Shown here: positions 1 through 64,000 of the stretch, in pieces
Numbering within the stretch: the first letter of the stretch is position 1
Layout of the letters: the number at the start of each line of letters is the position of its first letter
Assembly (NCBI GenBank): GCA_030704615.1
Contig: CM060734.1
Span: 33,418,001 to 33,482,000 of the forward strand
Length of the DNA stretch: 64,000 bases
Origin: Takakia lepidozioides
Taxonomy: Eukaryota > Plantae > Bryophyta
Direction: 5' to 3'
Notes under the pieces: model-generated
The model's database searches: none
What the model was told of the DNA's origin: nothing
The model's input: only the letters and a program-made list of their open reading frames with translations
Program-made: the position numbers and the translations under genes

Positions 1-12
1 ATCTTTCTCGAG
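1..12 (-). promoter_or_regulatory. Candidate self-priming primer-binding site directly after B1
   Basis: The minus strand reads CTCGAGAAAGAT immediately after the terminal CA of B1. This is exactly complementary to ATCTTTCTCGAG inside repeat B (29342-29353; 178-189 in B1). The window edge hides its full length. Confidence 0.5.
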
Positions 13-339
13 TGATAAAGAGGAAGAATACAAGCACAAGCTCATGCGAGCTCACAAAGCTGAAGCATAAACTCATGCATATATAATCTCATCACTCAAA
101 TACAAGTCAAGCCAAGTGCACCCCATGCCATGGGGAATCCACACTACGGCGCCATAGCTAGGCGCGGTGAGGCTCAACTCGAGAAAGATGAGCCTCCCGC
201 GCTTGCCGTGAAGATAACCACTCCAGGGCCTAAATCTGCCTTGACCCCTGGATTGACACTTGGGCCAATCCCAAATGTCAATATGTAAAAGCTAGCTATT
301 TCCTAACTAGTTTCACACTAGTGGTAAAATAACTTGACA
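13..339 (-). repeat. Terminal repeat B1 (327 bp, TG...CA), inferred 5' terminus of the DNMT-Gypsy element, now inverted
   Basis: Reverse complement of 29192-29518 with about 3 substitutions seen by eye. Reads TGTCAAG...TTTATCA on the minus strand. Flanked at 340-343 by GATT, the reverse complement of AATC at 29698-29701. Confidence 0.9.
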
Positions 340-788
340 GATTCAAAATGGCATGAAATTTCTGAGATATGCATTGGTGCAAAAGTAATGTTAACTCAAA
401 ATATTAATTTAGAAATTGAAATTAATTTAGAAATTAATGAAATTTAATTTAGAAATTGGTGCTGCCAACGGTTCAATTGGAACATTTACACAAATTCAAG
501 CAACATCAGATCCCCAAACAATTACATCAATATTAGTGCTCCTACATAATTCTGACAATAGTATAATACATCAAAATGAAATTAAATATACTAAAACATC
601 TTTTCCATTGACATTAGCATATGCCATGACTGGTCACAAATCTCAAGGTGCAACAATATCTTCAAATGTAATGATATCAATAAAAGAAGCATTTTCACCA
701 CATTATGCTTTCAAGAGTTACATCTAGATGTCATTTAAAAATAATAAACACTCTAACACCCGATGATTTTGAGCCCATGAAAATCTGA
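340..788 (+). pseudogene. Helitron Pif1-like helicase, C-terminal fragment
   Basis: IGAKVMLTQNINLEIGAANGSIG and FPLTLAYAMTGHKSQGATI Pif1 motifs; AT-rich; small duplications and deletions. Confidence 0.85.
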
Positions 789-803
789 AAAATACGCACA
801 TTA

Positions 804-1012
804 GCTGGTAGCTCAGTTGGTAAGTGCACAGTGTGTCGCCCTGGTGGTTCGGACCCGTTGCCCTGCCTGGTGTGTGGATTGTTCGTGACCGGTGACGTTT
901 CCCACCTGTGCCTAATGGCTTATCTGAAAGGGGGTTAAATTTTCCCCCTCCTCAAGGGCCTGAATTGTGAGCATTCGCTCCCAGGTTTCACAATTTTTTT
1001 TTTAAAAAAAAA
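804..1012 (+). mobile_element. tRNA-derived SINE-like element
   Basis: Pol III A box TAGCTCAGTTGG (809-820) and B box GGTTCGGACCC (846-856), followed by a T/A-rich tail. The 3' segment TCAAGGGCCTGAATTGTGAGC...CTCCCAGGT recurs at ~1094-1129. Confidence 0.6.
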
Positions 1013-1820
1013 CATAATAAATTTTTTTTATGTATTCTCCTCTCACTATCAAAGGGACTGAATAAACCTTTATTATGCACTATCCTCTCACTATCAAGGG
1101 GCCTGATTTGTGAGCTGTCACTCCCAGGTGTTTTCCTTTATTAAAAATAAGGAACTAAGATCGACGATTGAAAATTTCGGGGGAGGATGGAGCTCCGCGT
1201 TTTGCGGAGTGAGGGAGAGCGCCACAACCACCTTCCTGCGACGCCTTCCAAGCTTCTCGCTCAACTTGCAAACCTAAGTCCTACAGCGCCATCCAATCAT
1301 TCTCTCATCATCATCGGTACCCTTCAGGCTCTCCCCAGTACCCAGTCATCAAAAGGATCTATCATGATCCATCACCCCTCGCAATGAAACGATTGCAAAC
1401 CTCACTTCAGCTGCCTACCCGACGAACTTTACCCATTTCATCCTTCAAACAGACAAGATAGCCAGCATTGCAAGGTTCTCCATAATCCCCCTTAATGCTC
1501 AGCCGCCTTCACTCTGAAACATCCCCCAAATATCCTCGGCAATCTATCCACATCCAATCACCTTCAGCCTCCTGCCACCAAATTAAGAGCTACGCCAACC
1601 CCTGAAGGCAGTCACCATGCAGCCGTCACGATCACTAAATTCTCCCCCGTGTTGCCCAACTCGACGCTATCACTGCTCCTCAGCTGATCAGCTCCGAGGC
1701 TTTAACTAATAGCCATCGCTCCTTTCCAAGCTTCCTTATCTAGCTCTGCTACCCGCCCTCATAGCTCTTTCTCCTTACTGCCGCTTCAATTTCCCCATTA
1801 GTTCTCGCTCCCTCCCCGCC

Positions 1821-3875
1821 TTGTCTTTCCGAAGTCCTTCAGTCCACATATCATCTATGGCTCCCCAACTCAACAATTCCTTCAAATCCGCTCTAGCAAG
1901 GCCAGGTCGCTCCTCTTACGTTGACCCAAGGAAATTTCACCCCTCTATAGGCATAGGGTACTTCATGGCTCACCAGTCCCAGTCATTGGACCTCATCCCT
2001 CCTGGGCTCCCCCAGGCCCACCATCCTCCAATTTCGAGCTGGCGTCACGCAACATCTAAACCAGCGCCACCCTGCGACAGCAACGACGAAGGCTCCAGCC
2101 CAAGCGTTTCTCCACAGACGGCCAGAGATGGATTTCTAAATGCTATAGCTACCCTGAGAGACTTGCTTGCCAAAGAGCAGCCCATTGTGGCAGTCGAGCT
2201 GAATCAGATCAAATTCAACGTCGAACATTATGAAAACAATGGGATCCTGCTGCACTTCCCGGGCAAGACAGTGAGCAGATCTCATGCTTGAGAATGGGCC
2301 TTAAGGCACTTAGGTGGATCTGGAGACCTCTTGCATCATTTCTGCCAGCCCAGAGGTCGTGGCTTCTTCTCAGTTCTCCTGGACTCTAAAGAGGCAGCGG
2401 AGAAAGCGTTGGCATTTAATCCTCATCTGCATGGTTTCAACGTCAACATTTTTCGATGGTCTAAAAGCATGGGCATTATAAATGGTAAGATCTGGAGCCC
2501 GCGTACTATATCTCTACCTTACATCCCGGATCAATACTTATCTTGCCTACCAACGATGGAAAACTTCTTTGGAACATTTTTGGGGTGTCTCGCAGTTTTT
2601 GATCCAAACATGAACACAGCTTCATTGAGAGAAGACCCAGCATGGAGGAAGGCCACTATCGCTTCAAGGCCAAATGACAATGGTTTTCCTAAGGTAGTAG
2701 TGATGATGCCAGCGGATAAGATCCTACCAAATTTTATCAGGCTGCCAATGGACGATCAAGGAAATTACTTTTCAGTCAAGGTCTCTGAAGACACAGCTCA
2801 CACATCATGTTATTACTGTGGATTATCTGGTCACCTCAAAGCGAACTGCCCAAAAGCAAAAAGGAAAAGGATGGGTAAGGATCAGGTTGGCCACAGGCAA
2901 TCACAGGAAGGAACAGGCCAGTCACCCCTTTATCAATACCCAGCACTGGTTTCAGACTCCCACTCTCAACCAGTGCCACAACCTTTTAAAAATAGTCCTC
3001 CACCAGCAACATATGTCCAAGCTAGAACTAGCCAAGATCCAAATTATCAGGCTTGGGACTTTGCTGTCAGGCAAATCTCTAACTCCCCTCCTACCAAGAG
3101 AAGGAAAGCGCAACAGGATCCGATGCTAATTGAGGCAAGCACTGCCCCCTGCTTTAGGCTTCCATTCACCAATGGGACATCAACAAAACTTCCAGACGAC
3201 CAGGCACCAAAGGCAACTCAGGCTCGTCATCTTCTAACATCCTCTTGAAGCAGGCCCCACCACCTGCTCCTTTGCCAATGTCAAGTCTGATCTCTTGGGA
3301 AATGGAAATGGCAAAATTACATGGCAAGCATGCCACCATGGGCAACATTCTTCAGGGATTGCCAAGCCAGCAGACCCCTCAGCAGGTCCCTCGGCAGATT
3401 ATATGCCACTCACCAATAGCGCACAACCCGCTCACGGCAAGCACGTGTGCAAGGCTCTACTCCTTCCCCCTACTGCCCCTCAAAGGCTGTCATCTGGAGA
3501 GCATACTCCGAGGCTTTTCCAGGCCTTTGTGATGACCTCACCCCTAACACTCACATTCTGGCTATCATGGATGAAGACTCGCTTCTGGTTTCCACCAGTA
3601 CAACTCTGCCAGGAGTTTGGGTTCAGGAAGATCACTACCAAGGCCCATATACTCAAAGCAAATCCCTGATCAGATCCAATGACACCTTACAGAATGCCTT
3701 CACAGTTCTGCATGCCATCTTCGAAGCTGGAATAGAGGGAAAGAAGGGAGCAAGGAAGAAGCATTGCCTGGCAGGCCTCATCAATCACACCTACGACCCC
3801 TTTGGAGAAATTTCAAACTCCAACTCCTCGGAACTGCAAGTCTCGCAATTACAAACCCAGCAAGCGCCGCATTGA
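1821..3875 (+). pseudogene. LINE ORF1 (CCHC zinc knuckle), disrupted
   Basis: GRGFFSVLLDSKEAAEKAL (RRM-like segment of plant L1 ORF1) and CYYCGLSGHLKANC; broken by stops and frameshifts. Confidence 0.7.
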
Positions 3876-4413
3876 TCCCAACGTCATAGCGATCCTGCAG
3901 TTCAAAACACTCTTCTACCTTCACCAACACCTGCTCTAGCGGCATCCCTCCAGCTCTCTGTGAGTACCCTATCCCCTTCTTGGTCCATTCCTATTTTGTT
4001 CTTCCATGTCAATCCCAAACTCAGTAGCAAATGCAAAATCCTATGTCGTCGTCCTATCCTTTCTCTCCCATCCTCTTGGAAAATCCTACCTTCCATAACC
4101 TACCCTCCCTCGCAAGCTGACTTTGCTCGAATACTAGGGCCTCGCAACCTACCTCTCCAGTCTCTTGTTTCCATTAAGACATCGCTATTGAATACTGGAA
4201 GATTTATACCTTTAAACTGCTCCGGAAGCCCTCTCAATATTTCTCACAGTACCCTGGTCATATTTGTCCACCTCAGTAAACCTATTTACACTGCAACCAT
4301 CAGCCACTTCTGGTCCCCCTCCTTCGTTCCGTCCGACAAGCGAATTAAATTCCGGTTCTTTGCATCCAGACCATCAAATGAGTCAAGTCCCCTCAGCCTA
4401 TTGCCAGCCCTAG

Positions 4414-5498
4414 ATGCAGGTTAGTTTATCCTCATGGAATATCCATGGCCTCGGTTCAGATCAGATGGCTCTTAAAAAAATTAAGCTATCAGCCTGGCTG
4501 AGACCACTTCTCCCCTCTCTCTCTATTGTCTTTCTTCAGGAACACAAGCTATGCGATAGGAAAATTAGGAACCTTACAAACCAGCTCTGGCCTAGGGATT
4601 CAGCCCTGTGGAAACCCTCCTATGAAGGTTCAAGGGGAGGCACAACCATCCTCCTCTCGCCTTCCCTAAAGCAGTTTCTCATTAAAGACGAGGTCTGGGT
4701 GGAAGGGAGAGTGTAGTTCTGCTCTCTCCTCTTTCCCAATGACTCTGAGCCAATTGGCTTTACTAACATTTATGCTCCCAATGAACAAGCTCCTAGAGCC
4801 GCACTTTGGGTTAAAACCCGCTAGCTAATGTCTCTGCATTTCGACATCAGCAGATGGGTCATGGCTGGAGACTTCAACATGGTAGAAAATGAATACGATA
4901 GGAAAGGAAAAGGCCCCCACCACCTAAGCCCTAAGGAAGACTTGGTCTGGCAATGTCTGTTGTAAACTCACAGCCTAGAAGAAATAGATCGTCCGCCGCC
5001 TCATCCCGCGCCGTTCTTCACCTGGACCAACAATAGAGATGTCCACGATCTTAGCATGGCTAGACTTGATAGATTTCATTAAGGGCCAAGGCTTCATGCC
5101 AGAATCCATGAACCAAGGCATCATTACCCTGCTCTACAAGAAAGGGGATAGGGCATCGCTCAGCAATTACAGGCTAATCACTCTCCTCAACGTTGCATAC
5201 AAGATTATAGCCAAGACTCTAGCTCTGAGGCTTCAGCCCCTGCTCCCCTCCATGATCAGGACGGGACAAGCTGGCTATGTTAAAGGCAGGTTCATTCTAA
5301 ACAATGTTCTTCTGGCCAAGGAGGCTTCGGCTTATGTAGCCAGCTCTGGCCAGGCACTGGCTCTCTGGTTATTAGACTTCGAAAAAGCCTTTGACAGAGT
5401 AGACTGGGCCTTTTCTCATGGCGATTCTTAAGAAGTCAGGTCTTCCCCCCAGCTTCTGTCAATGGGTGCAAATCCTGCTGCAAGGATCCACCACTGCA
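4414..5498 (+). pseudogene. LINE ORF2: APE endonuclease joined by deletion to the RT N-terminal part
   Basis: SWNIHGLG, FLQEHKL, NIYAPN, GDFN, FTW, RLDRF, then directly GIITLLYKKGD...NYRLITLLNVAYKIIAK...LLDFEKAFDRVDW. Confidence 0.9.
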
Positions 5499-5969
5499 GG
5501 TAATTCCAGAGCACCTTGATGGTTTCAGATTGTGTACATGCATGAGCAAGCACGATTGGGAAGAGGACCAATCAAGAGCACGTTATAGTGGCTTTGGTGG
5601 CAAATCTGAGAACTAGCCTTGGGAATGCGAGCTTTCATTGTGTGAAGGATTGCAAGACCAAGCGAAAGGGCTAATTTGGCTTGGGGCATATCAGTGCACT
5701 TTGTGGAGTATGTTGAGATTGGGTTTTAATCTCGAGCTTCAGCATTGAGAGGGCTCTTGTCATGGCAAGAGCAGGGCTGGAACAGGAGCTAAGAGGTGCG
5801 GCAAGACAATGGAATGTGCACCTAGGGTTTCAGAGCTTGGAAGAAGAGCTCTTGCACCACAAGAGGAGTGTCTTGTGGCTGGAAATGTAAGCCTTAGGGT
5901 TTCAGGAGCTTGGCAAAGGTTGTGGAGTGCTTAGTCTTGTCTTAGAGAGCATCAATGAGCCAAGGAGCC

Positions 5970-6340
5970 AAGATAGGGGCTGATACCTCTTGTGTGAAGA
6001 GGTTGCATGTGTAGCTCATTGAAGCTTCCATCTTCAAGCTTGTAGGGCAAGCAATGAAGAGGAAAGGGCTGACTTCCCTTATGTGAGGGCAATGCATGTG
6101 TGGAGCATGTTTTCAGCCTGTTGAAGGCTTGTATTTTCAGGTTGGTGGGTGCAAGAAAGGAAGCAAAGGGGCTGATTCTCTTGTGGTGAGAGTGGGGCAT
6201 GTGTGAGGCATGCCTTCAGCCCATTGGGCTTTTGTTTTCAAGCTTTAGAGAACTAGAAGAGAAGGTAAGGGGCTGATCTGCTCTTATGTGACAGTCCGAC
6301 ACTTGTAGAGCGTGTTCTTAGTTAGGGTTTCAACCTCAAG
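5970..6340 (+). repeat. Degenerate ~90-105 bp tandem repeat, about 4 units
   Basis: Recurrent GGGCTGA...CTT(G/A)TG...GCATGT...TTCAGC...AAGCTT pattern starting near 5975, 6065, 6167 and 6268. Confidence 0.55.
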
Positions 6341-6714
6341 CCTAGATAGAGCATGGCTCTCGAAGTGGCAGATGTAGGGGGCTGGAATAGGCTCTAAAAT
6401 AGATGTTATGGCCAAGGAAAACGCTTGAATGAGTGCTCACAAGGGCTGGAAACCAGCAAGGCTTGGTTGTTTGCCATTGAGTTTAGTGGCGTGTTTGGGA
6501 GTCTAAGTGAGAAAGAAGGCTTGGTTTGCGGCAACCATCTTCCTCATGGCTTAGGGCTACTATTGTGGTGTGTGGGAGCCGAAAGAGCAAGAATACCTTG
6601 CTGATTTCTTCACGCCGCCATAGCTCGGTGCAAAAAATCCTAGAGTCCAAGAGACACAAACCCTAGCTTGGCTAAACCCCTTGGAGAAATGGCTAACTGC
6701 CATGATGGCCATGG

Positions 6715-7205
6715 ATGGGGCTGTGAGGGCTTTGACAGGCTGTTGCCTTGTGGCCTGTGGGGCTGTGACGGGCTGTGAGGGGGTGTGAGGGGCTGTGACA
6801 GGCTGTGCCCTGTGGCCTGTGGGGCTGTGACGGGGTGTGAGGGGTTGTGATAGGTTGTGCCCTGTGCCCTGTGACCCCTTTGACCTGTGACTGTGGCTGT
6901 GACCCCTGTGACTTGTGTAGGGCTGTGACAAGCTGTGAAGGGTTGTGAGGGGCTGTGCCTTGTGGCCTGTGGGGCTGTGACGGGCTGTGACGGGCTATGA
7001 CAGGCTGTGGCCTTTGGGGCTGTGACCCCTGTGACCTGTGTTGGGTTGTGACAGGCTGTGAGGGGCTGTGACAGGCTGTGCCTCTCTGCTTCTGTTTGCT
7101 GTTCAAAGGCTGTGGCCCGTGTGGGGCTGTGACGGCTGTGACCAGTGATGTGTGTAGGCCTGTGCTGGTCTGTGGTGGCCCGTGTTGATCTGTGGACGGC
7201 CTGTG
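6715..7205 (-). repeat. CACAGCC/GGCTGTG short-motif array
   Basis: Many imperfect GGCTGTGA(C/G) copies. Confidence 0.9.
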
Positions 7206-8089
7206 CTGACTCGTGGAGGCACTGGTGGACTGCCTAAGGACTGACATGTCTTGAAGGCCAAATTTTGAAGCTCGTGGAGGGCGGTTTTGAGGAGTATCTT
7301 CATGATATTTCCATGGTCATGCAAGTGAGGGAAGAGAGGAGAAAAAAAGTGTTGGGATGAGGGCATGCTGGGGTTAGGCATTGCTTTAGCTTCTCTTCCC
7401 ATAGTTTTTCACCCTCTCATTAGGCCAAGACCTTTCCATAGGTGGAGGCAAGAGTCAGTCTGGGTCTGGGCTGGGGTATCCTTGCAGGAGCAACACCGTG
7501 GAGTTGTTTTGGTATGGGGGAGTTGTTATTCTAATTTCTTGTGTTTGGATCCCCTCCATACCTGTATGCTTGACTGTGCGCCATGTTAGTTTTGTGTGGG
7601 CGCTTGTTTTTATAGGTGATTGGTCCGGATTTGATCACCGGCCAGTCCTAGAGCATGCTGTCGATGGTGAGGCTGGGGTGATGACCAGTCAGACCATCAT
7701 TGTTTCTCCTGTGGTGAGGTTGGAGGTGATGACCAGCCAACCATAGGAGTGCTTGCAGTGGATGCAGGTGCAGGTATAGGCTGTGTTAAGAACCTAGTAT
7801 TCCAAACCATAAGCCGCAACAGGTTCTCTACCCAGTTACCTTGTGGAGAGGGGGTTAGGGACATGTTCATGACCGGTTGAGTAACAGTTTGTCAACACGG
7901 AGGTGCCACTAGTTGCTGTGGACAGTGCCGGTTCGAGCACTAGCGATACTAGTGGGTACACGAGACGAGGTGTGCGGTTTAGGCCACCTTCACCTCTTGT
8001 GTCTTCTACGGAAGGTTCTGATTCGGATTGTGAATCAGGAGGACTCACACCGGCGGTGCAAGTTGTTTCCTTGCCATTGTTGTGGGACA

Positions 8090-9700
8090 CAATGGAGGAG
8101 ATCTATGGAGCTACCAAGGGGCCACGAAGGTACTTTGGGGCAGTGGGCACCATCAAGTTGGATGATTTTATCCAAAAGTTATAGTTGGTGTGATTTGCAG
8201 CAAATGCGCAATCCACAACTATTTACGCCTTTCATGGCATAGAAGGGGTTGTTTCAACACCTTGAGGGGCCGCCTATGGATGATTACCATGAGTTCAGGC
8301 GGGGGCATGAGGTTGAGATTAAGGAGTGGAGGATGTATTGGTCACCCGACTATGTCTCCATCACTAGGGGCACTAGAGCCACGAGGGCAGTGGCTACACA
8401 TGCCGCTGCACCGACAGCTTCAGCAAGCAGCAGTGGGACTAGTGGGACTGGTGATACCGTAGCTACGACGTCCACCCAAGCTACTGCTGCACCAGCACCA
8501 GTGGCGGTGCCTGCCTTTAACCCTGTTGTGGAGTTCTTCGAAGAGTTAAGAGGGAACTGCCAAGGGGTGAGGACAGAGAAGTTGCGGAGCTTGCAAGAGT
8601 TCCAACGGAGCCGACTGAGAGCTTGAGGGAGGCTTTCACTCGCATGAGGCGCTTGATAAATGTAACCCAAGGGGTTACGGAAGCTCAGGCAGTCTAATTC
8701 TGGTATGGGATATTGGACAAAGAGCTGAGGAGAAGGGTGCGGGATGCAACTCTCCTACAAGCGGCCCAACCCACCTTAGCAAATGTGTTTTTGCTGGCAG
8801 AGCGGATAGAGCTCAACATGGTGGAGGAACGAGTGGTCATGGTGGGATTTGCTAAGGAGACACCACAGGGTAGTGGTGCTCCTAGCCAACCACTACCTCA
8901 ACGTGCTCAAGGCAACAAGGGGGCTCAGGTGAAGCTCAGGGAAGGGCAGAGAGGACCTCAGATGCAGGGGTCTCTCCCTTCATTTGCAAGCCAACAACGG
9001 GCGGATGTGGTGTGTTGGACATGTGGAGGACCCCACGTCAAGAAGGATTGTCCAGAGGGAGGCAAAGGCCGGCACATGCACAGCCTGCACAGTTGCAGTG
9101 TGGGCATTGTGGCAAGCACGGGCATGGAGAGGCCCAGTGTTATGGTTTGCATCCCGAGTTGCGCCCAGGCCAGTTCCAAGGGAACAATGGTGGCCGGGGG
9201 CGAGGGGAGCAGCCCAAAGAGGACGAGGTGGCCAGGCACGGGGTGTAGGCCAAGGGCAAGCTCAACATGGCCAAGGACGCGGAGGTCAGGGTGTTGACCA
9301 AGGCATGGCCAACCGGCTTCAGCAGCTAGAGCAGAGGCTCGCTGCCATGGCTACAGCTCAGGTGGTACCGGCTCCAAGGCCGGATGGTCCACCTCCTGCT
9401 CCTGAGGGAGGAGATATGGGAGGCATGGGATTCATGTGCGGAGCAGCACTACCACTAGTGCAGGTGGAGTCTGCTGCAGCCGTGACTCGAGGAGCAGCAC
9501 GAGTTCCTGAGCCACGAGGTGCAGAGGTGGAGTTGGATCCACAGCATGGGGAGGCAAGCCGTCAGGCTAGGCTCCCTCAGTCACATTGGCGGAGACAGTG
9601 TCGACGCCATCCATGGCACCTAGTTCTTGCCCGACTGTTACCGAGGCGGAGGTTACTATGCCATTGGGGAGAGCTACACGGGTAGCACCACTACCTAGTG
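8090..9700 (+). pseudogene. gag of the DNMT-Gypsy, with two zinc knuckles
   Basis: Fragmented ORFs containing CWTCGGPHVKKDC and CGHCGKHGHGEAQC upstream of the protease. Confidence 0.75.
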
Positions 9701-9872
9701 TTGCCAAGGCTACGACAGCTAGTGTGCTGCTGGGAGCGGCCACATTTGTATGTCAGGCTCCATTGTTCTCGGCTACCATGATTGCGACGCCGGGGGTAAG
9801 ACCAGCTGAGGTTTCAGGCTGGCAGCTACACTCTGTGAGAGTGGGGAGGTTATTTCATCTTCTGCGGAGATA

Positions 9873-10661
9873 GTGGGAGGTGTAGTGCCGGAGGGATCCT
9901 CGGATTTGAGGGTGAAGACTGCCACGGCGGCGCCATGGCAAGCTGCAGCTGCCAGGTTGATGGAGCTGCCAGCTAGGCCAGCCATTGAGCGCGCCATGGT
10001 GACACCTGGAGTTGTCATGTTAGACAACCAGGATGACATTTTCTGTTTGAGTGGACCGGTAGGCAAGAGGTACCGACCACTGCGGGTCTTGTTGGACTCG
10101 GGAGCTCAGCCATTGATGCTGGGCAGAGCTGCTATTGCAGGCTTGGGCCTCACAGAGGCGGATATGGAGCCTTGTCCTTTCCAGATACAGACGTCTCTGG
10201 GAGGATCAAAGCAGGCTCGAGGCATGACACGGCGTGAGTTGGCTATCAGACTACAGCCGGATCACCCTACAGATGGCTCAGTGATGCAAGCCAAGGCCAT
10301 TGTGACAGACGCGGTCTCGTACGATGTCCTGGTTGGTGGGGCACCGTTGTACCCCATGGGCTTCACCCTGGACTTTTGGGAAGAGTCAGCTTCCTATAGG
10401 CCTGGATGGCAGTCAGGGGAGGGCCGGCGTGTGCAGCTCCCTGTGACATTCATAGGAGGAGTTGCGGTTGCCCAGCGAGGCAAGATGCCGACACTAGCAG
10501 CATTCACAGCGGCAATGAGTTGGCCTGGAGAGTTGCTTGAGGGCAACGCTCATTTAGAGGATGTGCCACCTCCGGGAGAGCAGAAAGACATGTATGGTAT
10601 GGCGGAGTTGTCTGCCATGGTTGCTCAGACTCCATTGTGGGGTACGAGCAAGGATTTGTAG
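9873..10661 (+). pseudogene. Retropepsin aspartic protease of the DNMT-Gypsy
   Basis: VLLDSGAQ active site and YDVLVG C-terminal motif. Confidence 0.85.
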
Positions 10662-10805
10662 TGGGTTGCTAATCGACGGGTGCAACAAGCCTGGGTGGAG
10701 GCTTTTGTACCATCAGGAGAGGAGGAGAGTGCGGGGATTGCACCAGGACCACCTCAGTTGTCTCCATTGGACACCACACCTATTGTGTGGTAGTATCCGG
10801 ATGAA

Positions 10806-11735
10806 GGCATTTGTCTTCTGGACTTGTTTGGCGGGATCAGCACCGGATTGGCTGCTGTGTTACAGGCAGGTTTACGAGTTCGGCGTTACCTATATGTGGA
10901 GAGAGATGAGACTGCACGACGTGTTTCACTTTGCCATGTTGCTCAGTTGGTGCAGCAATACCCTGAGATGTTGCCGATGTCTGCAGTTCGTGGATATCAG
11001 CAGGCCTTGCCAGCAGACATTTCATTGCTGGGGGCGCAGGATTTGGAGCGAGTTGGCTCCATTGATCTGGTAGTGGCAGGTTGGCCCTGCCAAGGGCATT
11101 CATCAGCCGGGCATGGCAATGGATTGCAAGACTCAAGGTCGGGTCTGTTTTGGGAGATGGTGCGGGTTTTGCGCCACTTGCAGCTTCATCAAGCTATATC
11201 TCTAGCATACATCTTGGAGAATGTGCCACTGATGGGCGATTCTTGGGCCAGGGTGATGGCCAGTGTGCATCAAGTCCGGTCATGGCTTGGGTCAGTAGTG
11301 TTGCTAGATGCAGCTACAGTGGGTCACGGGCTCATCGTCCACGGCTATGGTGGACTAACTTGATGCCACCCGCATTGCTCAAGCGTGCATTTGATGGGGT
11401 GCAGCGGCCAGCACACCTCACAGTGGATAGCATTTTGGACACAAGGAGACAGTCTCAACGTGTGAGACACGATGACCGTTCGCCTTTGGCAGTGGTCAAC
11501 AAGGTGGGTCAACCACGAGCAACATTGCCTACACTGCTCAGCTTCCCAGGATCGCATGCTTTCCGGGATAGTGGACCTGGCCTCCTCTGGGATGCTCAGT
11601 TGCAGCAGTTAATGGAGCCTAATGCTGACGAGCGTGAGTGGGCAATGGGTTTTACCACTAGTACCATGCCGTCTCTTTCTGAGGCATCACGTCGTCAGGT
11701 GTTGGGGCAAGCAATGGATCTCAATTGCTTGACCT
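10806..11735 (+). pseudogene. C5 cytosine DNA methyltransferase domain (Dnmt3-like) inside pol
   Basis: Motif I LDLFGGI, II YVERD, III ADI, IV DLVVAGWPCQG, V SGLFWEMVR, VI YILENV, VIII AHRPRLWWTN, IX EREWAMGF, X RRQVLGQAM. Same frame as the protease, with one frameshift near 11325. Confidence 0.93.
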
Positions 11736-12179
11736 GGATTATCAGCTTGGCTATGGCTGAGCAACACAGAGTGCGGAGTACACTTCCCTCGATGGTCTCT
11801 CTGCCTACCAAGATGGTACAGGCAGTGAGTGGGGGCGAGCATGAGAGGACCACGGGGTGCAGGCATCCATGACACACGTGGGAGGTGCTCGAGGTTCAGA
11901 GGGAGTTGGCAGCTAGGGCGGCGGTGATGGATGAGGTTGGGGATTTTTCTCGGGTTGAGGAAGTCCTTGAGGATGAGATGATGGGGCAGGATGAGGCCTT
12001 GTCATTGACTGAGCAGGCAGGGAGTATTGCTCAAGAGGTTGCAACATAGCAACCACTGGACGCGTCCTCTACCTCTAAGCCCACTGGACTTAAGGTTGCA
12101 GTTACGGAGGACAATTGGGAGCCTGACATTGGACCCATTGTCACCGGAGGAGAGAGACAATGTATACGGCGGTTCCTGA

Positions 12180-13848
12180 GGGCTTATAGGAATTGCTTTG
12201 CCTTTAGCTTGAAGGACTTGGGAGCACTGAAGGGTCAAGAGATTCGTATTGAGTTGGCCACTGACACGCCAATCTTTCAGAGACCCTATAGATAAAGTGA
12301 CATGGAGAGGTCTTTGATTTAGATGAGGACTCAAGATCTCTGGGAGTCAGGTTTGGTGGAGCTCTCTGGTGGAGAGTATGCTTCAGCCACAGTGATGCCA
12401 GCCAAGAAGGATGTCTATGGCAATTGGACGGAGAGACGTATGTGCGGTGATTACCGGCCTGTAAATCGTCAGACCAAGTCCGATAAGTATGCCATGCCAA
12501 CACCAGAGGAGATCTTTGATGCCATAGGGCATGCTAAGGTCTTTAGCACTTTGGATTTATGATCCGGATATCACCAAGGAGGCGGACAAACAGAAGACGG
12601 CATTCTGGGGGATCAATGAGCACGGCAAGGATTGCCTATATCAGTGGCGGTTCTTACCATTTGGGCTTAAGAACGCTCCTGCAGAGTTTCAAAGAGTCAT
12701 GGATAGGATTCTAGCAGGGGTGGACTTTGCTCGGTGCTACATAGATGACATCATCATCTTTAGTGCTACGGTGGAGGAGCATGAGAGACACCTTCAGGTG
12801 GTATTGGAGCGCTTGAGAGCGCACGGCTTGAAGTTGCATTTGGGAAAGTGCAAGTTTTTCCACAACCAGATTGAGTATCTGGGTCACATGATATATCCTG
12901 GAGGATTGGGGGTACAGACTAAGATAGAGGCCATTGCACAAATTCCACGCCCCACGGATGTGAGCCGAGTTCGAGCTTTCATGGGATTGGCAAACTATTA
13001 TAGACGGTTTGTCAAGGGATTTAGTGCCATTGCAAAGGCTCTAACCAAGCTGACCAAGGTGGACCAGGAGTGGCAGTGGGAAGATGAGCAGGAATGAGCT
13101 TTTCAAGAGCTCAAGGCGAGGTTGACCTCGGCGCCTATCCTGAGACGACCTATCAGGGGGCGTCCCTTTCAGCTACATACGGATTGGAGCATGCTGGGGC
13201 TTGGAGCGGTGCTCACACAGGTGGATGATGAGGGAAGAGAGTTTGTAGTGGCTTATGCTAGCCGCTCGAACTACGTTCTAGAGGCTAAGTACAGCTCATT
13301 TGAGGGAGAATGCTTAGCTGCGGTGTGGGCCGTGGCACACTTCAGGTGTTATCTATACGGCAATCTCTTCACCTTTGTCACGGATCACCAGCCACTCAAG
13401 TGGTTGATGGAGTCAGACAAGCTTACGGGGAAGCTTGCACGGTGGGCACTCATACTCCAGGAGTACGACTTTCAGGTTGTGCATCGACCGGGTTGGGTCA
13501 ATCAAGATGCGGATGGATTGAGTCGCAATCCATGCACAAGCCAACAGGATGACACTGGAGCTCGGCGGCATGGTGAGACGGACGAGGAGATGGTGTCGGG
13601 ATGGCATGCATCTGCCTTTTTGTGTATCTTGGCATCGGGAGGTCAGATTGGACCCACAACAGGGATGACTGCAGACGGAATGTTTGAGGACCCTGAGGTT
13701 AGTGATGAGCCAGGTGATACCCGAGATATACATGAGGATTCGGCTGTGTTGGACTACCTCCGTATTGGAGACACGGCAGCCACTTTGACTGCCAAGGAGA
13801 GGGATCAGATCCTGCAATGAGCCAAGAGGTTCAAGTGGGAGGGGATAC
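12180..13848 (+). pseudogene. Reverse transcriptase and RNase H of the DNMT-Gypsy
   Basis: RMCGDYRPVN, LPFGLKNAPAEFQ, CYIDDII, LHTDWSMLGLGAVL, TDHQPLKW, DADGLSR; several premature stops. Confidence 0.95.
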
Positions 13849-15061
13849 TGTTAGAGGACTGTCTGGGACTTCGACACTTATACGGGATCTGTGGGGTACC
13901 CTTAATTTTTGCACAGACTAAGACCAACAGGAGCCTTAGGGGTGACAGCAGCGCACTTTAGGGGGGGGGGGGGGGGGGGTGACATATCCCGTCATAGCCA
14001 ACACAGCCGACACAGCCAGACACAGTCAACACAACCCATCACACCCAACACAGCCCGTCACAGCCAGACACAGTCAACACAGCCCGTCACAGCCAACACA
14101 GCCGACACAGTCAACACGGCCCGTCACAGCCAACACAGTCGACACAGCCAGATACAGTCAACACAGTCCGTCACAGCCAGCACAGCCGACACAGCCAGAC
14201 ACAGGCAACACAGCCCGTCACAGCCAACACAGCCGACACAGCCAGACACAGTCAACACAGCTCGTCACAGCCGACACAGCCCATCACAGCCAACACAGCC
14301 CGTCACAGCCCGTCACAGTTTCACACAGCCAGTCACAGCTTGACACAGCTGTCGCGACCATAGGGAACGGATAGCCGGACATGGAACAACTGTGGGGAAC
14401 AACACCTGCGAATGGAACATGTTAGTTCACGGACGACGGTTAGTGAGGGAAACGGTTAGAACAACGGGTAGGAAGATAAAGCTAGAAGCAAGGACTGAAA
14501 GGGGGATCATTCTTGGAGCACTTCGGGGGGGGGGGGGGGGGGAGAATCACTGCTGGAAGGAGTGGGAAGGAGCACTTCTTGGAGAGACTTCGGACATCAC
14601 TGGGGGAAAGGAGGAGAGAGTGTATCTCTGAGCAGAAAGATGGAGAGCACGGAGTAGGAGGAGGATCTGTTGATGCTTAATGAATGCAGGCAGTAGAATT
14701 GTAATGTAGAGCAGATTAGAGACTCCATGGCTTCAGCATGATACTTGATAGATATTAATCTGATACACACCTCATACTCACACTGTGTAGAGAGATCTGA
14801 GTGAAGCTGTGGAATGAATTGATGAGTTGATGGAATCCGATAAATTGATGAAGCAAACTGATACTTAATTACCAGCAGTAAAGTAACTAGCTAACATGAA
14901 TGCAGGAAGGAAAACAAATAGGAAACACCCCCATGATACACTAGCTGTAGGTCATGACTGATTGTTCTGCGCGGGCTGAGTACTTAGAGATTTCCAACTC
15001 TTCTATCTTGGAGTTTCCGCCTCGGATAGCGAAGGGATGGGTGAGTAAAAGCCGCGCGACA
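13849..15061 (+). repeat. 5' LTR of C1 (contains a CACAGCC array at ~13990-14350 and poly-G runs)
   Basis: Direct repeat of 26356-27447, TG...CA. Confidence 0.95.
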
Positions 15062-15661
15062 TTTGGCGACCATACTGGGGATCTGGGTCATGAACAACCA
15101 GATGTGACAGGCATCTGGTGGGATCATGGTGGATGGAGAATTAAAGAATTTGATGTGAATCAAATTCCTTGTGAAACTGAGAAGGAAAGATTGTCCAAAC
15201 GATTCTTCCAGAGGTTTTTGGAATTGCCAGACGGTTGTAAAGAAAACATTCTTAAGAGAGTGCATGATGCTGACCCTGAGTGGGGTCTGGAGAAAGGAGT
15301 GATAAAGATTTATCAGGTTGCCTGTAGAGGAAGAGCACGTTGGTTACCAACATTGGTTTATGTGATAGCATTGCTATCCATTAAGCGAGTAGAGTTTGAA
15401 GGCTGGGAGGAAAGAAAGGTGAATGTTTATACTCATATGCATGAAGAGCTTGTACTGGTAAAGAATTGGATTCCAAAGGATATTTTGTGGATCAAACTCA
15501 CACCAAGAACAGCTTTTCAGACTTGTTTGCCATATGGTTATATGGTAATGGAGTATGGTAATGGAGACTTCAAGTATAGCCAAGGGTGCATTGAAGCTTG
15601 AAAGAAACCCAGGCATATACGAGAGATATTACAGAAGAGAGTTTTGGTTATTGCCACATTA
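14954..15661 (+). pseudogene. Extra upstream ORF (ORF0) of C1, unknown function
   Basis: 215 aa ORF plus a shifted tail; conserved in C2 (44269-44964) with synonymous changes. Confidence 0.65.
15064..15081 (+). promoter_or_regulatory. PBS of C1, tRNA-Arg-like
   Basis: TGGCGACCATACTGGGGA 2 nt after the LTR; resembles the TGGCGAC...CTGGGGA tRNA-Arg PBS of Ogre/Tat elements. Confidence 0.75.
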
Positions 15662-15684
15662 AAAAGAAATGAAAGACATGGGAC

Positions 15685-18600
15685 ATGAGTGATGAAAAGA
15701 AGCTAGACGCCAGAGATATTCAGCAAAAAGAGAAAGCTATCTGAAAGCTAATTATCCATATCTTTGGGAGAGAGGAATAGACATAGGGGAATCATCTGGA
15801 CCTCTCACACCATTAAGATCAAAGAGTACATCACCCATACCGGAAGAACTAGAGTTGGATGCCACTCCTTCTGTTTCTTTGCAAGAAAGATTAAGGGAAT
15901 TGGTACGGGAAGAAGATCAATCACGAGGTGAAAGATCTGAGGTACATCCCTGGATAAAAGATTTGACAGAAATCTTTGATAAGAGTTGGCATGGAACACC
16001 AAAAGCAGGAACTCCAGTTTCTGAAGCGGAAGGTGAAGAAGGAGGAGAGGATGTGGCAGAGCCAACGGAGAGTTCAGACTCTCCAACACCATTACAGTTG
16101 AGTTACATGAGTGAAGAAGAAACCCAAGGGCAGAACTTGGAGGATGAAAACAGAGAGAAGAAATTGGAAGAGGAAGAATATGAAGAAGTAGACCCAACAG
16201 CTGAGGTTGAGACTACAACCAGGACATCCCAACCCGTTGGACCTGGATCAAGTGGAGCACTTGGATCACAGGCCAACGAAGGTGTCGGCTCAGGGGGATC
16301 AGGCGGGCTGCCTGGATCTGGCTCTGGGGGACAGGGAGTGTGGGAAGTAGTGCAACTGAAGCTGGGAATACTGTGAATATCGTGGGGCCAGAAGCAGGGA
16401 GTGCTCAAGGGCCACCACTTGGTGGAAGATCCACCACAACAACAACAGGTCCAGAAGGACCAGCACCAGCAAGGGTGCCAGCACCTGTCAGTGGGCAGAA
16501 AGTAGGGCCACAGATGGCGTTACAACCAACACGGGCAAAACCACCTTTTCCAATATATTCAGGAAAAGGGGATCCCGATGTACACATTAGCCAATTTGAG
16601 CACATGTGTATAGTGAACAATGAGAATGGCGATGATGCCAAGATGAGATTGTTTCCTTGTTCACTTATAAAGAAAGCAAGTGAATGGTATGCAAGATTCC
16701 CTGATAATCATTTCCTAACCTGGAATGGCTTGAATACAACATTCCGAAATAGGTTCAGGACAAGTAAAACTGAGGATGAAGTGTATGGAGTTTACAACAG
16801 TTAAAGCAAAAGAAGCATGAAACTGTTGAGGAGTATATGGAAAAGATGGAATTGATGATGAAAAAGCTGGCTGCAGTACCAGCACCAGGGTTACAGAAGA
16901 CTTGGTTTGTGAGTGGACTAAGACCAGAGTTGCAAAAGAAAGTGGATATGTTACCCCATAATACAGTGGAGGAGGCATTTGAAACTGCAAACAGAATTGA
17001 GCAATTGGGAATGCTCAGGAGAGAGAAAAGGGATGATGAGGACTCTGAGGATGAGTCAGATGAAGAAGAAGAGCAAGAACTAAAAAGGAAGAGTAAGAGA
17101 AAGGAGAAGTTGAAGAGGGATAACTATGAGAAAAGATTGGAAGAAATCTTGAAGAAGTATGCCACAGAGGCTGCAACACATTGGAGGAAGGTGTATGGTG
17201 TGCAAAGTGCCAGAATGAAGGCCATACCACCACAGAATGCCACATGAAGGAGAAACACTGTACTATCTGTAAAATGGATAACCATTCTACTGAGAATTGT
17301 TACTACAACAGAAGGACAGTTGCAAGAGAACCTAGGCAAGTAAGGGTGCATCAAGTGCAGCCCCAGCCAAGAAGAAACAATGATCAGGACCACTATGGTA
17401 GGTCTGGTGGTTATAACAATGGCATGGAAGGGAGAGGTAATTCAAGAGGGAATTACCAAGGAAATTCCAGAGGCAACTATCAGGGTAATCCAAGGGGGAA
17501 TTACCAGCCCGGGAATCAGGATTACAGAAATAATCCAAGAACAGACCAAGGGCGAGGACCCAATGGTGAAGAACTATGTTACTATTGTAATCAGCCAGGA
17601 CATCGCAAGGCAGCCTGTTCATTCTGGATTAGACACCAGAATGAGATGAGAGCTCCTGTGAATGAGGGCCCAGTGGTGGCAGCTCACATGGTTAGGCCAT
17701 GTGTTGTACCAGAAGTAAGTACAATGATAGTAACAAGAAGTAAAGCCAAACTAATACCTCCAGTAGTAGAGGAAGAAGATGATAATGAAGGTGGCAGTGA
17801 TATGCCTGAAGATGATGAGGCTTGGAGAGATGAGAAGGAACTGCACAAGGAAGTGGCAGATACCATAAGGGAAATGCAGAAGAGTACTGATATTCCTGTG
17901 GCAGATTCCTCTGATTCTGATGGAGAAGAAGAAGTGAGTGAGGATGAAAGGAAGAAAGAAGATGCAGACATGCAAAGTAATGAAGAGACTTTGGCTGAAG
18001 TAATATGCCAGACCAAAGCAGAGATTACCATTGGACAGCTATTGGCTGTGGCACCTTATTGTAGGCACAGGCTGTATCAAGCAATCAATCGAATTGCCCA
18101 GGAGACAGGAAACACAGACCTGAACAGCAAGGTGACCAGTTATAATGTGAAGCCGGAAGGGCGAGAAACAGTCATGGACTTTGATGATTCTATGCCAGTA
18201 ATCCAATTGAGAATTGGAAGCACAAACTAACTGATGTACTGATAGATGGAGGTTCTGGAGTAAATATCATGACAGACCAATTAAGGAAGAAGCTTGGTCT
18301 AAGTAACATGAAACCAGCCCCATTTACAGTAACAATGGCAGATCAAAGAAGTGTACAGCCATTGGGATTAATAAGAGGAGTTAAGATACAGATACAGAAG
18401 ATGATCTTTATGATCATAGTAACTGTGTTGAAGATGGATGAAGTCATGGAGGCTTACTCCTTATTATTGGGACGTCCGTGGCTGAAACAGGCCAGGGTAT
18501 TCCATGACTGGAATTCTCAGTTACTAACCGTGCATAATGGGATACACGAGATACAAATTACCACAAAGAAATCTAGTAGATTACCTGCTACGAGAAGACC

Positions 18601-21600
18601 TCGAGGAGTCAGAGAGTATGACTGGAGAGGAGGACTGGATGAGGAGCAGGAAGCTACCCTGTTTGCTGCACACCCAGAGTGGGAGCAGGTTGCAGAGATG
18701 CGGCTGGAAGGCCTAAGTTGTTTAAGGGTATCTGCTGTGGTGTAGTGTCAACAACACCGATTGAAGAGGAAACCAGCAGTTACCCATCACATTTCTATGA
18801 AGAAAAAGAAGGAGAAATGGAAATCCTAGAGGAACCAGCCACTGTGAGTTTACAGGATGAAGTGGTGACTGGTTGGACAATCACAGCTGATGAGCAAGTG
18901 AGGGAAGTGAATGTGGGAACTAAAGAGGAACCAGGATGGTGAAGGTAGGAGCTGATTTGGAGCCAGAATTCTTTGAAGAAGCTAAGAGTTTGTTCATCAA
19001 ATACAGAGATGTATTTGCTTGGAGCTATGAGGATTTAACAGGGATACCACCTGAAATCTGTCAGCATAAGATTGAACTGGAACCGGGGTCAGTACCAATC
19101 AAGCAGGCAAGGTACAGAATGAATCCCAACTACGCACAGAAGGTTGGAGAAGAGATCAAGAAGTTGGCTGAGGCTAAGTTTATATACCCAATAGAGTATA
19201 CAACTTGGTTGTCACCCATTGTGATAGTTCCCAAGAAGAATGGTAAACTAAGAGTTTGTGTGAACTACAAGAAGCTGAATGCTTGTACGAAGAAAGATCC
19301 TTTCCCTTTGCCATTCACAGAAGCAGTATTAGACACTGTGGCAGGCCATGAGATGTACTCATTCATGGATGGCTTCAGTGGTATAATCAAGTGCAAGTGG
19401 CAGAAGGAGACCAAGGAAAAACAGCTTTCATCACAGACTGGGGTGCTTATGCATACAAAGTCATGCCCTTTGGACTTTGTAATGCACCAGCGACCTTTCA
19501 GAGAGTGATAAGTGAATCTTTTCATGAGTATCTGGATGATTTCATGCAGGTGTTCTTGGATGATTTCAGTGTGTACAGCTCTAAGAATGAGCACTTGCAT
19601 AAATTGGAGTTATGTCTGGCCAGATGCAGGATGAGAGGTCTGGGCCTGAATCCAGAGAAGTGTACTTTCTGTGTGAACTCAGGGGTGCTTCTGGGACACA
19701 TTGTGTGTAAGAGGGGACTTCTTGTGGATCCCAGGAAAACAGAGGCCATTAAAGCCTCTCCACCACCAGTGAATGTTAAGAGTCTAAGGAGATTCCTTGG
19801 ACAAACCAGCTATTACAGAAGATTTGTCAGACGGTATGCACAGATAGCAGCACCATTGAGCAAACTTCTGAAGAAAGATGCAGTGTTTGCATGGACACCT
19901 GAATGTCAACAGGCTTTTGAGGAACTTACATTGTCAGTAACAACTACACCTGTGCTGATTAGTCCTCACTGGCAGAAAATATTTCATGTTCACTGTGATG
20001 CTTCTGGAGAAGCACTAGGAGCGGTGTTAGCCCAAAATGTAACAGGAAGGATAGATTCACCTGTGTACTATGCTAGCCGATTGATGAACAATGCCGAAAG
20101 AAATTATAGCACAACGGAAAGAGAAGCATTGGCAATGATCTATGCAGTGAAGAAATTCAGGCATTACCTGTTGGGCAAGAAGTTTATGTTCTATGTGGAT
20201 CACCAGGCTCTGATATACCTGGTAAACAAACCTCTGATAAGCGGAAGAATAGCAAGATGGTTAATAATCTTGCACGAGTTTGAGTTCGAGGTTGTTTACA
20301 AGCCTGGGAGACTGCATCTTGTGGCGGATCACTTGTCAAGGTTATCAACAGGAGAACCAGCCACGGGAGTAGATGATCAATTACCAGATGCGAGTCTATT
20401 TACAGTGGAGGTGCAGGGAAGTGCAGATGACTGGTTAGATTGGCAGTGGCCAATCAGATACTACCTTGCTCATGGTCAGTGCCCACCAAGTTATGGAAAG
20501 GAGCAGAGAAAGAGAATTGCTATCAAGGCTCTACCTTACACTATGGTAGGGAGCAGAATGTATAAGCTAGGACCAGATGGAGTGCTGAAGCGATGCTTAT
20601 ACCACCATGAAGTTAATAAAGTTTTGGAGGAAGTTCATAAAGGAGTGGCAGGAGGTCATTTTGGAGAAGAGACTACCAGCAGGAAAATACTACATGCAGG
20701 TTACTGGTGGCCTACTTTGTTCAAAGATGTACACAAGTATTGTCAGAGTTGTGATGAATGTCAGAGGCTGGGACCTTTGCAGAGATCTGGGAAAATGTCT
20801 TTGCATCCTACAATGCCTACGGAACCATTTCAGAAATGGGGACTAGACTTTGTTGGACCAATTAACCCACCAGCCAAGAATACACAGAACAGGTACATAA
20901 TTACAGCCACTGATTATACTACGAAGTGGGTGGAAGCTAAAGCTTTGAGGGACACATAGCCAAGTCCACAGCAAGGTTTCTGTATGAGAACATACTTACA
21001 CGATTTGGCTGTCCCTTGGAATTTATCAGTGATCAAGGAAGTCACTTCATTAATGAGACCATTGAATTGTTGACTAAAGAGTTCATGATTGTGCATAGGA
21101 GGAGTACAACATATTATCCACAGGGTAATGGGCAGGCAGAGGCTACGAACAAAATACTATGTACTATCTTGGCTAAGATAGTCAATGCAAACAGAACAGA
21201 TTGGGATACAAAGCTGCTGACAGCTTTGTGGTCATACAGGACTTCATATAAAGTCACCACTAAGTATACACCATTCCAATTAGTTTATGGTATGGAAGCC
21301 TTACTTCCAGTGGAATTCCTGTTACCTACCATGAGAACGGAATGGGGAAAGAGAATGGAATTGCAAGATTCCATAAAAGTCAGGAAACATGAATTATACC
21401 ATGTGGAAGAAGTACGTGCTGATGCAGCTGATAATATGACCAGAATTCAGATGAAGAGAAAGGAACAGTTTGATGAAGGCAAGTTAAAGACTTTTAAGAC
21501 GGGAGATTTGGTTCTATGGTTGCAGAAGAAGGGAAAGATTAAAGCTTGTAAGCTTAAATCACCATGGAAAGGACCTTATGTCATACAAAAGATGTATGAT

Positions 21601-22050
21601 AACAACACCGCCATGTTACAAACCATTAACAAAGAGATGCTGGGAAGAGTCAATGCTAATAAGTTGAAGGGGTACAGTGGTATCCATGACAAACCATTGC
21701 AGCATATTTGCATGTTGAAACGCAAAAGCAGTCACGGGCTGCGCCAGTGTTACCAACGGAGTATAGAGCACTTGTCGCTAGGCCGAGCATATATGACCAG
21801 GGCGGGCAGAACAAGCGAGACACAGCCTATCACAGCCCATCACGACGTGACACAGCCTATCACAGCCCATCACAACGTGACACAGCATATCACAGCCCAG
21901 CACGGCGCAACACAGCCTATCACGACCTACCACAGCGTGTCACAACCTATCACAGCTTACCACAGTGCATCACAGCCTATCACAGCTTACCACAGTGTAT
22001 CACAGCCTATCACGGCATACCACAGTATGACACAGCCTATCACAGCTTAA
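15685..22050 (+). pseudogene. gag-pol of C1 (gag, zinc knuckles, PR, RT, RH, INT), frameshifted
   Basis: DPDVHISQFE gag motif, CAKC/CTIC/CYYC knuckles, [51 protein letters not shown]. Confidence 0.95.
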
Positions 22051-22060
22051 CACAGCCTAC
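21815..22060 (+). repeat. 21-bp tandem repeat (CACAGCCTATCACAGCTTACC-like) after the integrase
   Basis: About 11 imperfect units; also present at ~37850-38105 in C2. Confidence 0.9.
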
Positions 22061-22350
22061 TAGGGTTACACAATCCATAGAATCAGTGACAGGTGGACGC
22101 AGGATAACTTCAGTGAAATGGCCGGCGGAAGAAAGGACGGAAGCCAGTTTACAAAGGGACACGTGGAAATCAAGGCGCAACACACAGCTGAGAAGGAGTG
22201 CAAGAACGGATATCATCAAGAAAGGGGACAAGAATGGCCGTCAAAATACCTAATCAGTGCGTCAAATTGGATGAATGGCGGGCCCATTAATGAATACAAA
22301 AAGGGGCAACAGAACAAACGGCAAGTACAGAAAAACAAAATTCTTGTCAC

Positions 22351-25300
22351 ATGTGTTATCCTAGTGGACAGTCCAGCAGGGAAAGTCCACTAAAGAAAAT
22401 TAAATCTAAAATTCAGTCACAGCGGTTACAGCCAATAGAAAGCCAGAGAAGGGATCAAGAAATTGGAGGGAAATTAAGCGCAAGAGTCGGCGTCGTTCTG
22501 AGTAACGGGCGTCTCGACGGGACAAACCATCAATGCTATAGCTTTGAAGCAATGGAGGAACTAACAGACTATACGCTCGCAATATTACTTACGCAGTGGC
22601 ATAGGGACGAAACAACAGAGCGGATCTTTTCTCTTGAGCGATGCTTGCAAGCCCCGCAGGCTTACAAGAAAATACCCATAGCTTTTTGTGGCAACCATAC
22701 GTTTATGCTTTGTGCACTACAGGCATTTCTTCAGTTGTTACAGCCAAAACATTTCTGTGGGTCTAGAATGAAGAGAGTGAGAGGAATGGAGAAAATCAGG
22801 GTGAAGAGCACCACAATTCTGCAGAAACAAACGATTGCTACCCCACAGGCGATACAGATACTGAAGGAGCTGAGATTCCAAGGATTGCAAAGCAAAGATT
22901 GGACATTGCACCATAGACAGTACATGTTACAATTCTTGCAGAACTTTGAGCCAAGGACAGGAGCAACAACGGTGAAGGGAGTTGAATTAGTAATTACTCC
23001 CCTATACCTCCAGCAATTGTTTCGATTGCCAGCAGGCCAGGTGCATGTGGAGGCAAGACTGCAAATAGGGGACTTATTCCAAGAAGGGAGTTTCTTTAAA
23101 ACTCAGGGTTATGCTTGTACCAAGGCCGTGTACCCAGGGCTAAAGGAGGTAGGCCAGGTATTGAACGTTCTGTTTGCCATGAAACAGAACCAACAGTATT
23201 TGAGCAGATCCTTCACAGAGGAAATACTCAAAGCCCTGAGAGGAGAAGAGGTAGAATGGGCGGACATAATGTACAACGCACTGGTGGTAGAGGAGATGAA
23301 AAGATTACAGGGTACTGCCGCAAAGTCTCCTATTATAGTGTCTGGCCCAATCATTGCTCAAATAATTCTTGATTCTGGCATACTTGATGCGCGAGAAAGA
23401 AAGGAGATGGGAGTGTTTGAGCCAGAAACCACTGCAATGGAAGAGCAAGGCTCTTCACACAGTGAGGGTGGACTGGCAAGGCAACCCGAGAATAAGAGAC
23501 AGAGGCGGGGAAAGACTGTAGTGGCGGATCCACTGGCTTCACGGAATCCGCATGATAATGTTTCCCAAGTTTTTGTGCAGGAAGGGGCACAGCAGCACAG
23601 AGAACTGCTATTACTGGAAGCAGGACCTTCAGAGAGGGAAGAGGAAGTTACTTCAGTATCACAGCCATCACAGCCAGAGGATCGGCTTGTCACAAGGTTA
23701 CCACAAGTTGTCCATGCAGTTCAACCAGAAATAATTGATTTAGAAAAAGAAGGGTTAGATATTCCCACTACAGAACAGGTGGTGGCAGAAATAGAGAAGG
23801 GGGACCTTCTCTATGAATATTCTGGTATGGTCAAGGACACAGTGATTCCGGAGGTGCAACGTTGTCCAAGGGAAACCCTGCGGCGCATATAATACACACA
23901 CCTGTGACGGAGGTACCACAGGTAGAATGCCAAGACACTGCAGCACCAGTGACGGATGAAGTGGTTCAGGAAGAAAATCTGGTGGGGCAATGGCCTGAAT
24001 GGTTCGTAAGGCATCACACTGTTGAGGATCAGGGAGAACAGCAGCAAGCTCACCATGATGACCCTCAACAGGCTATGCTTATGAGTTCCATAAGCAGGAC
24101 ACTGATTTGTTGGGTACTTATGTCAAATCCCATGTTCCCACTACTCAATTGGCAGCTTTGAGGGAGGAACTCAGGCAAGAGTTTGAGGCTCGACTTGCCA
24201 CAGAGTGTGCAAACAAGGTCGATGAAGAGGTCACTCTCAAAATGCAGCAAAACTTAGAGAGTACAGAAGCGGCTTTGCAATTGGCCAAGGAACAATTGAT
24301 TGAGGCAGGCCTCGCACTAGAACACTTGCACGAAGCACATAAGCAACAGCTATACCAAATGCAGGTGAAGCATGAAAGCAAGTTGCAAGAAGTGAATGCA
24401 CTACATATGGAGTTGCAGACAGTGCATGACAGGATGGCCATACAATGTGCTACACTCACAACTATGCTTGACCAATCTACAAAAGAAATAAACAGTCAAG
24501 CGGAAAAATGTACGAAGGCAGAAGAAGAGAATGTTGAGCAAATGAAACTCATTGTCGATATGAAGAATACAATCTGTCGCAATGAGGATACTTTCAAGCA
24601 ATACAGGCAGGTTGAAGCTGACCAAGAGAAGCACATCCTGGAGTTGCAACAAACGGTCATGGCCAATAGAAATGAAATCTCGGTCACTAACAAGGCTTGG
24701 AAGGAAGCCAATAATCTGCTTGCTGCTTATGCAAATTTGGTTGAACCTCATGCGAAGCGCATGGAGGCTTTACAACAGCAGTTAGATGTGTACAAACTCA
24801 GAGAGGAGCACACTCTCAGAGGAACCACAAGCAACTTGGTGGATAACCACCTTATGCAGGTCTGGTTAGCACAAGGGCCAGTGGAGGGCAAAGCACCACG
24901 AAAGCTCACCCAAAGCGAAATGAATGAGCTCAGACTGCAAGTGCAGAACATTGCCACAACTACTATAGACAATGTCTATAGTAGGATAGCGGAGTTACAG
25001 GAGGATGTAGACGGACTGCAGACTCAAGTGGAGGACCTAACTTCAGATATTGACAAAAGAGTCTATATACCTGAGGAACAGCTAATGGCTTCTTATTCAC
25101 AAGCCAGAACTTTGGCTTTTCAATCTTCTTCACAGCAGGTGCAGGAGATGCCAATGATACAAGAGCCAGTGCCACCAACACCACAACAAGTCGCTGTGCC
25201 AGTAGCTGACCCTGTTGTTACTACAGCCACGCCACAGCCACCACAGCCTGACGTATGGGGCAATGCTGCTTTTAACCCACCTAAAACTCCAGCTGCAAGG

Positions 25301-26317
25301 GAGTACAGTAGGGCTATGATTATGCCCTTCAACCAAATTCCCATTGTGTTGGATTTGGTTTGGAAAGAATTTAGTCCTCCGCAGTCATTCGCACATTACT
25401 ATCAAATCATGCGCATATGGTTGCCAGTGGCAACTAGGACTAAAGTTCTTCCGAACAATCGACCAATTGAGGATCATCACTTTGCACAGTACTGGCATGA
25501 GGCAGATACCATGTTGAAGGAATTAATTGCTTTCCAAGTTGTACATGGATTCATTTATACCAAGACCAAGGAGGTAGCAAGTATTGTCATGGGATGCGGG
25601 TTATACTACGCTGCTTGTTTTCTGGTACGTTATTACATTGAGCAGCACAAGATGCAATCGCGCTTTCTGAGTTATTCCAGTGGGGATCATTGGGTCTTAC
25701 CTTCAGTGCCACCTCATATGTACCTATATGAGGCAAAAGTTATGATACAAAAGGATTCTCAAATTCGTTCATGGTTTCATGCGGCCTGGAACAATTTGTC
25801 AACACAGAAATTCGGCATTGATGATATTTTCTATAAGGGACATGTGGCATGGAAATACTTGCACAATTCACAAGTCATTGGTACCCCACTCACCTGGACA
25901 GAAAAGGAGCTAAGGGTCTTCACCAATTTTGCCATTCAGCGTTTACAACAAGTTTTAAAATATAAACTTCCAGACATGGTAGGACAACATTGTATGCCCT
26001 AGAGGATTCCACAAAAAGTTCGACAATTAAAACACCTGAGAGGCGATGAGGATTCTGATACAACTGTTTCTTCAGCGGACTCTTTTGACATGGGAGAAGA
26101 CTATGCAATTCAGATGGCAGAAAAGAAGCGATGGGGGTCTCCTATGCCTGAAAGGTTACCTCGATATCAGCCTCCAGAGGGCCTAACATATCCAGGTAGT
26201 GTTCAATCATCTCCGTCAACCAGTGACAGACCTCGGGCTCGTACACACAGTCCGCCACGAAACTCTCAACTTCAGAAAGGTGCTCGCTCACAAAGGATTG
26301 CTAATCCCAATCAGTAA
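22351..26317 (+). pseudogene. Large extra 3' ORF (ORF3) of C1: plant-transposon-protein-like N-terminus, acidic linker, coiled coil, unknown C-terminal domain
   Basis: Consecutive ORFs of 513, 99, 631 and 75 aa between INT and PPT; conserved in C2. Confidence 0.8.
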
Positions 26318-26355
26318 ACCGTGAGGACACGGCTTTTTAAGAGGGGAAGGGGTAA

Positions 26356-27447
26356 TGTTAGAGGACTGTCTGGGACTAAGACACTTATACGGGATCTATA
26401 GGGTACCCTTAATTTTTGCACAGACTGAGACCAACAGGAGCCTTAGGGGTGACAGCAGTGCACTTTAGGGGGGGGTGACACAGCCCGTCACAGCCAACAC
26501 AGCCCATCACAGCCAACATAGCCCGTCACAGCCAACACAGCCGACACAGCCAGACACAGTCAACATAGCCCGTCACAGCCAACACAGCCAGACTCAGTCA
26601 ACACAGCCCGTCACAGCCAACATAGCCAGACACAGTCAACACAGCTCGTCACAGCCGACACAGCCCATCACAGCCAACACAGCCCGTCACAGCCCGTCAC
26701 AGCCCGTCACAGTTTCACACAGCCAGTCACAGCTGTCGCGACCATAGGGAACGGATAGCCGGACAGGGAACGACTGTGGGGAACAACACCTGCGAATGGA
26801 ACATGTTAGTTCACGGACGACGGTTAGTGAGGGAAACGGTTAGAACAACGGGTAGGAAGATAAAGCTAGAAGCAAGGACTGAAAGGGGGATCATTCTTGG
26901 AGCATTTCGGGGGGGGGGGGGGGGCGGGGGGATCACTGCTGGAAGGAGTGGGAAGGAGCACTTCTTGGAGAGACTTCGGACATCACTGGGGGAAAGGAGG
27001 AGAGAGTGTATCTCTGAGCAGAAAGATGGAGAGCACGGAGTAGGAGGAGGATCTGTTGATGCTTAATGAATGCAGGCAGTAGAATTGTAATGTAGAGCAG
27101 ATTAGAGACTCCATGGCTTCAGCCTGATACTTGATAGATATTAATCTGATACACACCTCATACTCACACTGTGTAGAGAGATCTGAGTGAAGCTGTGGAA
27201 TGAATTGATGAGTTGATGGAATCCGATAAATTGATGAAGCAAACTGATACTTAATTACCAGCAGTAAAGTAACTAGCTAACATGAATGCGGGAAGGAAAA
27301 CAAATAGGAAACACCCCCATGATACACTAGCTGTAGGTCATGACTGATTGTTCTGAGCGGGCTGAGTACTTAGAGATTTCCAACTCTTCTATCTTGGAGT
27401 TTCCGCCTCGGATAGCGAAGGGATGGGTGAGTAAAAGCCGCGCGACA
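26356..27447 (+). repeat. 3' LTR of C1, preceded by PPT AAGAGGGGAAGGGG (26339-26352)
   Basis: Direct repeat of 13849-15061 with a shorter internal array. Confidence 0.95.
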
Positions 27448-27452
27448 GATAC

Positions 27453-28560
27453 ACCTGCTCCGAGTATGGGAGGATGGTCGGGTGAGGATTGTGCCTCACC
27501 CCACACATCGTGCACGGTTAGTGCGGCATGCCCATGAGGAGTTGGGGCATTTTGGAGTGCGACGCACTCACAGTTTATTGCAAGGGCAGTATTGGTGGCG
27601 TGGTATGTATACAGAGGTGCAACAGTTCGTGGCTAGGTGCATGGTGTGTGACACGGTGCGTGCTTCATTCAACGCCGCTATACCACAGTTTCATCATTTA
27701 CCAATCATGGGATTGGGCTACAGGTGGAGTCTTGACTTCGCAGGACCGTTGCCACTGACTATGCGCCACCACAGATATGTGTTGGTGATGGTGGAGCGCT
27801 TCTCCAAGTGGATTGAGTTGGTTCCATTGCGTGACAAGGCTAGTGAGGGGGCTGCGTACGCATTCTTGGTTCATGTGCTTAGCCGATTCGGTGCTCCAGC
27901 TGAGGTACTCACGGACCAAGGGAGAGAGTTCTTGGGGGAGTTTCAGGCTTTGTGTGATAAAGCCTTGATAGACCACCGCACCACTTCTTGGGATCATCCT
28001 GAGGCCGATGGCTTGGCAGAGAGAGTTGTTCAGATGGTGAAGAGGGGTTTGCGCAAGTATGGCTTGCAGAAGGGACACCTAGGAGATTGGGATCTTTAGG
28101 TTCCTTGGTTAGCCATGGGCTACAGGTTCCGCAAACAAGCATCACTTGCCTCCTTCTCACCATATTTCCTTCTCTTTGGTCGAGAGCCGGATTTGCCTGC
28201 AGCCATTTGTATGGACACTGCTCAAGTCCTTAACCTTGACGATCCGGACGTATGGGTACGTGCATGTGATCAGCGTGCAGAGTTGTTCAAGAAAGTCATG
28301 CCCATGGCTTTTGAGAACCTTGCCATTGCACAACACCGTGATACGTTGAGGTATGCCACTATACGTGGTGGAGGATATCGTCCTGGGGTTCGGAGGTTTA
28401 GCCTTGGTGACTATGTTTATTTGTAGCAGACTGCTCCTACGACTCTGGATGTTACTGCAGGGCGTGTTATTCTGAGGGTTCGAGAGGTGTTGCCCTCAGG
28501 GGTCTTGATCTTGGAGGGTCGGGATGCGCCATGTCACCTTCCCAATGTCGATGGCTGAGT
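27453..28560 (+). pseudogene. DDE integrase of the DNMT-Gypsy
   Basis: HEELGHFG...CMVC zinc domain, WSLDFAGP, LTDQGREF, DGLAERVV, SPYFLLFGREP. Confidence 0.95.
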
Positions 28561-28597
28561 TGACCCAAACTTGGCAGTGGTACCTACAGGTTTGAGG

Positions 28598-28741
28598 TGC
28601 ATGCTTTGTGGGTCTGCCAAAGGGGCAGCCACCATGCTGGTGTGTGATCGATGCTCAAGGGGTTGACATATGGGATGTTTGACACCACCTCTTGAGAAGG
28701 TTCCTGACGGAGATTGGTTGTGTCCACACTGCTTGGGATAG
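28598..28741 (+). pseudogene. PHD finger at the C-terminus of pol
   Basis: Manual translation CMLCGSAKGAATMLVCDRCSRG*HMGCLTPPLEKVPDGDWLCPHCLG* fits the C4HC3 consensus; the internal stop is TGG>TGA. Confidence 0.92.
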
Positions 28742-29001
28742 TGGCAGTGGACATGACTGGAGGCAGCTAATAAGACATGGGAGGCCAAACTCATAGAAGT
28801 CAATACATGAGATCCCAAGCTCAAGTTCACAGGTTGCAAGACGGCAACTAACGATGGGGCAACTCTTGCACCCGGCCTCTTGATCTATCGAGTTTGAGTG
28901 TAGTAAGGATAGTGGTGGAGGACTTAGTGAGGCTATGGTCACTATCACATCTTGTGGCTACCTGGACTTAGAGGGACCTAAGCACCAGTTAGGGGGGCGA
29001 T

Positions 29002-29189
29002 TGTGTGGACAAGTGACTGCCATAGTGGGCAGAATAGTGGCAACCTAGTGACTGACTAGTTGTAGCCTAGTAATTGGACTAGTGGCTGGACTAGTGGTGG
29101 ACTAGTGATATACTAGTGTGTGGCGTGCACATGTGTTGTGTGGTTTTGGACAGCGATGTAGTTGTGTAGCGATATGTATGCGCATGACA
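29002..29189 (+). repeat. Terminal repeat A1 (188 bp, TG...CA) directly after PPT AGGGGGGCGA-T
   Basis: Direct repeat of 29521-29697; rich in ACTAGT. Confidence 0.9.
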
Positions 29190-29191
29190 GC

Positions 29192-29518
29192 TGTCAAGTT
29201 ATTTTACCACTAGTGTGAAACTAGCTAGGAAATAGCTAGCTTTTACATATTGACATTTGGGATTGGCCCAAGTGTCAATCCAGGGGTCAAGGCAGATTTA
29301 GGCCCTGGAGTGGTTATCTTCACGGCAAGCGCGGGAGGCTCATCTTTCTCGAGTTGAGCCTCACCGCGCCTAGCTATGGCGCCGTAGTGTGGATTCCCCA
29401 TGGCGTGGGGTGCACTTGGCTTGACTTGTATTTGAGTGATGAGGTTATATATGCATGAGTTTATGCTTCAGCTTTGTGAGCTCGCATGAGCTTGTGCTTG
29501 TATTCTTCCTCTTTATCA
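29192..29518 (+). repeat. Terminal repeat B2 (327 bp, TG...CA)
   Basis: Inverted match to 13-339; joined to A1 by CA-GC-TG and to A2 by CA-AT-TG. Confidence 0.9.
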
Positions 29519-29520
29519 AT

Positions 29521-29697
29521 TGTGTGAACTAGTGACTGCCATAGTGGGCAGCCTAGTGACTGACTAGTTGTAGCCTAGTGGTTGGACTAGTGGCTGGACT
29601 AGTGGTAGACTAGTGATATACTAGTGTGTGGCATGCACATGTGTTGTGTGGTTTTGGACAGCGATGTAGTTGTGTAGCGATATGTATGCGCACGACA
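29521..29697 (+). repeat. Terminal repeat A2 (177 bp), right end of the element
   Basis: Copy of A1 with an 11-bp indel and about 7 substitutions; followed by TSD AATC. Confidence 0.9.
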
Positions 29698-31340
29698 AAT
29701 CGTATAACCAATCTTGAAGCTCTATGTTATCAATTGCATTTGAGGTAGGTTTTATATTTATTATTTGTTTTCAGAATATAAAAAGTGAAGTATCATGGTG
29801 TTGTAATGAGTTACGTCAACCCGATGAGAACACAATATTGTCGTATCACGATTTATAAAGTTTTGAATTGTCTCGGATTGTATATAGCAAGATTTTAATG
29901 TATCATGTATTTCTGACTCAGTGGGTTTTCTATTTCTTATAATATTTAAAAAATGTAAGTATTCTAAATCAGATGAATGTCGAATTGCTGAAGTAAGAAT
30001 ATGTTTGTGGGCTGATTGATACACATGAGAACATGAAATATGACACATACAATTTAACGAACGATTTTTATTCTTATGTATACATACTAGAGGTAATTGA
30101 GCAAGGTCACCCACTAGAAGTAATAACTTTTTGGATTTCGTTTTATTAAATTGTGGATCAACATGTCGAAGTCTACACAATACAAATTGGATAATTTCGG
30201 AAGTCATCATTAATATTTCATCTATTATAATTATATCAGCAAATTGTAGTTGAAAAAAAATTTCATTACTTTCATATAATCGAGTTGGGTGACCTTTGAT
30301 TGGTATAGCAAATTGGGAATAAACCGTTTTTGCATACGGGCTAATACGTGTTGCTGCAGCTCCTGTTGTGGCACATAATAGTACATTTTTTTTTCCTATT
30401 GAAAATTGATAAGTTATATATTTAATAAAAAAATGTCTTACCACTTCCTGGTGACCCTTCAATAATATGTACACCATTTTTAGAAGATTTAAATCTCTCC
30501 AAAATAATATTTTGATCATATGTCAATGTTTTCATATTGCATACTATGGAAAATTTGTAGATTACGTGAATGCATATGTGCACTTTCATTTACCATATTT
30601 ATATTTGTTGTATTTATTGTTGGAAGTATATTAGTACAAGTTAGATGTTCTTCGTTATTGATATTATAATTTTGTAAAATATTCACTATTAATTGTTGGG
30701 TTTGTTGAGTTGTATATAAATTTCTAGATGAATAAGGTTGTATAATATTTATCAAATCTGATTCATTTGTCAAAATATGTCGTAATTTACATTCCATAAA
30801 ATATGATTTTGATGTATTTGAGGCAGAAGTTAGGTCAACTTCATTTTCAAATGGTAGTTTATGTAATAAAACATTAAGAAAATATGGTTCTGTATGATGG
30901 GCTGGATGATAATCTGTAAATCTTACTATTCGATTTGTACAATATACATAATTACTCAATGCATCACGGCTTTGTAAAATTTTATTTTTAATCGGTTTTT
31001 TTTTTCTATGATGTACTGAGACCAATATTGGATGAATGTAAGATGTAAGAGATTTTCTGGTCTCATCGAATATAAATCAAATGAGATGAAGAGATAAGTT
31101 GCTAGATTTTTGAATAAATCGTGTTCTATGTTGTACAGGTGCACTATTAATGTAATAAACAGCTTCACTTCTTTGAATTATAGGTATATTAGATAATGTA
31201 ATTGCTGCTTTTGTTATAGATACTGGCTTACTAAGAACATAAGACGAAATAACTTTTAATTGTATTTCGGATAAATCAGTAAGTCCTAACTTCATAGCAT
31301 CATTAGCATTTAAATTTAATTTTCCAGTAGGTTCAGCTTG
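29698..31340 (-). pseudogene. Helitron RepHel: Rep C-terminal region and N-terminal part of the Pif1 helicase
   Basis: CATTGAAA, IIIIDEI, VGDLAQL, LTSAIRH helicase motifs; very AT-rich. Confidence 0.88.
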
Positions 31341-33605
31341 CCTCTCATTTTAAGATAATAGGGTCTTCAATGGGCACGTGCGATGTGGCTGGTGGTGGGC
31401 CCCGCGCACGGACGCCCGGCTCCCCAGCACCCCGCCCGCCGCTGCGCGCGGTCGCCCAGCCGCGGGCGCGGCTGCAACAACCGCGCCCGAGCCCCCGTCC
31501 GCCGCGCGGGCTAGTCCCCCGCCCATGAGTCCGCTGCCCAGCAGTCTGTCAGTCCGCTACTGGCCAGTCGGCTGCCCAGCAGTCTGCCAGTCCGCCAGTC
31601 TGCCCGCTAGTCCGGTGCTCGCCAGTCCGTTCCCAGCAGTCTACCAGTCCGCCAGTCTGCCCGCCAGTCCGCTGGCCAGTCCCTGCCATCCAGTCCGCTG
31701 ACGGCGCAGGATCGCCACCGTCCATTCCCATAACCCATCCGAGCCCTCCATTTTAGGGCTGCAATTCAAACCTGCATCCCTGCCGCCTGCCACTTGCCAG
31801 CAACCGCGAACGTGCGCACTGTTCTCCTGGCACGTTGTCGATCGTGTCCTGTACTGCGGCGCGTTTCTTGCATGTTCAAAAGCGTGTCCTTTGTACTGTA
31901 TAGGGCATGGACGTGGAAGCAAAACCCGATGATATACTGATCACGGAAAGCCCGCTTATACGGCCTCTTCGACAATGTTTGCAAACAGCAAAACCAGGAC
32001 CCTTCAACAGGAAGGATCTCCATTGGAAGAGTGAGACGCAATATGGGTTTATGGGTGTGCGAGTGAATGTTGAAAAGGCCTGCATACCTTGGGATAGAGT
32101 TGGTGACTTCGTCCTGGGAGAGGAGAGTTTGGAGGACTACCCCACTCAGTTTTGGGTGAATGTCCATTCTAAAGTGGAACCCGGCTCGCGAAAAGCACCC
32201 AGAGCCAACACATTTCTGTCCAGTATTATGTGTGCACCATCCTCAGTCCTTTTGACGTTTCATTGCATGTCTGTTGCCATTTTGTTTCACGAGTTCTCTG
32301 ATTTTATGCTTCCTCAAGTCGTTGGATATCGATTTTAGAATTTTCTGTCCAGCTATCAATGCTGTTACGGTCCTGATGACAAGCGCACCAACAAGGCAAT
32401 AGTGGAGGATCCAAAACAAAAGCGTGGAGGACCTCTTGTGGGTGCTGGATGGAACATCTTGCCCTCATAAAGGCCCAAGGAGAAAGAAGTCGGAGTATGA
32501 AGAGTCTTACAAACGTGGTTGTCAATGCTGTTTCAAGGTCCAGCAATGCTATCTCGCCCCTGACATCTGTGTCCTCACGTACTACAACAACATGGAGCAT
32601 ACAGATGCGCAAGGGAAACCCTCGCATGGGAAGTCTGCAGAGTTCAGGAACACCCGTGTCGCGCGGCTTTTACTCATCCATCCCTTCGCTATCCGAGGCG
32701 GAAACTCCAAGATAGAAGAGTTGGAAATCTCTAAGTACTCAGCCCGCGCAGAACAATCAGTCATGACCTACAGCTAGTGTATCATGGGGGTGTTTCCTAT
32801 TTGTTTTCTTTTTGGCATTCATGTTAGCTACCTTACCATTGATAGTTAAGTATCAGTTTGCTTTATCAATCTATTGGATTCCATCAACTCATCCATTCAT
32901 TCCACAGCTTCACTCAGATCTCTCTACACAGTGTGATTGTATCGTATAAGTATCCGATTATGATTTATCAGGTATCAGGCCGAAGCCATTGTGTCTCTAA
33001 TCTGCTCTACAATATCACTACAGCTTTGCATATAACAAGTATCTACTCCTCATCTCTCCATCTTCGCTTCCGTTCTTCATCTCTGCCCGATCCCCTCTCC
33101 TGCATGACCAAGAAGTCCTCTCCTTTCCCTCACTAACCGTCGTCCGTGAACTAACATGTTCCATTTGCAGGTGTTGTCCCCACAGTCGTTCCCTGTCCTG
33201 CTCTCCGTTCCCCTATGGTCGTGACAGCTGTGTCAAGCTGTGACTGGCTTGTGTGAAACTGTGTCGGGCTGTGACTGGCTGTGTGGCTGTGTCTGCTGTG
33301 ACGACTGTGACGGGCTGTGTTGGCTGTGTCGGCTGTGACTGCTGTGTCGACTGTGACGGGCTGTGTTGGCTGTGTCGGTTGTGACGGCTGTGTCGACTGT
33401 GACGACTGTGATGGGCTGTGTGGCTGTGTCGGCTGTGACGGCTGTGTAACCCCCCTCTACAGTGCGCTGCTGTCACCCTAAGGCTCCTGTTGGTCTCAGT
33501 CTGTGCAAAAATTAAGGGTACCTATAGATCCCGTATAAGTGTCTTAGTCCCAGACAGTCTCTAACATTACCCCTTCCCCTCTTAAAAAGCCGTGTCCTCA
33601 CGGTT

Positions 33606-36600
33606 TACTGATTGCGATTAGCAAACCTTTGTGAGTGAGCACCTTTCTGACGTTGAGAGTTTCGTGGCGGACTGTGTGTACGAGCCCGAGGTCTGTCTCT
33701 AGTTGACGGAGATGGTTGATTACTACCTGGATAAGTGAGGCCCTCTGGAGGCTGATATCAAGGTAACCTTTCAGGCATAGGAGACCCCCGTCGCTTCTTC
33801 TCTGCCATCTGAATTGCATAGTCTTCTCCCATGTCAAACGAATTCGGTGAAGAAACAGTTGTATCAGAATCTTCATCGCCTCTCAGGTGTTTTAGTTTTC
33901 GAACTTTTTGTGGAATCCTCTGGGGCATACAATGTTGTCCTACCATGTCTGGAAGTTTATATTTTACAACTTGCTGTAACCGCTGAACAACAAAATTGGT
34001 GTAGACACTGAGCTCCTTGTCTGTCCAGGTGAATGGGGTACCAATTACTGGTGCAACGTGCAAGTATTTCCATGCCACATGTCCCTTATAGAAAATATCA
34101 TCAATGCCGAATTTCTGTGTTGACAAATTGTTCCAGGCCGCTTGAAACCATGAACGAATTTGAGAATCCTTTTGCATCATAACTTTTGCGTCATATAGGT
34201 ACATATGAGGTGGCACCGAAGGTAATACCCAATGATCCCCACTGGAATAACTCAGAAAGCGCGCTTGCATCTTGTGCTGCTCAATGTGATAACGTACCAG
34301 AAAACAAGCAGTGTAGTATAACCCGCATCCCATAACAATACTTGCTACCTCCCTGGTCTTGGTATAAATGAGTCCATGTACAACCTGGAAAGCAATTAAT
34401 TCCCTCAACATGGTACCTGCCTCATGCCAGTACTGCGCAAAGTGATGATCCTCAATTGGTCGATTGTTCGGAAGAACTTTAGTCCTAGTTGCCACTGGCA
34501 GCCAAATGCGCATGATTTGGTAGTAATGTGCGAATGACTGCGGAGGACTAAATTCTTTCCAAGCCAAATCCAACATGATGGGAATTTGATTGAAAGGCAT
34601 AATCATAGCCCTACTGTACTCCCTTGCAGCTGGAGTTTTTGGTGGGTTAAAAGCAGCATTGCCCCATACCTCAGGCTGTGGTGACTGCGGTGTGGTTGTA
34701 GTAACAACAGGTTCAGCTACTGGTACAGTGACTTGTTGTGGTGTTGGTGGTACTGGCTCTTGTATCATTGGCATCTCCTGCACCTCCTGTGAAGACTGAA
34801 AAGCCAAAGTTCTGGCTTGTAAATAAGAAGCCATTAGCTGTTCCTGAGGGATATAGACTCTGTCGATGTTTGAAGTGAGGTCCTCCACTTGAGTCTGCAG
34901 TCCGTCTACACCCTCCTGTAATTCTGCTATTCTACTATAGACATTGTCTATAGTAGTTGTGGCAATGTTCTGCACTTGCAGTCTGAGCTCATTCATCTCG
35001 CTTTGGGTGAGCTTTCGTGGTGCTTTGCCCTCTACTGGCCCTTGTGCTAACCAGACCTGCATAAGGCTGTTATCCACCAAGTTGCTTGTGGTTCCCCTGA
35101 GAGTTTGCTCATCTCTTAGCTTGTACACTTCTAACTGCTGTTGTAAAGCCTCCATGCGCTTCGCATGAGGTTCAACCAAATTTGCATAAGCAGCAAGTAG
35201 ATTATTAGCTTCCTTCCAAGCCTTGTTAGTGACCGTGATTTCAGTTCTATTGGCCATGAGCGTTTGTTGCAACTCTACGATGTGCTTCTCTTGATCAGCT
35301 TCAACCTGCCTGTATTGCTTGAAAGTATCCTCATTGCGACAGATTGTATTCTTCATATCGACAATGAGTTTCATTTGCTCAACATTCTCTTCTTCTGCCT
35401 TCGTACATTTTTCCGCTTGACTGTTTATTTCTTTTGTAGATTGGTCAAGCATAGTTGTGAATGTAGCACATTGTATCGTCATCCTGTCATGCACTGTCTG
35501 CAACTCCGTATGTAGTGCATTCACTTCTTGCAACTTGCTTTCATGCTGCATGCATTTGGTATAGCTGTTGCTTATGTGCTTCGTGCAACTGGTCTTGCGC
35601 GAGGCCTGCCTCAATCAATTGTTCCTTGGCCAATTGCAAAGCCGCTTTTGTATTTCCCAAGTCATGCTGCATCTTGAGAGTGACCTCTTCATCGACCTTG
35701 TTTGCACACTCAGTGGCTAGTCGAGCCTCAAACTCCTTCGTGAGTTCCTCTCTCAAGGCTGTCAATTGGGTAGTTGGAACATGGGATTTGACATAAGTCC
35801 CCAACAAATTAAGTGTCCTGCCTATGGAACTCATCAGCATTGCCTGTTGAGGGTCATCATGGTGAGGTTGCTGCTGTTCCTCCTGATCCTCAACCGTGTG
35901 ATGTCTCACGAACCACTCAGGCCATTGTCCCACCGGATTTTCTTCCTGAACCACTTCATCTATTACCGGTGCTACAGTGTCATGACCTTCTGCCTGTGGT
36001 ACCTCCGACACAGGTGTGCGTATTATATGCACCTCAGGATTTCCCTTGGGCAACTGTTGCACCTCTGGAATCTCTGTCTCCTTGACCAGACCAGAATATT
36101 CATAGAGAAGGTCCCCCTTCTCCATTTCTGCCACTATCTGTTCTGTAGTTGGAATATCTAACCCTTCTCTTTCCAAATCAATTATTTCTGGTTGAGCTGC
36201 ATGGACAACTTGTGACCTTATGACAAGCCGATCAGCTGGCTGTGATGGTTGTGATACTGAAGTAACTTCCTCCTCCCTCTCTGAAGGTCCTGCTTCCAGT
36301 AATAGCATTTCTCTGTGCAGCTGTGCCCCTTCCTACACATGAGCTTGAGAAACATTATCATGCGGAATCCGTGAAGCCAGTGGATTCGCCACTACAGTCT
36401 TTCCCCGTCTCTGCCTCTTAGTCTCGGGTTGCCCTGCTAGTCCACCCTCACTGTGTGAAGAGCCTTGCTCTTCCATTGCAGTGGTTTCTGGCTCAAACAC
36501 TCCCATCTCCTTTCTTTCTTGCGCATCAAGTATGCCAGAATCAAGAATTATTTGAGCAATGATTGGGCCAGACACTATGATAGGAGACTTTGCGGTAGTA

Positions 36601-37365
36601 CCTTGTAATCTTTTCATCTCCTCCACCAGTGCGTTGTACATTATGTCCGCCCATTGTACCTCTTGTCCTTCAGGGCTTTGAGTATTTCCTCCGTGAAGGA
36701 TCTGCTCAAATACTGTTGGTTCTGTTTCATGGCAATCAGAACGTTCAATACCTGGCCTACCTCCTTTAGCCCTGGGTACACAGCCTTGGTACAAGCATAA
36801 CCCTGAGTTTTAAAGAAACTCCCTTCTTGGAATAAGTCCCCTATTTGCAGTCTTGCCCTGTGTTCCTCCACATGCACCTGACCTGCTGGCAATCGAAACA
36901 ATTGCTGGAGGTGGAGTAATCACTAATTCAACTCCCTTCACCGTTGTTGTTCCTGTCTTTGGCTCAAAGTTCTGCAAAAATTGTAACATGTACTGTCTAT
37001 GGTGTAAAGTCCAATCTATGCTTTGCAATCCTTGCAATCTCAGCTCCTCCAGTATCTGTATCGCCTGTGGGGTAGCAATCGTTTGTTTCTGCAGAATTGT
37101 GGTGCTCTTCACCCTGATTTCCTCCATTCCTCTCACTCTCTTCATTTTAGACTCACAGAACTGTTTTGGCTGTAACAACTGCAGAAATGCCTGTAGTGCA
37201 CAAAGCATAAACGTATGGTTGCCACAAAAAGCTATGGGTAATTTCTTGTAAGCCTGTGGAGCTTGCAAGCATCGTTCAAGAGAAAAGCTCCGCTCTGTTC
37301 TTTCGTGTCTTTGCCACTGCGTAAGTAATATTGCGAGCGTATAGTTTGTTAGTTCCTCCATAGTT
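33606..37365 (-). pseudogene. Extra 3' ORF (ORF3) of C2
   Basis: Homologous to 22351-26317; frameshifted. Confidence 0.8.
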
Positions 37366-38426
37366 TCCAAGCTATAGCATTGATGGTCTGTCCCGTCGAG
37401 ACGCCCGTTACTCAGAACGACGCCGCCTCTTGCGCTCAATTTCCCTCCATTTTCTTGATCCTTTCTCTGGCTTTGTATTGGCTGTATCCGCTGTGACTGG
37501 ATTTTAGATTTCATTTTCTTTAGTGGACTTTCCCTGCTGGATAGTCCACTAGGATCACACATGTGACAAGAATTTCGCTTTTCTGTACTTGCCGTTTGTT
37601 CCGTTCCCCTTTTTCCGTATTCATTAATGGGCCCGCCTTTCATCCATTTTGACGGCCGTTCTTGTCCTCTTTCGTTATGACACCTGTTCTTGCACTTCCT
37701 TCTCAGCTGTGTGTCGCACCCTGACTTCCACGTGTCTATTTTTAAACTGGTTTCCGTCTTTTCTTCCGTCAGCCATTTTCCTGAAGTTATTGTGTGTCCA
37801 CCTGTCACTGATTCTATGGATTGTGTAACCCTAGTAGGCTGTGTTGAGCTGTGACAGGCTGTGTCATACTGTGGTACGCTGTGATAGGCTGTGATGCACT
37901 GTGGTAAGCTGTGATAGGCTGTGACACGCGGTGGTAGGTTGTGATAGGCTGTGTTGTACTGTGGTAAGCTGTAATAGGCTGTGACACGCGGTGGTAGGTT
38001 GTGATAGGCTGTGTTGTGCCGTGCTGGGCTGTGATAGGTTGTGTCACGTTGTGATAGGCTGTGATAGGCTGTGTTTCGCCTTGATGGGCTGTGATAGGCT
38101 GTGCTTTGCCTTGTCCGCCCGCCCTGGTCATATATGCTTGGCCTAGCGACAAGTGCTCCATACTCCGTTGGTAACACTGGTGCAGCCCGTGATTGCTCTT
38201 GCGTTTCAACATGCAAATCATGCTGCAAGGGTTTGTCATGGATACCACTGTATCCCTTTAACTTATTGGCATTGACTCTTCCCAGCATTTCTTTGTTAAT
38301 GGTTTGTAACATGGCGGTGTTGTTATCATACATCTTTTGTATGACATAAGGTCCTTTCCATGGTGATTTAAGCTTAGAAGCTTTAATCTTTCCTTTCTTC
38401 TGCAACCATAGAACCAAATCCCCCGT

Positions 38427-41400
38427 CTATAAAGTCTTTAACTTGCCTTCATCAAACTGTTCCTTTCTCTTCATCTGAATTCTGGTCATATTATCAGCTG
38501 CATCAGCACGTACTTCTTCCACATGGTATAATTCATGTTTCCTGACCTTAATGGAATCTTGCAATTCCATTCTCTTTCCCCACTCCGTTCTCATGGTAGG
38601 TAACAGGAATTCCACTGGAAGTAAGGCTTCCATACCATAAACTAATTGGAATGGTGTATACTTAGTGGTGACTTTGTATGAAGTCCTGTATGACCACAAA
38701 GCTATCAGCAGCTTTGTATCCCAATCCGTTCTGTTTGCATTGACTATCTTAGCCAAGATAGTACATAGTATTTTGTTGGTAGCCTCTGCCTGCCCATTAC
38801 CCTGTGGGTAATATGTTGTACTCTTTCTATGCACAATCATGAACTCTTTAGTCAACAACTCAATGGTCTCATTCATGAAGTGACTTCCCTGATCACTGAT
38901 AAATTCTAAGGGACAGCCAAATCGTGTAAGTATGTTCTCATACAGGAACCTTAATGTGGACTTGGCTGTGTTGTCCCTCAAAGCATTAGTTTCCACCCAC
39001 TTTGTAGTATAATCAGTGGATGTAATTATGTACCTGTTCTGTGTATTCTTGGCTGGTGGGTTAATTGGTCCAACAAAGTCTAGTCCCCATTTCTGAAATG
39101 GTTCCGTAGGCATTGTAGGATGCAAGGCCATCCTTCCAAATCTCTGCAAAGGTCCTAGCCTCTGACATTCATCACAACTCTGACAATACTTGTGTACATC
39201 TTTGAACAAAGTAGGCCACCAGTAACCTGCATGTAGTATTTTCCTGCTGGTAGTCTCTTCTCCAAAATGACCTCCTGCCACTCCTTTATGAACTTCCTCC
39301 AAAACTTTATTAACTTCATGGTGGTATAAGCATCGCTTCAGCACTCCATCTGGTCCTAGCTTATACATTATGCTCCCTACCATAGTGTAAGGTAGAGCCT
39401 TGATAGCAATTCTCTTTCTGTGCTCCTTTCCATAACTTGGTGGGCACTGACCATGAGCAAGGTAGTATCTGATTGGCCACTGCCAATCTAACCAGTCATC
39501 TGCACTTCCCTGCACCTCCACTGCAAATAGACTCGCATCTGGTAATTGATCATCTATTCCTGTGGCTGGTTCTCCTGTTGATAACCGTGACAAGTGATCC
39601 GCCACAAGATGAAGTCTCCCAGGCTTGTAAACAACCTCGAACTCAAACTCGTGCAAGATTATCAACCATCTTGCTATTCTTCCGCTTATCAGAGGTTTGT
39701 TTACCAGGTATATCAGAGCCTGGTGATCCACATAGAACATAAACTTCTTGCCTAACAGGTAATGCCTGAATTTCTTCACTGCATAGATCATTGCCAATGT
39801 TTCTCTTTCCGTTGTGCTATAGTTCCTTTCAGCACTGTTCATCAACCGGCTAGCATAGTACACAGGTGAATCTATATTTCCTGTAACATTCTGGGCTAAC
39901 ACCGCTCCCAACGCTTCTCCTGATGCATCGCAGTGAACATGAAATACTACATGCCAGTGAGGGTTAATCAGCACAGGTGTAGTTGTTACTGACAGTGTAA
40001 GTTCCTCAAACGCCTGTTGACATTCAGCTGTCCAGGCAAACACTGCATCTTTCTTCAGTAGTTTGCTCAATGGTGCTGCTATTTGTGCATACCTTTTTAC
40101 AAATCTTCTGTAATAACTGGTTTGCCCAAGGAATCTCCTTAGATTCTTAACATTCACTGGTGGTGGAGAGGGTTTAATGGCTTCTGTCTTCCTGGGATCC
40201 ACAAGGAGTCCCTTCTTACACACAATGTGTCCCAGAAGCACCCCTGAGTTCACACAGAAAGTACGCTTCTCTGGATTCAGGCCCAGACCTCTCATCCTGC
40301 ATCTGGCCAAACATAACTCCAATTTATGCAAGTGCTCATTCTTAGAGCTGTACACACTGAAATCATCCAAGAATACCTGCATGAAATCATCCAGATACTC
40401 ATGAAAAGATTCACTTATCACTCTCTGAAAGGTCGCTGGTGCATTACAAAGTCCAAAGGGCATGACTTTGTATGCATAAGCCCCCCAGTCTGTGATGAAT
40501 GCTGTTTTTCCTTGATCTTCTTCTGCCACTTGCACTTGATTATAACCACTGAACCCATCCATGAATGAGTACATCTCATGGCCTGCCACAGTGTCTAATA
40601 CTGCTTCTGTGAATGGCAAAGGGAAAGGATCTTTCTTCGTACAAGCATTCAGCTTCTTGTAGTTCACACAAACTCTTAGTTTACCATTCTTCTTGGGAAC
40701 TATCACAATGGGTGACAACCAAGTTGTATACTCTATTGGATATATAAACTTAGCCTCAGCCAACTTCTTTATCTCTTCTCCAACCTTCTGTGCGTAGTTG
40801 GGATTCATTCTGTACCTCGCCTGCTTGATTGGTACTGACCCTGGTTCCAGTTCAATCTTATGCTGGCAGACTTCAGGTGGTATCCCTTTTAAATCCTCAT
40901 AACTCCAATCAAATACATCTTTGTATTTGATGAACAAGCTTTTAGCTTCTTCAAAGAACTCCGGCTCCAAATCAGCTCCTACTTTCACCATCCTTGGTTC
41001 CTCTTTAGTTCCCACATTTACTTCCCTCACTTGCTCATCAGCTGTGATTGTCCAACCACTCACCACTTCATCCTGAAAGCTCTCAGTGGCTGGTTCCTCT
41101 AGGATTTCCATTTCTCCTTCTCTTTCCTCATAGAAATGTGATGGGTAACTGCTGGTTTCCTCTTTAGTTGGTGTTGCTGACACTACACCACAGCAGATAC
41201 CTCTTAAACAACTTAGGCTTTCCAGCCGCATCTCTGCAACCTGCTCCCACTCTGGGTGTGCAGCAAATAGGGTAGCTTCCTGCTCCTCATCCAGTCCTCC
41301 TTTCCAGTCATACTCTCTGACTCCTCGAGGTCTTCTTGTAGCAGGTAATCTACTAGATTTCTTTGTGGTAATTTGTATCTCGTGTATCCCATTATGCACG

Positions 41401-41798
41401 GTTAGTAACTGAGAATTCCAGTCATGGAATACCCTGGCCTGTTTCAGCCACGGACGTCCCAATAATAAGGAGTAAGCCTCCATGACTTCATCCATCTTCA
41501 ACACAGTTATTGTGATCATAAAGATCATCTTCTGTATCTGTATCTTAACTCCTCTTATCAATCCCAATGGTTGTACACTTCTTTGATCTGCCATTGTTAC
41601 TGTAAATGGGGCTGGTTTCATGTTACTTAGACCAAGCTTCTTCCTTAATTGGTCTGTCATGATATTTACTCCAGAACCTCCATCTATCAGTACATCAGTT
41701 ATTTCTGTGCTTCCAATTCTCAATTGGATTACTGGCATAGAATCATCAAAGTCCATGACTGTTTCTCGCCCTTCCGGCTTCACATTATAACTGGTCAC
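38427..41798 (-). CDS. pol of C2 (PR-RT-RH-INT), 1123 aa uninterrupted
   Basis: All catalytic motifs lie in one ORF; frameshifts only at its flanks. Confidence 0.95.
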   Translation of the reverse strand: MTSYNVKPEGRETVMDFDDSMPVIQLRIGSTEITDVLIDGGSGVNIMTDQLRKKLGLSNMKPAPFTVTMADQRSVQPLGLIRGVKIQIQKMIFMITITVLKMDEVMEAYSLLLGRPWLKQARVFHDWNSQLLTVHNGIHEIQITTKKSSRLPATRRPRGVREYDWKGGLDEEQEATLFAAHPEWEQVAEMRLESLSCLRGICCGVVSATPTKEETSSYPSHFYEEREGEMEILEEPATESFQDEVVSGWTITADEQVREVNVGTKEEPRMVKVGADLEPEFFEEAKSLFIKYKDVFDWSYEDLKGIPPEVCQHKIELEPGSVPIKQARYRMNPNYAQKVGEEIKKLAEAKFIYPIEYTTWLSPIVIVPKKNGKLRVCVNYKKLNACTKKDPFPLPFTEAVLDTVAGHEMYSFMDGFSGYNQVQVAEEDQGKTAFITDWGAYAYKVMPFGLCNAPATFQRVISESFHEYLDDFMQVFLDDFSVYSSKNEHLHKLELCLARCRMRGLGLNPEKRTFCVNSGVLLGHIVCKKGLLVDPRKTEAIKPSPPPVNVKNLRRFLGQTSYYRRFVKRYAQIAAPLSKLLKKDAVFAWTAECQQAFEELTLSVTTTPVLINPHWHVVFHVHCDASGEALGAVLAQNVTGNIDSPVYYASRLMNSAERNYSTTERETLAMIYAVKKFRHYLLGKKFMFYVDHQALIYLVNKPLISGRIARWLIILHEFEFEVVYKPGRLHLVADHLSRLSTGEPATGIDDQLPDASLFAVEVQGSADDWLDWQWPIRYYLAHGQCPPSYGKEHRKRIAIKALPYTMVGSIMYKLGPDGVLKRCLYHHEVNKVLEEVHKGVAGGHFGEETTSRKILHAGYWWPTLFKDVHKYCQSCDECQRLGPLQRFGRMALHPTMPTEPFQKWGLDFVGPINPPAKNTQNRYIITSTDYTTKWVETNALRDNTAKSTLRFLYENILTRFGCPLEFISDQGSHFMNETIELLTKEFMIVHRKSTTYYPQGNGQAEATNKILCTILAKIVNANRTDWDTKLLIALWSYRTSYKVTTKYTPFQLVYGMEALLPVEFLLPTMRTEWGKRMELQDSIKVRKHELYHVEEVRADAADNMTRIQMKRKEQFDEGKLKTL

Positions 41799-41806
41799 CT
41801 TGCTGT

Positions 41807-44247
41807 TCAGGTCTGTGTTTCCTGTCTCCTGGCAATTCGATTGATTGCTTGATACAGCCTGTGCCTACAATAAGGTGCCACAGCTAATAGCTGTCCAATG
41901 GTAATTTCTGCTTTGGTCTGGCATATTACTTCAGCCAAAGTCTCTTCATTACTTTGCATGTCTGCATTTTTTTTATTCCTTTCTTCCTCACTCTCTTCTT
42001 CTTCTCCATCAGAATAAGAGGAATTTGCCACAGGAATATCAGTACTCTTCTGCATTTCCCTTATAGTATCTGCCACTTCCTTGTGCAGTTCCTTCTCATC
42101 TTTCCAAGTCTCTTCATCTTCAGGCACATCATGGCCACCTTCATTATCATCTTCTTCCTCTACTACTGGAGGTATTAGTTTGGCTTTACTTCTTGTTACT
42201 ATCATTGTACTTACTTCTGGTACAACACATGGCCTAACCATGTGAGCTGCCACCACTGGGCCCTCATTCACAGGAGCTCTCATCTCATTCTGGTGTCTTA
42301 TCCAGAATGAACAGGCTGCCCTGCGATGTCCTGGCTGATTACAATAGTAACATAGTTCTTCACCATTGGTTCCTCGCCCTTGGTCTGTTCTTGGATTATT
42401 TCTATAATCCTGATTCCCGGGCTGGTAATTCCCCCTTGGATTACCCTGATAGTTGCCTCTGAAATTTCCTTGGTAATTCCCTCTTGAATTACCTCTCCCT
42501 TCCATGCCATTGTTATAACCACCAGACCTACCATAGTGGTCCTGATCATTATTTCTTCTTGGTTGGGGCTGCACCTGATGCACCCTTACTTGCCTAGGTT
42601 CTCTTGCAGCTGTCCTTCTGTTGTAGTAACAATTCTCAGTAGAATGGTTATCCATTTTACAGATAGTACAGTGTTTCTCCTTCATGTGGCATTCTGTGGT
42701 GGTATGGCCTTCATTTTGGCACTTTGCACACCATACACCCTTCCTCCAATGTGTTGCAGCCTCTGTGGCATACTTCTTCAAGATTTCTTCCAATCTTTTT
42801 TCATAGTTATCCCTCTTCAACTTCTCCTTTCTTTACTCTTCCTTTTTAGTTCTTGCTCTTCTTCTTCATCTGACTCATCCTCAGAGTCCTCATCATCCCT
42901 TTTCTCTCTCCTGAGCATTCCCAATTGCTCAATTCTGTTTGCAGTTTCAAATGCCTCCTCCACTGTATTATGGGGTAACATATCCACTTTCTTTTGCAAC
43001 TCTGGTCTTAGTCCACTCACAAACCAAGTCTTCTGTAAACCGGGTGCTGGTACTACAGCCAGCTTTTTCATCATCAATTCCATCTTTTCCATATACTCCT
43101 CAACAGTTTCATGCTTCTTTTGCTTTAACTGTTGTAAACTTCCATACACTTCATCTTCAGTTTTACTTGTTCTGAACCTATTTTGAAATGCTGTATTCAA
43201 GCCATTCCAGGTTAGGAAATGATTATCAGGGAATCTTGCATACCATTCACTTGCTTTCTTGATAAGTGAACAAGGAAACAATCTCATCTTGGCATCATCG
43301 CCATTCTCATTGTTCACTATACACATGTGCTCAAATTGGCTAATGTGTACATCGGGATCCCCTTTTCCTGAATATATTGGAAAGGGTGGTTTTGCCCGTG
43401 TTGGTTATAACGCCATCTGTGGCCCTACCTTCTGCCCACTGACAGGTGCTGGCACCCTTGCTGGTGCTGGTCCTTTTGGATCTGTTGTTTTTGTGGTGGA
43501 TCTTCCACCAAGTGGTGGCCCTTGAGCACTCCCTGCTTCCGGCCCCACGATATTCACAGTATTCCCAGCTTCAGTTGCACTACTTCCCACACTCCCTGTC
43601 CCCCCAGAGCCAGATCCAGGCAGCCCGCGCGATCCCCCTGAGCCGACACCTTCATTGGCCTGTGATCCAAGTGCTCCACTTGATCCAGGTCCAACGGGTT
43701 GGGATGTCCTGGTTGTAGTCTCAACCTCAGCTGTTGGGTCTACTTCTTCATATTCTTCCTCTTCCAATTTCTTCTCTCTGTTTTCATCCTCCAAGTTCTG
43801 CCCTTGGGTTTCTTCTTCACTCATGTAACTCAACTGTAATGGTGTTGGAGAGTCCGAACTCTCCGTTGGCTCTGCCACATCCTCTCCTCCTTCTTCACCT
43901 TCCGCTTCAAAAACTGGAGTTCATGCTTTTGGTGTTCCATGCCAACTCTTATCAAAGATTTCTGTCAAATCTTTTATCCAGGGATGTACCTTAGATCTTT
44001 CACCTCGTGATTGATCTTCTTCCCGTACCAATTCCCTTAATCTTTCTTGCAAAGAAACAGAAGGAGTGGCATCCAACTCTAGTTCTTCCGGTATGGGTGA
44101 TGTACTCTTTGATCTTAATGGTGTGAGAGGTCCAGATGATTCCCCTATGTCTATTCCTCTCTCCCAAAGATATGGATAATTAGCTTTCAGATAGCTTTCT
44201 CTTTTTGCTGAATATCTCTGGCGTCTAGCTTCTCTTTCATCACTCAT
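41807..44247 (-). pseudogene. gag of C2
   Basis: Homologous to C1 gag; four ORF pieces. Confidence 0.9.
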
Positions 44248-44268
44248 GTCCCATGTCTTTCATTTCTT

Positions 44269-44964
44269 TTAATGTGGCAATAACCAAAATTCTCTTCTGT
44301 AATATCTCTCGTATATGCCTGGGTTTCTTTCAAGCTTCAATGCACCCTTGGCTATACTTGAAGTCTCCGTTACCATATAACCATATGGCAAACAAGTCTG
44401 GAAAGCTGTTCTTGGTGTGAGTTTGATCCACAAAATATCCTTTGGAATCCAATTCTTTACCAGTACCAGCTCTTCATGCATATGAGTATAAACATTCACC
44501 TTTCTTTCCTCCCAGCCTTCAAACTCTACTCGCTTAATGGATAGCAATGCTATCACATAAACCAACGTTGGTAACCAACGTGCTCTTCCTCTACAGGCTA
44601 CCTGATAAATCTTTATCACTCCTTTCTCCAGACCCCATTCCGGATCAGCATCATGCACTCGCTTAAGAATATTTTCTTTACAACCGTCTGGCAATTCCAA
44701 GAACCTTTGAAAGAATTGTTTTGACAATCTTTCTTCCTTCGTTCCACAGGGAATTTGATTCACTTCAAATTCTTTAATGGTCCAACCACCATGATCCCAC
44801 CAGATGCCTGTCACATCTGGTTGTTCATTACTCAGTTCCCCAGTATGGTCGCCAAATGTCGCGCGGCTTTTACTCACCCATCCCTTCGCTATCCGAGGCG
44901 GAAACTCCAAGATAAAAGAGTTGGAAATCTCTAAGTACTCAGCCCGCGCAGAACAATCAGTCAT
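44269..44964 (-). CDS. Extra upstream ORF0 of C2
   Basis: 231 aa; begins in the LTR, crosses the PBS and ends 21 nt before gag. Confidence 0.65.
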   Translation of the reverse strand: MTDCSARAEYLEISNSFILEFPPRIAKGWVSKSRATFGDHTGELSNEQPDVTGIWWDHGGWTIKEFEVNQIPCGTKEERLSKQFFQRFLELPDGCKENILKRVHDADPEWGLEKGVIKIYQVACRGRARWLPTLVYVIALLSIKRVEFEGWEERKVNVYTHMHEELVLVKNWIPKDILWIKLTPRTAFQTCLPYGYMVTETSSIAKGALKLERNPGIYERYYRREFWLLPH

Positions 44965-47900
44965 GACCTACAGCTAGTGTATCATGGGGGTGTTTCCTAT
45001 TTGTTTCCTTTTTGGCATTCATGTTAGCTACCTTACCATTGATAGTTAAGTATCAGTTTGCTTTATCAATCTATTGGATTCCATCAACTCATCCATTCAT
45101 TCCACAGCTTCACTCAGATCTCTCTACACAGTGTGATTGTATCGTATAAGTATCCGATTATGATTTATCAGGTATCAGGCCGAAGCCATTGTGTCTCTAA
45201 TTTGCTCTACAATATCACTACAGCTTTGCATATAACAAGTATCTACTCCTCATCTCTCCATCTTCGCTTCCGTTCTTCATCTCTGCCCGATCCCCTCTCC
45301 TGCATGACCAAGAAGTCCTCTCCCGTGAAGTGCTTCCCAAAATCATCCCCCCAAAAAGCCCCTTCTCAGTCCTTGCTTCTCGCTTTATCTTCCTACTCGT
45401 GGCTCTAACCGTTTCCCTCACTAACCGTCGTCCGTGAACTAACATGTTCCATTTGCAGGTGTTGTTCCCCACAGTCGTTCCCTGTCCTGCTCTCCGTTCC
45501 CTATGGTCGTGACAGCTGTGTCAAGCTGTGACTGGCTGTGTGAAACTGTGTCGGGCTGTGACTGGCTGTGTGGCTGTGTCTGCTGTGACGACTGTGACGG
45601 GCTGTGTCGGCTGTGACTGCTGTGTCGACTGTGACGGGTTGTGTTGGCTGTGTCGGCTGTGACGGCTGTGTAACCCCCCTCTACAGTGCGCTGCTGTCAC
45701 CCCTAAGGCTCCTGTTGGTCTCAGTCTGTGCAAAAATTAAGGGTACCCTATAGATCCCGTATAAGTGTCTTAGTCCCAGACAGTCCTCTAACAACCCGCC
45801 ACGCCTATGCACCACACATTAGCGAGGAATTGAAAGCCTGGGTCGTCGAGTGTTTGTGCCGAGGCCTGTCGGTCGCCCAAATCATGATGGAGTATAAAGA
45901 GCACGTGATGAACAACACCGGCTTGGGCAATGCATGGACCCGCGATGATTTCTTGTTGGAGCAAGATGTTCGCAACCTTGCCGAGAAACGTGCGTGGCAA
46001 ACCTTCAAAAAACACGCCGATGATGCAGAGAGTGTGCGCATGTGGAGAGACCAGAATCCTGCGTCCGTTTTTTTCTATCAAGAGGAGAAATTAGAGCCAA
46101 CATTCAAGCATTTTGATGGAGATTTGACATTCACTATTGGCATACAGACTCCGTGGCAGAAACGACAAATGCTGGAACTAGGACATGACCGTATCGTTGC
46201 ATGTGATGCAACCTTTGGGACAAATCATGACAAGGTACTATTCGAACGGTTCCATGGACTTGTACGAGCATGATAGCATAGTACCATGCAACATTCACAT
46301 AATATTTGGTGTGCTGACCCTTTCTGTATGTTTTCATGTGTACGTTGCGGAAGACCGAGGGGCAGACCCATTGTGAACCGCTACAGACCTCATCACTCTT
46401 ATGAAGTCTTCTCGTGCAGAACTGAGCGGAATTTGCATGCTCTGACCATCTTACATTGTGCATTCCAACAGTTCCCATTGTACACGTTGATGGTCTTCGA
46501 CAAGTGGTTGAATGGTATACCAGTTGCCTATATCCTATCCGCGAGGAATCGGACAAGAGACCTGGTTCCGTGGATGAGAGCCTTGCGCGATTCACTCCTC
46601 GCAGATTTGCTGAGCTGGCGACCCAATGCCTTCATTGTGGACGATGCCGAAGCAGAAATCAATGCTATTCGGTAAGTCTGTTGGTCCACAGCACCGGTCC
46701 ATTGTCGAGGTCCACTGCAGCAGTCCATTGGTACAGTCCACTGGCAGACTCCTGTGGCGAAACCCGATGGCAGTTCGCTGAGCAAATCCACTGGTAGTCC
46801 GCTGTCAAGTCCGGTCATCAGTCCCCTGGCAAGTCCGCTGGCAGTCCCCGGCAAGTCCGCTCGGCAGTCCGCTGTGGCAGTCCAATGGGGCAGTCCGCTG
46901 ATGCAGTCCGCTGCCCCAGTCCTAGCTAGGGGAAGTCCAATGGGGAAGTCCACTGGGTAGTCCAATGGGGTTATTCCAACACATCAACGTCATGGCATTG
47001 TACTGTCCACTGGGCGAGTCCAGTGGCTCTGCCCGCTGATACAAGTCGTTGTTACAGTCCACTCCGGCAGTCCACCATTGCAGTCCGATCCCCAAGACTC
47101 TAATGTGTACCATGTGTGTTGTGCAGAATTGTTTTTGAATGAGTACTCATTTTCCTCTGCCTTTGGAATGTCCGCAAGGCATGGGTGAAGCAATCATGCA
47201 AGAAAACGAAGGATCCGGTGACCGCTATAAACTTGTTGAAGGATATGGGAGACCTCATGTACTGTAGAGAGGGACCACGCAACGAGAAAAGAGCGCTTCG
47301 GTGGGTTGCAAGGAGAATCCGTCGTATGAGGTCAAAATACCCGAAAGGACATGAATTTCTTGACTATATCGAACAGTACTGGAAGCCCAAAATAGCAATG
47401 TGGTGTACAACAACCCGCCATGTCCCTCATGCAAGCCAAGACACAAACGCAAGCATTGAGGCATACCATGGAAATCTGAAGGCAAGACTTGCCATGGGGA
47501 AAGGCAAGATGAGTGGTCAAGAGTGGACTGGCTTATATGGGAACTCACTGGCCGTGTGCTAACACACTACTGGTACGCAATCCATTTGAAGACCCACGGG
47601 TTCATAAGAAATGACAAACACGAAAAGTACATATCCAGTTCTATACTTGCGGCACGAGACATTCCTGCTGAGAGTGTTACTCTTCCCTTGGGTCCTGGTG
47701 AACCAGCCTACGTTCTCAGCAGCAACCACCCCGGCACAACATACATTGTTAACAATCCTGATTGCGATTGGGGTTGTTGCACGTGCCCATGGGCAATGAA
47801 GGGAAACTTATGCAAGCATCAGGTCCGTGTCCTGAAGATGCTTCACCCTGACCTGTAGGATGGCCTCCTTGTGCGCACTTATGGCACGGCACTGGTGTAA

Positions 47901-48328
47901 GATTACCTAACTTGCTCTTGGGCAATGGTGCCGGCGGCAACGACAAATCCAATCAGTTCATGGAAAGACATCCTCCGGACGACTTTCCCCTACGACGAGG
48001 CACCTCTGGAGGTCTCAGCCTCAATGGAACAAGAATTTGCGGACATACTTCGCATTGTAGGTGATGACAAATACCTGGAGGCACATGCCCGATCTGCTCT
48101 TCATATGTGCAGAGGGCAGCTCGTTGATATCTTGGCGAAAAGTGCGGCTGGAATGTTGCACCCTGCGACAGCGAAGGCTTTCCGTCCTCTGAACGACAAC
48201 AACAACATGTCTCTGAAAAGGAGACGAGATTTCGTGGAGGCCTGGAAAACCCGGCCTACGGTTTTGCGGAGAATCAGCAAGAGGGTGTCTGCACCTGCAC
48301 CTGCAGCACATATATACTCAAAAATTCG

Positions 48329-48516
48329 CAAGGTTTCAGGTCGTGTAGATGTCACGAAGAAGACAATATAAGTCTGCAATGCCTCGAAAAGAGACAAGGT
48401 TTCACGTCGTGTAGGTGTCACGGAGAAGACAATATAAGTCTGCAATTCCTCGAAAAGAGACAAGGTTTCACGTCATGTAGGTGTCACGAAGAAGACAATA
48501 TAAGTCTGCAATTCCT
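48329..48516 (+). repeat. 66-bp tandem repeat, about 2.8 units
   Basis: Units start at 48329, 48395 and 48461. Confidence 0.9.
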
Positions 48517-48746
48517 CTGGTAGGATTGTCCCTTTCTGAAATACAAGTCCGCAATGGACTAATGCACAGTCTCCCAATGGACTCCTCCAGTCTGCCAACT
48601 GACTCCCACACAGTCTCCCAAGCATAGTCTCCCAACGGACTCATGCACAGTCTCCCAACAGAGTCACAGTCAACAGACTGCGAGCGCCAGTAAGCCAGTC
48701 TGCTGGTCAGTCTGCTGCCCACTGCAAAAGTCTGCTTGTACACCTT

Positions 48747-51700
48747 GTGGACGAATCGGAGGTGTGTGGTCCTGTGTCTAGCCGTTGGATGTATCCTATG
48801 GAATGGTATATGAAGACATTAAAAGGCTATGTAAGGAATATGAGCCGACCTGAAGGGAGCATGGCGGAAGGGTATGCTTTGGATGAGGCCCTAGGGTTTC
48901 TAACTGAGTATATGGCTGAATTTCATGCTACAAGCCGAAGGGTGTGGGACTCCAATGAAGAAGACTCAGTTAGTGGGGAGGTGGTTCAAGGATTGGGAAG
49001 TGTACGAGTCCTCACCATTCAAGAATGAGACAGTGCACACGATTATGTTTTGCACAACACAGATTGCATGAAACCATTCCTTGAGTATGTTGCTTATCAT
49101 ATCTTGTGTGTTTCATTTCTGCCAATGGTATAAGTTGTAATCCTAATTTGCAATTCTCATTTGGACAGGGCCTATGAAGAGGAGATGGCACTCATAGAAG
49201 CATCCCGCACTGAGTTCAGAACAACATTCCTTTGTGGACAAGACCAAGACCACCATAATGGTGAAATTCCATACCCAACAGATATGCGCTTACTGGCTCC
49301 ATTCCATGAATGGATTGAAGGTGTTGTCCAAGGTAAGGTGAGTTCAGGTGAGTCCTATGATTTGGACATATGCCATTTATGTATACCACCAGTAGTACAG
49401 TCCTTGGGCTTCAAGTCCATGTATGCTTACGGCAATCACTTTCGAGCAATACGTGATGGGACTGGCGCCACAGACACGGTGACATTTGATTCTGGAGTTG
49501 CTCAAGTATTCCATCAGGAAAGCGAAAACAGTGCAGGTATGTCGAGACAAGTGTTATCCCAATTGGAATATGTGGGTGTTGTAAGAGAAATAATTCAACT
49601 GGATTACGGAATTCTTCGCCCAATTCTGTTCTTGTGTAGATGGGTGAGGTCACACATGGTGGGCCGGAATGCCACCATGAAACGCGATGATTATGGCTTT
49701 CTCTTGGTTGACTTCAGTCGCATGTTACCTCGGATGGAGCAGCCCTGGACATTCCCTAGTCAGGTGGAGCAAGTTTTTTTCTCGGATGAAAAAAGTTCAC
49801 GAGGGAACTGGAAGGTGGTCCTTCACAATGACCCTCGATCCCGACGAGTGGTTCACGATATTACAGAAGTGGCACTGGGTGAGGTAGACACTTATGTAGG
49901 CATGGTGCCTCCTGAAGTTCCTCATAACATCATGACTGAGCCTGCTGTTTGTGTTCCTTTGAGTGAGGCAGATGAATTGGCCATTGCCAACTTGAATGCA
50001 CCTGCAAGGCAGAGGCAAAATGGTAGAAGGCGGAGGCAAGCTCCACATGGGAGGTACTAGGCCAGTTGTGCTATGGTCTAGAGTTGGTTTCTGCTATTGC
50101 ATGTATTTTTCCAGGGTTTAGACTTGATACAACATGGTACCTTGCATGGGTGGGAGTGACTGAGCTATTAGGGTGGGCAAAATTCTGACAAACACACTTT
50201 CATTTGTGACAGTGAACCCTAAACAGTCATGAAGCCGTGGCATGAATACTTTCCTGACCCTAGTCAATGGTGGCCCAATTGTGGCAAAAAGGTGAATGCC
50301 TGTTGGATTACAGAGAGTAGGAGATGCAATTGAGCATAGGAACTAGTGTGAGAAGTTGAGTTGGGTGTTTCCTAGAACAAATGTAGGCTATTATTGTCAG
50401 CTGCTACCAGCAAGGCAAGGATGTATGCATGATTTGTGCAGAGGCATGGATAGCTGAAGGAGCAGGGATAGAGTGTGGGTCCAGATTCATCCAAGACGGC
50501 CACATTTCAAGCACAACATTGCCTGTGAAAAAGGAAGATCAGGTCCATGGTTTCATTGTCAAAGCTGGAATTGTACCTGATGTGATTATGGACAATGCCC
50601 TCATGGACATGTATGCCAAATGTGGGAGCATCAAGGGCAAGCCTGGCAGCTCTGGGAAAGGGAAGATCCGGTCCATGGTTTCATTGTCAATTGTACCTGA
50701 TGTGATTCTGGACAATGCCCTCGTGGACATGTATGCCAAATGTGGGAGCATCAAGGGCAAGCCTGGCAGCTCTGGAAAATGGGAAGAGGTCCATGGCTTC
50801 ATTGTCAAAGCTGGAATTGTACCTGATGTGATTCTGAACAATGCCCTCGTGGACATGTATGCCAAATGTGGGAGCATCAAGGGCAAGCCTGGCAGCTCTG
50901 GAAAAAAGGAAGAGGTCCATGGTTTCATTGTCAAAGCTGGAATTGTACCTGATGTGATTTTGAACAATGCCCTCGTGGACATGTATGCCAAATGTGGGAG
51001 CATCAAGGATGCGAAGGCAATTTTCCAACACTATGGCTCTTGGAGTGATTTTGACATGTACCAGCGAAGGGGAGAAAGTGAGGCCCTCAGCAGACGAGTT
51101 GAAAAGCACTAGTTAAAAAGCACTGGCGCTTGATAGGGTGGGGCAAAATTCAGGCTGGGGTGATCATTGATATCCCGGACGCAGTGTAAAAAAGACGGTT
51201 GTGAGTGAAGTACACCCGTAAAAAAAAAACCCTGCTGTCTCAAAAAGGGAGCCAGTCACAAAGAGCAAGGCACTTTGTCCAAGCTTCTCGACATCTAGCA
51301 ACAATGTGGACAGAGAGGGAGTCATTGGGAACAATTTTTGTAAGGTGGCGAAGAAAACCTTGTCTGAGGATCACTAGATATTTCTCTAGTACGGTTGGAC
51401 TAGTAGAGATTGAAATCCGTGCTCAGCTCAGCTTTAGACTGTCTCATTGTGAGGGGTCATGGTTGACTGGACAGAAATGGGATTGACATTGCCGGGCTCA
51501 CAAATCTCTGAGACGACATGTGGTAGTTTTATCTATAGCTTCTCAAAGCAATTGTTGTACATTGTTGATTATAGTGTGACATTCTCATAACGATATTGTC
51601 ATCAGCTGCATGAGCAGTGCATCTTTTTGGATTGCTGGTTCCCGGAGGGATTATATGTGACAGGACAGAGGGCAAGTTATAGCCAATAGTTGCAGGCAGT

Positions 51701-52316
51701 GTTCAATATTGAAGAGAATTCTATGCCCTTTCGGTTCTGCCGATCTCCTTCTCATTTTACTTGAGGTTGTCTATTTTGAGAGCTTTGATGTTTGGATGAA
51801 AATGCATTTTGGCATCAACTTAAAGGGATGGCCTGCACTAGTGGGCATTCAGATTCTAAACGAGCTGGCAAAGAAAAACTACAGGTCCCACAACCCTCTA
51901 CATGCAGACCCCATAACCCTAATAACCTTTTTGAACTTTTCAAATTCTCTAAACAAAAGTCTATGTGTTATGTCCTCCAGGGCATGTTGAATAGAGGTGG
52001 AAGTCATTTCATCCATCCATCTTCCACTTGGATGGTCAATGTGCCACGTCATATAGTTGCCCCAAATTCCTGTAGGACATCTCACACTCCATGACTCATT
52101 TCACACTCATGTCAAATGCCCCATATGAATTATCTTGGTCAACATCCGTTGACCGTATGGGTGTCATTTGAGTGTGAAATTTGTAACACCATGTGGCTTT
52201 TCCTACAATGGTCCAGATCACACATTGCCTCCTCTCACATGGGTGTAAGAGGAGCCGTTCAAAGTGCCAGGTGTGAACTATGGGTGGTGTTGGAAAAACC
52301 GGTTTCTCTAATAGTG
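48747..52316 (+). mobile_element. 3' part of a CACTA (En/Spm) transposon
   Basis: Transposase C-terminal domains (GPVSSRWMYPME...RPEGSMAEGY; YVGVVREIIQLDY...FPSQVEQVFF...WKVV) at 48747-50060. Subterminal CACACTC-like repeats at ~52080-52290. Terminus ...TTTCTCTAATAGTG at 52316. Confidence 0.88.
50535..51030 (+). pseudogene. PLS-class PPR fragment amplified as a ~120-bp tandem repeat (4 units)
   Basis: VHGFIVKAGIVPDVILNNALVDMYAKCGSIK repeated near-identically, ending ...KDAKAIFQ. Confidence 0.85.
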
Positions 52317-55300
52317 GATGCTTGAAGACGTGGGCGAAGTAAAGTCGTCTCGTCTCCTGTGCCGTTGTCGTCTCCTTGGTGGGGATGAAATGGCCCATTT
52401 TACTGAACCTATCCATCACCACCATGATTGCATCAAATCCTTTTGACAGCGGCATAGTAGTCATGAAATCCATCGAGACACTTTCCCAAGACCCATTTGG
52501 AATCGGCAAGGGTTGTAACAGCCCCGCTTGCTTTTTGTACTTGCTCCGGTTTTGTTGGCATGTGGTGCATGTCTTGACATACTCCTCGGCCTCCTCCCTC
52601 AGTTTGGGCCAGAAATACTCTTTCTTCAAGAGTGCCGCGGTGCGCTTGGCTCCGCCGTGGCCCGCAAGCGGGCCATCATGGCATTTTCTCAAGAGACTAT
52701 CTCTGATCCCTCATTTCAGCACGTATAGACGTTTTTGCTTATACCAGAGCAGTCTATTTTGCAAGTGGAACTGCGATTTAACCCCCTTCCTCAAGTCCCG
52801 CATCACGGACTTTGCCATCTCATCCTTCCGGTAAGCCTTCCGGATCCTCCTTTGGAACGCCGTCTCGCCCGGGGGTTGCTATTCCATATGCACAGGTTGC
52901 GTGCATGCGTGCACAAAATCCCTTATTATATATGCATGTGACAAATTTGTATGCACACATTGTAGATTGTATGCAGTGGAGTTATATAACATAGAATACG
53001 ACGTATTTATTGCATATGCAAATGTTACATCATATGTATATAGAAAAAAATAAAATAAAAATCTTAGCTAACAAAATCAGTAGTCAATGGTCAAAGATGC
53101 ATGTGACCACTAACTCCAACTAATGCACCACCTTAAACTGAAGAGAATACAAGATCCCTAGCCAAAGTAATAGTTTGCAAACTTGTATTCAAGGAAAACA
53201 GTTTCATATTAACCAAAATATGGACTTTTGTACTAACAAATGCATATGTGTCATGTTTGGAACCACCACATTGCATGTCTGTTTGTAATGCCAAGCAATT
53301 CTATAATTTGAAAACTTGTATGATAGGTACACAAGTTCCATTTTAACCAAAATATGAACTTTTGTACTAACAAATGCTATGTGTCATGTTTGGAATAAAG
53401 TAGTAACAAGATAATTACATGTCACATGCATGAAAATGAACGGCACAAGTTAGAGGTTCTTTTTTTGTGCATTTCATGTGTCACTAAGAAGTTGAACTAG
53501 GGTCCTTCTTTAGCATAGCCCTAACCTCTAACTGGCTAAGGGAAGGTTGGTGGATCTCATAAGCCCCGGCGCATCCTAAATGCACGTTGTATATGAAGTA
53601 CATGTGCTTACAAGGTAGATATGTTTGTTTTTTCTTCTTGACAGATAGCTCATCAAAGTCGGGACAATCACAAGATGGAAACTGACCAATGTATACATTG
53701 TAAACCAATCCTGCTCTGGTAGATCCCTCTGTTTGTAGCTGGTAAATTCTCCCATAACCTGGCTGAGGCACGTTTCTGAATCCACGAACCTCAGCAATAA
53801 GAGTCTCCGCTGACTCTTGGCGACTCAAGTGTCGAGGAGTCGGATCCTGACGCCGAATGCGTACCCCATAGCGTGTAGTGGGATACTTACCCACAGGAAG
53901 GACAACACCTTGATGCATATGTTGTTCCACTGGAAGTGGTCCCACAGGAAAGTTCGGATCAGGAACGTTGGGAGGATGGACTAGTCGAAAACCTGCAAGG
54001 GTCAAGTTGTCCACCTCTTCTTGTGTAAGGTTGGTTCCAACCTTCACAGGCCACACGTTAGGTATACCCGGTTTTCCCAAGCAATAGGATGGCACGGTCC
54101 CTCCAACACACGACAAAACATCTGTGGGGCAAAATCAAAAAACTTGTAGTTTTGGTTCTTTCATGTTCGGTGCTAGTAACTTGCCAGTGAAGCAAGGTGC
54201 AGGACTTCCTTTACCTTTCCTGATGAGCACTTTGCATTTATCTTTGGAAACTCCAACCAAGGCAGAACAACGAACCATGGAAGCAGAACCTGTCCGCTGA
54301 ATCCTGAACAATGCATCGGAAAAGTCTTGTGTCTCTCTCACTGGATTTCCCCATTGCATTGGCTGAGGAGGGATAGCAACATGTGGATTTGTCTCACAGA
54401 AAGTCGAAGAACTAGGAATGTCATGACTTGATTTGGAGCTGACGAACCTAGATGGCTGGTGTGGACTGGGCATCCCAGTGGCGCGCACTGGAACAGTCTT
54501 TACATTCATATCACACCTCCAAGATTCGTTTGGCATGGAATATTCTATATATAATATTCTTATTCCATCCTTTGATATTTTGATTATGGACCCTAAGATT
54601 AGATGAATCACAATTTTTTTTTTTTTTTTTGGGTACCCTTATTTAAGTGTTGTGCATATAAAATTGTTCCTATGCATATCTAAAATTTGTATGCACGCAT
54701 ACATTCCTCCATATGCATGCAAAAGTGCGCATATAGTATAGGCTACCTCGTCTCGCCCCTGTACACCAACAAAAACTGTTGTTTTCTACTTAAAGCATCG
54801 GCCACCACATTGTCTCGTCCCGATTTGTACTGGATATCCATGTCAAAGACCGCCAAAGTATCTTGTCACCTAAGTTGTTTTGGGACAACTTAGGCTGCGT
54901 GGCAAAATACTTCACCGTAACATTGTCCGTGAACACCTTCACCAGGTTGGAACCAACATAGTGGCGCCAAAGCTCAAGGCAATGCACCACCGTCTTCATT
55001 TCCTTCTCATGCGTAGGCCACCGTTGCTCTACTTCATTCAGTTTCTTACTTTCGTAAGCCACTGGACGTCCATCCTGCATGAGTACACCCCCTATAGCGA
55101 AGTCCGACGCATCCGTATGAATCTCAAATGGACGGTCGAACTCCGGGATTTTGAGGACTGGAGCTTCTGCCATCCGCTGCTTTAACTCGGCAAAAGCTTG
55201 ACCACAAAATGTGTTCCATACCCAGACTTTGGATTTACACAAAAGGTCTGACAGCGGCCCCGTGATCTTGGCGAAATTTCTCACATACTTCCGGTAATAG

Positions 55301-58300
55301 GAGGCGAGTCCTAGGAAGGATCGCACTCCCGGGACCGAAGTCGGAGGCTCCCAGTCCAAGATCGACCTCACCTTTCTGTCATCCATTTTGATCCCATCCG
55401 GTGTAATCACATGCCCCAGGAACTCCACTTTTGTGACCCCGAATTCGCACTTTGAAGCTTTGGCATACAGCTTCCCTTCCTGCAATTTCTGGAACACCCT
55501 TTTGAGGTGCTTCAGGTGCTCTTCCTTTGTTTCGAGTACACCAGTATGTCGTCGATGTATACGATCACAAAGTCATCCAACCACTCCTGAAAAAGGCTGT
55601 TCATTAGCGTGCTAAAGGTCGCGGGTGGGTTGGTGAGCCCAAAAGGCATCACCAAGAACTCATACGAACCATATCTTGTCCTGCACGCGGTCTTTTCTTC
55701 ATCTCCTTTCGCCACTCGGATCTGATGATACCCGGAGCGCAAATCGATCCGACTGAAATACTTCGCTCCTGCCAACCAATCGAAGAGGTCGTTGATCCTT
55801 GGCAAAGGGTACCGGTTCTTGATAGTCACCTTATTCAGAGCCTTGTAGTCGACATACATCCGCAGCATCCCATCCTTCTTGTCTGCGAATAGCACCGGGG
55901 CTCCGTAAGGTGACTTACTTGGCCGGATGTACCCTTCTGACATTAGATCCTTGAGCTGAGTCTTCAGCTCGACCAACTCTCTGTGGCTCAACCGGTAGGG
56001 CGCCTTGGCAGGCAGCTCCGATCCTGGTATCACCTCAATCTTGTGGTCAACTCCCCTTCGCGGTGGCAGGCCGCTTGGTAAATTCTCCGGCATCACATCC
56101 TGGTATTTCTCCAAAATCCCCTTCATCCAATCTGGGCTCGGCTCCCCATCGCCTTCTCCCTTCACTTCTCTTACATAAAGCAAAAATTGGGGCTCGTGTG
56201 ATTCCTCCATGGCCCACTCCCTTGCTGACAGAAGGTTTATTTGCCCTCCCACGGGGTTGGGCGTTTCCGACACTCGTAAAACTTCGCCACCATTCCAACA
56301 CGGTAGCGTGACTACTCTCTTGCGGCCATCTATGACCGCTCCGGATCTGCTCAAAAAGATCATCCCCAAAATGAGATCCACTCCATCGATCTCGCAAATG
56401 GTGAAGTTCTCACGTCCCTCCCAACTCTCGAGCTGAAGAGGAACATCGAACGCTAACCTCGTCGCCAATTGTGGTTCTCTTTTAGTAGAACGCACCTCAA
56501 TAGAGGCCCCCACATCACTTGTCGAGAGTCCCAGTTTCCGTGCCGTTGCCGGTGTCATGAAGGAGTGCGACGCTCCTGTGTCCACCAACAACGACACGTT
56601 AGTTCCGGAGATTATCCCACTCACAAACATTAACTGACTCCCTTTACGCAAGGCGCTAGTTTCTTGATACAACTCACAAGAGTAGTTGCCTACCTTACAA
56701 GTCTTGGCGACCACCGCCTCCACCAAGCAGCTGATGGAAGCTTCGGACAACTCCGTGGTTGCCCGAGTCATGTTCAATTGTCGGGGATTCGTACACTTCT
56801 TGGCCATGTGCCCGGGCTCCCCACAATTGATGCACACTCCATCGAAGGTCACCTTTTGTCCGCCATAAGGCGTCGCACTTGATTTTCCTGTCAGAGCACC
56901 GGGTGCCGTCTTGGCGTGTGAAGGCCCTCCCTTCGATTTCCATGTGCCATTGTCGCCGCGTGGCCTATCCCACTTCTTTTCCAGTCGAAAGGAGTCACCC
57001 TCCCGCCGGGTCTTCTTGTGGTTCAACTCCGTACGGCCTTATCTTTCGTCCCTAGGGACATCCGAGAAACATTCAGCCCTCTCAATTGCCTCGTTCAAAG
57101 TCTTAGGTGGCTCCTCCAACTTTCGTTTGGCCCATAGGGGCCAGTCCCGCCACAAAGTTGAAGACCATTTCTGGTTCTGCCATGTCCGCGACTTCGAGCA
57201 ACAGCACATTGAAAGCCTGAACATATCCCCGAATGTCATCTGTTTGCTTCAGATTCCTCATCTTGTCCCGGGCGAGCCAGCACGCATTGAGGGGCACAAA
57301 CTGTCTCTTCATCAGTTCCTTGAACCCACTCCAGTTCAAGGTTTCCGGGTTTGGACCTCGGTCGTGAAGGCGTTTCTGCCACCATTGTTGAGCATAGCCC
57401 CTCAAATAGGTGGGAGCCACTTCCACCCGATCCTCGTCATTCAACTTGGCCGCCCGGAAGTACTGCTCTAGCTCCAAGAGCCAGGTGTTGAGTGTCTTCC
57501 AATTTTGGACGCCCTCGAAGGTGCCGGGTTCCTAAGGCTTCACCTTAAACTTTTCCTTAGTGGAAGTGGCATTAGCCGCCTTCAACACGTCTTTCAATGT
57601 CACGCCAAACTGCGCCAACAACCCTTCCCAAAAGGTTGCTGGCATGGGAGGCATCTGTTGGTCTGTCGGAGCTCTCAGAGATTCCTCGGGCTCCGACTCC
57701 TCAGATTCCTTCCATTCTTGAGTGACCTCATCTTCAAAAGCATGCATCGCTTCCTCAAATGGTCGCTTCGGTGACACGTCGCCCCCATCGGGCTCACCAG
57801 GATCATCATCTTTCGGGCCGTTCCGCTTTTGCTTTGGCTTGCCCAACCCCATGATGAGGCCGATCCCAAGGACGAACGCGTACTGAACTCTAAGCTCTGA
57901 TATTGGAGCCACCCCCACCGCAACCCGGTGTGCGGGGCTCCACCTAGTGAGCGCCTCCGCCTCCTTGAGGGGTGCTTCAGCCCCCCATACCTATCGCTGC
58001 CGCTGCCTCCACCAGAGGGGCAGCCCCTCATGTGTCCCGACCCCCTGCCCTCAAGGCAAAGGGCCGCGATACACACCCCTACCAACAGGGAATCGATGTC
58101 CTCATCGACTTGTCCATTTTGTAGAAACGAACATCCAAGTTGTGGCGTCCCACATCAAGGAATTTGTTTCCGCACCATGGCGTCCCATGGCAAAGAACCA
58201 AACCCCACACTTGACTCTACTCTCCACTAGCTAGTTCGGCCGACTTCCTCCAAGTCCCGGCCAAGGGTGGAGCCTCTCCAGCTCCTCCCAGTGCACTCTT

Positions 58301-58457
58301 CTTAGCCTACTTCAAGGCCAAGGAACGATCCTCCCCGAGGATTGAATCGCCTTACTGCAACAACATTGCTTGCGACCGCTGATGATGCCACTTTTGGCAT
58401 CACCTTGAGCAAGGGTTCCCTGGAACCCTCTTTGAAGGAAGACTAATAGGACGCGGA
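52317..58457 (-). mobile_element. Third Gypsy (chromovirus-like gag-pol), cut in the integrase by the CACTA; 5' LTR only a remnant
   Basis: gag 57103-57918, [47 protein letters not shown]-like AGTGGCATCATCAGC on the minus strand at ~58377-58392. Confidence 0.9.
52871..54749 (-). mobile_element. Non-autonomous MULE-like insertion with a SWIM-finger ORF
   Basis: 9-bp TSD GTCTCGCCC (52862-52870, 54750-54758); imperfect TIRs GGGGGTTGCTATTCCATATGC / GAGGTAGCCTATACTATATGC; ORF 53484-54116 contains CDCPDF...PCKH. Confidence 0.85.
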
Positions 58458-59220
58458 TTGCAGCTAAAAAAAGGTGATTTCTACTTCACCAAAGACTGTA
58501 AGCATGCAAAAAATATGGTGTTGCTCGCCTCCCGCAGTCATGAATCAATGTCAATCCAAATAGCCAATGCAGTGGCAGGTGAAAAGACAAGAAATGTAGT
58601 TGAGTTTGTCATAGTGTTTCACATCCTTCAACATGGGCGTCCTATGACAAAATATGAGTCATGTAAAGGGTTATTTGATTTCCTGCATGTTCTGAAAAAC
58701 CCAAAGAAGCAGTGGTCTGACACCACATGGTGGTCAATGGTTGAACATCTGCATACCACCGTCATGGAAGCAACAAATGCTATTGGGGCTGCTAAGTTTT
58801 TGGCTTTAACCTCTGATGAGGTCTCAACGGTTGACAACTAATCACAGATTTCAGTTCATGCTTATGTTGTCGACAATTGGGTACGTGCTCATATCTTGCT
58901 TTTTCTAGAAAGAGTTGTGGAGGGGGGTGGATCTGATAACTCACAAGGAAGATCATGGAAGCACTCATGATAGGTAGAGGCATGCTACAAGAGCGCATTA
59001 GAGATAAATATTGAGCTTTGGGGTTGATGGAGTAAATGTTTTTCAAGGGGTGAGAAATGGAGTAACACGGCAGATCCATGATGCATGGGCCTCTCACTCT
59101 TTGGGGATACATTACATGGCCCATCGCACTAACTTGTCGGTGCACGTACTATCAAACTTGACACTGGTAAGCAGACTTGAGAATTTATTACAAGCTCTGT
59201 ACACCTATTTTGTTCGTTAA
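58458..59220 (+). pseudogene. hAT-superfamily transposase fragment
   Basis: FLALTSDEVSTVDN, FGVDGVNVFQG, IHYMAHRTNL (variant of the C-x-x-H motif). Confidence 0.82.
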
Positions 59221-60990
59221 CCCTTAAACGACGAGCCGGCCCGAATGGGGTTGGCCGTCTTTATTATCCCTGAAATATCTCCCATGGATGAAGCTCGATG
59301 GAAGAACTTCCTGAATGAAAAATGTAGCGGCCAATGAGCTCTACACGCTCGACTTTACGGCGGCCGAATGTACAACGCCGTGGGGGATTTTTGTAAGTGT
59401 CAAGGGGGCCTGGAATCTGAGGCCGAGGGCTCTCCACGGGGGTTGACCCAAGCGACGTGGCAGAGCAGATGGGCAAGTGGGCGGGGCTTTCACGGCAGGG
59501 GGTGTGTGGGGTGTCTCCCTGTCCGCCCGTGATGACCTGCCCGTGCACTCATTTGGCTTCCAGGGCCGACCTTCACGTTGCGGGGTTTTCTGTCACGTGT
59601 CCAGGAAAACGTGTCGAAAAAGGCATGCCGGTCCGGCCACTGATTGCCTGACTTGGATATAATCGGAAATTTCACCTAAATGTACATCTTGTTTCCGGGT
59701 TTTGGAATTTTCCTGTCAAATTTGGGCAGGCTTGTCTGCATTGTTGCACCGCACCTTTCAAGGCCGATCATGTGTTGTTCCTTGCTATGGTTGTCTTCAC
59801 TTGGCCACTTACTCTCTTGTTGGGTTCGGCCTCGCTGCTTTTTGGTCTTTATGCTTTATGACCCTTGGGGTTTTATTTTTCCTCATTCAACAAAATTCGA
59901 GGGCCTCCCTCCTTCAAAACACCTCCAGATCTAAGAAAACTAGTTTTTTAACCATAGCATAATCTGAGCAGCAATTTTAGATGTGGATAATTCTGGTGTG
60001 GCCCAGACTTCTCCAATTCATTCCTCAAAAGCACTTAGGGCATCAACACCTCTGTAGGCGGTCATCCATGAGGATGCACATCATCCACATCCAGCTAGGG
60101 ATAGAGCCGCCGCGCCAAAGTTAGGGGGGTGGCGGCGGCCGGGCGCCGCGTAAGAGCCGGTCCACCACGTCGCGTCGCACGCTTCACGCCACCCACTGTG
60201 GCCGGTCACTTCGGTCACCCACCTAAAATTTATATTTCACGGGTTCCAGCATCCTGCCGACACCTGTCAGTCTGACTCGCCCAGCTTCTTCAGTTAGCGC
60301 ACCCGAGGTCGGGTTCGACGGGCAGACACAACCGGGCGGCCACACGCTTTGCTGCCCTCGCCAGCTCGTTCCCGGGTCGGCCCGCGCTAGACCGGGCGCC
60401 CGGGCGCTCCGGCCCGGCCGTGCCGACATGTTGGTTGCTCTTGACATTGGAAACTGACGTGCAGAGCAAATAAGGAAAAGGAAGAAGGATGGCTGGTGCC
60501 TCGCTCGCTCGCTCTGGCCCTGTGTCGGATATCTGCGATGCCTCTCGCCTTTGGTCCCCACCATCACCTTCACCCACACGTTCCTCTGTCTGCAATCTCC
60601 ACAAAAGGCCTCTTGTGACCACGCACTGATCTCAAGCTTTACACCCGCCCCGAACAATCCCTAATTCCAACATCGCTGTAAGCATGCGAGACTGATTGAG
60701 TGTGAGCTTGTATATTCCACTCTTTTGACCTTTCCAAACGACAGCATGAAACTCTCAGATTTTTTTCAAGTGACGTGTTGAGTTGACTTATTAAATCATG
60801 CAAACAGAGTTCTAAATGACAAACAGTGAAAGAGATTTGAGCTCCACCTTTTTGTAACTTATTATTATTAATTTGATTAAAAGGGCCTCCGTCCCCTTTC
60901 ATTAAAAAAAAAAAACCCCAGTTCTGTAAAAAAAAGAAAAAGAAAAAGAAAGATACAATTAACATCATAGTTGCGGGCCAACACAAGGAA

Positions 60991-61164
60991 TGTCTTACAT
61001 TGCTGTCCAAGCCAACGAATGTCTTAGATTGCTGCCCAAGCCAACGAACGTCTTAGATTGCTGCCCAAGCCAACGAATGTCTTAGATTGCTGCCCAAGCC
61101 AACGAACGTCTTAGATTGCTGCCCAAGCCAAAGAATGTCTTAGATTGCTGTCCAAGCCAAGGAA
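60991..61164 (+). repeat. 29-bp minisatellite, 6 units
   Basis: YGTCTTAGATTGCTGCCCAAGCCAACGAA head-to-tail with no spacers. Confidence 0.95.
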
Positions 61165-63925
61165 CTTTATACATCATGGTCTTGGTTCACGTCCACTATT
61201 TTGATCCTCGGCATTGCTTCTCACTTTAGAGTGCTCACGTGGTGAACATGCAGCATTCCCATCTGCTCAACCAAGGCTCGAATAACTCTACCAAGTGGAT
61301 CTCGAAGGCTAGGCTGTGTTGATGCTATGTAAAACTGGTCGTCTCATCGTGAGTCACATATCATTCGCGGGGCCAACGTTTTGGAAGTTGAGTTGGGTAG
61401 ACTGTTTTCCAAAATTCAAATGACCACTGAGTATTTATAGGATCGACACAAAATCCCACAACTGGTTAGGTTGCACTGGGGTACTTAGTTTCATTCCCGA
61501 TTGCTCCGGCTACTTCACATTGACACATTGACACCAGTCAGGTAATCAGCCACATTCCTAGTTTGGTTGCCGTGATATGCTATTATGTAGACTCCATTTT
61601 GAGAAAGTAGTGAGCGAATACGTGAAAGTGTACATATCAGTGTCGAGATCCAACACCTGTCGATGAGTGCCGTAAACAAGTCGCTATCTCCTTTTAGAAA
61701 GTGTGAGCCGACAAATTGAGGCCGTCTTTTGGGTCACGATGGTGATCGTTGGTGCCCCAGCGTCCAGTATCTTATTGACATCTTTAGGAAAACTTGGGTT
61801 GGCTAGCAGTATAACGGCTTGCGATGCACCGATGACACAAAAGTCAAGGTTTTTAGTATTAATTAACGTCCAGCGAGAGTTGAAGGCACATGTTGAAGGA
61901 TGGAACCCAGGATCACCCTGATCATGCAGGCAAAGCAAAGAATAGAAAGTGATGAGCCCGAAAGAAAGATGGGAACTTTAAACGTCCCAAATTGAATCAA
62001 CAGCCCAGCTACAGCGATGCGACTAAAAGGAACAAGAAAAGTATCGTAAAGGAAAGCAAGATTCACGTCTTGGCAGCGATTAAGATGTCTCTCACTGAGG
62101 GAGAGGCCCGCTCAATCACTCACTGGACTCGGGTGTCGATTGTGAAAGTAAATAAGGAGTGACACGATGCAAACTCGCAGGCTTACTTAGCCGAATCCAG
62201 AAGGCTAAGTTGGAAAGTGACAATTCTTCCATCCAATTTGAGCTCTTCGTCAGTTCAGTATGATCTGGGGACATCCAGCTTAGTTGGCACCTCTATCATT
62301 ACAAAGCTGTGAACTTGCAGTTTGACCCACGCGTAATGTGGTCCGATTTAATGCTTAAAATGCAGCAGCAATGTAGTTGATTTATGCGTGAAGGATGCTC
62401 CCTTAGAACTACATTGAGTACTTTTGATGTCACGAAAGGGAATTACACCTAGCCGGTTTTGCAACCGTCAGACAGCGCCCTGAATTTCGTAGCCTCCTAG
62501 TGTAGTCCTGTGAATCACAACCGCACTTCAATTTGAACTTTTCGAACTTCCCTGGGCCCTCCATAGCGGAGCTCGCAGTCCTGAGTGTTCTCAACTGTTG
62601 TGTGGCAAATCGACGACTTCAAAGCATACACGCAGTATACGGCTCTGGAGAACGAGGACCTTGCGTACCTTGCTCGAAGCAAACTAGTGCCAAATTTGCA
62701 TAGCCTTGTCCATCGAAGCTAGACTTGCGTATTACAATCCAACCCATCATGAGCACCGACTGAAACCCAACATATTTCTCATGTTCAAATCCATAATTGT
62801 CGGCTTGCTGTTTTGTCTACAGCCGAATTCGAGAATCTCGTACCAACGATCCTGAAGCAGCCCGCCACATGCGGCACACATCTTTAGCATGATCTCATAA
62901 AAAAGGCTGCTTTACGCTATTTTAAATTTCGGACTTGTACGTTCTCCTGTGATCATGATGCCCGGAAGGGATTATTCAATCTATATTCAAAGTTTGTGAT
63001 GTCCGTGAAGAATGATCCCATACCGAGAGGAATTGATCTATTTGAAGGGAGGGTTCGTACTTAAAGGCTGATGCAGTACAGTCTTTCTCACATGCTTCGA
63101 TGGCCCCGACCAAATCCCAGTGGAGGCATCTCGTTAGGAATCCCGCCACCGATTTTCATGCTCACAACTCCACAGTCCCTTGCGATTCAATCACGGATCA
63201 TGCAAATATGGCGCACGTGAAGCTCAAGTGATTGGGCTCCCAAGGTGCCCCGCTTTCCGGAGCAGTTATGGGAAACGGAACCCACATGAAGGTAATTTTG
63301 GATGAGCTCTCTTGCATGCGTGAGACTAATCGCATTTTGTTATTCCTTTTTAGGGCACTTTCCCAAAAATAAACGAAGCGCTAACTAGGGCACGCGTGAT
63401 TGGCGTGCACAATCTGAGGTCATCGCAGAAGCGGACGAGCAATTGGATTCATCGTGCGGCCCCGGATGCTTCATTCATGCCCTAACGGTGCGGGGTTCAA
63501 ACCCCACCGAAGTAACCAGGGTCAAGAGGGAGTAGATGGATGGTGGTGGCCCAGGGCACAACAGCATCTGATTGTATGAAGAAGGCCCGGCTCTGCGTTT
63601 GTGTCAACACTCTCTCGCGCGCTGCACATTGCTGTAGCTAGCTGCTGGGGGGCTGATCGCCACGGATTTGTAAGCGGAAGCTATGGATCTATCGCGAGCA
63701 TTTCTCAAGGATGTGAAGCGAGTCGTCGTCAAGGTAGCATCCCTGTTTCTTTCTAGCAGGAGCTGAATCTGATTTGGGGACACGTTGTTGGTTCTGCGAA
63801 AATGGGGGAAGGTTAGGCAGAGGGGCGGAAAGAAGTGGATTATACTTGACCTTTTGTGACGTTTTGTGCTGGGTGGAAGGAGTAAACGCAAATTTGATAT
63901 TTTCGTTTTGGTGCAGGAATAAGTC

Positions 63926-63959
<34 letters not shown>

Positions 63960-63976
63960 AAGAGGGAGAGAGAGAG
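63926..63976 (+). repeat. (GT)n(GA)n compound microsatellite
   Basis: Directly visible. Confidence 0.95.
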
Positions 63977-64000
63977 GTATGTGGACAATTGGAGGGGCAG

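Follow-up and report, generated by a model that had tools for sequence, protein, structure and literature searches.

Layout of the locus

The window, by which we mean the whole 64,000-nucleotide stretch of Takakia lepidozioides DNA analysed here, holds a dead Gypsy retrotransposon that carries a C5 DNA methyltransferase and an integrase with a PHD tail; a 4-bp target site duplication (TSD) flanks it, and its terminal repeats are split (Table 1). Its inserted layout reads B-PBS-coding-PPT-A-GC-B-A, where PBS is the candidate primer binding site and PPT the polypurine tract. Repeat B comprises 327 nt, opens with TG and closes with CA; its two copies, B1 on the minus strand and B2 on the plus strand, differ at 3 positions. 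The 4 bp flanking B1 and A2 are identical and outside them lie two halves of one PIF1 helicase gene, which identifies B1 and A2 as the left and right ends of a single insertion. The empty target site is preserved in a contig of run X11, in which the 4 bp occur once and the 340..760 part is joined to the flank at 29698. A 4-bp TSD outside the start of B and the end of A was found in 8/8 two-ended copies, six of them exact and two with one transition. Furthermore, the loose ends of run X1 comprise many different flanks at the start of B together with the A-GC-B joint and the B/A joint, and the layout is thus family-wide. The extra A between B2 and A2 is absent from the other copies shown.

The coding block at 7600..13848 is inverted relative to B1, and the PIF1 halves (340-760 and 29698-31370) are now oppositely oriented. 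The opposed halves point to an inversion of more than 7 kb, or to a misjoin, after insertion of the element. Judged from the sequence, one break of this putative inversion would lie between about 5500 and 7600, with leader similarity to a relative at 7618-7653. The Gypsy elements at 13849-27447 and 32657-45793 were rejected as inversion breakpoints, both having intact 5-bp TSDs. At such a locus, LTR finders would take B...B for the LTRs and miss the TSD, the PPT and the true right end.

Table 1. Coordinates of the element, its terminal signals and the interrupted host gene in the window
Feature	Position	Strand	Remarks
Candidate PBS, adjoining the terminal CA of B1, without TGG	1..12	-	kept in other copies; counterparts in two related families
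Repeat B1, left end of the element; putative U3 part, R and U5	13..339	-	start borders many different flanks in run X1
Good TATA-like 8-mer 104 nt downstream of the motif; rival promoter	78..85	-
Local hairpin, arms 190-202 and 162-176	162..202	-	keeps motif from PBS if upstream B is in the RNA
Putative self-primer and RNA 5′ end, B 151-162	178..189	-	exact complement of the PBS
Degenerate TATA position (-28)	213..217	-	lines up with the TATA box in families 2 and 3
TSD, left copy, 4 bp	340..343	+	empty site with single copy in X11
C-terminal half of interrupted Helitron-type PIF1 helicase	340..760	+	translation; X11 contig joins it to the 29698 flank
End of 5′ UTR, gag, protease, C5 DNA methyltransferase, RT, RNase H; stops and frameshifts	7600..13848	+
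Unrelated nested Gypsy splitting the host pol, 5-bp TSD, TGG-type PBS	13849..27447	+
Integrase (H2C2, rve) with C-terminal PHD finger, broken	27453..28740	+
Polypurine tract, immediately before A1	28991..29000	+	same tract in families 2 and 3
Repeat A1	29001..29189	+
GACA-GC-TGTC palindrome linking A1 to B2; putative integrase cut site	29186..29195	+	junction in many contigs
Repeat B2, motif at 29342-29353	29192..29518	+
One extra A, then A2 (29520-29697), right end of the element	29519..29697	+
TSD, right copy, 4 bp	29698..29701	+
N-terminal half of interrupted PIF1 helicase	29698..31370	-	Pfam PIF1

The remainder of the window is crowded with other repeats. At positions 802-865, a short stretch opens with motifs resembling the A and B boxes of tRNA genes and may be a tRNA-derived SINE; ARAGORN calls no tRNA there. 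A broken LINE-like element at about 1030-5490 contains a zinc knuckle and, judged by eye, endonuclease- and RT-like stretches, and is cut off near 5495. It is followed at about 5500-7300 by a repeat-rich region, near the putative inversion break, with about 70% similarity to the nested element's LTR in inverted orientation. The segments 13849-27447 and 32657-45793 are two copies of one 13-kb Gypsy, 93% identical and on opposite strands, with LTRs of about 1.2 kb, a TGG-type PBS, 5-bp TSDs and, downstream of the integrase, long extra frames that have no Pfam match. On the minus strand we find a DUF4216 frame (49134-50060), a SWIM-finger frame (53487-54134) and another Gypsy gag-pol (54793-57990). 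Tandem arrays occupy 48317-48517 (66 nt), 50569-51066 (126 nt) and 60942-61202 (29 nt).

Coding content

Gag through RNase H span about 7880-13848 of the plus strand, and the methyltransferase lies at about 10800-11870 (PF00145, E 1.4e-12 in Pfam). The Gypsy protease, RT, RNase H and integrase were all identified with Pfam. No tyrosine recombinase was matched among the 29 frames scanned; an rve integrase is present instead. Its tail is 63% identical to that of the relative L081, and the L081 tail and the relative P0061 match PHD and give no Chromo match.

Sixty-six longer relatives of the methyltransferase were found, and those with names belong to Marchantia, Calypogeia and Sphagnum polyproteins. 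One relative, P0013, matches DNMT3A chains (E 2-4e-06), and the best PDB match of a relative is the Ty3 RT. In P0061, a relative of 1824 amino acids, the methyltransferase stands after the RNase H and not before the RT; the domain order therefore varies within the lineage.

A candidate priming site beside repeat B1

Read on the minus strand, positions 1-12 of the window lie immediately 3′ of the terminal CA of B1, and their first bases are not TGG. These 12 nucleotides are complementary without mismatch to B positions 151-162 (window 178-189). A sequence-only reading of the same DNA had described them as perfectly complementary to a site in the middle of B and as lacking an initial TGG, and both observations are confirmed. 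The complement grows to 13 nt when the terminal A of B is counted. Elsewhere in the window, a complement to B1 of 12 nt or longer begins at 3 of 63,256 other positions. As a control, the nested element at 13849-27447 carries an ordinary TGG-type site after its LTR.

The edge of the window coincides with the 12th matching base. B1 could accordingly sit inside an inverted B copy, or the match could be an assembly artefact at a contig edge, the first of which the sequence-only reading had named as the case that would overturn it: a flank continuing as a long stretch of B. The sequences behind B were compared in runs X5, X11, X12 and X14 (RNA; 0 reads) against the B2 region, the RNA status of X12 being a guess. 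In three of the four runs (X5, X11 and X12) the 30 loose letters behind B open with the PBS sequence, with one change in X5, so the site is kept in other copies, where that reading had suggested looking. There, the match to B extends for 12 nt (X11), 15 nt (X5) and 16 nt (X12), inside the range of about 11-20 nt which it had expected of a PBS, and then gives way to non-B sequence; B1 is therefore not nested within another B. In addition, a contig of X5 spans window 1-339 and reaches 1,149 nt further left, and the related families described below share the same design. At the level of the family, nesting and artefact are refuted, and what probability they retain for this copy is very small.

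Related families and covariation of the pairing

A scan with the methyltransferase alignment, restricted to the best 80 of 137 metagenome loci, yielded family 2, whose proteins are 59-72% identical to those of the window family (family 1). Family 3 is L081 (52% protein identity), a single contig binned with a bacterial (cyanobacterial) genome and probably a eukaryote contaminant in that bin. The near-complete family-3 element, L081:1-9285, was assembled as a circle; we do not accept this circular contig as proof of circular DNA, as it is probably a collapsed repeat. The integrase query returned no relative from viral contigs, and the methyltransferase alignment gave against them only phage-type matches of 28-35%, which were not used. 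An exact 20-nt junction pattern had 0 matches in the metagenome contigs.

In family 2, the same layout is present at both ends in L005/L049 (one site), L059 and L070. Its B is distant from that of the window (global score 143, versus 90 ± 11 for shuffles), but the motifs nonetheless align. The three families carry different sites of 11-12 nt in the same register, directly after CA. Each site pairs with its own B over 12, 16 and 12 nt, whereas it matches the B of the other two families over 3-7 nt. At the family level all 36 of 36 cells are paired, and 7 of the 12 pairs have changed on both sides. In a 10-row alignment, 95.8% of 120 cells are paired, as against 34-53% after sliding by 1-3 columns; eight of these rows are family-2 copies picked for an intact motif, so that the independent points are three families and not ten. 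Among 500 shuffles, at most 1 reached the observed value in four of the five covariation measures, and 78 reached it in the fifth (further pair types).

The pairing can also be followed through 25 family-2 5′ copies (about 21 distinct sites), a count from which L016, L067 and L072 (partial B) and L001 (a B that is not followed by the leader of the element) were left out. At least 10 of 11 pairs are kept in 16 copies; three have lost part or all of the motif through deletion and the remainder have decayed.

These data bear on the nature of the primer. Half-tRNA priming exists in plant copia lineages, according to the accessible text of PMC6317226, and the primer here might likewise be a tRNA half or fragment which resembles the mid-B motif by chance. 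However, the site varies among families in step with its own B, unlike a host tRNA; moreover, ARAGORN finds 0 tRNAs in the window and Rfam 0 matches in window 1-400. We regard a tRNA-derived primer as very improbable. Positions 1-12 are likely a tRNA-independent PBS, for which the element's own transcript would supply the primer with its 5′ end. The self-priming proposed in the sequence-only reading thus gains support from the common register in three families and from the compensatory changes, to which the TATA placement and the predicted folds described in the next section are added.

Transcript start, promoter and RNA folding

A TATA box lies 29-31 nt upstream of the motif in 16 of the 17 family-2 copies examined and 29 nt upstream in family 3, while the window family has only a degenerate TATA at -28. 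In all three families, the arm upstream of the motif makes a local hairpin. In the window and in family 3, the predicted pairing between motif and PBS is 0 when the upstream part of B is included in the RNA. In the window fold, it comes near 1 for motif bases 1-9, only if the RNA starts at B 147-151, and motif bases 10-12 favour other partners; in family 3, an RNA beginning at the motif brings it near 1 for the majority of motif bases. The dependence on the start is not clean in family 2, in which three of the six folded copies (L007, L061 and L080) pair with the full B.

TATA placement and folds together suggest an RNA start at B 151 or a few nucleotides before it. The start within B that had been postulated earlier thus stands as a likely position, with an adjustment: in X5, X12 and L007 the match passes the supposed start by 3-5 nt, and the RNA may consequently begin slightly before the 12-mer.

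Two further explanations have to be weighed against these promoter and folding data. In the first, the element would still prime itself, with transcription starting downstream of the motif and the primer being the B2 motif near the 3′ end of the same or a co-packaged RNA. A good TATA-like box does follow the motif in the window family, at a distance of 104 nt, and in the full B of this family the motif falls largely within a hairpin loop. On the other hand, families 2 and 3 have no TATA at 104 nt downstream; there, the motif itself is the partner of the upstream arm, and the TATA stands at -29 to -31. The absence of predicted PBS pairing with upstream B in the window and in family 3 also speaks against B2 as the source, and we consider it very improbable.

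In the second, the pairing would form a stem with a structural or regulatory role in the RNA leader, or would reflect complementarity at the DNA level comparable to the ICR of DIRS elements, and priming would occur by other means. B is indeed strongly structured (z -7.9), the match exceeds 12 nt in some copies, the window family has its competing downstream TATA, and the repeat layout is DIRS-like, as can be seen from the available part of PMC5890265. Yet the 3′ arm always begins at the first base after CA, the end of B is exactly the end which is joined to A, the TATA spacing in two families sets the start at the motif, and B is not followed by a TGG site. A stem or complementary region serving some other function is therefore unlikely, and priming by the 5′ end of the RNA is the reading which we retain.

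Proposed route of replication and insertion

The priming site and the inserted ends of the element can be combined into a five-step scheme. First, transcription would begin at B 151 or a few nucleotides before. Second, the first 11-12 nt would fold onto the PBS, be cut as in Tf1 and prime the minus strand from the last base of B. These two steps, an RNA start near B 151 and self-priming by the cut RNA end, are in our view probable. Third, ordinary strand transfers would produce a linear DNA both ends of which read A-GC-B, their positions being fixed by the polypurine tract and the PBS; this follows from priming at the last base of B and a plus strand starting at the first base after the tract. 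Fourth, the two cDNA ends would be joined, giving the B/A junction. Fifth, the integrase would make a cut with a 2-nt stagger in the internal GACA-GC-TGTC of the PBS-proximal repeat and insert the product, leaving B on the left and A on the right. For the last two steps, end-joining followed by palindrome cleavage and insertion from a circle, the odds are slightly better than even.

Several features of the copies relate to this scheme. In families 1 and 2, the B/A junction joins the CA of B to the first base after the polypurine tract; the extra base of the window copy at this place is as an imprecise joint would leave. The A/B palindrome with its GC spacer is present in all three families. 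The ends defined by priming thus meet inside the element, and the inserted ends correspond to the CA-GC-TG palindrome, which suggests end-joining and cleavage by the integrase. The paired repeats are closer within than between elements (transversions 0.010 versus 0.023 for A1/A2, and 0.015 versus 0.025 for B1/B2), as expected if one template yields both in each cycle.

The cleavage step would need a bias. Random cutting of a circle should also yield the permutation B-A-B-coding-A, and none of the 25 family-2 5′ copies (0/25) is preceded by A-GC; the circle model thus requires a preference that it does not itself explain. Cutting may be coupled to plus-strand synthesis across the left end, which would be one source of such a bias. 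Short B-coding-A copies (9 rows, next to 8 long rows and 2 deletion-fused rows) fit one-LTR circles, A1-A2 recombination and assembly collapse equally.

A separate observation concerns L019:12400-13450 and L024:4919-5819, a rearranged copy with inverted B pieces, whose joint consists of B, 9 nt of the PBS, a few bases and A. The TSD is intact in L019. The joint fits a retained primer copy, yet this copy of the element is rearranged and the joint may have come about by deletion.

Precedent for the cut comes from foamy virus, the integrase of which cleaves the palindromic 2-LTR circle junction with its 2-nt spacing (Delelis et al. 2005; accessible portion of PMC1180852). Both systems have a palindrome with two bases between CA ends that is lost on integration; in foamy virus it is the joint of the cDNA ends (PMC1180852), whereas in our element it is internal to the repeat and the joining of the cDNA ends would take place at another site. 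Taken as a whole, a self-priming site in a B-coding-A-B-A Gypsy retrotransposon is the best explanation, to which we assign a probability of about 0.75. The stronger claim is that priming ends and insertion ends are uncoupled, so that a joined self-primed cDNA (a two-LTR circle or its equivalent) would be an obligatory integration precursor and a DDE integrase would open the LTR palindrome; its chances we put at even.

Comparison with known systems

Split-repeat elements of the PAT/TOC1/Ngaro type have a circular intermediate as their natural route, and elements of DIRS order with split direct repeats are not known to make a target site duplication. The element described here shares the repeat order of the PAT/TOC1/Ngaro tyrosine recombinase elements, as given in the available text of PMC5890265, and differs from them by its DDE integrase, its 4-bp TSD, its polypurine tract and its PBS. 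From the DIRS-order elements it is set apart by an rve integrase in place of a tyrosine recombinase, no match to which occurs in the 29 frames scanned, and by the 4-bp TSD of all eight two-ended copies.

By design, the closest kin is KnitGypsy-Dnmt3 of Klebsormidium nitens (de Mendoza et al. 2018, PMC5890265), a likeness of described layout and domains. The portion of that article available to us reports Gypsy domains and a Dnmt3-like methyltransferase in pol, both common to the window element, and DIRS-like split repeats in the order A-coding-B-A-B, which appear in a figure legend. The corresponding order (first-coding-second-first-second) is found in the window, L005/L049, L059 and L070. Its accessible text and 3 supplementary files are silent on a priming site, a target duplication, a PHD finger and a mechanism (PMC5890265), and there are no K. 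nitens names among the 66 methyltransferase relatives.

The proposed priming resembles that of Tf1, which, in the accessible text of PMC7175516, primes with its first 11 bases after a cut by RNase H; Tf1 priming sits in a three-duplex structure according to the part of bioRxiv 10.1101/2022.12.06.519325 at hand. With Tf1/Tf2 and the Tf1/sushi group, including the plant Tcn1, the element shares Gypsy RT-RH-IN and a PBS of 11-12 nt at CA that is complementary to the repeat (available portions of PMC7175516, PMC6317226 and PMC2864245). Of the Tf1 'pretzel', the central duplex is found here and the side duplexes not clearly: most are no better than mononucleotide shuffles, being better only in family 3 in two of three tests, and the 3′ side of the PBS lies beyond the window. 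In contrast to the Tf1/sushi group, the element has a PHD finger in place of the chromodomain and an additional methyltransferase; its repeats are split, with B on the left and A on the right, where the group has two equal LTRs. It would prime like Tf1 but falls outside Tf1/sushi on chromodomain and LTR layout. Rather than a Tf1-group chromovirus with ordinary LTRs, it is a split-repeat Gypsy bearing PHD and DNMT domains, in which B is only part of the reverse-transcribed terminal repeat.

Significance

A survey of plant elements predicts self-priming only for Tcn1 and TAR, as far as the accessible part of PMC6317226 extends. For this lineage, a literature search whose coverage left most subscription journals and Repbase outside brought up neither self-priming nor a circle route; the available portions of PMC2864245, PMC9940879, PMC6338049 and bioRxiv 10.64898/2026.05.21.726589 contain nothing on either for this lineage. 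Probable self-priming, with compensatory changes, now extends to a plant lineage that bears PHD and methyltransferase domains. The proposed route gives a concrete mechanism for the split-repeat layout which the accessible text of PMC5890265 notes only in a figure legend.

The PBS fixes the required end of the cDNA, and that end differs from the inserted end. Whether joined-LTR circles can be true precursors of integration is an old question. The lineage is a natural system in which to address it and, if the obligatory circle route is true, the two-LTR circle would be a precursor and not a dead end.

Follow-up and report, generated by a model that had tools for sequence, protein, structure and literature searches.

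A Gypsy-type retrotransposon family of land plants carries its own DNMT3-like cytosine methyltransferase ahead of a conserved in-frame stop codon

Introduction

The locus described here raises the question of whether a cytosine methyltransferase lying between the protease and the reverse transcriptase (RT) of a Gypsy-type retrotransposon is an accident of one copy or a component of the element, and, in the latter case, how the enzyme would be made and used. It lies in a 64,000-nucleotide stretch of the Takakia lepidozioides genome, referred to below as the window. Retrotransposons carrying DNA methyltransferases (DNMTs), which an earlier note on this DNA had mentioned for Symbiodinium and Klebsormidium, have indeed been described (de Mendoza et al. 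2018, PMC5890265).

Results

Layout of the window element

The window element is a dead, decayed member of a Gypsy-type retrotransposon family equipped with a DNA cytosine methyltransferase of its own. Its domains follow the order Gag–protease–DNMT3-like methyltransferase–RT–RNase H–integrase–PHD finger (Table 1). The earlier note had ended the element at 13848, where an LTR element of 13.6 kb sits nested within it; the integrase and PHD finger follow at 27453–28732. Profile searches of the window copy matched RVT_1 (E=9e-25) and RT_RNaseH (E=1e-33); the protease piece scored under the cut-off (17.7 vs 24.3 bits), and gag had no Pfam match. The PHD finger of intact relatives is matched by Pfam at E=1e-9 to 1e-12.

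The methyltransferase motifs named in the earlier note were found where it had placed them, in canonical order, and the translation requires no intron. The protease LDSG (10092), LFGGI (10824), PCQ (11085) and ENV (11217) share one frame, and HRPRLWWTN (11333), EREWAMGF (11630) and RRQVLGQAM (11690) lie in the frame in which RT starts, with a single frame change near 11320, between ENV and HRPRLWWTN. At the motif level, the 5′ part of the domain thus belongs to the protease frame and the 3′ part to that of RT, as claimed. Four stops, however, separate protease from RT (10659, 10791, 11870 and 12047). The first three are private to the window copy; the fourth is common to the whole family and stands before RT, which makes "in frame with RT" too simple a description of the methyltransferase. 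The view that only point stops and one frameshift intervene likewise holds for the three private stops and the shift near 11320, but not for the conserved stop at 12047 or a second frameshift near 12570, within RT.

Table 1. Features of the element in the window (positions from the first letter of the window).
Feature	Position	Strand	Basis or remark
Primer-binding site after A1, cut by window edge	1..13	-	complementary over 13 bases to a site ~150 bases inside A; probable self-primer
5′ terminal repeat A1, TGTC start at 339, moved away from the body and in reverse orientation to it; element continues off left edge	13..339	-	99.1% identical to 29192–29518
Left target-site duplication AATC	340..343	-	equals 3′ flank
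gag, decayed, two zinc knuckles (~9013–9143), several frameshifts	7950..9800 (start approximate)	+	translation; relatives match at 45–80%
Aspartic protease, LDSG at 10092	9990..10440	+	Pfam piece, translation, relatives
DNMT3-like C5 cytosine methyltransferase, PC and ENV intact, frameshift near 11320	10794..11770	+	Pfam, PDB sequence search, fold of a relative
Family-conserved in-frame stop TAG, then CAA CCA; closes the Gag–protease–methyltransferase frame	12047..12055	+	predicted readthrough signal
RT (YIDD 12738) and RNase H; stops, one frameshift near 12570	12110..13530	+	Pfam, translation
Unrelated nested LTR retrotransposon at integrase start, foreign to host element	13849..27447	+	5-bp duplication GATAC; LTRs differ by 2.1%
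Integrase: H2C2 zinc finger, rve core, C-terminal part	27453..28560	+	Pfam Integrase_H2C2 E=7e-17, rve E=3e-13
PHD finger ending integrase, one internal stop	28598..28732	+	weak Pfam match, first half only; relatives
Polypurine-tract-like G run directly before B1	28985..28999	+	
Repeat B1	29000..29189	+	
Palindromic B1/A2 joint GACA-GC-TGTC, termini head to head, 2-base spacer	29186..29195	+	proposed integrase cut site
Repeat A2	29192..29518	+	
Repeat B2, 3′ terminus GACA	29519..29697	+	
Right target-site duplication AATC	29698..29701	+	within decayed Helitron helicase gene

The methyltransferase domain

The profile search that the earlier note had proposed returned Pfam DNA_methylase on 10794–11360 (E=1.4e-12, 48.1 bits, cut-off 22); the C-terminal piece searched alone had no Pfam match. 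Motifs I–X are unpermuted, with PC and ENV, and do not follow the rearranged order of DRM. In a PDB search, the closest solved sequence and fold were those of DNMT3A/B at ~22% identity, with DRM and bacterial enzymes lower by sequence. The fold predicted for the intact relative P0001 from 70 sequences reached a pLDDT of 93.4 (an earlier fold from 8 sequences was poor, at 48.7), and its listed PDB matches were all DNMT3A/B/C, the best at E=1e-19. Motif order and closest structures bear out the description of the domain as Dnmt3-like.

Distribution and selection

The domain is a family trait, occupying the same position in relatives from Marchantia, Calypogeia, Sphagnum, Closterium and Klebsormidium and at 80 metagenome loci, and named relatives in Marchantia, Calypogeia, Sphagnum and Riccia confirm the suspicion that such a lineage occurs in land plants. 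Its first half is matched by 67 proteins, the top named matches coming from Marchantia, Calypogeia and Sphagnum (54–77%). The gag–PR–MT–RT–RH–INT–PHD order (PR, protease; MT, methyltransferase; RH, RNase H; INT, integrase) is common to the 80 loci as far as each extends; these derive from few metagenomes and include duplicates, so that locus counts are not independent. The family is abundant. In one sequencing run of the host 67,154 contigs mapped across all 30 bins of the element, and in two further runs single contigs reach from the methyltransferase into RT and RNase H. A large number of gene models in Marchantia are fragments of the family's elements. Viral contigs yielded 6 weak phage-type methylase loci only.

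Between the window copy and the loci, synonymous sites are saturated (pS 0.72–0.79), and pN is 0.21 for the methyltransferase, 0.18 for RT, 0.175 for the integrase and 0.30 for the protease. The dN/dS of the methyltransferase domain is 0.17 in distant pairs and 0.46–0.60 in close, decayed pairs; the domain is thus under purifying selection similar to that on RT and does not evolve neutrally. Across loci, the nucleophile is preserved along with ENV and the SAM-binding motifs, and 77 of 78 rows keep the catalytic Cys.

In a quick, midpoint-rooted methyltransferase tree (75 of 144 domains, the RH-MT rows for the most part reduced to a third), the domain of the Klebsormidium nitens protein P0178 groups with the land-plant domains (SH-aLRT 93). 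In the RT tree, the RT is not sister to that of P0178; two outgroup rows, other Gypsy elements of the window, are partly in the wrong frame, and the root and deep forks of this tree were not read.

A conserved stop codon after the methyltransferase

The earlier note had the enzyme built into a Pol polyprotein. A conserved in-frame stop instead parts Gag–protease–methyltransferase from RT–RNase H–integrase–PHD. It was present at one place in 49/49 informative loci, in the context TAG-CAA-CCN, and a stop fell in this linker in all 39 loci that keep one frame, no other codon being a stop in more than 34% of loci. Among 38 distinct stop contexts, 27 had TAG and 11 TAA, and CAA came next in 37. Host-family contigs showed no variant across 12047–12055 among the 40 rows listed of 43, the stop at 11870 again being private. 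Seven database proteins, including Marchantia and Calypogeia ones, terminate 93–99 residues past the last motif; for the Marchantia, Calypogeia, Sphagnum and Klebsormidium proteins, stop and termini are read only from protein ends.

The enzyme therefore closes the Gag–protease frame. It is likely made at the level of Gag, ahead of a predicted leaky stop, and RT–RNase H–integrase–PHD is likely produced by readthrough. Packaging together with RT, as the earlier note proposed, is likely as well, via Gag rather than Pol. The window context, TAG CAA CCA, matches CAR-YYA, the tobacco-mosaic-type readthrough consensus (PMC2194720), and most metagenome copies, with CAA-CCC, are one base from it.

Ends, repeats and insertion site

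In the window and at six loci, the repeats are laid out as A–coding–B–A–B with termini TGTC...GACA. The PR–RT–RH–INT order, DDE integrase, TG...CA ends and 4–5 bp duplication are those of Ty3/Gypsy elements. The left end is A and the right end B-A-B or B, and in no form is the coding region enclosed by a pair of complete LTRs; split direct repeats, as in DIRS/PAT elements, are present. The domain lists, which cover the loci outside their 5′ untranslated part, contain no tyrosine recombinase (PF00589), and an rve integrase is found instead.

Both element ends lie within the window, set apart by an apparent inversion that may be real or an assembly error. That the A repeat at 13–339 marks a second element was considered and rejected: AATC is shared and the Helitron helicase frame continues across both flanks, so this repeat is the element's own 5′ end. 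The 4-bp duplication is perfect in the window and in 8 of 11 two-ended loci, with 3 of 4 bases matching in 2. All eight B1/A2 joints and that of the window have a 2-base spacer; A2/B2 joints are variable, one with a primer-site remnant and one with a 17-base insert.

The tRNA-type TGG was absent after all 22 A1 ends. The self-primer complement spans 13 bases in the window and up to 17 in the loci, and its sequence differs between two subfamilies; when G-U pairs are allowed, its median score is 11, against 11 in controls, and only the position recurs (11/22 at 166–168). The mirror form A-B-A was seen at none of the 22 5′ ends. Divergence is 0.9% between A1 and A2, below the 2.1% between the LTRs of the younger nested element, and 3.9% between B1 and B2; gene conversion is our guess for the closeness of A1 and A2. 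Copies of the form A–coding–B were rejected as proof of one-LTR circles: the 3′ flanks of L037 (B only) and L075 (B-A-B) are 95–96% alike, so B1/B2 recombination accounts for at least some of them.

Discussion

Proposed life cycle and its alternatives

The account we favor, and hold to be reasonably probable as a whole, is a Gag-level enzyme that methylates the element's own cDNA, a Pol made by readthrough, and integration via an opened two-LTR circle. The transcript would start within A, and its 5′ end would pair with the site just past A1 and prime itself, as in Tf1. Plus-strand synthesis would begin at the purine tract preceding B, yielding an ordinary linear cDNA with an LTR of B+A at both ends, whose joining would create the A2/B2 joint. 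Integrase would then open the palindrome GACA-NN-TGTC within the left LTR, and the two resulting CA-3′ ends, inserted with a 4-bp stagger, would leave A–coding–B–A–B. The repeat layout, palindrome, purine tract and probable self-primer fit such a circle opened inside one LTR, and suggest, from sequence features, that the element integrates from circular DNA by a previously undescribed route. As a precedent, foamy virus integrase cleaves palindromic circle junctions (PMC1180852).

In the DIRS route, a full-length RNA is copied and the termini are made with the help of the inner repeat joint, acting as a splint or as a template. Were the ends made as in PAT/Ngaro-type DIRS, RNA from A1 to B2 would be copied with the inner B-A joint in this role, and integrase would act on the resulting termini, no two-LTR circle being cut. 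This would account for the lack of A-B-A, whereas the circle, holding two identical palindromes, needs an unexplained site preference, and the repeat layout is identical to that of SymbioDIRS-Dnmt3 and KnitGypsy-Dnmt3 (PMC5890265). Yet the purine tract before B1 and the primer site after A1 sit where a B+A LTR requires them, and the remnant and insert at A2/B2 joints resemble joined cDNA ends; we consider the DIRS-type origin rather unlikely.

Under the favored account, each particle would contain many enzyme molecules, and these would methylate the cDNA once it is double-stranded and not yet inserted, most likely at CG by analogy with the Symbiodinium enzymes, and the PHD finger would steer the integrase toward chromatin. 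Disguise, protection or self-restraint are candidate gains for the element. The CG ratio of the element is 0.50, less depleted than the 0.18 of the nested element without a methyltransferase, and sequence decay in the loci tracks host-type CG/CHG/CHH methylation; a footprint of self-methylation is therefore not seen. The absence of extra CG loss would also suit an enzyme that acts elsewhere (on particle RNA, on the target site after insertion, or on host chromatin in trans) or serves as a DNA-binding particle component. So would a stop that uncouples it from RT and integrase, and the inactivity of the Klebsormidium domain in yeast, in one published test that its authors judge inconclusive (PMC5890265). 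The retained nucleophile, ENV and SAM-binding motifs, the predicted DNMT3 fold and the CG methylation of DNA by related Symbiodinium enzymes (PMC5890265) stand against this, and we give it no better prospects than the DIRS-type origin.

A little less probable still is that RT–integrase has its own start, by re-initiation or an internal promoter, or comes from a spliced RNA lacking the stop, with the same anatomy and no readthrough. Most metagenome copies have an ATG two codons past the stop, which makes re-initiation possible in them; the gag stop of Candida Tca2 gave no readthrough in yeast (PMC2194720), and two-ORF plant elements with Gag or Gag-protease first are known (PMC6317226). However, the window copy, L013, L019, L063 and L072 lack this ATG but retain stop-CA(A/G)-CC, and in 39 of 50 loci the frame does not change across the stop. 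No listed joint removes the stop alone, in contigs that are DNA and cannot speak to splicing. That the window copy alone picked up a retrocopy of a host DNMT3, which then drifted neutrally, would suit only the decayed state of this copy, and is refuted by the same domain position under purifying selection across liverworts, mosses and streptophyte algae.

Significance

Methyltransferase-carrying Gypsy elements are known already, from KnitGypsy-Dnmt3 of Klebsormidium. A literature search, with subscription papers, Repbase and the main supplement of PMC5890265 outside its reach, found nothing on the land-plant family, its stop or its ends; in the accessible text of a recent preprint (bioRxiv 10.64898/2026.05.21.726589), "streptophytes (Gypsy-DNMT3)" appears a single time, as an already described case, and no data on land plants are given. 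Apparently new are the conserved stop after the methyltransferase and the permuted ends with palindrome, 4-bp duplication and probable self-primer.

Marchantia, a genetic model with existing methylation mutants, now has a methyltransferase-carrying retrotransposon, and what an element gains from a silencing enzyme, an open question of the 2018 paper, becomes testable there. The conserved stop predicts Gag-level amounts of enzyme, a mechanism different from "methylation by the Pol multiprotein", and the permuted ends suggest a retroelement integrase that uses circle-junction integration as its normal route. Because the LTRs are permuted, standard LTR annotation and finders would overlook the family. 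DNMT3 gene counts from bryophyte proteomes should be read with caution, as they include element copies. The fullest version of our proposal would be an ancient green-plant lineage with a new DDE-integrase palindrome route and a land-plant DNMT3 on Gag, in which many active enzymes pre-methylate the cDNA and element enzymes may contribute to the Marchantia and Sphagnum methylomes; we offer it tentatively, at somewhat less than an even chance.

Comparison with known systems

The family resembles KnitGypsy-Dnmt3 of K. nitens in its intronless Dnmt3-type domain within a Gypsy coding region, its DIRS-like repeats and purifying selection (PMC5890265), and the K. nitens protein P0178 in its PR-MT-RT-RH-INT order. 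It differs in occurring in land plants, Marchantia being missing from the species table of PMC5890265, and in its conserved methyltransferase/RT stop, KnitGypsy-Dnmt3 being one ORF according to its authors; algal-type proteins run through the stop region uninterrupted. In the text consulted on KnitGypsy-Dnmt3, a target duplication, a palindrome, the mode of priming and a PHD finger are not mentioned.

EpiLTRs and DAM-LTRs also combine a retrotransposon methyltransferase with a chromatin reader, but have DNMT4-related enzymes and chromodomains (bioRxiv 10.64898/2026.05.21.726589). An in-frame amber codon followed by CAA is shared with TMV-type UAG-CAR-YYA, MuLV gag-pol and SIRE1 pol-env stops (PMC2194720), unlike which the stop described here follows an enzyme and mostly reads CAA CCC in metagenome copies. 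As in Tf1, sushi and Tcn1, there is no tRNA primer site, and in the best copies the LTR interior has an exact complement of 13–17 bases to the putative primer site; Tj1 of S. japonicus also needs an in-frame stop (PMC4600332, PMC6317226). Unlike in these four, a PHD finger replaces the chromodomain, the LTRs are permuted, and the stop lies past protease and methyltransferase rather than past Gag. Finally, the A–coding–B–A–B layout is shared with SymbioDIRS-Dnmt3 and PAT/Ngaro-type DIRS elements, and the Dnmt3 domain with SymbioDIRS-Dnmt3, whose domain is CG-active in yeast (PMC5890265); in place of the tyrosine recombinase of DIRS elements, the family described here combines a DDE integrase with TG...CA ends and a target duplication of 4 bp.

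A methyltransferase-bearing Gypsy lineage in land plants

The cytosine methyltransferase (MT) motif set described in the earlier note was recovered with each motif at its claimed position. A profile search, as suggested there, returned a Pfam DNA_methylase match followed 3' by reverse transcriptase (RT) and RNase H; the protease on its 5' side lay below the Pfam threshold. DNMT3A was the first-ranked solved structure for both the window's N-terminal MT piece (E=3e-6) and an intact relative (E=6e-12). The predicted structure of database protein P0001, 75% identical to that piece, has a pLDDT of 93.4, and all of its listed fold matches are DNMT3A/B/C.

The first half of the MT matched 67 longer proteins, the best named being from Marchantia polymorpha, Calypogeia fissa and Sphagnum, and the RNase H region added Riccia, Klebsormidium and Closterium among the 120 of 252 matches listed. 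The matches in Marchantia, Calypogeia, Sphagnum and Riccia bear out the proposed MT-carrying Gypsy lineage in land plants. The order gag–protease–MT–RT–RNase H–integrase–PHD is kept, as far as each extends, in 80 metagenome loci (the best 80 of 100, from few samples, duplicates included). From the window's own organism, 67,154 contigs of one run map on the stretch, covering all 30 bins; in two other runs, MT, RT and RNase H were linked on single contigs. Between window and loci, synonymous sites are saturated and pN is 0.21 in MT, 0.18 in RT, 0.175 in integrase and 0.30 in protease; the catalytic Cys is conserved in 77 of 78 aligned rows and ENV in 73–77. A one-off capture by the window copy is rejected by this family-wide distribution and low pN: the earlier note had named relatives lacking the domain, or neutral drift, as counter-evidence, and the loci carry the MT with a pN near that of RT.

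The window copy groups with liverwort, Sphagnum and metagenome copies (support 99 and 98 in two trees, MT and RT). These clades and a plant-type PPR array in the window point to a seed-free land plant as the probable host. P0192, a transcriptome-derived RT–RNase H–integrase–PHD protein of the element's clade, suggests expression of some members. The window copy itself is dead, and mobile DNA makes up nearly all of the window. The element does not end at 13848; a 13.6-kb LTR element is inserted there (GATAC duplication), followed by the element's integrase and PHD finger.

Features of the window and proteins of the sister lineage
Feature	Position (strand) or proteins	Remarks
A copy, element's own 5' end	339-13 (-)	
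Insertion target, decayed Helitron Pif1 helicase	340-700 (+); 29698-31076 (-)	Pfam PIF1, E=1e-11
Decayed LINE, MULE/SWIM-type, CACTA-like (DUF4216) pieces, further Gypsy element	1700-5480 (+); 45710-48370; 49137-50057; 52096-57990; 53487-54134	
Pfam DNA_methylase match	10794-11360	E=1.4e-12
Stops in window copy	10659, 10791, 11870, 12293, 12320, 12560, 13095, 13818	plus four within integrase-PHD
Frameshifts in window copy	near 11320; near 12570	
Young Gypsy-like LTR family, two copies	13849-27447 (+); about 32657-45790 (-)	divergence between paired LTRs 2.1% and 0.6%; LTR and interior both with tandem repeats
Same family, two additional long ORFs 3' of integrase	22297-23889; 24065-25999	no Pfam match
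Tandem plant-type PPR repeats	50390-51109 (+)	probably gene fragment
Sister-lineage proteins	P0053-P0055, P0061, P0068-P0180	RT-RH-DNMT3-like-INT-PHD; named: Monoraphidium, Haematococcus, Scenedesmus, Cymbomonas

A conserved stop between methyltransferase and RT

Fifty loci span the MT end and RT start; 39 do so in a single frame, and an intervening stop is present in 39/39. All 49 loci whose RT start could be aligned have it at the same position (31 others do not cover both regions and stand outside this count). At any other single codon of the element, stops reach at most 34% in the loci comparison. Among 38 distinct contexts the stop is TAG in 27 and TAA in 11, with CAA as the next codon in 37; the window reads TAG CAA CCA at 12047. 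Among the 40 of 43 rows listed for host-family contigs, no variant appears at this stop, and the stop at 11870 is missing from nearly all of them. The earlier view that only point stops intervene holds for 11870, private to this copy; the stop at 12047 is family-conserved, not decay.

Of 23 database proteins reaching the last MT motif, seven, among them proteins from Marchantia and Calypogeia, terminate 93–99 residues beyond it; the remainder are shorter fragments or gene models continuing onward, and the model P0012 passes from MT directly to RT, skipping the linker. MT and RT share one protein in Klebsormidium P0178 and in the other algal-type relatives, which are three Closterium models and six unnamed proteins. 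Since the stop is shared by the loci and the protein ends agree, the first reading frame of the land-plant branch is Gag–protease–MT.

The RT–integrase portion is likely made by readthrough. The window context agrees with CAR-YYA, the tobacco-mosaic readthrough consensus 3' of the stop (PMC2194720); we grade this only as likely because most metagenome copies differ from it by one base and carry an ATG two codons past the stop. From general retroelement biology, in which Pol is made at a few-percent level, the MT would be produced at the level of Gag rather than of Pol.

Predicted role of the enzyme and PHD finger

The MT most likely methylates new cDNA inside the particle. In yeast, CG methylation was produced by the relatives from Symbiodinium and not by the Klebsormidium one (PMC5890265). 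Neither CG depletion in the window nor the decay spectrum of the loci yielded a self-methylation footprint. CG observed/expected is 0.50 in the element versus 0.18 in the nested element, whose young family is strongly depleted. Decay in the loci (CG 0.19, CHG 0.21 and CHH 0.06 versus 0.02 for reverse transitions) has the pattern expected from host silencing. The PHD finger, judged by motif features, is presumably of the type recognizing unmethylated H3K4. Green-algal elements commonly carry PHD fingers (PMC8557442, bioRxiv 10.1101/2022.06.16.496473).

Permuted element ends

With A and B denoting the terminal repeats, the window carries B-A-B 3' of the PHD finger (B1, A2, B2); a complete A-coding-B-A-B was found in six loci and A-coding-B in four. 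The termini are TGTC and GACA. Among 11 loci with both ends, a perfect 4-bp duplication flanks eight (two being the same insertion), 3/4 bases match in two, and one has a damaged left end. The window's left-end A copy (A1) shares the AATC flank with the right end, and a Helitron helicase frame is continuous across the flanks; the insertion was therefore split afterwards by inversion, or misassembled. One breakpoint lies left of the window, the other between about 5480 and 7500 (1-339 versus 7500-29697).

The B1/A2 joint consists of both termini and a 2-base spacer in 8/8 loci and the window; the A2/B2 joint varies, with a primer-site remnant in one case and a 17-base insert in another. A tRNA-type TGG followed A1 in 0/22. 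The bases after A1 are instead complementary to a site 150–168 bases inside A (13 bases in the window's subfamily, up to 17 in that of the loci), and the self-complementary sequence differs between the subfamilies; a wobble-tolerant self-primer score was no higher than in controls.

Given the putative primer site after A1 and the G-rich tract directly 5' of B1, the ordinary LTR would be B+A. The genomic form may derive from a molecule with two LTRs whose ends became joined and which was then opened within the left one; cutting the B1/A2 palindrome there with a stagger would yield CA-3' ends. The mirror form A-B-A, found at 0/22 left ends, is not accounted for by this model, and B-only copies can arise by recombination, which counts against their use as circle evidence.

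Comparison with known systems

The literature searched yielded no report that covers members from land plants, the conserved stop or the terminal structure; the available sections of PMC11982613, PMC8616336, PMC11244446, PMC10952607 and bioRxiv 10.1101/2021.11.30.470311 do not mention them. A 2026 preprint mentions "streptophytes (Gypsy-DNMT3)" without detail in its available text (bioRxiv 10.64898/2026.05.21.726589).

Chlorophytes widely carry a sister form in which the MT follows RNase H and precedes integrase (115 proteins), its complete order occurring in 67 of the 180 proteins compared; no description was found in the searched literature. It stands apart from the protease–MT form in both trees, so that either the MT moved within the polyprotein or it was gained twice. 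A further unnamed protein, P0050 (1417 residues), combines RT, a C5 methyltransferase and a Dam adenine methyltransferase in a single frame and resembles a DIRS element that carries both enzymes.

The element is real, and its conserved stop and permuted ends are two concrete, testable mechanistic leads. Its kind is already known from Klebsormidium, where a single sentence of a legend describes the repeat layout; Marchantia was absent from that survey (PMC5890265). Self-priming of the kind that may operate here is known from Tf1, Tj1 and Tcn1 (PMC4600332, PMC6317226), and foamy-virus integrase, which cleaves palindromic circle junctions (PMC1180852), offers a possible precedent for the proposed cut.

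Follow-up and report, generated by a model that had tools for sequence, protein, structure and literature searches.

Permuted terminal repeats and an LTR-internal palindrome in a methylase-carrying clade of Ty3/Gypsy elements

A Ty3/Gypsy copy with permuted repeats inside a helicase gene

The window analysed here, a 64,000-nt stretch of Takakia lepidozioides DNA, carries a dead, old copy of a Ty3/Gypsy element, every domain of which is disrupted by stops or frameshifts. On the forward strand, a gag-like region and an aspartic protease with stops and frameshifts span 8074–10658 (a weak Asp_protease_2 match, with similarity to related loci from 8074 onwards). These are followed by a C5 cytosine methyltransferase domain (PF00145, 10794–11360) that contains the PC and ENV motifs and lies between the protease and the reverse transcriptase, a broken reverse transcriptase and RNase H (12528–13848), a DDE integrase with an H2C2 zinc finger, an rve core and a stop at 28097 (27453–28423), and, at the C-terminus of the polyprotein, a PHD finger with one internal stop, recognised by its likeness to the PHD of relatives (28598–28738). 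The domain order PR-RT-RH-INT, together with a DDE integrase, fits Ty3/Gypsy. An earlier sequence-only reading of this DNA had called the integrase DDE-type, and its catalytic triad (D102/D162/E197) is indeed intact in the window copy; the best matches of this integrase are those of Ty3 and foamy virus. Between RNase H and integrase, an unrelated Gypsy element with ordinary LTRs and a 5-bp TSD, GATAC, is nested on the same strand (13849–27447). Its LTRs differ at 6 of 559 sites, a level similar to that of the B repeats described below, and it is not part of the permuted-end system.

An intact relative, L082, encodes the same domains as the window element, including the rve integrase and the PHD finger, and the best solved-structure matches of its methylase are DNMT3A/3B (E 5e-8). 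We found no Pfam match to a tyrosine recombinase in the window ORFs scanned and no such recombinase in the three ORFs of at least 200 aa of L082, and neither the L082 pol nor four pol relatives matched a chromodomain, with a PHD finger present instead. Named relatives come from Calypogeia, Riccia, Marchantia, Sphagnum, Klebsormidium and Tetrabaena, some of them annotated as hypothetical host genes.

At the 3' end of the element, on the forward strand, the polypurine tract (PPT) AGGGGGGCG (28991–28999) abuts an AT dinucleotide (29000–29001) and A1 (188 nt, 29002–29189), the U3-like first part of the reverse-transcribed LTR. A GC spacer (29190–29191) separates A1 from the second LTR part, B2 (327 nt, 29192–29518), which contains a putative self-primer sequence (29338–29353). 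A further AT (29519–29520) leads into the 3' terminal repeat A2 (177 nt, 29521–29697), which ends CGACA and is followed by the 3' copy of the TSD, AATC (29698–29701). The 5' terminal repeat, B1, begins TGTCA and is now inverted, lying on the reverse strand at 13–339 (read from 339 to 13) behind the 5' copy of AATC (340–343, read from 343 to 340). Directly after B1, at the window edge, the reverse strand reads CTCGAGAAAGAT, the start of the PBS (1–12), which is complementary to 29342–29353 within B. The window copy therefore has the layout B...A-GC-B-AT-A with a 4-bp TSD, and this anatomy, re-derived here coordinate by coordinate, is exactly the one the sequence-only reading had proposed. Its treatment of A1+GC+B2 as a single LTR also holds, as this unit is 517 nt long, with the PPT abutting A and the PBS abutting B; a PBS after the 5' repeat and a PPT before the 3' repeat are as in Ty3/Gypsy. 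B1 and B2 differ at 3 of 327 sites, and A1 and A2 at 8 of 177 sites plus an 11-nt indel, the divergence of the A pair being the greater (Fisher p 0.02).

The element interrupts a PIF1-like helicase. Its left flank (344–700, forward strand) is the C-terminal part of a PIF1-like (Helitron-type) helicase frame, recognised from its translation, and its right flank (29702–30522, reverse strand) is an interrupted PIF1-like helicase ORF with a PIF1 Pfam match. The two flanks are halves of one frame, in frame with AATC counted once, which shows that the 4-bp TSD is genuine despite the inversion of B1, and that a single insertion has B1 and A2 as its ends. These ends are now separated by a later inversion or by misassembly. 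The 5' UTR (5300–8070) has no similarity to any related locus compared.

The layout in the window's family and in four further LTR families

We aligned public contigs to 28800–29900 of the window, X1–X3 representing one sample, perhaps the source of the window, and X6 another study. Among the matches listed, flanks are diverse past the end of A2, behind 29697 (33 contigs in X1, agreement 0.37; 25 in X3, agreement 0.36), and before the start of B (15 contigs in X3, agreement 0.39), and a single PBS consensus lies past the end of B (18 contigs in X1, 5 in X2). Diverse flanks at the start of A or the end of B were absent among the X1–X3 matches listed, and the X6 matches listed do not cover the start or end of either repeat. 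The permuted B...A-B-A structure is family-wide, and permuted-end elements are abundant in the window's genome; a minority of the ends in this family may be normal AB ends.

Integrase-anchored scans yielded 87 further loci, 80 of them kept from 519 confirmed in metagenome contigs and 7 from genome contigs, presumably eukaryotic DNA in those bins; nothing was found in the viral contigs scanned. Of the 87 loci, 57 have matches to A or B from four additional LTR families. The LTRs of these families cannot be aligned to one another; the longest LTR match across families spans 39 nt (family F1 against the window). Distinct 3' ends with flank in these four families comprise 20 A-B-A ends (19 if L045 and L074 represent the same insertion), 16 A-only ends and 2 B-A ends with a damaged A1. 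This count omits L040, in which the contig ends in A2, and L054, which has only a partial B, the diverged A-B-A ends of L033 and L037, and L004, L008 and L009, which contribute 5' ends only. It also omits four A-B forms. In L082 and L019, which were set aside, A-B runs into the PBS; a 127-nt terminal overlap marks L082 as an assembly circle, and L019, which has no terminal overlap, is assumed to be alike. The A/B junction of L027 is deleted, and in L079 A-GC-B is followed by other sequence in a rearranged context, although this could be a normal LTR end.

Complete elements number ten with the window included. Five have an exact 4-bp TSD and three a TSD with one transition, while L078 lacks a TSD and L046 shows, by eye, a degenerate duplication of 7 nt in place of a 4-bp one; among 72 mismatched left/right pairs used as a control, two agreed exactly and eight at three or more of the four positions. 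All ten distinct 5' ends start with a lone B. A terminal pair of complete LTRs with the TSD outside is not the layout found; instead, the ends are the start of B and the end of A. The permuted layout is clade-wide, in five LTR families including that of the window, and recurrent B...A-B-A structures, which the sequence-only reading had named as a sign of a family-wide mechanism, were found in the window's family and in the four others. A second product, B...A, is nearly as common as B...A-B-A (16 against 20 distinct 3' ends), and five of the complete elements are of this kind, four of them with a TSD.

This recurrence bears on the simplest alternative, in which the window copy is a one-off aberrant integration, a stack of solo LTRs or an assembly artefact. 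The copy is rearranged, with B1 inverted, and the inversion could be misassembly, but its ends, TSD length and palindrome are shared by five LTR families and by independent runs, and we regard this alternative as extremely unlikely. Chance stacking of solo LTRs, in particular, is ruled out by the recurrent layout in five families.

A conserved palindrome, a variable junction and a putative route of integration

Two palindromic junctions had been proposed for the window copy, CAGCTG (29188–29193) and CAATTG (29517–29522), and both are present in the sequence; only the first is conserved. It lies within the palindrome GACA/GC/TGTC (29186–29195, forward strand), whose halves are the integrated ends and which is the candidate integrase site. 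Most copies of the window's family have a C at 29185, and the conserved palindrome is therefore GACA/GC/TGTC rather than the 12-mer of the window copy. The palindrome sequence GACAGCTGTC occurs once in the window, against 0.07 occurrences expected, and exact copies number 12, duplicates kept, in the 271 kb lying up to 5 kb downstream of integrases, against none in the other 519 kb. Among 26 projected A/B junctions the spacer is 2 nt in 22 (GC in 10, AC in 7, AT in 3 and GT in 2), and of the remaining four, three appear by eye to have 2 nt, while one junction is deleted; the spacer is always GC or a transition of GC. In six more distant loci, GACAGCTGTC, once with a mismatch, likewise stands behind a PPT-like G run, and two of the six branch with Tetrabaena proteins. 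These loci are known from the palindrome and the G run, not from an A-B-A layout, and the integrase tree, a chosen subset of 46 rows, provides only outgroup-level context. While a G-run PPT precedes A in all families, A itself starts with TG, AG, AT, GT or CT depending on the family. The proposal that every repeat is bounded by TG...CA, which describes the window copy, is for this reason rejected as a family rule.

The B/A junction (29517–29522 in the window, forward strand), at which the PBS-side cDNA end is joined to the PPT-side cDNA end, varies between copies. In the window's family it reads CA-AT-TG in the window, C-AT-TG in one X3 contig and CA-CT-AT-TG in run X7, the last being a blunt join of unprocessed cDNA ends. 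Within another family its length varies by 0–3 nt. In family F2, the 5' B runs on as TTCAATTCTAG into the PBS, and the B/A junctions retain TTCA, TTCAA, TTCAAT or TTCAATT ahead of the start of A, while those of L006, L016 and L078 retain 1–2 PPT bases. Across copies, the PPT-side start is preceded by nested prefixes of the PBS-side sequence, and the junction looks like freshly end-joined cDNA termini. CAATTG was accordingly rejected as a functional palindrome, and with a B/A junction that varies between copies it is the wrong diagnostic for circles.

A1 is nearer to the A2 of its own element than to shuffled A2s in both F1 (n = 7, p 0.006) and F2 (n = 11, p 5e-5; permutation), also with transversions alone (p 0.016 and 5e-5, respectively). 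Columns biased by position between A1 and A2 amount to one in F1, at a CpG site, and none in F2. We infer from this pairing by element that A2 is probably recopied; gene conversion could contribute to the pairing, and the window's own A pair, more diverged than its B pair, is not predicted by a single intramolecular cycle. PAT and Ngaro elements have split direct repeats whose internal junction regenerates the integration site. In a cycle of this type, the RNA would run from B1 into A2, both junctions would be inherited, and a DDE integrase would replace the tyrosine recombinase. The repeat order is the same as in split-direct-repeat elements (PMC5890265), and the excess divergence of A1/A2 in the window would suit such a cycle. 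However, the PPT and PBS lie exactly at the start of A and the end of B, the A copies pair by element with no position-specific alleles except the one CpG column in F1, and the B/A junction varies as fresh end-joining would. Such a cycle therefore seems very improbable.

Reverse transcription may be self-primed, as judged by complementarity. In the window, the stretch that follows B1 can pair with B at position 151, and the complement of the PBS lies at B position 156–160 in 8 of 10 related loci; with the PBS consensus found behind 29518 in the contigs, the self-primer match lengthens to 16 nt. This complementarity between PBS and B fits self-priming of the Tf1/Tcn1 type. The minimum-energy fold of the L082 B/PBS RNA consists of local hairpins rather than a primer-PBS duplex, and no reads matched the element in about 1/100 of each of three raw RNA runs. 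Neither the methylase nor the self-complementary PBS nor the B...A product had been noticed in the sequence-only reading.

The positions of the PPT, abutting A, and of the self-complementary PBS, abutting B, define an ordinary A-GC-B LTR, yet the genomic ends, with their 4-bp TSDs, are the start of B and the end of A, the halves of the internal palindrome. We consider it likely that this clade, with its DNMT3-like methylase, DDE integrase and PHD finger, integrates by the halves of LTR-internal GACA/GC/TGTC, probably cut by integrase, rather than by the termini made in reverse transcription. The RNA would start inside B1 and, likely self-primed, be copied into a normal linear A-GC-B...A-GC-B cDNA. 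Integrase would then nick after CA on both strands of the palindrome in the 5' LTR, leaving 2-nt 5' GC overhangs that would later be lost, and both CA ends would be inserted with a 4-bp stagger. The leftover cDNA termini would probably be joined by host end-joining to give B...A-B-A, whether before the cut, in a two-LTR circle, or after insertion, during repair of a chromosomal break. Annealing via the two A copies would yield B...A, and so would a one-LTR circle that integrates. Such a circle, or later recombination, accounts for this product as well as annealing does; its copies may stem from recombination between A1 and A2 after insertion or from collapsed assemblies.

The order of cutting and joining separates this model from one with an obligate circle, in which the cDNA would first form a two-LTR or one-LTR circle and integrase would then open its A/B junction. 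IS3-family DDE transposases open their own circle junctions. In support of a circle, the B/A junction is shaped like a blunt LTR-LTR junction (CA-CT-AT-TG), a one-LTR circle would yield the five complete B...A elements directly, and cleavage followed by integration is possible for HIV-1 two-LTR circles (PMC4372172). Against this, a circle with two equal A/B junctions predicts B-A-B...A as often as B...A-B-A, and none of ten 5' ends is B-A-B, including none of five with an A-only 3' end, in a sample of few copies and short-read assemblies. The earlier suggestion of a two-LTR circle opened internally is borne out as to its ends at CA/GC/TG and its 4-bp TSD, and weakened in its circle step by this count. 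We regard an obligate circle as possible but rather doubtful, and slightly prefer cutting on linear cDNA with repair afterwards, because the 5' LTR would be double-stranded first, which would explain the absent B-A-B ends. Another possibility is that strand-displacement fronts stall at A/B and leave recessed CA-3' ends for integrase, with the 5' flaps trimmed or repaired. No new integrase activity would then be needed to explain B...A and the GC spacer, and the geometry of plus-strand transfer would fit, but alone it gives neither an end-joined B/A junction nor the full A2 of the commoner 3' end (20 against 16), and appears improbable.

A broader form of the linear-cut model can be offered only tentatively, as somewhat less than an even prospect: that a Ty3/Gypsy clade ranging from bryophytes to green algae has shifted its integrase sites away from the ends of the cDNA and into a single inherited LTR palindrome. 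A junction-cutting integrase would select the 5' LTR, integrate two DNA pieces and leave a double-strand break for the host to seal, with end-joining giving a replication-competent B...A-B-A and annealing a dead-end B...A.

Significance and comparison with known systems

In the textbook view, LTR elements and retroviruses insert the processed ends of their linear cDNA, and cleavage of a junction is known from HIV-1 and foamy virus as a side activity. The clade described here seems as a whole to rely on a cut within an internal palindrome, and this palindrome would offer a natural substrate, defined by 10 bp, for tests of junction integration. Searches for Tcn1-type elements have used two LTRs with TG/CA and TSDs outside them as criteria (PMC6317226), and tools that need two terminal LTRs and outside TSDs of the kind described there would miss such elements or set their bounds wrongly.

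The sequence-only reading had taken split repeats to be foreign to Gypsy elements and the mode to be possibly undescribed. The first part does not stand: KnitGypsy-Dnmt3 of Klebsormidium nitens (de Mendoza et al. 2018) has DIRS-like repeats in the order A-coding-B-A-B with Gypsy domains, according to the legend of Fig. 4c (PMC5890265). As in the window element, a Gypsy pol is combined there with a Dnmt3-related methylase and DIRS-like repeats, and the range of methylase-carrying Gypsy elements now extends from a charophyte to bryophytes. The text examined of that paper (PMC5890265) contains no account of a TSD, a palindrome, priming, a B...A form or an integration model for KnitGypsy-Dnmt3. 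A K. nitens RT-RH-INT-PHD protein, P0080, falls inside a supported clade with the window integrase (98/98), on a long branch; no methylase was found in P0080, and KnitGypsy-Dnmt3 was compared by its description only. A 2026 preprint names streptophyte Gypsy-DNMT3, with no detail of layout or mechanism in the portion of its text considered, and Gypsy-7a_cRei, a Chlamydomonas element with activity in laboratory strains, is described with a PHD and 'LTR subparts' (PMC9940879). The literature covered, with subscription journals and Repbase mostly outside its scope, holds no account of an integration mechanism beyond the 2018 layout legend. The layout has apparently been noted once in print, and the integration mode is apparently undescribed.

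For the Tf1/Sushi elements and the plant Tcn1 chromoviruses, self-priming is predicted in place of a tRNA PBS (PMC6317226). They share with the window clade the Ty3/Gypsy domain order and a self-complementary PBS and differ in their chromodomain, where the window clade has a PHD finger, a methylase and permuted ends. PAT, TOC1, Ngaro and SymbioDIRS-Dnmt3 share the X...Y-X-Y repeat order and an internal junction that regenerates the integration site. Unlike these elements, the window clade has a DDE integrase, a PPT and PBS and a 4-bp TSD, with no recombinase domain found.

The closest enzymatic parallels are junction-cutting reactions. HIV-1 integrase tetramers cleave the palindromic two-LTR junction (PMC1905944), as foamy virus integrase is reported to do (PMC1180852), and the likeness lies in an internal cut at a palindromic CA-NN-TG junction, which in the window clade is our reading of its ends. 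For these viruses the substrate is made of joined, real cDNA ends and the reaction is a side route (PMC1905944, PMC1180852). In the window clade, by contrast, an inherited, LTR-internal palindrome marks almost every insertion end observed. In the IS3 family, an integrase-related DDE enzyme likewise opens abutted ends with a short spacer and inserts them, although these are DNA transposons, whose junction is made by the transposase and not encoded in an LTR. If the proposed route is correct, the clade would link integrases to IS3-type chemistry; the more tentative, broader form of the model would amount to a third way for retroelements to integrate, next to end-processing and the circles of tyrosine recombinases.

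Target gene and displaced 5' end

The element inserted into an AT-rich gene for a PIF1-like (Helitron-type) helicase, which it cuts in two (window 344-770 and 29702-31076). Its 5' repeat, B1, is parted from the element body by an inversion or a misassembly (window 341-8070). A LINE at approximately 1140-5500 is truncated within its own RT near 5500, and this truncation is a candidate breakpoint for that rearrangement.

Repeat divergence and the self-primer

The two copies of the A repeat (29002-29189 and 29521-29697) have diverged from one another more than have B1 and B2 (p = 0.02). Copying from two templates, a conversion event that affected B, or noise from random mutation may account for this excess. 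The self-primer sequence within B falls in a hairpin both in the window family (29325-29375) and in the intact relative L082 (7228-7255); this hairpin may act as a switch between local folding and pairing with the primer-binding site.

Related loci and gene models

L082, over its entire length, and L081 represent a young family with an open gag-PR-DNMT frame of 1162 aa and an RT-RH-INT-PHD frame of 1047 aa, separated by one stop codon. The presence of this family within a cyanobacterial genome bin apparently reflects eukaryotic contamination; loci L083-L086 present a similar case in other bins. The internal junction of L086, from a distant family, is a 20-bp perfect palindrome (2780-2801). L046, a copy of the B...A product, is inserted in another repeat and is flanked by a degenerate 7-nt duplication rather than one of 4 bp (2490-2505, 11569-11590). 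Several Marchantia models annotated as 'hypothetical protein' are methylase- or PHD-bearing fragments of the element's retrotransposon clade (P0083-P0090, P0126).

Other elements in the window

The intervals 49134-51109 and 53484-58154 contain a DUF4216 (CACTA-like) ORF, a 126-nt tandem repeat with weak PPR matches, a SWIM-finger fragment and, on the minus strand, a third Gypsy pol. Two Gypsy copies of 12-13.6 kb, approximately 93% alike, lie at 13849-27447 (plus strand; 5-bp TSD GATAC) and 32657-45793 (minus strand; 5-bp TSD ACCCG), and contain 10-nt tandem arrays and long additional ORFs 3' of the integrase. With their ordinary LTRs, this pair provides a same-window control for the split-repeat element.
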